Origin: a virus
DNA: 37,390 bases
IMG/VR virus record: IMGVR_UViG_3300045988_171491
Location: 1 to 37,390 of that record
Strand: one strand, 5' to 3'
Below, one piece after another: positions 1-37,390 of this stretch. Positions within the stretch are counted from its first letter, which is position 1, and the number at the start of each line of letters is the position of its first letter. Made by a program: the position numbers and the translations under genes. Under the pieces are notes generated by a model that worked only from the letters and a program-made list of their open reading frames with translations, had not been told where the DNA came from and ran no database searches.

Positions 1-55
1 TTCAGAGTGCGATCCAGGCTGTTATCGACTGGTGGAATAATACGCTGGTTCCCGC
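1..55. repeat. Terminal overlap, copy 1 (identical to 37336-37390)
   Basis: Exact 55-nt identity (ttcagagtgcgatccaggctgttatcgactggtggaataatacgctggttcccgc) at both window ends. Confidence 0.95.
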
Positions 56-1607
56 GTGGAATCTGGCTATGGATACCTACGGAAAAATTTTCAAGTGGGT
101 ATACGACACCTGGATTAAGCCAGTCTGGGATTGGATTCAAAAAGCGATCCAGGCTGTTATCGACTGGTGGAATGCCAACATAAAGCCCGCTTGGGATTTG
201 GCGCTCAACGCTCTTGGTACGGCGTTTAAATGGCTTTACGAGACCTGGATTAAACCCGCGTGGGATTCTATCTCGAACGCCATTAAAACCGGCTGGGAAC
301 AATGGATAAAACCGGTGTTTGACACGCTCTCGGATTGGGTGACGAATAAAATCCCGCAGGCATTCGATAACGCGGTGAAAGCTATCGATAATGCCTGGAA
401 AGCTATCCAGGAAGTGGTGAAAGCCCCGGTTAAATTCGTACTCCAAACCGTGGTGAACGATGGTTTCATCAGGCACTTTAATGATTTGGCTGATAAATTC
501 CACATCGACAAGTTGCCCCCGATTGACCTGTCCGGGTGGGCTACGGGTGGCTGGACAGGCCCCGGTAGCAAGTACCAGCCCGCGGGTATTGTTCACGCGG
601 ACGAATTCGTGGTGAAGAAGTCATCGCGCCGCCGGTTCGAGTCCGAGAACCCCGGCGTGCTTGACTACATCAACCGCACGGGCCGCCTGCCCGCAGGGGT
701 CGGTGGTTACGCTGAGGGTGGCCTTGTTGAAAGCATCGGTGGGGCGGTCATCAACTCTGACCTGTGGAAAGCGGGCCGTGAGTTCGTTGGCTCTGCAGCT
801 GGCAAGGTGCTCGATACTGTTATCGAGCCGCTAAAGGGTGTCATTGACAGTATCACGAGTAAGTATCTTGGTTTCCCGGGTCAGCTGATGCGCGGCGGCG
901 CGATCACCATGATTGACGGTGCCGCGAATTGGGTGAAAGACACGCTCAAAGGCAAGAATGAGAGCGGCGGGAACGCCGTTCCGGTCGCTGAGTCTAACGG
1001 TGGCGTCATGCGGTGGAAAGATACAGTCATCCAGGCGCTTGGAATCGCCGGGCTACCCACCAGCGAGCCCTACGTGAATGCGTGGCTCTCGCAGATTCAG
1101 TCCGAGTCGAATGGTGACCCAAATGTCACCCAGAACGGCTATGTTGATGTGAATACCCTCACAGGCGATTTGGCTATGGGCCTGGTGCAGGTGATTGGCG
1201 CAACATTCGCGGCCTTCCGTGACCCGTCACTGCCAAACAACCGGCTCGATCCCCTAGCGAACTTGGTAGCCGGTATGAGGTACGCAAAGGCAAGGTATGG
1301 CTACAGCGACATGCTCGGCGTTATCGGTCACGGCCACGGCTACCATGACGGGGGGCGGGTCGTTCCCACCCTGTTTGATAAGGGCGGGTTGATTACCCGG
1401 GGTGTGCAGGTTATCGACCACCAGCGGAAAACTCCAGACTATGTTCTGACAGCTTCGCAGTGGGATTCGATGCACCGCATCGCGGTCGCCGCCGATAAGC
1501 AGAGCGGCCCCAGCGTGTACATTGACAAGGTTCAAGGCTACACGGGCGAAGAAGTGGCTGAGGAAATCATTAAGCGCAAGCGGCGGGAAGAGGTGCTATC
1601 CCTATGA
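1..1607 (+). CDS. Tail tape measure protein, C-terminal part (continues 34653..37390 across the circular junction)
   Basis: The frame (codons phased from nt 3) continues the open frame leaving at 37390. It has W-rich periodic motifs (WIKPxWDxI). SLT-type lytic transglycosylase motifs (QSESNGDPN, GLVQV, AGMRYAKARYG) lie at about 1000-1320. Stop is at 1605-1607. Confidence 0.9.
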   Translation, partial: QSAIQAVIDWWNNTLVPAWNLAMDTYGKIFKWVYDTWIKPVWDWIQKAIQAVIDWWNANIKPAWDLALNALGTAFKWLYETWIKPAWDSISNAIKTGWEQWIKPVFDTLSDWVTNKIPQAFDNAVKAIDNAWKAIQEVVKAPVKFVLQTVVNDGFIRHFNDLADKFHIDKLPPIDLSGWATGGWTGPGSKYQPAGIVHADEFVVKKSSRRRFESENPGVLDYINRTGRLPAGVGGYAEGGLVESIGGAVINSDLWKAGREFVGSAAGKVLDTVIEPLKGVIDSITSKYLGFPGQLMRGGAITMIDGAANWVKDTLKGKNESGGNAVPVAESNGGVMRWKDTVIQALGIAGLPTSEPYVNAWLSQIQSESNGDPNVTQNGYVDVNTLTGDLAMGLVQVIGATFAAFRDPSLPNNRLDPLANLVAGMRYAKARYGYSDMLGVIGHGHGYHDGGRVVPTLFDKGGLITRGVQVIDHQRKTPDYVLTASQWDSMHRIAVAADKQSGPSVYIDKVQGYTGEEVAEEIIKRKRREEVLSL

Positions 1608-2506
1608 GCATTGGCAATGGGCCACTAATGGTGAGCATTACGCCCGCTAATGGCGGGGCACCGATTCGTCTTGAACCCACAGGCTACGCGCCCCTGAACC
1701 TTCTAGAAGGGGTTGAGGGTCTGGGCATTCCGGCGGTCGAGCATAAGACGGGTACCCGCCCGGGCGGGCACGGTGCGCTGCTGCGTGCCACTCAGGTGAA
1801 AGAGCGGGAGGTTTTCCTCCCGCTCTTGCTCTGGGGCCATAGTCAGGAGCGGGTGCTGCAGGCGTGGGGGGAACTGATAGACGCGGTTTCCCCCACCGAG
1901 GGGTTAGCGACGCTGACGGTGCAGCTACCAGGCGGCACCCCGCGTATGCTTCAAGTTGCATATAAGGATGGGTTGAAGGGTGATTTCGGGGAAAAATACC
2001 GGAAAACTTGGATGAAAGCCGGGCTTACTCTGGTTGCTTTTGACCCCTTCTTCCGTGGGGCTGAGACGGTGGTTTCGTGGGCTCCCAAAGCGAAAGACCC
2101 GAAGCATTTCATTTCCACTACGCAGCCGTTTTTCCCGGTGGTGCTCTCACCCTCAGCGGTGGGTGAGTCCACGGAAGTGATGATTGGCGGGCAGTACCCG
2201 GTCAAGCCGGTGTGGCGCATTACCGGGCCGGTGACTGATGTGAAGGTCACGCATGTGGAGACCGGCGCTTTTTTCCTGGTGCACGAGACCTTCAAGCCAG
2301 GCGAATTCATGGTGATTGACGTGGCGAGCATGGATGTTTTCGACTCTGAGCACACGCGGGGGGAACTGTGGGACAGGATGGACGAGAAATCCACCCTGTT
2401 TGAGCTTTCCCCGGGGAAGAACACGGTCCGGGTGGAAGCTGCCAATATGACTGAGGCGTCTGCTATCCAGCTTGTCTATCAGCCAGCGTACTTGAGAGGA
2501 ATATAG
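1604..2506 (+). CDS. Distal tail protein (Dit-like), by position
   Basis: ATGA start/stop overlap with the tape measure. 300 aa in the first position after the TMP, as in siphoviruses. Confidence 0.6.
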   Translation: MSIGNGPLMVSITPANGGAPIRLEPTGYAPLNLLEGVEGLGIPAVEHKTGTRPGGHGALLRATQVKEREVFLPLLLWGHSQERVLQAWGELIDAVSPTEGLATLTVQLPGGTPRMLQVAYKDGLKGDFGEKYRKTWMKAGLTLVAFDPFFRGAETVVSWAPKAKDPKHFISTTQPFFPVVLSPSAVGESTEVMIGGQYPVKPVWRITGPVTDVKVTHVETGAFFLVHETFKPGEFMVIDVASMDVFDSEHTRGELWDRMDEKSTLFELSPGKNTVRVEAANMTEASAIQLVYQPAYLRGI

Positions 2507-2508
2507 GC

Positions 2509-3609
2509 GTGGTGACAGTCACGATGGTTGATGAGGGGTTGCGTCCCCGCGGTCAGTTGCACGTGCAGAAGGTGCAGGTGGTGATGCGGAAAAACCAGCC
2601 GCATACCTTCGCGGTGGATGTGGCCCCCGCTTCGCTCAACGCGGCCCGGCGGGTGGGTGAAGGGTGGTGGCTGATTATCCGTGACGGCGACCTGGAAATT
2701 TCCGGGCCGGTAACTGGGTTTCATCGCACCACGAAAAACGGTGTAGCTGAGCTGGAAATTTCCGGGTCATCGGCGCTGTGCCTGGTGGGTGACCGGCTCA
2801 CCTTCCCTGACCCGGCGCATGATGAGGCCCACCAGCAGGCCGCCCGGTATCAGCGGCGCGGGGCGGGTGAGACCGTCATTAAAGAGCTGGTGAATCTGAA
2901 TACCGGCGCGGGCGCTATCCCCGCCCGGCGGGTGGACGCGCTGGATGTAGCCCCGGATAAAGCCCGGGGCGGGCAGGTGAGTGTGGACACCAGGCTCAAG
3001 AATCTTTTGGAAGTCGCCACCGGCCTGGCTGATGAGGCGGGGCTGTTGATGGTGTGCGGCCTCACGGGGCGGCGCATCACCTTTGATGTGCGCCCGGTGC
3101 GTGATTTATCGCGGCGGGTGCGGCTCTCTCATGTGACCGGTGAAACTACGGGATGGGAGATGACTTCCCGAGCTGGGACAGCTACCGCCGTGGTGGTAGG
3201 CGGGCAAGGCGAAGGCGCAGATAGGACACTCACGTCTGTGACAGCAACCGACGGGTACCGGCGGCGTATCGAAATTTTCAAAGACCGCCGCGATACCGAC
3301 GATGCGGCGGCGTTAGAGAAATCAGCGCGGGAAGAGCTGCAGAAAGGCGCACCTGAACGGACGCTGAAGCTCACGCTCGCAGAATCACCCACCCGTCGCT
3401 TCGGGGAAGATTTCACCGTTGGGGACACCATCACTCTTGATTTAGAGCCTGGTGTCACCCCGTATGCGGCCCCGGTGGTGGAAGCAAAAATCACGTGGGA
3501 AGCCGCTGCCCGTGAGGTTGAGCTCACGGTCGGCGGGCTGGATAAGACCCCAGCAGATGCGCGGGTAGAGCGGCTGCGGCGTGAGCTGTCGCAGATCATC
3601 ACCATCTAG
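2509..3609 (+). CDS. Tail-tip / minor tail protein (Tal position)
   Basis: GTG start 3 nt after the upstream stop. 366 aa, second gene after the TMP. The call is by synteny only. Confidence 0.5.
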   Translation: MVTVTMVDEGLRPRGQLHVQKVQVVMRKNQPHTFAVDVAPASLNAARRVGEGWWLIIRDGDLEISGPVTGFHRTTKNGVAELEISGSSALCLVGDRLTFPDPAHDEAHQQAARYQRRGAGETVIKELVNLNTGAGAIPARRVDALDVAPDKARGGQVSVDTRLKNLLEVATGLADEAGLLMVCGLTGRRITFDVRPVRDLSRRVRLSHVTGETTGWEMTSRAGTATAVVVGGQGEGADRTLTSVTATDGYRRRIEIFKDRRDTDDAAALEKSAREELQKGAPERTLKLTLAESPTRRFGEDFTVGDTITLDLEPGVTPYAAPVVEAKITWEAAAREVELTVGGLDKTPADARVERLRRELSQIITI

Positions 3610-3629
3610 GAGAAAAAGAGGAAAAAGTA

Positions 3630-4619
3630 ATGACTGAAAGCCAAGAAACATTTCCGGTGGTGAATAAGCCGCTGTCTGCGTCGCAGTGGGAGTCGGTGAC
3701 ATCCGGGCTTGGAAACGGGGTTATCGACGCTGGTGACGGCGGTTACCGGCTGTCTTTTGATAATGCGACGGATACGGTGACGGTGGCACCGCCTCTGGTG
3801 TGGCCCCGGTACGCGCACTCTGCGGTCGCCGGGTACTATCACCGGCTCTATGAGGCGGTGAAGCTGTCGGTGCCGCCGGTAACGATATTCACCGTCTATA
3901 GTGTGGTGCTCTGTTACGACCCCGTGAAAGCTGACACTAAACCCGTAGAGCTGAAGGTCGTTAAAGGCGCACTGGATCAGTCAAACGGCAAGAAGTATCT
4001 GGTGCTGGCCACAATTGAGCGTGAGCCGAACCGGATTCTGACGGATTCCAGGATTATCAAGCAGGCTCCGCGCATCACACCCGCCGCTGAGGTGGAGACC
4101 TGGGAAGCCCTGCCCATCCCCGAAAACTTCCTACTTGGCACGCTCATGCACGTGCAGTCCACCGCATCGGTCTACCGGAATTCCAAGGTGAACGGCAGGT
4201 TGCAGTGGGTGCGTATCAGTGGAACCACTGCCCAAAATACGCTGAGTATGCCCGGGTGGCGGCTTCGGTCTAATATCCCCGGCGGGATGCTCATCACCCC
4301 TACCCCTGACGGGTGGAAATGCGAATTTCACGGGCAGTTCATCCGCGATGCCTTCGATTACACGGTGGGCGACCAGTGGTCTGACGTGGGGGAATTCATT
4401 CCGCCCCGGTTCCGTCGAGACGAATTTAGCGATATTCAGGTCGCTGGCACCTATTTCGACCCGAATACCGGTGCGGTGCCTGTCACCTACACGGTAAATT
4501 TTCAGACCGGTGTTTTGTCGGTGCGGATGCCCCGCGGGCAGTCTCTTTTTATCCGCAAGGAAGGCGCATTGAATCTGTCGGTGACCTGGGTGTCGAAGCG
4601 TGAAAGGGCTGAATCCTGA
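3630..4619 (+). CDS. Minor tail protein
   Basis: AGGAGAAAAAGAGG RBS region upstream of the ATG; 329 aa within the tail-tip gene block. Confidence 0.45.
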   Translation: MTESQETFPVVNKPLSASQWESVTSGLGNGVIDAGDGGYRLSFDNATDTVTVAPPLVWPRYAHSAVAGYYHRLYEAVKLSVPPVTIFTVYSVVLCYDPVKADTKPVELKVVKGALDQSNGKKYLVLATIEREPNRILTDSRIIKQAPRITPAAEVETWEALPIPENFLLGTLMHVQSTASVYRNSKVNGRLQWVRISGTTAQNTLSMPGWRLRSNIPGGMLITPTPDGWKCEFHGQFIRDAFDYTVGDQWSDVGEFIPPRFRRDEFSDIQVAGTYFDPNTGAVPVTYTVNFQTGVLSVRMPRGQSLFIRKEGALNLSVTWVSKRERAES

Positions 4620-5014
4620 TGGTTGAAAAAGTAACCTTGCGGGGGCGGCTTATCGACCCCGCCGGGCGGGCGCTGCAAGGGGACGTGATTCTCACCGCCA
4701 CCCGGGCGGGAGCGCAAGAGACCGGCCCGGACGTTTTCGCGGGGGCTGTGCGGCAGCCCCTAGACCCGGACGGCACCGTGAAATTCGTGGTCTACCCCGG
4801 CGCATACCGTATCCGGTACGCCCTCACCACACACCAAGGCATCCCCGTGCGCATCGATGACAGCCGCATCACCCTGACCGGCGACGCCGAACTATCCGCG
4901 CTGCTATGGGCCGGGAAAACAGCGGGCCGGGCGGGCCCACCAGAGCTGCTAGATTCGCTGGTGCAGGTACGCACCGCCCCCGGTGAAGTGATTTTCAAGC
5001 GTCGAAAGGCATAA
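4619..5014 (+). CDS. Small tail-fibre-associated protein (beta-sandwich-like)
   Basis: ATG overlaps the upstream TGA (translational coupling). 131 aa in the tail block. Function is inferred from position only. Confidence 0.35.
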   Translation: MVEKVTLRGRLIDPAGRALQGDVILTATRAGAQETGPDVFAGAVRQPLDPDGTVKFVVYPGAYRIRYALTTHQGIPVRIDDSRITLTGDAELSALLWAGKTAGRAGPPELLDSLVQVRTAPGEVIFKRRKA

Positions 5015-5017
5015 ATC

Positions 5018-6703
5018 GTGAGCGAAACAATTGAAGAACTGCGGCTGGTGGCCCTCACCGAGGCCGGTGAGCTGGACGGGGCCGCGAAAGCGCACGTGGT
5101 GAGCATCGCAAAAGCTGAAGCCGCCGCCGCCGCGCAAACAGTGATCGCGCAAACCCCCACCGCAATGGATGTTGAGAAAAAGCTTGACGCCTCTGTCTTC
5201 CAGGCATATGTGGCGCAGAACCCCGGCGGCGCACCCGCAGCTGGGCCCGCCCCGTCCGTTGCGGTCACCGACCATAAAAACGGCACAGCAACCATCGGGG
5301 CGGTCACCGTCCCAACCATCGCCGGGAACACCTTCACCGGGCCAGCCGCCGCAGCCGTGCGCTCCATCACCAGCGGAAACGCCCTGGACGTGACCTCACC
5401 AGAATTCGGGGCAGACCCCACCGGTGCCACCGACTCAACCCACGCGATCCAGGCCGCCATCGACAAAGCAGCATCCAACCCGCACGGCGGGTCAGTGCGC
5501 ATCCCCGCCGGAACCTACACGGTCACCTACCCATTCATCCGGCTCAAAGGCTGGGTTGATGTTCATGGGGACGGGCTCAGCACCCGGATCGTCGCCACCA
5601 ACAGCACCCCCGTGCCCGAAAAAACCGGTGTATTCCACACCGGCACCTACAACACCCGCGCCGAGGAACGCACCCTGTTCCGCCCCTCCGTGCGGAACAT
5701 GTTCATCACCACCGGCGCGGCGAACAGCCACACACCACCCATCCCCAACATTTGCGGCATCGTGCTCAACACCGACCTGGGCGACGGGCCCGCAGACCCA
5801 GACGCCGTGCCCCGCATCGAAAACTTAGAAATTTGGGATACCGATACTGGTATGGCAATTTTCGGGCGTGACGATCAAGGCATGAAAATCAGTGCGGTGC
5901 GGGTACGCCGCACCCTCAACCAGGGAATCATCGTCGGTAAACCCCCGAGCCACCCCGAAAACCTAGCCAAAGTCAAGGGCTGGCCCGGCGGCGCAGACAA
6001 CAACTTCACGATGGTCGAAGTCTCAGGGGCCAACATGAGCGGCGGCGGCAACGCCGGGATAGAAATCTACACATCTCAATGCCACTTCACAGACTGCAAA
6101 AGCTGGTACAACACCCGCACCCGCCCCTGGCAAGACCTCTACGGGCTCACCACACCCGCGCTCACCAGCGCGGGCGCGCTGGCTGGTGCGCGGGTTGAGA
6201 TGGGCGCTGAGGTGTCTGCTGGCGCGTCCCGGAACAGGGAGTGGATGCACGCAGGGGCCGGTTTCTATATCCGGGCGACTCGCACGATCATGCAGGGCTG
6301 TGAGGCGCAAGAGAACGGCGGTCATGGCTTCATGGTTGAGTGGGGCCGTAATCAGCTCATGAATTGTTTGGCTGAATCGTCATCCTGGCATGACTCTGTG
6401 TCTGGTGCGGCGGCCCCGGGTGAGGCGGCTGACTTCTACATCTGCAACGATGCGCGGGGCAGTGTCCTATCGGGCTGCAGGTCGGATAATCCGCATGAGA
6501 CTGAGAACCCGGGGAAAGGCAGCCGGTGGGGCTTCTACGTGGAAACCTATATTGAGAGGCTGCGGGTGCGTGATGGGATGTGCGATAACCATGCGCGGGA
6601 TCGTATCGCATGTATCGGGAAAACCCTACGCGATGGGGTTTTGATTGACATTGAAACTATTTTTAAGTCCACGTTGGAGAGGCATAAGGCGGTGCAGCAG
6701 TGA
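5018..6703 (+). CDS. Tailspike / depolymerase with pectate-lyase-type right-handed beta-helix
   Basis: N-terminal signature NALDVTSPEFGADPTGATDSTHAIQAAIDKA...GGSVRIPAGTYTV is typical of pectate_lyase_3 / glycoside hydrolase 28-related tailspikes. 561 aa. Confidence 0.75.
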   Translation: MSETIEELRLVALTEAGELDGAAKAHVVSIAKAEAAAAAQTVIAQTPTAMDVEKKLDASVFQAYVAQNPGGAPAAGPAPSVAVTDHKNGTATIGAVTVPTIAGNTFTGPAAAAVRSITSGNALDVTSPEFGADPTGATDSTHAIQAAIDKAASNPHGGSVRIPAGTYTVTYPFIRLKGWVDVHGDGLSTRIVATNSTPVPEKTGVFHTGTYNTRAEERTLFRPSVRNMFITTGAANSHTPPIPNICGIVLNTDLGDGPADPDAVPRIENLEIWDTDTGMAIFGRDDQGMKISAVRVRRTLNQGIIVGKPPSHPENLAKVKGWPGGADNNFTMVEVSGANMSGGGNAGIEIYTSQCHFTDCKSWYNTRTRPWQDLYGLTTPALTSAGALAGARVEMGAEVSAGASRNREWMHAGAGFYIRATRTIMQGCEAQENGGHGFMVEWGRNQLMNCLAESSSWHDSVSGAAAPGEAADFYICNDARGSVLSGCRSDNPHETENPGKGSRWGFYVETYIERLRVRDGMCDNHARDRIACIGKTLRDGVLIDIETIFKSTLERHKAVQQ

Positions 6704-7887
6704 GTAGCTACGGGACAGTAACAGGTAAATTTGTGACCCACCAGGAATTCGGTGGGGCGCCGGTGCCGCTGTCTGGGACGGTGGATTTCGTGCCGTCAAG
6801 CACGGCGGTGGGTGAGTCCACGGTGTACGCTTCGGCGTCTCGCACCGGGTGGGTGCGTGACGGCGTGCTTTTTGAGAGCGCGAACGGCGAGGTTCAGGGC
6901 GTGAAGCTGCTGGCCCCGGAAGGCGTGAAGCCTAGCACTCTGCATTACACGGTGTACGCTCATTTGGTGGATGATGCGGGCCGGGCGGCCCCGATTAAAC
7001 CAGCGGTGATTACAATCGCTGCGGGGCTGTCAGTGGATTTGTCTGCTGCTGTTCCGGTGAGTGAGGCGGTTTTTCCGTCGCAGGCCCCGGCCCCAGGTGG
7101 CGGTGGTAAGGGTGAGCCGCAGCGGCTTAGCCTTGAGGGCCGCAGGCTGTCGCTGTCGGATGGTGGCGGGTCGGTTGTTATCCCGGAAACTGATTTAACG
7201 GCTTTGACGATCCGGGTGAGTGCTTTAGAAAACCGCCCTGTTTCGCGGCAGCGGCTAGATATTTCTGGTAGGCGGGTAACTCTATCGGATGGGGGCGGGT
7301 CGGTTGATATTCCTGAGACTGATGTAACGGCGCTCATGGCACTAGCTGAGGCCCTTAAGCAGCGGGTGGAAAAACTGGAATCTCAGCGCCCCGCCGCCGC
7401 GGCGGCTGTTCCAGCCGTGCAGGATACGGGAATCCGCCTGCTGGAAACGATCAGCGTCAGCGGTGGCCTGTGCGATGTGCTCATACGGCGGGTGGGGAGC
7501 ACGGTGCAGGCGTGGATGGTAACCACTAACCCAGACCGCCTGGAAGGCGGGGCGGGGCCGCAGTTCACAAAAGCCCCGGTCGATCTCCAAAGCAAAGCTA
7601 TACCGAGCGGATTTTTGCCAGCACTAGGGGGCAACCCGAACCACCCAAACCGCGAGAACATAGTTCGTTATATGCACGATAACCGTTTCGCTGCCACCGC
7701 CCCGGTTGTCTCAAACATCGGGAACGGTTTGCCTACAACCGTGGGGACTATCGCATTTTTCGGGTGGTCTAATAGCCTTATTATGCGCATCGACCGGAAT
7801 CAGGGACGCTCCGCTATGGGGACACTTGTGTGGACAACAACAGACGCTTGGCCCGCAGTGCTTCCCGGCACCCCCTACGAAAACTAA
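6700..7887 (+). CDS. Tail fibre / receptor-binding protein with internal tandem duplication
   Basis: GTGA overlap with the upstream gene. Two tandem ~43-aa units (QRLxxxGRRxxLSDGGGSVxIPETDxTAL) are encoded at 7120-7248 and 7249-~7377. A coiled-coil segment follows. Confidence 0.5.
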   Translation: MSSYGTVTGKFVTHQEFGGAPVPLSGTVDFVPSSTAVGESTVYASASRTGWVRDGVLFESANGEVQGVKLLAPEGVKPSTLHYTVYAHLVDDAGRAAPIKPAVITIAAGLSVDLSAAVPVSEAVFPSQAPAPGGGGKGEPQRLSLEGRRLSLSDGGGSVVIPETDLTALTIRVSALENRPVSRQRLDISGRRVTLSDGGGSVDIPETDVTALMALAEALKQRVEKLESQRPAAAAAVPAVQDTGIRLLETISVSGGLCDVLIRRVGSTVQAWMVTTNPDRLEGGAGPQFTKAPVDLQSKAIPSGFLPALGGNPNHPNRENIVRYMHDNRFAATAPVVSNIGNGLPTTVGTIAFFGWSNSLIMRIDRNQGRSAMGTLVWTTTDAWPAVLPGTPYEN

Positions 7888-7904
7888 CCCTATAGGAGGA
7901 AAAA

Positions 7905-8273
7905 ATGAATATAACATCAAAAGGAATTATCGCCGCCGCTAGTGACGCAGCTCTTTTGCGCCGTGAAATCGCGTTAGCTGCAGCAGCGGGTGTGGATAAC
8001 CCGCAAGCTTGGGTAGAGGCTCACCGCCACCGCCTGGCTGCTGCGCCTATCTCAGCGGAAGAAAACGCCCAATCTCTTTCTGAAGTATACGTTTACGCCG
8101 TATCTGAGTATGAGAAGAAGCGTAATATTGCCGCAGCAAAATTAGCTGAAGCTCAAGCCGCCCTGGATGAGCTGGTGCCCCCTGGTGAAGACCCGCTGGT
8201 GGTCACCGACACCCATCTGCAGAATGGGGTTGAACACCTTATTAAGGCGTTGAAGGAACAGCCGGGGGCCTAG
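7905..8273 (+). CDS. Hypothetical protein
   Basis: Strong RBS (TAGGAGGAAAAA) before the ATG; 122 aa, Ala-rich helical protein between the fibre and lysis genes. Confidence 0.5.
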   Translation: MNITSKGIIAAASDAALLRREIALAAAAGVDNPQAWVEAHRHRLAAAPISAEENAQSLSEVYVYAVSEYEKKRNIAAAKLAEAQAALDELVPPGEDPLVVTDTHLQNGVEHLIKALKEQPGA

Positions 8274-8672
8274 ATGATTGACCTGACCACTGTTGTGGTC
8301 GCGGCGGTCTCTGCGATGAGCGGCACGGGTCTGACAGCGTTTTTCACCTGGTGGGGAAATCATGAGTCTACCGGGGCGGCGCTGGAGAAAGAGCGGCTGA
8401 ATGCAACACGGCAAGAGCTGGGCGATTTACGGCTTGAGGTGAAGGCGCTGCGGGCTGAGCTTCATGCCGTTGAGGCCCGCTCACGCACGGACAGAATGGC
8501 TGCGATGCTGTCTGCAGCTCATATTTCGCGGCTGGTCGCCCATATTGATGCGGGTGACCCGCCGCCCGCGCCGCCGCTGCCGGTTGAGCTCGCTGACTAT
8601 ATGCGCACCATGTGGGATGATCCGCAGGGTGCGCATTCTGCTGAGGGTGGGCGGGCACCACCCACCGCGTGA
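8274..8672 (+). CDS. Membrane-anchored coiled-coil protein in the lysis cassette
   Basis: ATG directly follows the upstream TAG. It has an N-terminal hydrophobic helix (LTTVVVAAVSAMSGTGLTAFFTWW), then a coiled coil. It lies immediately upstream of the endolysin. Confidence 0.45.
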   Translation: MIDLTTVVVAAVSAMSGTGLTAFFTWWGNHESTGAALEKERLNATRQELGDLRLEVKALRAELHAVEARSRTDRMAAMLSAAHISRLVAHIDAGDPPPAPPLPVELADYMRTMWDDPQGAHSAEGGRAPPTA

Positions 8673-8776
8673 GCATTCTTTTTCTGAAAAATTTTTTTGA
8701 TTATACGCATACTGTGAGGGCCTGCGCCGTGATGGTGCGGGCCCTTTGGTGTGCACCTGATTATTGGAGGTGTGCT

Positions 8777-9370
8777 GTGTCTCAGTACGAGGATATTACG
8801 CACTATAATTCGCCTGAAAATTCTTACACCCCGGCGAATCGCACAGTTGATGAGATTGACACTATTGGCATTCACCATTGGGGTGCGGATGGGCAGAAGT
8901 TTGATGGGGTGTGCCGCTTCTTCGAGTCTGGCCCTGGCACTAGCGCCCATTTCGTGGTGGAAGCTGGTAAGTGTGCTCAGCTGGTGGATATTAAGGACAT
9001 CGCGTGGCATTTTGGGAATTGGCCCGCGAATCAGCGCTCTATTGGCATTGAGTGCCGCCCGGAAATGAGCCCCGAAGATTTTGAGACCGTCGCCCAGGTG
9101 ATCGCGGACATCGAAACCTACTACAACAAGAGCTTCTACATTCACGGGCATAAGGACTTTTTCAATACCGCCTGCCCGGGCCGCTGGTACGGCCAGCTGG
9201 ATCGTCTGATTGACCGGGTGAATGCAATCAAGGAAGGCCGCTCTGATGGGGCACCGGCCCCGCTTCCTAAGGCTGAGGTGAACCGTATCCGGGCTGAGTG
9301 GGAAAAGCTGGGGGCTGCGATTAGCCAGGCGCAGGCGGCGCACGTGTCGCTAGGAAAGGAGCTGGGCTAA
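8777..9370 (+). CDS. Endolysin, N-acetylmuramoyl-L-alanine amidase (amidase_2/PGRP type)
   Basis: Motifs IGIHHWG, SAHFVV, IAWH, SIGIE, HGHKDF..TACPG. GTG 8777 lies 6 nt after GGAGG. The track ORF start at 8669 is probably too long. Confidence 0.85.
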   Translation: MSQYEDITHYNSPENSYTPANRTVDEIDTIGIHHWGADGQKFDGVCRFFESGPGTSAHFVVEAGKCAQLVDIKDIAWHFGNWPANQRSIGIECRPEMSPEDFETVAQVIADIETYYNKSFYIHGHKDFFNTACPGRWYGQLDRLIDRVNAIKEGRSDGAPAPLPKAEVNRIRAEWEKLGAAISQAQAAHVSLGKELG

Positions 9371-9372
9371 AA

Positions 9373-9630
9373 ATGAATGCTCTATCGTGGTTATCTCCAA
9401 ATGTGCGGGCGTGGCTCTATCGCGTAGCGCTGGTTGTCATGCCGCTGCTGGTTGCCTATGGCTTGCTGGATGGGTCGAAGGTCACTTTGTGGGCTGCGCT
9501 GGTTGGGTCTGTGCTGGTGCCTGGTGTGGCCGCCGTGCACACGCCTACCGATGCGGCAGCCCCGGATGAGCCGGGCGGGCCGGTTGATGAATCTGGTGCC
9601 CCGTACCACCCGAAGCATCTAGACGAATAG
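9373..9630 (+). CDS. Holin (two-TM actinophage type)
   Basis: 85 aa with two hydrophobic helices (AWLYRVALVVMPLLVAYGLL / LWAALVGSVLVPGVAAV) and a charged C-terminus. It lies directly after the endolysin. Confidence 0.65.
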   Translation: MNALSWLSPNVRAWLYRVALVVMPLLVAYGLLDGSKVTLWAALVGSVLVPGVAAVHTPTDAAAPDEPGGPVDESGAPYHPKHLDE

Positions 9631-9636
9631 GCTGCT

Positions 9637-9680
9637 AAAAAATGGGCCCCTCACCATTACGGTGAGGGGCCCATTTTTTG
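9637..9680. terminator. Bidirectional intrinsic terminator between the convergent late (+) and accessory (-) transcription units
   Basis: Perfect 12-bp stem GGGCCCCTCACC/GGTGAGGGGCCC (9644-9655 / 9661-9672), flanked by an A-run upstream and a T-run downstream. Confidence 0.85.
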
Positions 9681-9802
9681 TACCCCGATATTTCGGGGAG
9701 AAATTTTAGTGTAACCAGAAAACCGGTTTATCCCCACGTGTGTGGGGAGCAGAACCAGATGAAAACGTACAAACGGTTCATCCCCAGTGGCCTGGGGAGC
9801 AT
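9675..9802 (-). CRISPR. cas-less mini-array of type I-E-like CRISPR repeats (2 good + 1 degenerate unit; 21- and 20-nt spacers)
   Basis: Minus-sense 29-mers are ATGCTCCCCAGGCCACTGGGGATGAACCG (9802-9774) and CTGCTCCCCACACACGTGGGGATAAACCG (9752-9724). Each has a 6-bp stem, a tetraloop and an 8-nt tail. The tail ATAAACCG equals the E. coli I-E handle. A degenerate unit lies at 9703-9675. Confidence 0.55.
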
Positions 9803-9806
9803 ATTT

Positions 9807-10766
9807 TTATTCACCTGCCTCTTTCTTTGTGATGCTCATGAGGTTTGGGTATGATGCAAGCTCTACAGTGGTGTACAGGTCTGGTTCCCATTTGTCCCCG
9901 AGCCCTAAAAAGTCCAGGATTTTTTCTTCAGCCCATGTGCTCTGCAAAATATTAGCTGTTGCTGACGCTTCGTCTGCGGTTCCTTCTTCGCCAGATAGGA
10001 ACATGAGCCCAAGCTCTATAGATTTTTCTAGCCCAAGGATTTTAGATATTTCTTCCCAGTCTTCAGGGTCAGTTTCCGATACGGCCACAGCAGAATAGGT
10101 GTAGTTTTCTTCTTCGCCGTAGTAACTGGACATGTCCTGAAGGATCTTGATCCGCTCTGCGGCCGCGAGTTCCTTCACCACTGATTGCTGCTGCTCAGTG
10201 AGCGGGGGAAGCGGTAGCGTCACCTGCAAATCCCACCCTGTTTTATCGTTCACATATTCTAAATACGCGATCATCCGCATGTCCGTTACCATGAGCGGCT
10301 GAGTGAACAGCTCCCGTACCTCTACAGTCTCTAGGTACTGTTTCCAGGTATTCCCGTAGTCCTCTTGCAGCTCTTCAATCTCTTGCAGGGAATAGACTTC
10401 TCGCCGTGGGCAGGTCTCATCACACCCAATGCTTACACTAGGGTCGTCCCACCAGTATGTGTAGAGTGAATCCTCTTCAATAGGCTCAAATGAGTTAGCG
10501 TCTGCCCATTTTGTTTTTGATAAATCCCAGAAATTACGGAACAAAGCCTCATCATTAGTCTTCTCAAGACACGTAATAATGTTGTCTGCGGAGATGGATT
10601 CTACGTCGGTGCTGCCGAAGACTTTTTGGATGGTTTCTTTGGCCCCTAAGATGCGGTAAGTGTTGGTAGTCAATTGGTCTTCTCCTTGCTGCTCATCGGT
10701 GAGGTTTTTAGCGAGGGATTCGATATACCGGCGCTGTGCTTCTGTAGAGTTGTTGTTGCGTGCCAT
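9807..10766 (-). CDS. Acidic protein A1 (319 aa), shared N-terminal module MARNNNSTEAQRRYIESLAKNLTDEQ
   Basis: RBS AAGGAG lies before the ATG. The product is strongly D/E-rich. Its first 26 aa are identical to 11952..12566. The region has lower GC than the structural genes. Confidence 0.8.
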   Translation of the reverse strand: MARNNNSTEAQRRYIESLAKNLTDEQQGEDQLTTNTYRILGAKETIQKVFGSTDVESISADNIITCLEKTNDEALFRNFWDLSKTKWADANSFEPIEEDSLYTYWWDDPSVSIGCDETCPRREVYSLQEIEELQEDYGNTWKQYLETVEVRELFTQPLMVTDMRMIAYLEYVNDKTGWDLQVTLPLPPLTEQQQSVVKELAAAERIKILQDMSSYYGEEENYTYSAVAVSETDPEDWEEISKILGLEKSIELGLMFLSGEEGTADEASATANILQSTWAEEKILDFLGLGDKWEPDLYTTVELASYPNLMSITKKEAGE

Positions 10767-10920
10767 TTTCGGCTCCTTAGATTGTTGCTTCCCGGGCCTG
10801 TTGGCCTTTTGGCAGGTTCAGGGTTTCCGTTCCCTCCCTACTCTTTAAGTATATAATATATATAATTCAGATGCCAACTTAAAACAGGGTTTTTAAAAGG
10901 ATTTTCAGGTGATTTATTTC
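10691..10920 (-). repeat. Promoter-leader-N-terminus repeat, copy 1
   Basis: About 230 bp nearly identical to 12491-12722. Its promoter and leader part is also shared with 13618-13757. Confidence 0.9.
10848..10877 (-). promoter_or_regulatory. Promoter P1 (TTGGCA-N18-TATACT, minus sense)
   Basis: -35 is the complement of 10872-10877 and -10 is the complement of 10848-10853. A conserved ~75-80-nt leader runs to the ATG at 10766. Confidence 0.6.
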
Positions 10921-10950
10921 ATAATCTATGCCGTAAAGTATGGCTATGGG

Positions 10951-11085
10951 TTATTTTTCACTGTACCCGGCACGGCATAACCAATCATCTAGCGAGGGGC
11001 TGGCTGCTGGCAAGTCTTCACGCACTGGGAGCGCAACCACCAGGCGGCTAATAGCATCTGCTGGCGTATATGATTTACTCGACAT
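10951..11085 (-). CDS. Small ORF, 44 aa (MSSKSYTPADAISRLVVALPVREDLPAASPSLDDWLCRAGYSEK), below the track cutoff
   Basis: ATG at 11085 is preceded by AAAGGAAAATATAAA (RBS) and a TATAAT box. Stop is at 10951-10953. Confidence 0.35.
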   Translation of the reverse strand: MSSKSYTPADAISRLVVALPVREDLPAASPSLDDWLCRAGYSEK

Positions 11086-11139
11086 TTTATATTTTCCTTT
11101 GATATTATAATTTTGTGTATCTTTCGGCTATGTTGTTTC

Positions 11140-11208
11140 CCGCACCATTGCGGTGCGGTGCGGCACCCCGTTTCCGACCGGTTTTACCGGGTAGGGGTGC
11201 CGCTTTTT
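11140..11208 (+). terminator. Double hairpin with T5 tract on the + strand (orphan terminator / 3' end of a candidate sRNA)
   Basis: Hairpin A is CCGCACC/GGTGCGG (11140-11158). Hairpin B is GCGGCACCCC...GGGGTGCCGC (11160-11203), followed by TTTTT (11204-11208). Confidence 0.5.
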
Positions 11209-11243
11209 ATGTGCATTTATTCACTGGGTGTTATTTCTACCCG

Positions 11244-11627
11244 CTATTGCTGCCCAAAATGGCTGACTGCTTCTTCGGAATATTCAACATACCCTTTAAC
11301 GTTTTCAACAGTGAGGGGCATGGGCTGGGTGTGAAGCTGATCTGCCTCTGCGTGGTGGCATCCTAGCCCAACGGATTTGAAAGCGCGGAAGGTCTCTTTA
11401 TCTTCTTCGACTAGATATTTAGGTTCCCAGTCGGTAAACCATTCCCAGCCACCACTCGGATTTCCCGCGGGGGTTACGAAATCATGTGCGCGGCGCGTGA
11501 ACTCGATCATCCAGTCACTATGCGCCCAGTCTACGATTTCTTGCAGGGTGCCTGTGAATTCGGCGGTAGTTTTTTCTCCCGAATATTTATTACCTTCAAT
11601 GACTCGGGCGGTGTACTGTTGTTCCAT
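11244..11627 (-). CDS. Hypothetical protein (127 aa, MEQQYTARV...)
   Basis: The internal ATG at 11627 has RBS AAGGATAAGGAA and lies just after the upstream stop (11639). The track start at 11675 would overlap the upstream gene. Confidence 0.6.
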   Translation of the reverse strand: MEQQYTARVIEGNKYSGEKTTAEFTGTLQEIVDWAHSDWMIEFTRRAHDFVTPAGNPSGGWEWFTDWEPKYLVEEDKETFRAFKSVGLGCHHAEADQLHTQPMPLTVENVKGYVEYSEEAVSHFGQQ

Positions 11628-11638
11628 TATGTTGTTCC

Positions 11639-11887
11639 TTATCCTTGGAATTTGCGTGCAAAATTTTTGAGGCATTCATTCATGGTGCGCCCGCTAGAGT
11701 ATGCGCGCTGCCACCTGTCCCACTGGGTAGCCATCATGTCTGCGTATGAGGGGAATAAGGTTGCGAACCATTGCCCTTCGCATGGGGTGGGGCCGCCTTC
11801 GCTGCGTTCCATTGTGCCTACTCGCTCGCCGTCTAACATGTTGTAGTGGTAGCCGCTGCGGACTCGCTTGATTTTGAAGTTTTTCAT
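11639..11887 (-). CDS. Hypothetical protein (82 aa)
   Basis: RBS AAAAAGGAGC lies before the ATG at 11887. It is co-oriented in cassette 2. Confidence 0.6.
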   Translation of the reverse strand: MKNFKIKRVRSGYHYNMLDGERVGTMERSEGGPTPCEGQWFATLFPSYADMMATQWDRWQRAYSSGRTMNECLKNFARKFQG

Positions 11888-11908
11888 TGGGGTGCTCCTT
11901 TTTGGGTG

Positions 11909-11934
11909 CCCCGCCCGCCGGTGGGCGGGGCTTT
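11909..11934. terminator. GC-rich hairpin after the acidic gene A2
   Basis: 8-bp stem CCCCGCCC/GGGCGGGG (11909-11916 / 11923-11930). T-rich flanks occur only in + sense. Confidence 0.4.
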
Positions 11935-11951
11935 GGGTTGAGGGGTTTTAC

Positions 11952-12566
11952 CTACCAGGGCATGTGAATATATACAAGGTCTTCGCGAGTGATACCGAAG
12001 CGATCTAGCAGCTCATTCTCACACCGGGTGTATGGCTCGGATTCGTCCGCACGGTCACCGTTTTTCCCGTCATCGAATGCGGACATATCGTCGAGGTCTT
12101 GGTTTCCGAAGACAAAACCGAGGCTGTCGAAATCACCCAGGTCTTCGGGCCATGAAACTAAAAGTTTGGCGATATAAGTTTGTTCTTCTAGCTCCCACTC
12201 GATCATTGCTTTAGCCCCAGCGTTAAGGTATTCCCTGAGGGTATTTTTTGCGTCTTCATAGCTCACGCCTTCTTCGAAGCGGGCGGTGAAGTCCTGCATT
12301 TGCTGGTTCTCTTCGTCTTCGTGCTCGTCGGTGGCGATGAGAGAATTTACGTATTCCTCATCCCTGAGCAGTTCAATGAGGGTAGAGGCGTATGCCTTGG
12401 TGAGGTGGCTCAGCCGCTGGTTGCGGGTTGCCCGGTGATCATGGGCTTTGTCTGAGGCTGACCCGGTTTTGCGGATTGCCTGGCTAAACTGCTCATCGGT
12501 GAGGTTTTTAGCGAGGGATTCGATGTACCGGCGCTGTGCTTCCGTGGAGTTATTATTGCGTGCCAT
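11952..12566 (-). CDS. Acidic protein A2 (204 aa), same N-terminal module as A1
   Basis: The first 26 aa and about 78 nt are almost identical to 9807..10766. The C-terminal part is unrelated and very D/E-rich. Confidence 0.8.
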   Translation of the reverse strand: MARNNNSTEAQRRYIESLAKNLTDEQFSQAIRKTGSASDKAHDHRATRNQRLSHLTKAYASTLIELLRDEEYVNSLIATDEHEDEENQQMQDFTARFEEGVSYEDAKNTLREYLNAGAKAMIEWELEEQTYIAKLLVSWPEDLGDFDSLGFVFGNQDLDDMSAFDDGKNGDRADESEPYTRCENELLDRFGITREDLVYIHMPW

Positions 12567-12722
12567 TTTAGGGCTTCCTTTCGGTTGTTGTTTCCCGGGC
12601 CGGTTGGCCTTTCGGTAGGTTCGGGGTTTCCGTTCCCTCCCTACCCTTTAAGTATATATTATATATAATTCAGATGCCAACTCAGAACGGGGTTTTTGGG
12701 AGGGTTTTTAGGTGAATTATTT
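12491..12722 (-). repeat. Promoter-leader-N-terminus repeat, copy 2
   Basis: Aligns with 10691-10920 with few mismatches. Confidence 0.9.
12651..12680 (-). promoter_or_regulatory. Promoter P2 (TTGGCA-N18-TATACT)
   Basis: -35 is the complement of 12675-12680 and -10 is the complement of 12651-12656. The hexamers and spacing match P1 and P3. Confidence 0.6.
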
Positions 12723-12920
12723 CACATCTTTAGTGGGGAATGAGTTCCACCAGTCCATGATTTGTTCCCTAGTCCAGCCCCCGGTTTCCCGCTTTTTCCC
12801 CTTGATAATGACGGCGGGCGCGGGTAGCTCATGCTTTTCTTCGCGCTTGTAGATGGTGATTAGCTTCTGCCCTAAAATTTCGGGGAACATTGACTTTGCG
12901 AAGACCTCTTCAGACTGCAT
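12717..12920 (-). CDS. AlpA/excisionase-family HTH protein (67 aa), Aca-like position
   Basis: Start at 12920 follows RBS AAGGAAAAAATA. The pattern ...LITIYKREEKHELPAP...GGWTREQIMDWW parallels 15322..15546 (VQTIYERGRRGGLPP...GGWFPGTIDAW). Confidence 0.55.
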   Translation of the reverse strand: MQSEEVFAKSMFPEILGQKLITIYKREEKHELPAPAVIIKGKKRETGGWTREQIMDWWNSFPTKDVK

Positions 12921-12948
12921 TATTTTTTCCTTTCTTAGTGGGGTGGTG

Positions 12949-12986
12949 CCCGCACCCTTTAGGTGGGTGCGGGCGGGTTTTGGTTT
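12949..12986 (+). terminator. Hairpin with T-tract in + sense inside the leftward island
   Basis: CCCGCACCC (12949-12957) pairs with GGGTGCGGG (12965-12973), followed by CGGGTTTTGGTTT. Confidence 0.45.
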
Positions 12987-12988
12987 AT

Positions 12989-13333
12989 CTATACGCCGTA
13001 GATTTGGCGCATCAGGTAAGCCAGACGGGGTGCGCTGTACCGTGAGCACCATTCCCGCAGCTCTTCCGATTCCCCGTTGCTGCCTACTAGCAGATAGGCG
13101 CTCGTGCCCTGCGGCAGAGGGCTGATATGACCCTCAGCGATTAGGCGGGTGAGCCACCCGGCGCTCAGGTCACTGTATTTAGCGGTACGGTATGCGGCGG
13201 GAATGTCGCCATCTGCATCATTTACATCAGCTGCGTTGTCTGCGGTATCCGCATCATCTGCATCTGCTTCCTTGGCTTCAATGTTCTTGAGGTTGCGTCG
13301 TATGCGCCGCAGGTGCATTCTTCGCCTTCCCAT
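12989..13333 (-). CDS. Protein with acidic D/A-rich N-terminal region and HTH-like C-terminus
   Basis: Contains EAKEADADDADTADNAADVNDADGD, then YSDLSAGWLTRLIAEGHISPLPQG..YLL (excisionase/MerR-like HTH pattern). The start is uncertain, and it overlaps 13222..13620 by ~110 nt. Confidence 0.45.
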   Translation of the reverse strand: MGRRRMHLRRIRRNLKNIEAKEADADDADTADNAADVNDADGDIPAAYRTAKYSDLSAGWLTRLIAEGHISPLPQGTSAYLLVGSNGESEELREWCSRYSAPRLAYLMRQIYGV

Positions 13334-13620
13334 TCACCAAAGCAGCCCTTTGCGTGCTCCACGTAATCTTCGTCCTCTTCCGGCTCAGTGTCGATAGGCA
13401 GGCCGTAGATGTCCTTGCCTACGTAATCTTCGGGGCGGATGATGTGCCCGATAGGGCCTTTGAGGGTGTCAATCATAAGGCTTGCGTCGCCCTTGGTGAG
13501 GGTCTCCATTGAGGTGGCACCGATGTGCTCAAGGACTTTTGCGGTCTGCTCGGCGGTGAGTTCCCAGTCGGCAATGAGCTTGTTGATGTACTTTGTCTGT
13601 GCTGCGGTTGCGAGTGCCAT
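13222..13620 (-). CDS. Protein A3 with related N-terminal module (MALATAAQTKYINKLIADWELTAEQ...)
   Basis: First gene after promoter-leader copy 3. It has the motif AQxxYIxxL...TAEQ...ASLMIDTL and an acidic C-terminal half. Confidence 0.7.
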   Translation of the reverse strand: MALATAAQTKYINKLIADWELTAEQTAKVLEHIGATSMETLTKGDASLMIDTLKGPIGHIIRPEDYVGKDIYGLPIDTEPEEDEDYVEHAKGCFGEWEGEECTCGAYDATSRTLKPRKQMQMMRIPQTTQLM

Positions 13621-13757
13621 TTTAGGGTTTCCTTTCGGTTGTTGTTTCCCGGGCCGGTTGGCCTTTCGGTAGGTTCAGGTTTCCGTCCCCCCCCTACCCT
13701 TTAAGTATATAATATATATAATTCAGATGCCAACTCAGAACGGGGATTTTGGGGAAA
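13618..13757 (-). repeat. Promoter-leader repeat, copy 3
   Basis: The leader and promoter align with copies 1 and 2. The coding part is not homologous at the DNA level. Confidence 0.85.
13704..13733 (-). promoter_or_regulatory. Promoter P3 (TTGGCA-N18-TATACT)
   Basis: -35 is the complement of 13728-13733 and -10 is the complement of 13704-13709. Confidence 0.6.
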
Positions 13758-13765
13758 AATTTTAA

Positions 13766-13794
13766 GTGACCTCCATTACACCCATGAGGTCACT
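13766..13794 (-). terminator. Hairpin terminating the int transcript
   Basis: GTGACCTC (13766-13773) pairs with GAGGTCAC (13787-13794). In minus sense it is followed by TTAAAATTTTT. Confidence 0.45.
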
Positions 13795-14051
13795 GAGGGC
13801 ATGAGACTCAAGGGGTGAAAATCTAGCACACGGACACATTGCGGATACATTGAAAGTGATTTTTCCTCATGTATCCTGATACTTAGACAGGTAAAAACCT
13901 TGAAATTATACGGGAAATTCAGGTGTCCTTATTTATCCTAATATACTTATTTATATTGTCTGCATATACTTTATTCATGTAAAAAACCTTGATATATCAA
14001 GGAACTTGGGGTGAGTATAAAGGAAATACGGACACATTGCGGATACATTGA
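13795..14051. other. Putative attP region (AT-rich, repeat-laden) next to the integrase
   Basis: The 24-bp direct repeat ACGGACACATTGCGGATACATTGA occurs at 13830-13853 and 14028-14051. GTAAAAA(A)CCTTGA motifs occur at ~13889 and ~13978. The core is AT-rich. Confidence 0.45.
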
Positions 14052-15173
14052 TTATCCCCCGAAAACTTCCAGAATCGACCGCGCATCAGGTGCCAAATCA
14101 TTCTGCCGCCAATAGTGCGCACGCAAAACAGCCTCAGTGTTTCCGAGCTGGGCGCTCGCAGCCGCTGCGTTTGTGTTGTTTGCTAACATAGTAGCCACGG
14201 TTGCGCGAATCATGTGCGGATGGACATTCTCAAATTCCGTTCCCTTTAATTTGCTGTTCCAACGTGCGCGGAAGGCATCGGGAGAAAGCAGCCCGTTTGC
14301 TCTTGGTGAGCCTAGAAATATTGGGCCATGCCTATGATCTTTGCATGTCTCAGATGCGTATTTTTCAAGAGCACGCACCGCGAATTCGGGCAGGTAAAGG
14401 GATATATTTTTGCCGGATTTGCGGTGTTCTTGCCGCTTTGTGTATTTTCCGACGCCGATAATTGTCCCGCTTAGATGGACGATTACCCCGGCCGGGGTTT
14501 GTTCTATATCTTCCCACCGTATAGCGAGGATTTCCCCGATGCGCCCACCTGTGGCGAGCATAAGCTCAAATGCTAAAGCGTTATCCCCCGTAAGTATTAA
14601 GCGCATTCGCTCAATTTCATCAATTGATAATATTTTTATCTCTTTTTTAGGGGCGCTAGGATTTTTTATGCTATCTACAGGGTTGCGTGCTATCGCATCA
14701 TAGCGTTCAGCGGTTGCAAATATCATTTTCAGTATCATTCGAGCACGGATAGCGGCAGATACACTACGTTCTGCTGATAGTCGCTTAATGAATAGAGTTA
14801 ATACTCCGGTGGTGCATTCTATTATTTGAAGTTGTCCAATTATCGGTATGATTGTTTTTTCTACACTGTATTTGTAAGAGATGATTGTGTTATATGGGCG
14901 CGGTTTTTCTGAGTTCCATTCTTCCCACCACAGTTCAGCAGCTTTTTCTAGCGTTGAGTGTGGTGTGAGGGTTTTTCCTGCTGTTTGGGTGATTTGAGCC
15001 GCGTACTCCCGCAAAGCGCGTTCCGCGCCTGCTTTGGTGCGGTGCGTGCGCTGCAGCTTACGCCGCCGCCCGTCCATTCCCCGGTAGTAGGTGATTGCGC
15101 ACCATGTGCCCGCAGCGGTTTTGGAGATGAATATTTTGCCGTGTGTGCCTAGCGGCGTGCGTGCCCTACCCAT
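14052..15173 (-). CDS. int: Tyrosine integrase
   Basis: Catalytic signature: ATGGRIGE (Arg), HMIRATVAT (H-x-x-R), LGNTEAVLRAHY (Tyr). 373 aa. Confidence 0.9.
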   Translation of the reverse strand: MGRARTPLGTHGKIFISKTAAGTWCAITYYRGMDGRRRKLQRTHRTKAGAERALREYAAQITQTAGKTLTPHSTLEKAAELWWEEWNSEKPRPYNTIISYKYSVEKTIIPIIGQLQIIECTTGVLTLFIKRLSAERSVSAAIRARMILKMIFATAERYDAIARNPVDSIKNPSAPKKEIKILSIDEIERMRLILTGDNALAFELMLATGGRIGEILAIRWEDIEQTPAGVIVHLSGTIIGVGKYTKRQEHRKSGKNISLYLPEFAVRALEKYASETCKDHRHGPIFLGSPRANGLLSPDAFRARWNSKLKGTEFENVHPHMIRATVATMLANNTNAAAASAQLGNTEAVLRAHYWRQNDLAPDARSILEVFGG

Positions 15174-15268
15174 GAATGACCGCCCACAATGCCGATAATA
15201 TGCTGTCTATGCTATGTTGGATCATGCGCAAACCTTTTAAAACTGGGAACTTTTATTTGGTAACGTCC

Positions 15269-15314
15269 CCGGCGGGGCACACGGTTAATCGTACAGTGTG
15301 CCCCGCCGGTTTTT
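15269..15314 (+). terminator. Strong hairpin with T5 (+ sense) between the xis-like gene and int
   Basis: 14-bp stem CCGGCGGGGCACAC/GTGTGCCCCGCCGG (15269-15282 / 15296-15309), then TTTTT. Confidence 0.6.
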
Positions 15315-15321
15315 CACACAT

Positions 15322-15546
15322 TTAGGATTCTGATGTGTGAGACGCTTTCTTTCGCTTGTATACCCTCATTTCCTTATCCCAGGCGTCTATGGTGCCTGGG
15401 AACCAGCCCCCGCCCCCGGTTGGGGTTTTCAGATCGTAGGGTGGGAGCCCGCCGCGCCTTCCTCTTTCATAGATGGTCTGGACATGTCTTCCCAGATAGG
15501 ACGCAATGTCAAATTGTGTAATCAGGATGAGTGGCTTCTCGGGCAT
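15322..15546 (-). CDS. Excisionase/AlpA-family HTH protein
   Basis: 74 aa with QFDIASYLGRHVQTIYERGRRGGLPP...WFPGTIDAW. It lies upstream of int in the same orientation. Confidence 0.6.
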   Translation of the reverse strand: MPEKPLILITQFDIASYLGRHVQTIYERGRRGGLPPYDLKTPTGGGGWFPGTIDAWDKEMRVYKRKKASHTSES

Positions 15547-15562
15547 TTCAGGTTCCTTTTCT

Positions 15563-15748
15563 CTATTTTTCTGCGCGCTTATTTTCCCGCTTGCAGATAG
15601 CTAAGGCTTTCACAGAGAACGCCATTGAGAAGCCAGCGCACGCGAAAGACAGGCTGTCCAGAGCCCGGATAATGATGGTGTCGCTGGTAACCCATGAGGC
15701 GATTAGAACAACGGCTGCCACCGCCGCCAAAACTATAGCAATTTTCAT
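15563..15748 (-). CDS. Small two-TM membrane protein (61 aa)
   Basis: Hydrophobic segments IAIVLAAVAAVVLIASWV and FACAGFSMAFSVKALAI. It sits inside the lysogeny operon. Confidence 0.5.
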   Translation of the reverse strand: MKIAIVLAAVAAVVLIASWVTSDTIIIRALDSLSFACAGFSMAFSVKALAICKRENKRAEK

Positions 15749-15756
15749 TATTTTCC

Positions 15757-16152
15757 TTACCTTATTCCGCTATTTAGTTTCATGCTGAGCTTGAGAACAT
15801 TGAGAGTGACCCCCAACTCAGCAGCCAAATCCTCTAGGTTGTTGTTGCCCCAGCCAGTGCGTAGGCTTTTGAGAGCGCACGGATCAATAAGTCTTTTGGT
15901 GGCGATCCGGTCGCATTCCCGCTCGGTGGCGGAAACAGCAGCCGGGTGCATGTTCCCAGTGCCCGGTTCGTGCCCAGATTCCGCGTGCACGATTTCATGG
16001 GCTAGGACGCAGCGGGCGGCGGGGTAGGCTAGGCGCGGGGACAGCATAATGACCCCGCGGCCCAGGTAGAGCCCCAGAATATCGTCCCCGGGTTCTTGGG
16101 TGAGCACGCGCATCCCGAGCTCATCCGCGTGACGCCACGGATTGTAAAGCAT
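15757..16152 (-). CDS. ImmA/IrrE-family zinc metallopeptidase
   Basis: HEXXH motif (LAHEIVHAESGH). 131 aa, downstream of the XRE repressor. Confidence 0.8.
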   Translation of the reverse strand: MLYNPWRHADELGMRVLTQEPGDDILGLYLGRGVIMLSPRLAYPAARCVLAHEIVHAESGHEPGTGNMHPAAVSATERECDRIATKRLIDPCALKSLRTGWGNNNLEDLAAELGVTLNVLKLSMKLNSGIR

Positions 16153-16311
16153 TTGTGTGGTTATCTCCGATATGAAATTATGTTTGAGCGTGTGAAAGCC
16201 CAGTGTGGGGCTTGGTGAAATCTGATGCGTGGTTGGGGATTTCAGTTATATCGGTGAGTGATAGATGTGCTGGCGACAGTGCCCGCACCACAAAAGGCTG
16301 AAATGTGGGGG

Positions 16312-16704
16312 TTATCCCCAGTCGCCGCCACTTTCAGGGTCACCGCGTTTGGCGGCGAGCGCGTAACCATCCTTCCTGAGCTGCTGGCTTTGGGTGATAA
16401 GGGCCTGGATTTCCGGGTCGTTGGCGTAGGCGTGCTGTTGTTGTTGTTCGCGGGCGGCGGCGGTTTCGGCGCGGGCGATGATTTGGCTGGGTTTTTCTCC
16501 GAGTGCGTTGGCTATTTTTTCGAGCTGGGAGAGGTTGAGAGTTGAGGTGTCCCGGTAGATGGTTTTTGAGATGGTGGATTGGCTCACGCCGCTTTTGTCG
16601 CGCAGCCGGTATTGGCTGAAACTGCGGCGGGCAATGAGGCCCCGCAGCTCGGCGTGTATGGCCTTGACTAGGGGCGTTATTTCTATTGTTGTCGATCGTG
16701 CCAT
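16312..16704 (-). CDS. XRE/CI-type repressor
   Basis: HTH FSQYRLRDKSGVSQSTISKTIY...NLSQLEKIANALG. ATG 16704 lies 6 nt after a TATAAT box. The track start at 16929 is too far upstream. Confidence 0.8.
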   Translation of the reverse strand: MARSTTIEITPLVKAIHAELRGLIARRSFSQYRLRDKSGVSQSTISKTIYRDTSTLNLSQLEKIANALGEKPSQIIARAETAAAREQQQQHAYANDPEIQALITQSQQLRKDGYALAAKRGDPESGGDWG

Positions 16705-16812
16705 GATTCTATTATAGCAGATTATCTTTTGTATGAAATATTTTTCTCGATTCGGTTTGACGATGACCCCATATAGGGTATATAGTGTGTATATCAGCTC
16801 AACAGAGAGAGA
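16705..16812. promoter_or_regulatory. Divergent switch region (repressor vs cro-like promoters)
   Basis: Rightward: TTGACG (16757-16762), N18, TATAGT (16781-16786). Leftward: TATAAT (complement of 16711-16716) abuts the repressor ATG. CCCTATA/TATAGGG motifs are present. Confidence 0.6.
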
Positions 16813-17019
16813 ATGATGAAAAACCATGAGAATGCGCTCGCTCGCATCAAGTGGGTCATTAAGGACAAGGGCAAAACGCAACGGGAGCTCGCAGAGCACC
16901 TTGGGCGCACACCCACCTATGTGACTCACGCACTGAGCAACAGCGGAAATTTAAGGTTTAAAGAATTTATTGAGATAGCGGACTGGCTCAATATCGATCC
17001 AAAAGACCTACTCAAATAA
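16813..17019 (+). CDS. Cro-like XRE HTH regulator
   Basis: 68 aa with KGKTQRELAEHLGRTPTYVTHALS. It is divergent from the repressor. Confidence 0.8.
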   Translation: MMKNHENALARIKWVIKDKGKTQRELAEHLGRTPTYVTHALSNSGNLRFKEFIEIADWLNIDPKDLLK

Positions 17020-17082
17020 TTTTTTTAACCGACTGACCCTATATAAAGTTTTTCCAGGCTTTCTAGAATCAGGAAGAAGAAA

Positions 17083-17274
17083 ATGTGTGAATGCAAACAC
17101 AATCCACTCACCAGTGAGGAACTAGCGGAAAGGTGGCACACCACGCCCGCCGCGCTCGCAACCCGCCGATCCAGCGGCTCGGACATGCCCTGCGGCTTCA
17201 AAATCGGGCGCCGCTGGTTTTACCACCTCACGGACATTATCGCCTACGAGAACAGGGGTAAAGACGTTGGCTAG
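17083..17274 (+). CDS. Excisionase-family (HTH_17-like) DNA-binding protein
   Basis: LTSEELAERWHTTPAALATRR...FKIGRRWFYHLTDIIAYE. RBS AGGAAGAAGAAA. Confidence 0.6.
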   Translation: MCECKHNPLTSEELAERWHTTPAALATRRSSGSDMPCGFKIGRRWFYHLTDIIAYENRGKDVG

Positions 17275-17308
17275 GGCAATGGCATTATAAACCACCTATG
17301 AGGAATGG

Positions 17309-17548
17309 GTGTCGGACGCTCTCGCAGCAGTAGACGCGGTTTTCGCTGAGCAAGACACTCTCACCGCCGATGACCTGCACGGACGGGTTGAAGAGCCAGA
17401 CCACCCGAACTGGTGGGGAGCGCTCTTCAAAACACCAGAATTCAAGCAAACCGCCCGCTGGTGCGGCGAATGCAAAAACTCGACCCGAAAAGGACGCGCC
17501 GGGTCAATGATCAGGGTATGGCGCCGCCGCCAACTCACAGAAAGGTAA
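17309..17548 (+). CDS. Hypothetical protein
   Basis: 79-aa ORF in the early operon. No recognised motif. Confidence 0.45.
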   Translation: MSDALAAVDAVFAEQDTLTADDLHGRVEEPDHPNWWGALFKTPEFKQTARWCGECKNSTRKGRAGSMIRVWRRRQLTER

Positions 17549-18444
17549 AAGAATTGAGCACCAAGTACTTGTTCCCAGTGCTGGAAATCACCGAAGGGCT
17601 AACCGCCAACGAAAAACTGGTTTTGATCGCGCTCGCTGATATGGCCGATGATAAGGGGATTTGCTGGCCCGCGATGAAAAGCCTGGCTGGTAAATCAATC
17701 TGCTCAAAACGTACTGCGCAGCGGGCCATTAAGAACTTCGAAAAAATGAATTTGCTCACAAAATATGAGCGGCCTAATGACGATAAACGGAACGATTCGA
17801 ACTTATATCAGCTGCATTTTATGGAGCTGCTGCGCATGGGAAATTCCGAGCTAGTGGGTGACACACAGTCACCCAGTGGGCGACACACAGTCACCCACAG
17901 GGGTGACACACAGTCACCCAGTGGGCGACACACAGTCACCCAGGTGGGTGACACACAGTCACCCGAACCTATCAATAAAGAACCTATCAGGGGAACCTAT
18001 CAAGAACCTATCAAGGGAACCCGCGGCGCCGCCGCCGATGCGACCGGGGCCACAACGAAGCTTTTCGATGAATTCCGGGCAGCCTACCCGACTTCCCGCC
18101 GCGGCACCGAAGTGAAACAGGCCCGCGCACAATTCGCCGCCGCCGTGAAAAAAGTAGACGACCCCCAGGTCATCATCGCCGCCGCCGCGAAATACGCCAC
18201 CCACTGCAAAGTGCAAGGCACCGAACCGAAATACATCAAGAGCATGTGGCGGTGGTTACGTGACGAGCGTTACTTGGATGAATACGCCCCCGGCGCCGGG
18301 CAGTTCATGTCCCATGCATCCCGTGTACGCGCCCAAATGGGAGTCCACTCACCATTTTTCCCCGAAGCCACCCGCACCGAATCCCAGCAGCAGCTAGAGC
18401 CCGCCGCCCGCCCTCAAGAAGTTTTGGAGGTCACAGCCCGATGA
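17518..18444 (+). CDS. Replication initiator / replisome organiser (N-terminal winged-helix) containing ori iterons
   Basis: LTANEKLVLIALADMADDKGICWPAMKSLAGKSICSKRTAQRAIKNFEKMNLL is a winged-helix pattern. Start is ATG 17518 or TTG 17554. Internal iterons are present. Confidence 0.6.
   Translation: MAPPPTHRKVKELSTKYLFPVLEITEGLTANEKLVLIALADMADDKGICWPAMKSLAGKSICSKRTAQRAIKNFEKMNLLTKYERPNDDKRNDSNLYQLHFMELLRMGNSELVGDTQSPSGRHTVTHRGDTQSPSGRHTVTQVGDTQSPEPINKEPIRGTYQEPIKGTRGAAADATGATTKLFDEFRAAYPTSRRGTEVKQARAQFAAAVKKVDDPQVIIAAAAKYATHCKVQGTEPKYIKSMWRWLRDERYLDEYAPGAGQFMSHASRVRAQMGVHSPFFPEATRTESQQQLEPAARPQEVLEVTAR
17860..17964. repeat. Five iterons GACACACAGTCACCC (palindromic GGTGAC-ACACA-GTCACC core), 22-23-bp period
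   Basis: Copies start at 17860, 17882, 17905, 17927 and 17950. Confidence 0.9.
17966..18013. repeat. Four direct repeats AACCTATCA
   Basis: Copies lie at 17966, 17981, 17994 and 18005, directly after the iteron set. Confidence 0.85.
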
Positions 18445-18917
18445 CACCGGATGAAGTCAGACAATTCTATGCTTGGGCGGCGTCCGCCGATTCACGGCTA
18501 GAGCCGCTAGACGATGCAGACCTGCACATCTGGGCAGGAATCCTGCGAGACGTGCCCTTCGCTGACGCCGCCGAGCTCATCCGCCGCCTCTACTCGACTG
18601 AGCGGATGCTCAAGCTGCAGCCCGGCACCGTCCTAGAAGCCTGGAAAGAATACTCCCAGGAAATGCGCCGCGAAATCACCGCCCTCAAAAGGCTCAGGTC
18701 GAAATACGGGCAGAAAGTCTTCGAAATCATCCGCCGTGAAATCGCTGAGACCTACAACCGCCGCGCATCCCAGCTGCCCGGGCACCTCATCGCCGAGCAC
18801 GGATTCACCCCCCTGCCCGTCCCCCCAGCCCTAGAAGCATCCACCGGGGAAAAAATCCCCATGCCCGAGACCGTGCGCCGGATGCTCACCACCATCGGCA
18901 CCGGGAGCAAGCAATGA
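18441..18917 (+). CDS. Hypothetical protein (weak resemblance to G39P-type helicase-loader N-domain)
   Basis: ATGA coupling to the initiator gene. The pattern W..IL.DVPFADAAELIRRLY...L.PG.VLEAWKEY is present. The position suggests a replication accessory role. Confidence 0.3.
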   Translation: MTPDEVRQFYAWAASADSRLEPLDDADLHIWAGILRDVPFADAAELIRRLYSTERMLKLQPGTVLEAWKEYSQEMRREITALKRLRSKYGQKVFEIIRREIAETYNRRASQLPGHLIAEHGFTPLPVPPALEASTGEKIPMPETVRRMLTTIGTGSKQ

Positions 18918-19162
18918 GCGCACAAAAGCTCATCGCCGCGATGAGCGCCCACACCAGCACCCGCGCCGGGAAGCTCGCCCTGCTATGGATCGCCCACACA
19001 GCCAGCGACAGCGGGGAATGCCTCACCAGAGACGAAGCGCTCGCAGAATTCTGCGACCTGCACGAAACCGACGTGCCAGCCGTACTAGACGAATTGGACT
19101 GGCACAGCCACCTGACCTACTGCGGTGACCGGCACCGGCGCCGCATCCAACTACACATCTAG
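18914..19162 (+). CDS. Hypothetical protein
   Basis: ATGA-coupled 82-aa ORF. Confidence 0.5.
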   Translation: MSAQKLIAAMSAHTSTRAGKLALLWIAHTASDSGECLTRDEALAEFCDLHETDVPAVLDELDWHSHLTYCGDRHRRRIQLHI

Positions 19163-19173
19163 GAGAAAACAAC

Positions 19174-19407
19174 ATGACCGCCGAAGAAATTATCGAGATT
19201 CTGCAGAGCCGCGCCCAGAAAGCGCATTCTGTGGCCCGGATAACGGAAGAAGTTCTAGAACTTGCCGAAAAAGGCGTTTTCACCGTCACCGAAGAGCGGG
19301 AAACCGAGATGATGCGATCCATGATCATCAACCGGGTTGTCCACGTGGCGCTTGAAGACATCCTCGAAGAAATCCAGGCCACCCCCGAGCCCGCCCCCGC
19401 CGAATAA
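19174..19407 (+). CDS. Hypothetical protein
   Basis: RBS TAGGAGAAAACAAC before the ATG; 77 aa. Confidence 0.55.
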   Translation: MTAEEIIEILQSRAQKAHSVARITEEVLELAEKGVFTVTEERETEMMRSMIINRVVHVALEDILEEIQATPEPAPAE

Positions 19408-19426
19408 ACAACAGGAAGGAAAAACC

Positions 19427-19729
19427 ATGACTACAACACCGCCGTCCGATGCTGGTGCAGAAGCCGTACTCGAATCCCTCGCAGCCCAAGTCAATAAGCA
19501 GCTTGACATGTCAGATGACGCGCTCTTTGGGTATCTCAAAGCCTACGGCAACCCCGAAACACCGCCCCACGAAGTAGAAAACGCATACCGCGCCTACCGG
19601 GCAGCCTCCGCCGCGTACACCGCGCTCCAAGAAGCGCTCGCATCCGCCCGCGCCGCCGCCTGGGCGCACTCGCTGAAAAACGCACGAGAAAACGCAGACA
19701 CCACCAAGACCGAAACCATCGCTATTTAG
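19427..19729 (+). CDS. Hypothetical protein
   Basis: ATG 19427 follows AGGAAGGAAAAACC. The track start at 19337 overlaps the upstream gene. Confidence 0.5.
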   Translation: MTTTPPSDAGAEAVLESLAAQVNKQLDMSDDALFGYLKAYGNPETPPHEVENAYRAYRAASAAYTALQEALASARAAAWAHSLKNARENADTTKTETIAI

Positions 19730-19774
19730 CCCACAGCAGCCCCGCAGGCTGACGAAACACCCAAAGAAGGAACA

Positions 19775-20017
19775 ATGACCCACCGCAACAACGAAAACCG
19801 CTCACAGAAGCCGCAGACACCAACCAGCGCTGACTGGTGGCTAGAACGGCTCACCTGGGAAGCCGTCAAAAAATTCCGGGCCAACCACCCAGACAACGGA
19901 GCTAAAGCCTTCGCCCACGACATGGCCCACTACGCCCACCGCGTCCAAGGCCGCATCAACCGCACCCCCACGATGGTGGATGTTCTCGAATACGCCCGCA
20001 CCATCCACACCCGCTAA
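19775..20017 (+). CDS. Hypothetical protein
   Basis: RBS AGAAGGAACA before the ATG; 80 aa. Confidence 0.5.
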   Translation: MTHRNNENRSQKPQTPTSADWWLERLTWEAVKKFRANHPDNGAKAFAHDMAHYAHRVQGRINRTPTMVDVLEYARTIHTR

Positions 20018-20045
20018 AAACCGCCCTGACAAGGAGAAAAAGAAC

Positions 20046-20237
20046 ATGAAAAACTTCAACGGCTTCGAAGATTTCGACACCGAAGACACCCCCACCATCA
20101 ACCCCATCGCAAAATTCATCGGCTGCAGCGGGATCGCAATCGTATCCACCATCACGCTCATCATCGCCCTAGCCGCCGCCGCGCTTATCGTCATCGGCAT
20201 TATCCGCCTCATCATCCTCATCATCACCGGCGCATAA
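20046..20237 (+). CDS. Small membrane protein
   Basis: RBS AAGGAGAAAAAGAAC. It has a long hydrophobic stretch (IAIVSTITLIIALAAAALIVIGIIRLIILIITGA). Confidence 0.5.
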   Translation: MKNFNGFEDFDTEDTPTINPIAKFIGCSGIAIVSTITLIIALAAAALIVIGIIRLIILIITGA

Positions 20238-20256
20238 ACCCACAGAAAGAAAAACC

Positions 20257-20460
20257 ATGACCCCCGAAACCATCACCGCCTGGGTAATTTTCCTTATCGT
20301 CACCGCCGCCGCGGTCACCGCCGCCGCGTGGATCGACAAAACCCGCGCCCGCGCACTCATCAGCCGCGGAGCCTACAACACCCGCACCGCCGCCGTTTAC
20401 ACCACATGGGCGCTCGCATCCGCCGCTCCGCTGTGGGTCATCATCAGCAGCAACGCATAG
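20257..20460 (+). CDS. Small membrane protein
   Basis: Two hydrophobic helices; RBS AGAAAGAAAAACC. Confidence 0.5.
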   Translation: MTPETITAWVIFLIVTAAAVTAAAWIDKTRARALISRGAYNTRTAAVYTTWALASAAPLWVIISSNA

Positions 20461-20477
20461 ACAAGGAGAAAAGAAAA

Positions 20478-20798
20478 ATGGACTCTAACCCTCAGACCCC
20501 AGAAGGGCTGCAGCTATTCGCCTCAGCGGCACAAACCATAGCCGCCGCTATCAAGAAAAACCTTAAAGACACCCTGGTGCGTGATTTACAGCGCCGTGCC
20601 AAAGCCGCCGGGTACACGCTCACCCCGCACCGCACCAAAATCCACCGGATAGACGGTGAAAACCAGTGGCGCGCCGTGTGTGAAGACTGCCTGGGCTTCG
20701 ACATCGACGTTAAAACCCACGCCCAGGCGATCAGTGAAGCTTCAGAGCATTCAAGCACCCAGTGGACACTAGCCGAAGAGGTCACCGGCGATGAGTAA
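20478..20798 (+). CDS. Hypothetical protein
   Basis: ATG 20478 follows CAAGGAGAAAAGAAAA; 106 aa. Confidence 0.5.
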   Translation: MDSNPQTPEGLQLFASAAQTIAAAIKKNLKDTLVRDLQRRAKAAGYTLTPHRTKIHRIDGENQWRAVCEDCLGFDIDVKTHAQAISEASEHSSTQWTLAEEVTGDE

Positions 20799-21066
20799 AA
20801 CTGAGACGCTGAAGGTTTTCCGGGTCAAAGACGCCACCAACCAGAGATACCCCTTCGCGGCGCTGATCATCAGCTACGGGGAAACACCTACCGGCGAAAT
20901 CACCCGCGAAAAAGCTATCCATGATGCTGTGCGCTCGCTCTTCCCCAGCGACTGGCTGCACCTGGACTACCAGGCCCAGGAAATCTACGCTGGCACCCCG
21001 GATGCTGACAATTACGAGCCCATCGCAGTGTGGGAAATCAAGGAAACGCTAGGAGAAACAAGCTGA
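20791..21066 (+). CDS. Hypothetical protein
   Basis: 91-aa ORF overlapping the upstream stop. Confidence 0.5.
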   Translation: MSKTETLKVFRVKDATNQRYPFAALIISYGETPTGEITREKAIHDAVRSLFPSDWLHLDYQAQEIYAGTPDADNYEPIAVWEIKETLGETS

Positions 21067-21326
21067 TGCCCACAGTGCCATACCGCACACACCGGCCCGC
21101 CGTCGAATACAAGAGCATCCCAGAAATGTGGACAGTCGAATGCAAAGACTGTGAAAACGCGGGCGTCTACCGGTGTGGCATGCCCACCCTCTACGACACC
21201 CAGCAAGAAGCCTTAGCCGCAGCCGCCGCACACGCCCGCCTGAACCTCATCGCCGCAGACGAAGAAACCACCAAAATAAGCCCAGATGGTGAAGGCATTA
21301 TCCGCAAATACACGGGGCGGCCCTAA
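21066..21326 (+). CDS. Hypothetical protein
   Basis: TGATG overlap with the upstream stop (21064-21066). Confidence 0.45.
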   Translation: MPTVPYRTHRPAVEYKSIPEMWTVECKDCENAGVYRCGMPTLYDTQQEALAAAAAHARLNLIAADEETTKISPDGEGIIRKYTGRP

Positions 21327-21535
21327 TGACCCGTGAAGAATACATCGACGCGAACCTCACCCTGCAGCTACTCGGAGCGCTCGCTGAAGAACACGGCGGG
21401 CTTACCGGGTACAGCAACGAAACCAGCGGGTCAGTGCGCCTCACGCTGCGTTTCGCGGACGGCACCGCCTACCGGTACGCCGAAGACGGCGGGGCCGTGA
21501 CCCTCACCGACATCACAGAAACGGAGACAGAATAA
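21326..21535 (+). CDS. Hypothetical protein
   Basis: TAATG coupling; 69 aa. Confidence 0.45.
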   Translation: MTREEYIDANLTLQLLGALAEEHGGLTGYSNETSGSVRLTLRFADGTAYRYAEDGGAVTLTDITETETE

Positions 21536-21993
21536 TGCCCCTCATCTGGACACTCGCAGCCCTCACCGCACTGAACATCACGCTAGGGCTCTGGCACCAC
21601 CGCGCCCTATCATCCCACCGCAAAGCCATAGAAGACCTGCAGCAGATCACCCAGAAAATCATCATCGGAACCCAAGGAACCCGCAGGAGCCTCAACAACC
21701 TCACCCAAGAAATCAACGACCTAAAAACCAAAATCACCTACACCCCCTACGGCACCCGCCAACACCTCACCAGCCTCGAAAAAACCATCGAGCAGCTAGG
21801 GAACGACCTTACCGCGGTAGAGCAGAAAACAGACCTATCCGTCAAAGAAACTAAGAGGCGGCTGGACAGCTACGGCGCCAACAACGCCAAGCGCCTACAC
21901 CAGCATGACGAATATGACCGCCGCATCCGCCAACTAGAAATCTGGAAAGCCCTCACAACTCAAACCACAAGCACCCACGACCCCAGGGAATAA
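21535..21993 (+). CDS. N-terminally anchored coiled-coil protein
   Basis: Hydrophobic N-terminus (LIWTLAALTALNITLGLW), then heptad-like helical sequence. Confidence 0.45.
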   Translation: MPLIWTLAALTALNITLGLWHHRALSSHRKAIEDLQQITQKIIIGTQGTRRSLNNLTQEINDLKTKITYTPYGTRQHLTSLEKTIEQLGNDLTAVEQKTDLSVKETKRRLDSYGANNAKRLHQHDEYDRRIRQLEIWKALTTQTTSTHDPRE

Positions 21994-21997
21994 CCCC

Positions 21998-22399
21998 ATG
22001 CCCAGACACAACAAAACCTGCAGCCGGTGCGGCACCCCATACGACGCCCCGAACCCCGAATGCATCACCTGCCGCCGCCGCACCAACCAGCAACGCCGCC
22101 GCCGCGGCGAATCAAAACCACGGCCCCGCCGCACACCCAAACCACCCAAAACCACATGCCACCAATGCGGCGGCCCACTCGAAAACCGCACCCGCGGCTG
22201 CCGCACCTGCTACCAGCGCCACTACTACCGGAAACAGAAAGATGGACAAAACAATGGGAAAAACCTCACCAGCGAGCAGCTCGACCGAGACCCAGGGCTC
22301 GCAACCTTCATCGCAACCCGCCGCGCCCGCCGAAATCCACTTCACCGTCACAGGCCGCCCACACCCCAAAGCCCGGCCCCGCTTCACTCAACGCGGTAA
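21998..22399 (+). CDS. Zinc-ribbon protein (two CxxC...CxxC pairs), 3' end uncertain
   Basis: CSRCG..CITC and CHQCG..CRTC. The 3' 158 nt overlaps the rusA frame in T-depleted DNA, where stop codons are rare. Confidence 0.4.
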   Translation: MPRHNKTCSRCGTPYDAPNPECITCRRRTNQQRRRRGESKPRPRRTPKPPKTTCHQCGGPLENRTRGCRTCYQRHYYRKQKDGQNNGKNLTSEQLDRDPGLATFIATRRARRNPLHRHRPPTPQSPAPLHSTR

Positions 22400-22706
22400 A
22401 AAAATCATCACCTACACCCCCCAAACCACCGTAGATGCAGAACGTCGCATCATCGCCGCATGGAGAAAAGCAACCGGCGGCACACCCCAAACAAACCCCC
22501 ATACCAGATACAAGGTCACCCTGCGCTTCATCCTCCCAGACCGCCGCCGCGTAGACCTCGACAACCTCACAAAAACCGTGCTCGACGCCCTCAACCGCCG
22601 CGCCTGGGCGGACGACACCCAAATCTACCAAATCCACGCCCAAAAATACGTGCTCGCAGGAGCAAACCCAGTAACCCAAATCAGCATCCAAGAAATCCGC
22701 AGCTAA
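22242..22706 (+). CDS. rusA: RusA-family Holliday junction resolvase
   Basis: PDRRRVDLDNLTKTVLDALN..AWADDTQI closely matches the E. coli RusA core PDRRRRDLDNLQKAAFDAL. The N-terminal extent is uncertain. Confidence 0.85.
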   Translation: MDKTMGKTSPASSSTETQGSQPSSQPAAPAEIHFTVTGRPHPKARPRFTQRGKKIITYTPQTTVDAERRIIAAWRKATGGTPQTNPHTRYKVTLRFILPDRRRVDLDNLTKTVLDALNRRAWADDTQIYQIHAQKYVLAGANPVTQISIQEIRS

Positions 22707-22765
22707 CCCACAAAACCACACCCCAGGCACAGCACACCCACCAGCTCACAGAAAGAAAAACCCTA

Positions 22766-23374
22766 ATGCTGAAAAAAACCCCCGCGCTCGCGGTGTCTGT
22801 AACTGACCTCACCGACGGGCGGCCCCGGATGATCGTGCGTGATTACCGCGATAAGCCCACCGGGAAGATAGTGCAGAAATCGGAGCTAGTGCGGGAAATG
22901 CCGCTGCTGGATGTGCTTGCTGAGGCGTGCGCTGGGGGTGCGCGGAATAACGCCGCGTCCAGTGGCGCGGTAGGGTCACGGATGCTGATCAGCTCAGATG
23001 CTCTGGAAATCGTCCAGCATATCCAGGCCACGGTGCAGGGGTACGGGTCTTCTCATGATATGAAAGCGCAGATGCGTGCCTGGGCTGTCGCGTGTGAAGC
23101 TGACGCGCCGGATACGGAGCGGGTGGCGGCTGCGGTTGCTTATCACTGGTGCGAGCGTATCCGGGCGCTCCACTACGTGGAGCATGAGCTTGACGCGGCC
23201 TGCCCTGTGTGTGGTGAATTTTTTGTGCGCTACGCTGACCCCGCCGGGGGGTGGGTGCAGCAGCGGGCGCTCTGCTGGAATGTTACCCGCGCAATGTGCC
23301 GCGGCTGCGGTGAAATCTGGGAGGGGGAGCATGGGATGCGGGATTTAGCTGCGTCGATTCATCGCAGAATTTAA
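22766..23374 (+). CDS. Cys-rich hypothetical protein (CPVCG...CRGCG)
   Basis: ATG 22766. The track ORF upstream part (22460-22765) is a Pro/Arg-rich compositional artefact. Confidence 0.5.
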   Translation: MLKKTPALAVSVTDLTDGRPRMIVRDYRDKPTGKIVQKSELVREMPLLDVLAEACAGGARNNAASSGAVGSRMLISSDALEIVQHIQATVQGYGSSHDMKAQMRAWAVACEADAPDTERVAAAVAYHWCERIRALHYVEHELDAACPVCGEFFVRYADPAGGWVQQRALCWNVTRAMCRGCGEIWEGEHGMRDLAASIHRRI

Positions 23375-23485
23375 CACCTGGGGCATGATTTTTCGCAGCG
23401 TGTTAATCTGGTGTCACCTCGGGTGGACTACGCCCAGATAGCAGTTTTGCTGAGACTGTGCCATGTGGATGAGTGAACGCGAAAG

Positions 23486-23512
23486 GCCCTGCCGGTTAGG
23501 CGGGGCTTTTCT
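23486..23512 (+). terminator. Intrinsic terminator of the early operon
   Basis: GCCCTGCC (23486-23493) pairs with GGCGGGGC (23499-23506), one G-U pair, then TTTTCT. Confidence 0.7.
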
Positions 23513-23566
23513 CATGCCCGGGCCCCGTGCGTGCCCTGGTTTGGAGCTGTGCACGCCCGGGGGTAT

Positions 23567-23639
23567 GTGCGGGTAGCTCAGCCGGTAGAGCAGCGGTCTC
23601 CAAAACCGCAGGTCGCAGGTTCGACCCCTGCCCCGCATG
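23567..23639 (+). tRNA. tRNA-Trp (anticodon CCA)
   Basis: Manual cloverleaf: acceptor GTGCGGG/CCCGCAT (G1-U72), D arm GCTC-AGCCGGTA-GAGC, anticodon arm GCGGT-CTCCAAA-ACCGC, T arm GCAGG-TTCGACC-CCTGC, discriminator G. No CCA is encoded. Confidence 0.85.
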
Positions 23640-23907
23640 CGCCTGCAGTTCAGACTGTAAAGCATCCACATCACCCAGTGCGGCCCCGCCGTTGGGGCAC
23701 AACACACTATCCCTAAGGCAACTCATCACATGCAGAACCCTTACCAGGCCCCACCCATCAGAGAACGCCGGGCACCGGCCAAAACCTACCGAGACCCAAC
23801 GGGTGATTCGGCGACCCGAAACGCTGACAAGGATAAGAACAAGCGGAAGACCCGCCGCCCCCGGCGCAGCGTGGAACTACGCGGACAAGTGATAGAGGTA
23901 CCTACAG

Positions 23908-24670
23908 TTGAGCTTGACACCTTACTACGAGAATGAGCATGTCACCCTTTATCACGGGGATTCTTTAGAGCTATCGGATACGTGGGTTGGTGCTGACGCT
24001 CTTATCACTGACCCGCCCTATGGCATACGCTATTCGAGCTGCGGGGTGAAATGGAAGGGTGGCAAAAATTTTAAACGCCGCGCCGGGGGGGATAGTCTCA
24101 AACGACCAAACCCTGGAAGTTCGGGATGCCGCTCTTGCGGTGTGGGACGAAGCTAACAAGTTGGATAAGCCGGTCGCCGTGTTTGGGACGTGGCGGAAAC
24201 CGCGCCCACCGCAGACCAGGCATAGGCTTATCTGGCATAAAGACACTAATATCCTCTCTCACATGCCGAACCCTTTCATCCTCAAGGATGAGGAAATATA
24301 CGTGTGGGGCAAAGGCTGGAAGAGGGAACGGCCTGCGCTTGGTTCGGTGATAACGACTCATGAGAGCCGCCAAGCGCTGACTGCTCGGATAGGTCACCCA
24401 ACACCTAAGCCTCTTGACTTGATGCGTACCATCATCGGGCGCATGGACAACGACCAAGCCGTCATTGCTGACCCATTCTCTGGGGCGGGCTCAACGCTTA
24501 TCGCCGCGTGGCAGCTCGGGCATAAAGCAATCGGTGTTGAGCTTGAAGAAGAGTACTGCGAGCTGATAGCCATGCGCCTTGAGTATTGGCAGCGGTACGG
24601 CGGGGAAATCACCAGGAAATACCGGCTCTCTAAAACTAGCGGGGATGCTCTTGCTGAAACTTTGCTGTGA
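23908..24670 (+). pseudogene. Beta-class N6-adenine/N4-cytosine DNA methyltransferase, frame interrupted at a G7 tract
   Basis: DPPY lies in frame 1 (23908..24156). HPTPKP and DPFSGAGST lie in frame 2 (24059..24670). The frames overlap at GGGGGGG (24085-24091). G6 or a +1 slip gives ...[20 protein letters not shown]. Confidence 0.75.
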
Positions 24671-24685
24671 CGAAAGGGGTACATC

Positions 24686-25003
24686 TTGAACGGCAGGCTT
24701 GACTCGCGCCGATACCGGGGCGAACGCACCAAGTTCTTAGCCGCGTGCAAGGAGCACGGCACCCCGTGCTGGCTCTGCGGGCAGGCGATTGACTACTCCA
24801 TCCCGTGGAAAGACCCACACACCGGGCAAATCAACGATGATGCCTTTGAGCTAGATCATCTTTACCCGCGGTCTACTCATCCTGAGCTGTCGGAAGACCC
24901 GGGTAATTTCCGGGCGTCTCACCGCTCATGTAACCGGGAGCGTAGTAACAAGATGCCGCGTGCTGGTTTGGGTGGGTTATCGCGGGTATGGTGCTCTGAC
25001 TAG
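24686..25003 (+). CDS. HNH endonuclease (packaging-associated)
   Basis: CWLCG...ELDHLYPRS...SHRSCNRERSNK. It lies just upstream of the cos/terminase region. TTG start follows AAGGGG. Confidence 0.8.
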   Translation: MNGRLDSRRYRGERTKFLAACKEHGTPCWLCGQAIDYSIPWKDPHTGQINDDAFELDHLYPRSTHPELSEDPGNFRASHRSCNRERSNKMPRAGLGGLSRVWCSD

Positions 25004-25188
25004 GGTAAATACTGTTGCCGGCCTTTTTGAGGGGTAGGGGCGGTAAATTTTCGGGAATCCTGTAAGGCGGCCTCACCCTGGGGGCGGGGAGGTCTCTCCC
25101 CCCGATAGCTTTAGGGGGGTCGCGTGCGCACGCGATTATACCCCCGGTTCACAGGCTTCATTAAAAACAACATAGTGGGTGATGTGCC
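25004..25188. other. Putative cos / packaging recognition region
   Basis: 185-nt non-coding gap between HNH and the packaging genes. It has G-rich direct motifs (25031-25043, 25080-25092), C6-N10-G6 (25098-25119) and the perfect 16-bp palindrome TCGCGTGCGCACGCGA (25120-25135). Confidence 0.4.
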
Positions 25189-25923
25189 GTGTCTAACATC
25201 CGTGCAATGCCGCCGATGTGGCATGAGCGGCCCCGCGGAACCTCAAAAAAGCGCGTGTCACGCACCGCAAACGCGGCGGACACTCTCACCGGCTTCGATG
25301 TGGGCACTGAGATTGACGTCATCACATTCGGGCAGTTCTCCCTAGTGGATGCTATCGACGCGGTGCTGGACATGACCGGCCCCGCAGATGTGGTTATTTC
25401 CACATGGGCGGCAGCCCAATTTGATATGTCGCAAATCCAGGCGCAGCTCACCAGCAAACGTATCCGCAATCTGCAAATCATCCTGGACGCATCAATGGTG
25501 AACCGGTACCCAGACTTTTGCCGCAACCTTGAAGAGCGATTCGGCAAACAATGCCTGCGTACCACGCAGACCCACATGAAATTCGTGCTCATCAAAACCA
25601 CCACCCACAAGGTGGTTATCCGCACCTCTATGAACCTGAATTTCAACCCGCGCTTGGAATACATCCAAATCGCTGAAGACCCAGAACTTTACGACTTTTT
25701 TGTATCCGTAACAGACGCAATTTTTGAGGCCGAAGATGAGGGCCTGGATCGGCACCGGCAGCTTCCTGGGCTGGATGGTGTGCCGTCGGTGACCCCCAGC
25801 ATCCCGGTTCGGATGGGTAAAACACCCTCTGCGGGTGAGCCGCCGCGCCGTGGCCTGAAACAGGCCAAAAAGCTAGGAGTGATTGATAATGCCCGCACGA
25901 AAAACCGTGAAAAAACCCGGTGA
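25189..25923 (+). CDS. PLD/HKD-like single-domain protein (putative nuclease)
   Basis: THMKFVLIK...VVIRTSMNLN resembles H-x-K...(G/T)S-x-N of the phospholipase D/Nuc superfamily, but the Asp position is Lys. GTG start; 244 aa. Confidence 0.45.
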   Translation: MSNIRAMPPMWHERPRGTSKKRVSRTANAADTLTGFDVGTEIDVITFGQFSLVDAIDAVLDMTGPADVVISTWAAAQFDMSQIQAQLTSKRIRNLQIILDASMVNRYPDFCRNLEERFGKQCLRTTQTHMKFVLIKTTTHKVVIRTSMNLNFNPRLEYIQIAEDPELYDFFVSVTDAIFEAEDEGLDRHRQLPGLDGVPSVTPSIPVRMGKTPSAGEPPRRGLKQAKKLGVIDNARTKNREKTR

Positions 25924-26218
25924 GCTGAAACTCGCAGCGCTTCCTGAGCCTATCGCGGCGGTGCGTGAGGAACTGCTCGCTGAGCACACCGCTGAGACTG
26001 CCGCCCGCATCACCGGCCCGGAATTCGACGCCTATTGCACCGCCGTGTACCGGCTACGTGATGCCCGCACCCGAATCGCTGAAGAAGAACTGATCGTGCC
26101 AGACGCGAAAAACCAGCCGGTGGTGCACCCAGCCTACGCCGTGGAACGCATGGCCGCCGATGACCTGCGCAAATGGGGCGACAAATTCAAGCCCCGCCCT
26201 TCTAGGGGGGGGCGGTAA
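25889..26218 (+). CDS. Terminase small subunit (P27-family-like)
   Basis: Pattern FDAYCTAVYRLRDARTRIAEEELIV...NQPVVHPAY..ERMAADDLRKWGDKF. ATG 25889 lies 9 nt after AGGAG. Confidence 0.55.
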   Translation: MPARKTVKKPGELKLAALPEPIAAVREELLAEHTAETAARITGPEFDAYCTAVYRLRDARTRIAEEELIVPDAKNQPVVHPAYAVERMAADDLRKWGDKFKPRPSRGGR

Positions 26219-26221
26219 ACA

Positions 26222-26593
26222 ATGGCGAAAAGAGCGAGTCTACTACGAAAGGTTGAAGAATCCGTTCGGGCCGCCAAAAAAGAAGGCACCCTCAAATCCG
26301 CCGATGAGCTCGCTATCGCCACGCTCAAAGACTATGCGCGGCTTATCGACGGTGCCGCCGAAATATTCGACATCGAGGGCGACATAGAACCTCTTAATAA
26401 AGCGCTCGCTGTTTCTGGTGCGCACATGACGAAGCTGATGGGGGCGTTGGGTCTTACCCCGCTGGCCCGCGGTGAGCTGGGTGCGAAGGATGAAGGGGCA
26501 CGTGATGGGGTTGAAGAGCTCAAAGAAAAGCGGAAGCAGCTCGCAGCTGCGTGGAAAAACCGAGCCGCGGCTGTGGACGCGGCCGCTGCGTGA
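26222..26593 (+). CDS. Second small-terminase-like / packaging accessory protein
   Basis: 123 aa, helical, with LMGALGLTPLARGEL (the GLTP..R motif common in small terminases). It lies directly upstream of TerL. Confidence 0.4.
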   Translation: MAKRASLLRKVEESVRAAKKEGTLKSADELAIATLKDYARLIDGAAEIFDIEGDIEPLNKALAVSGAHMTKLMGALGLTPLARGELGAKDEGARDGVEELKEKRKQLAAAWKNRAAAVDAAAA

Positions 26594-28091
26594 GCTCACG
26601 CCTGCTACCTCATTCGGTTTCGAGTGTATTGAGTTCATTGAGAAAGAACTTGGCCGGTCTCTGCATCCGTGGCAGAAATGGTTTCTGATCCACTCAATGG
26701 AGCTGAAACGCGGCTCATTCGTGTGGGATGAGTTCCCAGAATTTCGGTTCAAAACCGTGATTCTGCTGGTGGCCCGCCAAAATGGGAAGTCTTACATTAT
26801 GAGCTCACGGCTGTTGTGGCGGATGCTGCAGTGGGACGGCCCGGAAGAGAACGCGCCGTTGGTGCTGGGCACGGCCCATAAGCTGCGTCTTGCTGAAGAA
26901 ATCCTTGATTTATCGTTTAGCGCCCTGAAAAATTCGCGGCTACGGCACCGGATCGACCGGAAAAAGGATACGAACGGTAACAAGCTTTTCCGTCTGGTGA
27001 ATGGTGCGCGGTACATGTGCGAGGCCGCTAGTGATGATGGTGGCCGTGGCCTTTCGGTCATTGACCTTGCCTTTGATGAGCTGCGTCAGCAGCGTGAGTG
27101 GTCTGCTTGGTCTGCTATGACGAACACCACGAACGCGATTCATTCTTCGCAGGTGATCGCGGTCTCGAACGCGGGTGAAGCGAAATCTGATGTGCTGCGG
27201 TCTCTGCGTGAGAAAGCTCTTCAAGAGATTGAGGATTACGCCAATAGCGGCGGCGCCCCGGATTATGAGCCGGTAGACCCGTCGCTGGGGCTTTTTGAGT
27301 ATTCGGCCCCGGATGGGTGCGACATTTGGGATCGTGAAGGGTGGGCGCAGGCTAACCCGTCGCTGGGGTGGCCGTATGGGCCGACCGTGGACACGATCGC
27401 GTCGCAGGCGGCGCTAGTGGGTGAGCCCGGCGCGGGCATGCCCGAACATAAGTTCCGCACCGAAAACCTCTGCCAATGGGTCAATGTCGCCGAAGACGGT
27501 ATTTTTCGGGATGAAGATGTGGATGCCTGCACCGACGATGAATCTGAGATAGCCCCAGAGTCCCCCATTTACCTGGGGGTGGACGTGTCAAAAGACCGGT
27601 CAATGTCGTATATGGCGGTGGCCGGGTGGCGGGAAGACGGGCTGCCGCATGTTGAGGTGATCGCCCGCCGCGCTTACACGGAATGGGTGCCAAAGCATTT
27701 AGCGGAAAAGCTCATGTTCACGCCTGAGGCAACGATTGTGCAGGGCCGTGGCGCCCCAGTGAGTACCATCATCGACTTCATTGAGCAGGCCGGTGTTGAG
27801 GTGACCCGGTGCGAGGGCACGAACCTGCCCAATTCGTGCGGGCAGTTCTATGACCGGGTGGTGCAAGGAAATATCCGGTGGCGGAACCAGCCTGATTTGA
27901 TGCTGGCTTTGAAAGAGGCGCAAGTGAAAACGATAGGCGATTCATGGGTGTTTAACCGCGAAAAGTCCCCGGTAGACATTGCGCCGCTGTGCGCCGCCTC
28001 TGTGGCCCTGTGGGGGCTAACGACCGGTGCAAAGAAAGAAAAGCCTGTGTCCGCGTACACGGGTGAGACCTATGGGAATTGGTGGGAGTAA
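26505..28091 (+). CDS. Terminase large subunit
   Basis: PRLWTRPLRELTP..., Walker A-like LVARQNGKS, and a nuclease half. The start (ATG 26505) is uncertain and overlaps the upstream gene. Confidence 0.9.
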   Translation: MGLKSSKKSGSSSQLRGKTEPRLWTRPLRELTPATSFGFECIEFIEKELGRSLHPWQKWFLIHSMELKRGSFVWDEFPEFRFKTVILLVARQNGKSYIMSSRLLWRMLQWDGPEENAPLVLGTAHKLRLAEEILDLSFSALKNSRLRHRIDRKKDTNGNKLFRLVNGARYMCEAASDDGGRGLSVIDLAFDELRQQREWSAWSAMTNTTNAIHSSQVIAVSNAGEAKSDVLRSLREKALQEIEDYANSGGAPDYEPVDPSLGLFEYSAPDGCDIWDREGWAQANPSLGWPYGPTVDTIASQAALVGEPGAGMPEHKFRTENLCQWVNVAEDGIFRDEDVDACTDDESEIAPESPIYLGVDVSKDRSMSYMAVAGWREDGLPHVEVIARRAYTEWVPKHLAEKLMFTPEATIVQGRGAPVSTIIDFIEQAGVEVTRCEGTNLPNSCGQFYDRVVQGNIRWRNQPDLMLALKEAQVKTIGDSWVFNREKSPVDIAPLCAASVALWGLTTGAKKEKPVSAYTGETYGNWWE

Positions 28092-29606
28092 ATGGGCGTT
28101 GGCAAGATTATCGCCGCGGCGATCCGTGACCGTGTGCCCCGCGCCGCCGGGGTATTCGAAGGCCGCCCTGTCGAAATTTTCGTGAATTCAGCAGGCGGCG
28201 GCAGCGAACCCGCACCGGAAAAAGCTACCCTTGCGGCCCTGTGGAAATTTCAGCCTCACCTGCGCACGGTCATTGATTTTTACGCCCGGAACATCGCTCA
28301 GCTTGCGTTACAGGCTTTCGTGCGGGCCCCGGATGGGTCTAGCGAACGTGACCGCACCTCATATGCCGCCCGCCGGTTGTGCGTGCAACCGAACGGGCAT
28401 ATGACATCATACGAGCTGTTCTATGACCTGGTGTCGAACCTGCAGCTGTACAACCGGGCATACTGGTTTTTCCTAACCAACGCCGCCGGTGAGACAGAGA
28501 TTCACCCTTTCCCCGCGTCATGGGTCACTCCCATCTATGACGGGTACGCCGCTGTTTCTCACTACGAGATTCTGGCCCCGAAAGAGCCAGAGCCGGTAAA
28601 GGTCAAGCCCGAAGACTGCCTAGCATTTGAGGGCTGGAACCCGGCCCCGGGCGCGGAAAGCTCGCTTGTGGAAACCCTGCGGCTGGTTCTGGAAGAGAAC
28701 CACCATTCACGCAAATACCGGGTGCAGTTTTGGCGTAAATCCGGGCGGGTGGGAACCTACCTGACACGCCCGGTTACCGCGCCCGCCTGGGATGACACCG
28801 CCCGTAAACGGTTTTACACGATGTTCGAAGAGTTCGTGGGTGATAAAGGCCGCCGTGCAGGCTCCACGCCGCTGCTAGAAGACGGGATAGAGCTCAAACG
28901 CGCCGCCTTCACTAGCGCCGATGAGCAGTGGGCGGAATCCGTGAAACTTTCCCTTCGCACCGTGGCCCAGGTCTACCAGATCAACCCGGCGATGCTGGGG
29001 GACATTGACGGCACTACCTACGCCAACATGCGCGAATTTAACCGCTCCCTGTACTCGAATACCCTGGGGCCGCTGGTGCGTTTCATCGAAGCCCGTATTA
29101 ACGTTTTCGCGCTCCCCCGCCTAGAGGCCGCTGAAGGCACCTTCGTGGAGTTCAACGTCCAGGAAAAGCTACGCGGATCATTCGAAGAACAAGCTTCTTT
29201 GCTGTCTACCGCTATCGGCGCGCCGTGGCTCACCCGCAACGAAGGACGCCAAAAATTCCAGAACTTGCCCCCCATTGAAGGCGGCGACGAACTCATCACC
29301 CCGCTCAACGTCCTAGTAGGAGGTCAAACCTCACCACAAGACGGCGGGGCACCGCCCGGGGCCGGGAAAACCGCGGCCCACACCATCATCCGCAAACACC
29401 TTGAACGTATTAGCCGGGTCATCCCTTCCAAAGGGATGACCCGGCCCCGTTTCGAGAAAGAACTAGCGGAAGACCTCACCGGGCACACGGATGACCCGGC
29501 GGCGCTCGCTCAGCGGGTGCATGACCTGATTGAAGCTAACCCTAACGCCCCCGTCACGGGGGTTATTTCGTCTCTGGAAGGAGAAAACCGTGACTCTGCT
29601 GTATAA
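28092..29606 (+). CDS. Portal protein (HK97 family)
   Basis: 504 aa immediately after TerL (TAAATG), with HK97-type portal sequence features. Confidence 0.85.
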   Translation: MGVGKIIAAAIRDRVPRAAGVFEGRPVEIFVNSAGGGSEPAPEKATLAALWKFQPHLRTVIDFYARNIAQLALQAFVRAPDGSSERDRTSYAARRLCVQPNGHMTSYELFYDLVSNLQLYNRAYWFFLTNAAGETEIHPFPASWVTPIYDGYAAVSHYEILAPKEPEPVKVKPEDCLAFEGWNPAPGAESSLVETLRLVLEENHHSRKYRVQFWRKSGRVGTYLTRPVTAPAWDDTARKRFYTMFEEFVGDKGRRAGSTPLLEDGIELKRAAFTSADEQWAESVKLSLRTVAQVYQINPAMLGDIDGTTYANMREFNRSLYSNTLGPLVRFIEARINVFALPRLEAAEGTFVEFNVQEKLRGSFEEQASLLSTAIGAPWLTRNEGRQKFQNLPPIEGGDELITPLNVLVGGQTSPQDGGAPPGAGKTAAHTIIRKHLERISRVIPSKGMTRPRFEKELAEDLTGHTDDPAALAQRVHDLIEANPNAPVTGVISSLEGENRDSAV

Positions 29607-30342
29607 AACCGCCCCAGTCGGTGAACTGGCTGTGAAAGAGGCCCCCACCGGCGGGGCCGTGGGAGAGTTCACGGGGTACGCGGCAGTATTCGGGAATGTG
29701 GACACCTACGGGGATGTGGTGGTCAAAGGCGCTTTCACAGAATCGCTATCCACCTACAAGCCTGGTGGTGCAGGTATCCCCTGCTACTGGTCACACCGGA
29801 TGGATGACCCAGAAATGTGCATCGGTGAAACACTCACCGCCGCTGAAGACGAAATCGGGCTGAAAGTCACCGTGCGTCTAGACCTTGAGACGAACCCGAA
29901 AGCCGCCCGCGCCTACGAGCTCATCCGGGCGGGGCGGGTCGCTCAAATGAGCTTCGCCTACCAGGTGCTGGACGCCGAATGGGTCGAGCGTGAAGACGCG
30001 CCCTTCGGCGAAGCCTACGAGCTTCGCAAACTCAAGCTTTTCGAGGTTTCCCTGGTGCAAATCGGGGCAAACACCGAAACCGAGGTGACCGACGTAAAAA
30101 AAGCGGTCGCACGGGTGAAAGCAGGCCGAAAAATTTCGGCTGCCACTCACGAAAAACTCGCTCAAGCGCGAGACCTCATAAGCGAGGTAATCGAATCCAC
30201 CGATGACGACGGTAGCTCCCAGGAGCCGGACGACGCCAAAGCCCAGGAGCCGGAAACGGCCAAAGCCCAGGAGCTGACCCCGGTCAAAGAGCGCACGCTC
30301 GACGCCAACGAGATTCAGAAACTCAAAAAATTCTTTGCATAG
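29590..30342 (+). CDS. Prohead protease (HK97/S78 family)
   Basis: FTGYAAVFGNVDTYGDVVVKGAFTESL signature. GTG 29590 follows GGAAGGAG. Confidence 0.85.
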   Translation: MTLLYKTAPVGELAVKEAPTGGAVGEFTGYAAVFGNVDTYGDVVVKGAFTESLSTYKPGGAGIPCYWSHRMDDPEMCIGETLTAAEDEIGLKVTVRLDLETNPKAARAYELIRAGRVAQMSFAYQVLDAEWVEREDAPFGEAYELRKLKLFEVSLVQIGANTETEVTDVKKAVARVKAGRKISAATHEKLAQARDLISEVIESTDDDGSSQEPDDAKAQEPETAKAQELTPVKERTLDANEIQKLKKFFA

Positions 30343-30356
30343 AAAGGAAGCTGAAT

Positions 30357-31604
30357 ATGCGCATCTCTGAAAAGATCGCTTCGGCTAACGCAGAGGCTCA
30401 GGAACTTCTCGCTGTCGCTGAGAAGGGTGCCCTGACCGATGAACAGTCCGCCCGCCTGGCTGAGCTCACCACCGAGGTGACCGGCCTGAAAAAGCAGGAA
30501 GAGCAGTACAAGGAATCCCAGGCGGTTTTCGCCGGGCTCGGCGACCCCCACAAGGCCGCCGCTGACGCTGAGGAAAAAGAAGCAGCACCCACCGGCGGCG
30601 GCTCTCTCGGCGAAATCGCTGTGAAGTCCTTCCGCGAATCCGGTGTGCTGGAAATGGTCAAAGACCACCGCAAAGCATCCTCTGACCTGATGTATAGCAA
30701 AGCGGCTGGTGACCCCATCACCACCACCAGCGCCGTAGGCACCGCAACCAGCCTGCTGCTACCCGATATTGACAAGAACATTGTCAAGCAGAACCTTCAG
30801 CGGCTCACCATCGCGGACTGGCTCGGCGGCGGCACGATTTCCGGTAATTCCATCACCTACTTCCTGGAAAAGGCGTGGGACAACAGCACCCACGGCGCCC
30901 CCGGGATGGTCGCTGAATCCGGTAAAAAGCCCGGCGTCACCGCCCCCGAATATGAGCAGAAAACCATTCACCTGAAAAAGCTCGCCGGGTGGCTCACCCT
31001 CACCGACGAAATGGCCGAAGACCTGCCGTTCCTTGTCTCGGAAATCAACAACCGCCTGCTGGTGCAGCTCGCTATCGCAGAGGAAAACCAGCTGCTCAAC
31101 GGTGACGGCACCGGCAACAACCTAGAGGGCCTACTGACCCGCCCCGGGCTGCTCACCGAAGCACCCGCCAAGGCCAGCGACAACGTGGACTCCATCTACA
31201 AGGCCCAAAACGCGGTCTTCCTCAAAACCGGGCTACGCGCTGACGGGCTGATCATCAACCCGGCAGACTACCAGACGTTGCGCCTGTCCAAAGACGCAAA
31301 CGGCCAGTACTTCGGCGGCGGCCCCTTCACCGGCCAGTACGGTGTGGGCGGCATCATGCAAGAGCCCTCCCTGTGGGGCCTGAACGTCATCCAGACCACC
31401 GCGATCCCCGCAGGCACCGCCCTAGTCGGTGCAGGCAAGACCGCCGCAACGGTTTACCGCAAGGGTGCCCTGCGAGTCGAAGCGTCGAACAACGTGAATG
31501 ACGATTTCCTTTATAACCGTTTCCGTGTGCTCGCTGAAGAACGGCTCGCCCTGGCTGTGCGCATGCCCGCCGCGTTCTGCAAGATCACCCTCTCCAACAA
31601 GTAA
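30357..31604 (+). CDS. Major capsid protein (HK97 fold)
   Basis: 415 aa with an N-terminal coiled-coil delta domain followed by an HK97-like core. It lies after the protease. Confidence 0.9.
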   Translation: MRISEKIASANAEAQELLAVAEKGALTDEQSARLAELTTEVTGLKKQEEQYKESQAVFAGLGDPHKAAADAEEKEAAPTGGGSLGEIAVKSFRESGVLEMVKDHRKASSDLMYSKAAGDPITTTSAVGTATSLLLPDIDKNIVKQNLQRLTIADWLGGGTISGNSITYFLEKAWDNSTHGAPGMVAESGKKPGVTAPEYEQKTIHLKKLAGWLTLTDEMAEDLPFLVSEINNRLLVQLAIAEENQLLNGDGTGNNLEGLLTRPGLLTEAPAKASDNVDSIYKAQNAVFLKTGLRADGLIINPADYQTLRLSKDANGQYFGGGPFTGQYGVGGIMQEPSLWGLNVIQTTAIPAGTALVGAGKTAATVYRKGALRVEASNNVNDDFLYNRFRVLAEERLALAVRMPAAFCKITLSNK

Positions 31605-31620
31605 TCAACGCCACCCCACC

Positions 31621-31644
31621 GCCCCGCCCGTATCCGGGCGGGGC
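31621..31644 (+). terminator. Perfect 10-bp GC hairpin after the capsid gene (no U-tract)
   Basis: GCCCCGCCCG-TATC-CGGGCGGGGC. Confidence 0.5.
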
Positions 31645-31671
31645 AGGGCCAACACCGCAGGAGGATAACCA

Positions 31672-32175
31672 GTGAGTAAACCCTCAATCCTGGGATTCCA
31701 AAAAACCCCTGCCGAAACTGCCATGCAAATCGTGCGGAACTACTGCGGCTGGCACATCGGCCCGCCCGTCCGTGAAACTCTCACCCTTGACGGTAACGGC
31801 CAAAACAAAATGGCTCTACCCTCAAACCGGGTCAGTCATGTGCACGCGCTCGCTTTTGATGGTGTGCCTGTGACGGATTTTAGGGTTTCGTCGAATGGGT
31901 GGTTGAAGCTGCCTAAGGGGCAGGTTTTCCCGGATGACCCGGGGTCGGTCACGGTGACTCTCACTCATGGGCATGAAGACCTTGAGGTGGTGGCGAAGGT
32001 GATTAATTCGCTGGCTGCACGGGCTCAGATGGGTGCGGGCGGGAATATCGCTTCACAGCGGGCTGGTACCCAGTCGGTGGCTTATGGGATGCGCGGCGGT
32101 GAGGCCACGGGCGTGACGCTTCTGCAGCAGGAAAAGGAAGAGTTGGCCCCGTATAAGCTCTGGTGGTTGCCATGA
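31672..32175 (+). CDS. Head-tail connector/adaptor protein (by position)
   Basis: First gene after the capsid; RBS GGAGGATAACCA before the GTG. Confidence 0.5.
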   Translation: MSKPSILGFQKTPAETAMQIVRNYCGWHIGPPVRETLTLDGNGQNKMALPSNRVSHVHALAFDGVPVTDFRVSSNGWLKLPKGQVFPDDPGSVTVTLTHGHEDLEVVAKVINSLAARAQMGAGGNIASQRAGTQSVAYGMRGGEATGVTLLQQEKEELAPYKLWWLP

Positions 32176-32513
32176 GCCTGCCGATGCCGGGGTACCCGGC
32201 GACTGTGACGCATATACGCCGCACTGGTGAGGCGGTAACTGCGGATGGGTTTAAGAAGCGTGTCGAGACCCGCACTCAGGTGCAGGCCGCGATTGATGCG
32301 CCCACTGCTGCTGAGCCGCGGGATGGTGCGGCGTTGGTGGCGACTATCGACCGTGTTCTTTACCTGCCGCCGGGCACGGTGGTGGCCGCCGATGACCGGT
32401 TCGTTATTGACGGCACCGTGTTCGAAGTTGAAGGAGAAGCCCCCGTGATCAAGAACCCGTTCACGGGGACTGTTTTTTACACCGAGGTGAAAGTGAGGCG
32501 GTGGCATGGGTAA
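32163..32513 (+). CDS. Head closure / head-tail joining protein (by position)
   Basis: Overlapping, coupled 116-aa ORF. Confidence 0.45.
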   Translation: MVAMSLPMPGYPATVTHIRRTGEAVTADGFKKRVETRTQVQAAIDAPTAAEPRDGAALVATIDRVLYLPPGTVVAADDRFVIDGTVFEVEGEAPVIKNPFTGTVFYTEVKVRRWHG

Positions 32514-32775
32514 CGCTAAGTCTGGGGTGAAGCTGGATAAAGCCGCGTTCCGGGCGCTTCGTAAGCATCCGAAGGTGCGGGCAGATTTGAAACGCCGCGC
32601 CCAGGCTATCGCGGCGGCAGCATCTAAAAACGGTCAAGTGAGCGGGTATAAGGTCACTGAGTTGTTGCTGGAAGACCCCCGCGGCGCGGTTTCTGTTATG
32701 GCGACCGGTCATGCCCGCGCCCATGACCGGAAACACAATTCACTCATTAAAGCATTGGACGCGGGCCGTGACTGA
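32506..32775 (+). CDS. Head-tail joining protein (by position)
   Basis: Coupled 89-aa basic ORF. Confidence 0.4.
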   Translation: MGNAKSGVKLDKAAFRALRKHPKVRADLKRRAQAIAAAASKNGQVSGYKVTELLLEDPRGAVSVMATGHARAHDRKHNSLIKALDAGRD

Positions 32776-33178
32776 CGCCGCGCAGCATTATGTTTTCCCG
32801 TCGCATTTGTCGCTGGCTTACCGGTTTTTCGCGGGGAAGCTCCCGGATGTTCTGGTGGCCCGTGATGAGCCCCCGGCGGGGTGGGATAAAAACACTCCCA
32901 TAGTGCTCATCAAAGACGGCGGCGGCGGGCGTATCCACCACCTGCAGCTTGCGGATCGGCGGGTGACTTTTGAGGTTCGCGCCCCGGATGGTGAGGCCGC
33001 TGAGGCGCTGGCCACCCGTGTGTTTGAGCTGATGCGTGGCTGGCCGTTCGAGGCGGCCCCGGTTTATCTGCCGGGTCAGCTGCCGCTTCCGCTGTATTTC
33101 CCGCTAGATGAGCCGCGGCTCCCAGCGTACACGTGGACGGTCACGGTCACTGTGAAATCTGTCCAACTCTCCAATTAA
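32768..33178 (+). CDS. Tail terminator / tail completion protein (by position)
   Basis: GTG 32768 overlaps the upstream stop. It is the last gene before the major tail. Confidence 0.4.
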   Translation: MTDAAQHYVFPSHLSLAYRFFAGKLPDVLVARDEPPAGWDKNTPIVLIKDGGGGRIHHLQLADRRVTFEVRAPDGEAAEALATRVFELMRGWPFEAAPVYLPGQLPLPLYFPLDEPRLPAYTWTVTVTVKSVQLSN

Positions 33179-33205
33179 CCCAGCACCGCCGGTGCTGGGT
33201 TTTCT
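33179..33205 (+). terminator. Intrinsic terminator/attenuator immediately upstream of the major tail gene
   Basis: CCCAGCACC-GCC-GGTGCTGGG followed by TTTTCT. Confidence 0.6.
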
Positions 33206-33223
33206 GTATGAAAGGAACTAATC

Positions 33224-33808
33224 ATGGCTGAAGCCAAACGCACTTTTGACATTGTGGTCTCGAAGCCGCAGTCGCTCACCGGCGGCATTACGGTTGCGCC
33301 GCTGAATACCCCCATTCCCGCAACCTTCACCCAGAAGCTTGACAAGGCGAAATTCACTGAGCTGGGGTATGTTTCCGAGGATGGTGTGACTCTTTCGGAA
33401 GATACCTCTGATGAGGATATTAAGGTCTGGGGCGGCGTGAAGGTGCGCACCGTCCGGTCGGATTATTCTGCGAAGGTCACCTTCACTATGCATTCCACTG
33501 GTGACCTGGACGCGCTGAAGGCCGTGTTCGGTGAGAACAATGTGAAAAAGACCGGTGACGTTATTAGCGTCACCCACGGCGCTGACATGACCCCGGTGCA
33601 GGTCTTCACCATCGAAACGGTGGACCCGAACAACGGTTACCAGCGTCGTTTCGCTATCCCCCGCGGTCAGCTGACTATTTCGGGTGACCGGAAGCTCACC
33701 CATTCCGCCGCTGACGGCTTCGAGGTCACTATCGAATGCCTGGCAGACCCCGAGACCGGCGTCTGCTACACCGAATTTACGTTAGTCCCGGCTGCGGTCG
33801 CAGCGTAA
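33224..33808 (+). CDS. Major tail protein
   Basis: 194 aa with RBS AAAGGAACTAATC. It lies before the chaperone pair and the TMP. Confidence 0.75.
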   Translation: MAEAKRTFDIVVSKPQSLTGGITVAPLNTPIPATFTQKLDKAKFTELGYVSEDGVTLSEDTSDEDIKVWGGVKVRTVRSDYSAKVTFTMHSTGDLDALKAVFGENNVKKTGDVISVTHGADMTPVQVFTIETVDPNNGYQRRFAIPRGQLTISGDRKLTHSAADGFEVTIECLADPETGVCYTEFTLVPAAVAA

Positions 33809-33816
33809 ACGGTACC

Positions 33817-33845
33817 AGCCCGCCTGATGGTGGGCTCTTTTGTTT
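33817..33845 (+). terminator. Intrinsic terminator after the major tail gene
   Basis: AGCCCGCC-TGAT-GGTGGGCT, then CTTTTGTTT. Confidence 0.65.
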
Positions 33846-33954
33846 CCCCGGGCGGTGCACACAGATGCATCAATGCTGGCTCCACCGCACCGCCCGGGGC
33901 CTTTATCTCAACCTTTTGGAGCCAGCGCTTTGACTGGATAGGAGCCAGCAGATT

Positions 33955-34242
33955 ATGGCAGCTAAGAAGAGCAAGAAGAAGCACGCCCGTAAGTCCGCGA
34001 AGAAGTACCGGATGCTCACTTTTGAGTCATCCATTTTCGAGGGTGAATTCACACTCCCGGATATGAAGCAGGCCCCGATGCATGTGCTCGCCGCGCTGGA
34101 TAAGGGCCAATTCGATGTTTTCGAGAGCTGGGTTGTTAAGGCGGGTGCAGACCGTGCGGATGCTGAGGTGGTGCAGGAAATGGACGCTGAAGAGCTGAAA
34201 ACCTTCATCGGTGAGTGGAGCCGGGGCGCACTCCCAAAATAA
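33955..34242 (+). CDS. Tail assembly chaperone (G analogue)
   Basis: 95-aa acidic protein between the major tail and the TMP. It ends ...ALPK* at the slippery site. Confidence 0.8.
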   Translation: MAAKKSKKKHARKSAKKYRMLTFESSIFEGEFTLPDMKQAPMHVLAALDKGQFDVFESWVVKAGADRADAEVVQEMDAEELKTFIGEWSRGALPK

Positions 34243-34631
34243 TAAAAATCATCAAGCTTTTTGAAAAGCATGAGGATGCCGTCCGAACCCGGCTGCTGGA
34301 AGTCGGGCTGGATTGGGACGCGCCCCGGACGGGCCGGTCGAACTGGGCGAATATTTGCGCCGCCATTGAGACTGACCCGCCCTGGGGCGTAATTGCCAGA
34401 ACCGCGGAACCCGAAACATGGTTCTGGTACTTGCCAGGATTTGAGGGTATCCAAACCACCAAAGAAGCAACGCTGGTGGGGAACCTGCAGCGCGGCGGGG
34501 AAAGGCACAAGCTACGGGAATTCAAGCCCGCCCCCCGCCCGTGGGATGAAGAGAACAAGAAAAAGAAGTTGGGAACGAAGGTCATGCCCGCCGATGAGGC
34601 GATAGCTGATTTCCAGTCCCGCTTCGCATAA
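33955..34631 (+). CDS. Tail assembly chaperone -1 frameshift product (G-T analogue)
   Basis: The -1 frame is open from the slippery site to 34631 (PKIIKIIKLFEKHED...) and has no plausible start of its own. Confidence 0.7.
34233..34239 (+). promoter_or_regulatory. -1 programmed frameshift slippery heptamer C CCA AAA
   Basis: X XXY YYZ pattern in the zero frame, one codon before the G stop codon. Confidence 0.7.
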
Positions 34632-34652
34632 ACCATGTGGGAGGTCGCCGTC

Positions 34653-37390
34653 ATGGGTACAGCCGTTGAGTTAGCAACTGGGTATGTGACTTTGGCCGTG
34701 GAGACCTCCCACTTGGCGCGGCAGATCGCGTCCGCGTTCGGTGGGGCCGGTAAGGTCGGTGCCGCCGCCGGGCGTGATTTAGGCCAAAACATGGCTAAGG
34801 CTTTTGATGAGTCGAAGCCGGTAGACATGAAGGCGCTAGAGCAGCGGGTGTCTGACGCGCAGGCCCGGATGGCGCAGGCCGTGGAAATCGGTGCGCGGAA
34901 GCGGGCGGCGGCGGCTTCGTCTATTGAGCAGGCTGAGCTGAAACTGTCCGCTGCGCAGGACAAGCATTCTGCGCGGGTCACGGCGATGCAGGCGGCTGAG
35001 GAGCGCCTAGCGTCGGTACGGTCTTCGGGGTCTGCTACGCAGTCGCAGGTTGCTGCGGCTGAGGCGCAGCTGTCGAATGCGCGGGCGGCGGTTTCCACGT
35101 CATTAGCGGGCGTGCGTGCCGCTGAGGATAGGGTGACTAGCGCCCGTCAGCGGTACAGTTCGGTTTCTCGGGCGGCTGTCACGGAGATCAGCGCGCACCA
35201 TACGGCGCTGAAATCTGCTCAGAGCGCGCTTGATTCGACGCGCACGTCGCAGGATGAGCTCACGGGGGCGATTGACCGCACTAGTGGGCGGTTCGGCAAG
35301 ATAGGGGCGCTGTTCCGCCGGGGCTTTTCGGGCATGGCGTCGCAGGCGCGGGCCGGGTTTAAAGACGCATTCAAAAGCGCTGATGATGAAGCGCATAGCG
35401 CCGCGAAATCCTCAGCATCAGTATTTGGTGGCGTTTTCAAGAAGGCTCTGCTGGCTGGTGGCGGGCTTTTCGCCGGTGTCTCAATCTTTAACGGGCTGAA
35501 AGATTCGATTAGCGCCGCCGGTGATATTGAGCAGTCCGTGGGCGCGGTCGATTCCGTCTTCAAACAGTCCGCGGGGCAGATGCATTCGTGGGCGCAGAAT
35601 TCCGCTAAAAATCTAGGTATTTCCGCTAACGCCTATAACGAGTTGGCGTCTGTGCTGGGTGCGTCGCTGAAAAACGGCGGCACAAGCATGGATCAACTCG
35701 CAGGCAAAACAAACGACCTAATCACCTTAGGCGCTGACCTGGCAAGTATGTACGGTGGCACCACGAAAGAAGCGATTGAGGCTATCTCGGCGGCGCTTCG
35801 CGGTGAGACAGACCCAATCGAGCGCTACGGCATCAGCATCAATGACGCAGCGCTATCAGCGAAAGCCCTGCAGGAGGGTATCCAGAAATCCGGTGGGGCT
35901 TTCACCACGCAGCAGAAGCAGCTTCTCACGCAGAAGCTTCTATTTGAGCAGTCTGCGGATGCTCAAGGGAACTTTAACCGTGAGTCTGATACTTACGCTC
36001 ATAAGATTCAGGTGGCGCAGGCGTCCTTCGAGAACCTGAAAGTCACCATTGGTGAGGCTTTCCTGCCTGCTGTCTCAGCGGCAATGGACATTTTTTCGTC
36101 GAAGGTAATGCCCGTCATTGAGACGGTCGCGGGCGGTATCCGTGCCTTCGCAGAGGCATGGCGAAATTTTGACGGGGATGTCACCAGCTCTGGTTTCGCC
36201 GGGTGGATGGAAGAATTCGCGTTTGCGATGCGCACCTTGTACGAGAAGGTGAAGGCGTACTTCGTCGATTCCATTCTACCGGTGCTGCGTGATGATGTGT
36301 TTCCGGTTCTTAAAGACATTGGCAAAGGCATCAAAGATGTTTTCGACGGCCTAGTCGGTATTAAACCGAACGAAGATACGAATAAATTCCTGTACGATTT
36401 CGGTGAGAATCTTGGCAAGATCATTAAATTCGTTGTCGATAACGTCAATATCTGGGGGCCTTTCGCAGAAGGCATTCTGATTTCTGTTGCCGCATTCAAG
36501 GTGTGGCAAGCCGCTATGACGGTCTCCACAGCGGCTACAGCGGCCTGGCAGGCTATTACTAGTCTCCAAACAACAACAATGTTCGGCCTTACGTTGGCGA
36601 CGTGGGGCTGGCTCGGTATTTTCGGTTTGATTATTGGCGCGCTCATTTTGGCGTACAACAACCTTGATTGGTTCAAAAACATCATTGATGTTGTTTTCCA
36701 ATTCATAGGTGATGTTATCCGCAATTTTGTGGATTGGTTCAACGGCAATGTGATGCCGATTATCATCGCCGCGCTGCAGGCTATTGGCAATTGGTTTGTG
36801 GGCTTGTGGAACGATTACGTCAAACCGGCGTGGGACTGGATCATGTCGCTAATCGGCGCTTTCGTCGATTGGTTCGTAGGGGTTTATATCCCCCGCGTCC
36901 AGGAAGCATTCCGCATTTACGGGCTGATTTTCACCTGGCTCTACGAGAATATCGTCAAACCCGTTTTTGATGGTGTGGTGACCTTCATCAAGGCTGCAAT
37001 TGATGTTATCGCGGCGGTATTCACATGGCTCTACGAGTCAATTATTCTGCCGGTGTGGACGGCTATAAAGGTCGCTGTTGCTGTCGTGCTCGCTGTCCTG
37101 CTCACGCTGTGGGACGGCGTCGTATGGATGATCCAGAATGTTCTCGGCCCGGTCTTCCAATGGCTGTATGAGTATGTCATAAAGCCTGTATGGGAGGGTA
37201 TCCAGGCCGCCATTCAATTCGTCTTCGACTGGTGGAATAACACCTTCATCCCGGCCTGGAACCTTTCTATGAAGGCTTACGGGGAGCTATTCAATTGGCT
37301 GTATGAGAACATCATCAAGCCCGTGTGGTCTTGGATTCAGAGTGCGATCCAGGCTGTTATCGACTGGTGGAATAATACGCTGGTTCCCGC
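34653..37390 (+). CDS. Tail tape measure protein, N-terminal part (continues at 1..1607)
   Basis: ATG 34653 lies 8 nt after GGGAGG. It has a coiled-coil N-terminus, a TP901-type core (ISANAYNELASVLGASLKNGG...ETDPIERYGISIND), TM helices and W-rich repeats. There is no stop before the window end. Confidence 0.9.
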   Translation, partial: MGTAVELATGYVTLAVETSHLARQIASAFGGAGKVGAAAGRDLGQNMAKAFDESKPVDMKALEQRVSDAQARMAQAVEIGARKRAAAASSIEQAELKLSAAQDKHSARVTAMQAAEERLASVRSSGSATQSQVAAAEAQLSNARAAVSTSLAGVRAAEDRVTSARQRYSSVSRAAVTEISAHHTALKSAQSALDSTRTSQDELTGAIDRTSGRFGKIGALFRRGFSGMASQARAGFKDAFKSADDEAHSAAKSSASVFGGVFKKALLAGGGLFAGVSIFNGLKDSISAAGDIEQSVGAVDSVFKQSAGQMHSWAQNSAKNLGISANAYNELASVLGASLKNGGTSMDQLAGKTNDLITLGADLASMYGGTTKEAIEAISAALRGETDPIERYGISINDAALSAKALQEGIQKSGGAFTTQQKQLLTQKLLFEQSADAQGNFNRESDTYAHKIQVAQASFENLKVTIGEAFLPAVSAAMDIFSSKVMPVIETVAGGIRAFAEAWRNFDGDVTSSGFAGWMEEFAFAMRTLYEKVKAYFVDSILPVLRDDVFPVLKDIGKGIKDVFDGLVGIKPNEDTNKFLYDFGENLGKIIKFVVDNVNIWGPFAEGILISVAAFKVWQAAMTVSTAATAAWQAITSLQTTTMFGLTLATWGWLGIFGLIIGALILAYNNLDWFKNIIDVVFQFIGDVIRNFVDWFNGNVMPIIIAALQAIGNWFVGLWNDYVKPAWDWIMSLIGAFVDWFVGVYIPRVQEAFRIYGLIFTWLYENIVKPVFDGVVTFIKAAIDVIAAVFTWLYESIILPVWTAIKVAVAVVLAVLLTLWDGVVWMIQNVLGPVFQWLYEYVIKPVWEGIQAAIQFVFDWWNNTFIPAWNLSMKAYGELFNWLYENIIKPVWSWIQSAIQAVIDWWNNTLVP
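37336..37390. repeat. Terminal overlap, copy 2 (identical to 1-55)
   Basis: Exact identity with the window start. Confidence 0.95.

Follow-up and report, generated by a model that had tools for sequence, protein, structure and literature searches.

The window, a stretch of 37,390 nucleotides, comes from a temperate phage of human oral metagenomes that is of the tailed double-stranded DNA type (terminase and portal genes are present). An accessory block of ~4 kb lies on its minus strand between the amidase and holin genes on one side and the integrase gene on the other (Table 1). It adjoins attP/int and shares its strand with int and the repressor gene. The first-pass annotation, made from the sequence alone, had placed the block between the lysis cassette and attP/int and had described its GC content as lower than that of the structural genes; both statements hold (0.47–0.51 versus 0.56–0.63). 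The block lies between a terminator-like hairpin, upstream of module P3, and a strong terminator that follows a CRISPR mini-array. No terminator was found between the cassettes, and the individual cassettes have none of their own. GC-rich hairpins without U-tracts occur inside the cassettes.

Table 1. Features of the accessory block, in minus-strand order (promoter elements and transcription start sites (TSS) are predictions).
Feature	Position	Strand	Remarks
Module P3	13618–13794	−	core match, promoter scan, folding
P3 inverted repeat with T-run	13755–13794	−	terminator-like
P3 −35 to −10 core	13704–13733	−	TSS ~13697
P3 5′ hairpin	13668–13698	−	
P3 mini-hairpin	13652–13663	−	
P3 CGGGAAACAACAAC tract	13638–13651	−	
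P3 SD to ATG	13618–13636	−	
A3	12989–13620	−	210 aa in relatives; DUF3072-like N-terminal domain; acidic, pI 4.3
67-aa basic protein	12717–12920	−	conserved A3 partner
Module P2	12564–12725	−	core match, promoter scan, folding
P2 inverted repeat GTGAAATAATTCAC	12712–12725	−	holds stop codon of 67-aa gene
P2 phased A-tracts		−	
P2 core	12651–12680	−	TSS ~12644
P2 5′ hairpin	12614–12645	−	
P2 mini-hairpin	12598–12609	−	
P2 CAA-rich tract	12584–12597	−	
P2 SD to ATG	12564–12582	−	
A2	11952–12566	−	204 aa, pI 4.5; DUF3072-like N-terminal and ~115-aa C-terminal domains
82-aa basic protein	11639–11887	−	
127-aa acidic protein	11244–11627	−	86% identical to 136-aa protein 3′ of module copy X in L035
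Fourth module derivative	11086–11224	−	promoter-less; fronts 44-aa ORF
Its inverted repeat GTGAATAAATGCAC	11211–11224	−	
Its strong hairpin	11160–11203	−	
Its small hairpin	11142–11156	−	
Its GGGAAACAACA..CCGAAAG	11121–11141	−	
Its AT-rich stretch with TATAAT and SD		−	5′ of 44-aa ORF
44-aa ORF	10951–11085	−	56 aa in L038/L040
Module P1	10689–10922	−	core match, promoter scan, folding; repeat includes coding part
P1 inverted-repeat-like element	10909–10922	−	
P1 core	10848–10877	−	TSS ~10841
P1 5′ hairpin	10811–10842	−	
P1 mini-hairpin	10795–10806	−	
P1 CAA tract	10781–10794	−	
P1 SD to ATG	10764–10780	−	
P1 A2-derived coding sequence	10689–10766	−	78 nt, co-duplicated with module
A1 chimera	9807–10766	−	319 aa; codons 1–26 copied from A2, then 287-aa acidic protein
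CRISPR mini-array	9681–9800	−	type I-E-like; sense orientation
Mini-array repeat	9774–9800	−	followed by 23-nt spacer
Mini-array repeat	9724–9750	−	followed by 23-nt spacer
Mini-array degenerate repeat	9681–9700	−	
Terminator	9637–9679	both	strong, bidirectional, intrinsic (A6-stem-loop-T6); shuts accessory block (minus strand) and lysis operon (plus strand)

Three copies of a ~150-bp segment, reported in the first-pass annotation at 10764–10920, 12564–12722 and 13618–13757 on the minus strand, are present as described, each abutting an SD sequence and the ATG that heads an accessory cassette. A 35-nt promoter core, TTGGCATCTGAATTATATATAWTATATACTTAAAG, is exactly repeated at 10843–10877, 12646–12680 and 13699–13733 (matched in 0 of 100 shuffles), and a 28-nt leader segment, AAAGGCCAACMGGCCCGGGAARCAACAA, matches at 10782–10809, 12585–12612 and 13639–13666, with 0 matches expected. 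P2 is 94.9% identical to P3 over 137 nt and 88.6% identical to P1 over 140 nt. P1 and P2 additionally share 84 nt (93%) that extend into coding sequence.

In 5′-to-3′ order along the minus strand, each module consists of a short inverted repeat of the GTGA-N6-TCAC type, two phased, UP-like A-tracts, a promoter-like element and the leader. TTGGCA-N18-TATACT, SD and ATG are found in every copy, as first annotated, and the hexamer pair scores 10/12 at all three sites in the promoter scan. From this consensus match with an 18-nt spacer, the three sites are predicted to be promoters of the housekeeping-sigma type. The AT-only spacer gives a 13-bp palindrome, TATATA-W-TATATA, that overlaps the −10 element, and a strong SD (GAAAGGA or AAGGAG) lies 8–9 nt upstream of the ATG. 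Both promoter hexamers and hairpin 1 are preserved in ten distinct module variants found in related contigs.

The predicted start lies ~7 nt 3′ of the −10, so the predicted mRNA opens with a G-rich stem-loop 0–2 nt from its 5′ end. In the ~80-nt leader this hairpin is followed by a 4-bp mini-hairpin (hairpin 2) and an open, CAA-rich ribosome-binding region. The predicted folds, in which the hairpin begins at the 5′ end and the SD region is mostly unpaired, recur in 9 of 12 leaders taken from related phages and elements. The 5′-proximal 40 nt are more stably folded than shuffled sequences (z −2.1 to −3.3), and whole-leader z-scores are not unusual (−0.85 to −1.9). 5′-terminal stem-loops that stabilise mRNA and CA-rich translational enhancers are familiar from the ompA 5′ UTR and the CAA-rich omega leader, for example; the likeness here, a hairpin at the predicted transcript 5′ end, an unstructured A/C-rich tract and a strong SD, is one of architecture only.

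The first inventory of the cassettes was partly wrong. What had been listed as A3 and an overlapping 'acidic/HTH protein' is a single gene, split in the window into ORFs of 132 and 114 aa by a 1-nt deletion near 13293, for which decay or an assembly error are possible causes. The 67-aa protein, called AlpA-like HTH, has no Pfam match and shows just an 18-residue similarity to the Xis-like protein of the window; its assignment as an HTH protein is weak. It is 73% identical to a 70-aa protein adjoining the A3 homologue in L035. The C-terminal domain of A2 also exists as a stand-alone protein of 118–120 aa. A1 is not the 'A-type' gene it was taken for but a fusion of the A2 5′ end to a 287-aa protein, and its interior still contains the SD and the TTG start that are native to the latter gene (AAGGAGAAGACCAATTG, 10671–10687). 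Some 90 A1 homologues are 287 aa long, start with MTTNTYR and carry the same AAGGAGAAGACCAATTG. The family occurs mostly in conjugative elements, in integrase-ParA-(SSB)-TrwC neighbourhoods, and A3 homologues are found in the same elements. A1 is frameshifted in L032 and L033, again possibly through decay or assembly error. The mini-CRISPR assigned to the P1/A1 unit is borne out: it is of I-E type, in sense orientation, directly after A1 and before the strong terminator. The lead cargo proteins are very acidic (pI 4.1–4.5) and belong to families common to conjugative elements. Because searches of Pfam, PHROGs, NCBIfam, PADLOC and PDB gave no match for the cargo proteins, any anti-defence role is read from context and charge.

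Relatives of the phage carry different cargo behind the same module. In L015, a near-identical phage, a gene of 63 aa stands behind P1, and the 82-aa gene is missing from the close relative L032. In all, the module heads about five different genes: A2, A3, the A1 chimera, the 63-aa gene of L015 and the 136-aa and 75-aa genes of L035. The swap in L015, the lack of the 82-aa gene in L032 and the capture that produced the A1 chimera back the earlier suggestion that the repeats offer homology for cassette shuffling. The first-pass annotation had also allowed for the repeat being only a recent local duplication. Near-identical triple copies are indeed lineage-specific, confined to a narrow clade; however, diverged copies X and Y occupy the gene-order slots of P2 and P1 in an island of L035 (nhmmer E values of 1e-15 and 1e-23), are ~70% identical to the module and retain −10/−35-like hexamers. 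The arrangement thus predates this lineage. In L038 and L040, the 56-aa version of the 44-aa ORF stops at a TAA within module copy Y. Conjugative elements repeat a different motif, TTGCGA-17-TACAAT, before A3-like, 226-aa and A1-like genes, and the sister phage D_HF5_3 has a three-copy promoter of its own. Set against their orthologues in L032, the modules show no higher conservation than the genes around them, and the comparison thus gives no evidence of purifying selection on the modules.

We consider it reasonably probable, if well short of certain, that the repeat is a portable expression module set before three accessory cassettes by this phage lineage. The module would give strong, coordinated transcription of the cassettes, with the 5′ stem-loop stabilising the mRNA and the CAA-rich stretch holding the ribosome-binding site open. 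The 4-kb block, whose cassettes have no terminator between them, is probably one operon with reiterated internal promoters. Recombination would spread the module and keep its copies uniform; the P1 copy took 26 A2 codons along, landing in frame on a gene derived from a conjugative element, and P1 would also drive the mini-array. Expression could begin immediately on DNA entry and possibly occur in the lysogen too. The cargo probably comprises co-expressed accessory genes for establishment or anti-defence, a role to which the mini-array and the acidic cargo shared with conjugative elements point.

The units are extra genes relative to related genomes, have their own promoter-like element and a lower GC content than their neighbours, and sit at the attP-proximal end beside lysis genes. 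In these respects they resemble phage morons, the accessory transcription units of HK97/HK022 type (Cumby, Davidson & Maxwell 2012, PMC3594210), and we regard the case as one of fairly ordinary promoter-carrying ('moron'-type) cassettes of an already known kind. They differ in that three units share one near-identical promoter-leader without individual terminators, and therefore act as a single block in which the promoter is reiterated. A lesser but real possibility is that these are morons expressed in lysogeny, from constitutive promoters in a repressed prophage, and that they serve host benefit, prophage defence or superinfection exclusion rather than counter-defence on entry. Their place beside attP/int, on the strand of int and the repressor, and their lower GC content match the definition of a moron (PMC3594210). 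Within the phage genome, the immunity region holds no site related to the modules, so that the phage repressor need not shut the module promoters, and a phage mini-array could as well target competing phages. However, no cargo protein fits any PADLOC defence model, the cassettes are not individually terminated, and the cargo families lie near ParA, SSB and relaxase genes in conjugative elements, which form no lysogens.

Control by a dimeric protein acting on the DNA, which we think rather doubtful, would be an addition to the portable module and not a replacement for it. Either the palindrome over the −10 could serve as an operator or GTGA-N6-TCAC, near −73, could be an activator site of the CRP/FNR family (GlxR-like). 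The palindrome is present in all copies and varies at its central base only, although the AT tract may be a mere melting-prone spacer. All window copies and L035 X and Y have the upstream inverted repeat, which in Y is changed on both arms (CGTGA..TCACG), and the D_HF5_3 promoters hold different inverted repeats at the same spacer position. Yet the upstream repeat overlaps stop codons of upstream ORFs, stands at a variable distance from the −35 (29–32 bp), has no similar site in the immunity region and, with one mismatch allowed, matches 36 times genome-wide against 11 expected.

The leader could instead be a specific cis-regulatory RNA through which one trans factor acts on all three cassettes after initiation, be it a protein- or RNA-binding element, a put/nut-type attenuator or antiterminator, or an SAS/ESAS-like translation signal. 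This is unlikely. The window does have four sites with a hairpin followed by GGGAAACAACA, a combination that is also seen in L035 and in phages of the D_HF5_3 type. The promoter-less fourth element keeps this layout, its big hairpin showing, in relatives, a compensatory change from A-U to G-C, and also G·U pairs that fit the sense strand only, and the GC-rich hairpins within the cassettes are possible targets for read-through. The module leaders themselves, first annotated as structured and possibly regulatory, do not bear this out: their whole-length folding is unexceptional, seven distinct leaders contain no compensatory base pair, Rfam gives no match even at E ≤ 1, and RNAalifold finds no consensus structure across lineages. 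Hairpin 2 is dispensable: three natural P3 variants have lost it through a clean deletion, and X and Y of L035 do not keep it. Variants within it (n = 4) all fall in the loop. The substitutions in P1 described as G-U-compatible are so in part, as one gives a U·G pair, another adds an A-U pair and a third abolishes the outermost pair of hairpin 1. The SAS/ESAS of Cluster K mycobacteriophages, based on a 13-bp motif (GGGATAGGAGCCC) 3–7 bp from the start in 11–19 copies (Pope et al. 2011, PMC3203893), are likewise actinophage-specific repeats directly 5′ of non-structural gene starts, in one orientation, before genes of different families and sometimes behind an inverted repeat. Here, however, the unit is 150 bp long, includes a promoter-like element and is present in 3 (+1) copies, and a search of the phage for GGGATAGGAGCCC found none.

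It is more improbable still that the repeat is a non-functional recombination scar, a recent segmental duplication in a block transcribed from elsewhere. The narrow clade of near-identical copies, the coding sequence carried along with P1, as in a blind duplication, and a conservation no higher than that of flanking genes would fit such a scar. But each copy stops precisely at SD and ATG, all ten variants have an unchanged −35 and −10, with similar hexamers recognisable even in L035, several different genes stand behind the module, and independent lineages share the design of one promoter for several cassettes with unrelated promoter sequences.

In plasmid leading regions, Frpo promoters are repeated within anti-defence islands (Samuel et al. 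2024, PMC11541004). As in those islands, one promoter type recurs in several copies in front of successive small genes, mostly of unknown function, on one strand, and the A1-like and A3-like families lie in conjugative elements beside ParA/SSB/relaxase genes behind a reiterated element-specific promoter; unlike them, the phage modules resemble ordinary double-strand promoters, and the phage cargo has no match to a known anti-defence family. That folded single-stranded DNA renders the −35 and −10 double-stranded here too, as shared cargo families might suggest (PMC11541004), is scarcely credible for a tailed double-stranded DNA phage in which the single-strand folds (both strands, three copies) show no Frpo-like form, differ from one another, have an unremarkable stability (z −2.6 to +0.9) and leave the hexamers unpaired with a complementary arm.

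The end of the P1 unit has its closest parallel in RNA anti-CRISPRs, which occur in viruses as solitary repeat units and mini-arrays (Camara-Wilpert et al. 2023, PMC10651486). The known form is a solitary repeat with its own promoter, whereas P1 is followed by two and a half repeats with 23-nt spacers behind a protein gene, with which they are predicted to be co-transcribed. As in the known cases, the repeats are mimics of I-E-type CRISPR repeats (…GGGGATAAACCG); they lie in sense orientation beside candidate anti-defence genes, with a strong promoter-like element upstream.

On the minus strand of the accessory block, three near-identical promoter-leader modules of about 150 bp (P1, P2 and P3) precede three lead genes (A1, A2 and A3). 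The triple repeat was found where the first-pass annotation had placed it: a 35-nt core and a 28-nt leader segment recur exactly in all three copies, with no counterpart in shuffled genomes. P2 and P3 are 94.9% identical over 137 nt and P2 and P1 88.6% over 140 nt; an extra 84 nt common to P1 and P2 (93% identity) comprises the SD-ATG region and the first 26 codons. A promoter scan matched the proposed TTGGCA-N18-TATACT consensus at 3/3 sites, and the GC content is as low as had been claimed (0.47-0.51 over 10-14 kb, against 0.56-0.63 in the structural genes and also below the rest of the genome). The repeat observation therefore holds, whereas the interpretation built on it was borne out only in part.

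Features of the window and of related contigs discussed in the text
Feature	Position	Strand	Remarks
End identity	1-55 = 37336-37390		55 nt; assembly overlap of a circular or terminally redundant genome
Amidase and holin genes	8669-9630	plus
Bidirectional intrinsic terminator	9637-9679		Perfect: A6, 15-bp GC stem, T6; between accessory block and holin gene
CRISPR mini-array, type I-E-like	9681-9800	minus	Sense orientation, directly after A1 stop codon
Accessory block	9.8-13.8 kb	minus
Modules P1; P2; P3	10689-10922; 12564-12725; 13618-13794	minus
Fourth element	11086-11224	minus	Strongly structured, intergenic, ahead of 44-aa ORF; -48.9 kcal/mol for 163 nt; counterpart L035 8440-8595
GC-rich hairpins within minus-strand block	11908-11931, 12947-12975		T-runs on plus strand only
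9-bp inverted repeat and T-run	13755-13794		Upstream of P3; block-level terminator
24-bp direct repeat ACGGACACATTGCGGATACATTGA (plus-strand reading)	13830-13853, 14028-14051		Exact; flanks region between P3 and integrase gene end
Five tandem 22-bp units AGTGGGTGACACACAGTCACCC	17853-17964		Inside 343-aa early ORF (17413-18444); inverted repeat in each
tRNA-Trp (CCA), phage-encoded	23567-23640		~90% identity over 60 nt to tRNA-Trp of Gordonia phages
D_HF5_3 (L001) three-copy promoter	4275-4317, 8825-8867, 9266-9308	minus	TTGTAT/TTGAAC-17-TATAGT, then ATTAGAT (ATTGAGT in third)
Second reiterated promoter-leader family of L022 (conjugative-element contig)	10411-10911, 14764-14911, 15694-15879		4 copies, 89 nt

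Read 5' to 3', each module opens with a short inverted repeat (GTGAAATAATTCAC in P2), followed by two A-tracts about 11 bp apart and then by the -35 hexamer. The 18-bp spacer is almost all A/T and forms a palindrome, TATATA-W-TATATA, that overlaps the -10 hexamer TATACT. The leader begins with a G-rich hairpin (hairpin 1, GGUAGG..CCUACC with inner GGG/CCC) that starts 7 nt past the -10, continues through a 4-bp mini-hairpin (hairpin 2, GGCC-NNNN-GGCC) and CGGGAAACAACAAC, and ends in an SD (GAAAGGA or AAGGAG) 8-9 nt ahead of the ATG. All copies have (T/C)GTGA-N6-TCAC(C/G/T) 29-32 bp upstream of the -35, where it overlaps stop codons; the relaxed motif is frequent genome-wide, and the criterion for CRP/FNR class I sites is TGTGA-N6-TCACA centred near -61.5, -71.5 or -82.5. 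Nothing convincing emerged when a shared operator was sought in the immunity region, or from AT-rich words.

Neither pattern scans nor protein-anchored look-ups recovered the module outside a narrow clade of phage contigs from oral metagenomes (L003, L004, L012, L015, L032, L033 and L016); L016, an error-ridden long-read contig, was left out of the variation analysis. Three scans of IMG/VR with exact and degenerate module patterns gave no match, a metagenome scan gave six loci, three of them real (L016 among these), and a scan of a genome collection gave a single match, by chance. The -35, the -10 and hairpin 1 are kept in 10/10 distinct variants. The four variants within hairpin 2 are all loop changes, but three P3 variants lack this hairpin altogether, so it is dispensable.

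For the claim of a structured leader, a covariance check had been proposed. The first 40 nt of the predicted transcript, which would start near 10841, 12644 and 13697 in P1, P2 and P3, fold well (z -2.1 to -3.3, mononucleotide shuffles), and the SD and start region are predicted to be mostly unpaired; the fold of the full leader is not unusual (z = -0.85, -1.9 and -1.6). In a count of 13 pairs across seven distinct leaders, 94% of cells were paired and two pairs showed a one-sided change to G-U, but none of the 13 was altered on both sides. Because this count holds no compensatory change, the leader structure is compatible with the data yet not demonstrated. RNAalifold returned no consensus for nine diverse leaders. 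A search of Rfam 15 likewise gave no leader family: only the tRNA reached its gathering score, and the two sub-threshold matches at E<=1 over 9500-14100 are not leader families either. Three other roles were rejected: a -1 frameshift signal at G GGA AAC (it falls in non-coding sequence, and the hairpin precedes it instead of following it), a G-quadruplex (the module has only three G3 tracts) and Cas6e-type recognition of hairpin 2 (which has no similarity to the mini-array repeats).

The fourth element looks like a promoter-less derivative of the module, because it has the same 5' inverted repeat and, at its 3' end, the small hairpin and GGGAAACAACA. Its 10-bp stem (within 11160-11203) shows one compensatory change among relatives, from A-U to G-C, and the version in L040, a contig of the third island described below, has G.U pairs that are workable on the sense strand only.

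The inventory of cassette genes had to be partly redrawn. A3 and the overlapping 114-aa ORF, annotated as a separate acidic HTH protein, are one gene, which encodes 206-216 aa in all relatives; in the window one T is absent near 13293 (within 13286-13304) relative to L003 and L004, turning a 210-aa gene into two overlapping ORFs. A1 is likewise split in L032 and L033, into 67 and 245 aa, and both frameshifts could be real cargo decay or assembly errors. The HTH call for the 67-aa protein was unsupported by any family match, an 18-residue similarity to the Xis-like protein being all that was found.

Judged by its sequence, A1 is a chimera. Its homologues fall into about 90 protein clusters of 287 aa with the N-terminus MTTNTYR, and loci of this family have a TTG start preceded by AAGGAGAAGACCAA. 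The same sequence is retained exactly in A1 of the window (10671-10687), right after 26 codons derived from A2. P1 therefore arose when P2 was duplicated together with the start of A2 and the copy joined, in frame, a gene that was already there. A2 is itself modular: its C-terminal ~115 residues also stand alone as 118-120-aa proteins, and in one relative, P0109, an A3-type N-terminus is joined to the A2 C-terminal domain.

The proteins encoded by the lead genes are very acidic (pI 4.1-4.5, net charge -22 to -38). The N-terminal domain shared by A2 and A3 resembles DUF3072 (PF11272) with 17.8 bits (E 0.003) for A2 and 15.3 bits (E 0.018) for full-length A3, both below the gathering threshold of 27.5 bits; one homologue in nr is named DUF3072. 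Searches of the cargo proteins against Pfam, PHROGs, NCBIfam, PADLOC and PDB sequences were empty or below threshold, with no match to anti-defence, defence or any other known family. An AlphaFold model of A2 (pLDDT 73) matched no PDB fold (best E 0.065, TM<0.3).

Comparison with related phages, a check that the first-pass annotation had proposed, revealed differences in cargo. In the near-identical phage L015, P1 precedes a different, 63-aa gene, a swap delimited by the SD and, at its other end, by the CRISPR mini-array; L032 lacks the 82-aa gene; and A1 adds the chimeric case. The chimera and the L015 swap together show how a phage recruits a foreign gene by putting a copy of its own promoter-leader ahead of it.

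Elements that carry an integrase, ParA, an SSB-like gene and a 1650-aa TrwC relaxase account for most occurrences of the 287-aa family and A3-like proteins; a tblastn search of plasmids with an A1-like protein gave no match. These conjugative elements have an 87-nt promoter module of their own (TTGCGA-17-TACAAT, copies 99% identical) ahead of an A3-like gene, a 226-aa gene and an A1-like gene. The second family in L022 has an additional 49-nt leader running into a common N-terminal coding sequence, ATGACCACCTCACAACAAACACAG, and is thus of the same design with unrelated sequence. In the lineage of Caudovirus D_HF5_3, an A2 homologue lies behind a different promoter, TTGTAT-17-TATAGT, itself in three copies. 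Its spacers contain a different inverted repeat in each copy (CTTGTAT..ATACAAG, TGTATA..TATACA and GAACTG..CAGTTC), which from the sequence looks like an operator with co-varying arms. In two of the copies the -10 is closely followed by a short G-rich hairpin.

A third island (L035-L040) bears on the age of the arrangement. Its gene order is A3-like, 70-aa, X, 136-aa, structured element, 56-aa, Y, 75-aa, in which X and Y are diverged copies of the window module (nhmmer E 1e-15 and 1e-23, 63-73% identity), and the proteins that flank them are 73-86% identical to the 67-aa and 127-aa proteins of the window. The slots that X and Y fill are those of P2 and P1, respectively, so the reiterated-promoter arrangement predates the phage lineage of the window. 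Relative to L035, the window has an extra A2 and 82-aa gene behind P2 and the A1 chimera behind P1. Only a recent local duplication, the outcome named as refuting the original reading, is thus at odds with the arrangement as a whole, but the three window copies are 79-89% identical to one another, against 73% for X/Y, and this near-identity may reflect either homogenisation or recent re-duplication. No hallmark gene that would assign the L035-type island to a phage or a conjugative element was found within 7 kb. One copy of the island, in L037, has an inserted IS605-type OrfB/TnpB (Cas12f-like) gene at 1505-2632; the rest of that island consists of small ORFs without family matches.

At the downstream edge of the block, the mini-array consists of two full repeats (GCTCCCCAGGCCACTGGGGATGAACCG and GCTCCCCACACACGTGGGGATAAACCG) and a degenerate third, with unusually short, 23-nt spacers. 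It is kept in L015 and L032, even with a different gene upstream, and its sequence makes it a candidate RNA anti-CRISPR or crRNA-like regulator. The strong terminator that follows matches Rfam tsr31 below threshold (33 bits against a gathering score of 50). In the terminator upstream of P3, one pair is changed to a G-U wobble in L003 and still pairs in RNA. Between the cassettes no minus-strand terminator was found, termination being at block level only (13755-13794 and 9637-9679). The two GC-rich hairpins inside the block could keep antisense transcripts of the late/lysis operon from reading through into the accessory block and the integrase gene.

We propose that the module would act as a strong double-strand promoter whose leader contributes a stabilising stem-loop at the 5' end and, for translation initiation, an open region rich in A and C. 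Copied ahead of successive cargo genes, it would give them joint, high-level expression, with the CRISPR-repeat RNA co-transcribed, and the sequence identity among modules would supply homology for cargo exchange. The acidic lead proteins, the families shared with conjugative elements and the CRISPR-repeat RNA fit a role in establishment or counter-defence, which we infer by analogy with plasmid leading regions (PMC11541004) and RNA anti-CRISPRs (PMC10651486).

The anatomy would fit expression of the cassettes in the lysogen just as well, which is the classic moron reading (PMC3594210). The element behaves much as a set of morons would: the block contains DNA that is extra relative to related genomes (the P1 cargo of L015, and L032 without the 82-aa gene; likewise A2 and the 82-aa gene separate the module from the 127-aa gene in the window and not in L035), and its GC content is deviant. 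For the promoter of its own that a moron would have, the candidates are the consensus matches at the three sites; unlike morons, the units have no terminator each.

It seems rather unlikely that the module is a gene-capture and expression platform, akin to an integron without an integrase, with slots across elements, swapped counter-defence cargo and a leader read by a factor. For its parts, the promoter-leader unit could be kept uniform by concerted evolution within each element, and its position could be conserved among the mobile elements, phages included, of oral Actinomycetota. Phages and conjugative elements could exchange counter-defence cargo at the SD-proximal edge of the module, this cargo could include the acidic DUF3072-domain proteins and CRISPR-repeat RNAs, and a specific factor from host or phage could recognise the hairpin-GGGAAACAACA leader.

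The block is like plasmid anti-defence islands in having repeated promoters by design, but the module is not an Frpo (PMC11541004). At an Frpo/ssi site, ssDNA folds into a long imperfect hairpin in which the -35 and -10 are again double-stranded; when either strand of the three copies was folded as DNA, the results were mutually inconsistent (z -2.55 to +0.85) and left the hexamers unpaired with any complementary arm, which argues against a single-strand promoter of this type. The SAS/ESAS of Cluster K phages, a 13-bp motif (GGGATAGGAGCCC) 3-7 bp from start codons in many copies per genome (PMC3203893), is likewise an actinophage repeat near starts, but the window unit is far larger, includes a promoter and lacks the motif, whose single match, with two mismatches at 33935, is at chance level.

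The window repeat is otherwise an ordinary kind of phage regulatory repeat that opens no long-standing question, and the module is undescribed before but unsurprising. Should the modules prove active as promoters, they would mark out a co-expressed set of very acidic proteins of no known function and a CRISPR-repeat RNA, which oral actinobacterial phages and conjugative elements carry behind their own reiterated promoters. This set would offer, for a host group that has been little studied, a compact and testable list of candidate genes for establishment or anti-defence; with the clean gene-capture chimera and the sharing of cargo across elements behind element-specific reiterated promoters, it is among the most useful by-products of the analysis.

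Assembled as a complete, circular contig, the window is identical in sequence to a 37,396-bp scaffold obtained from a human oral metagenome. It has the gene set of a temperate siphovirus-type phage (terminase, virion genes, tyrosine integrase, Xis-like HTH protein at 15322-15546, ImmA-like protease and HTH repressor at 16312-16704). The best terminase relatives are those of Arthrobacter phages (42% identity), and the sole related GenBank phage, D_HF5_3, comes from saliva and has a published prediction of an Actinomycetota host; the host is therefore taken to be an oral actinobacterium. That it is 'Rothia-like' we infer only, since the terminase identity and the D_HF5_3 host prediction are the sole clues. 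The 22-bp units at 17853-17964 look like the iterons of a replication origin. The attP-like region contains the 24-bp direct repeat, the two copies of which are probably arm-type integrase binding sites; AAGTATAT occurs twice in this region and once more per module. Around the window junction, an 11-mer recurs at 27-37, 162-172 and 37227-37237 with 135-nt spacing, which suggests a repeat near the packaging site.
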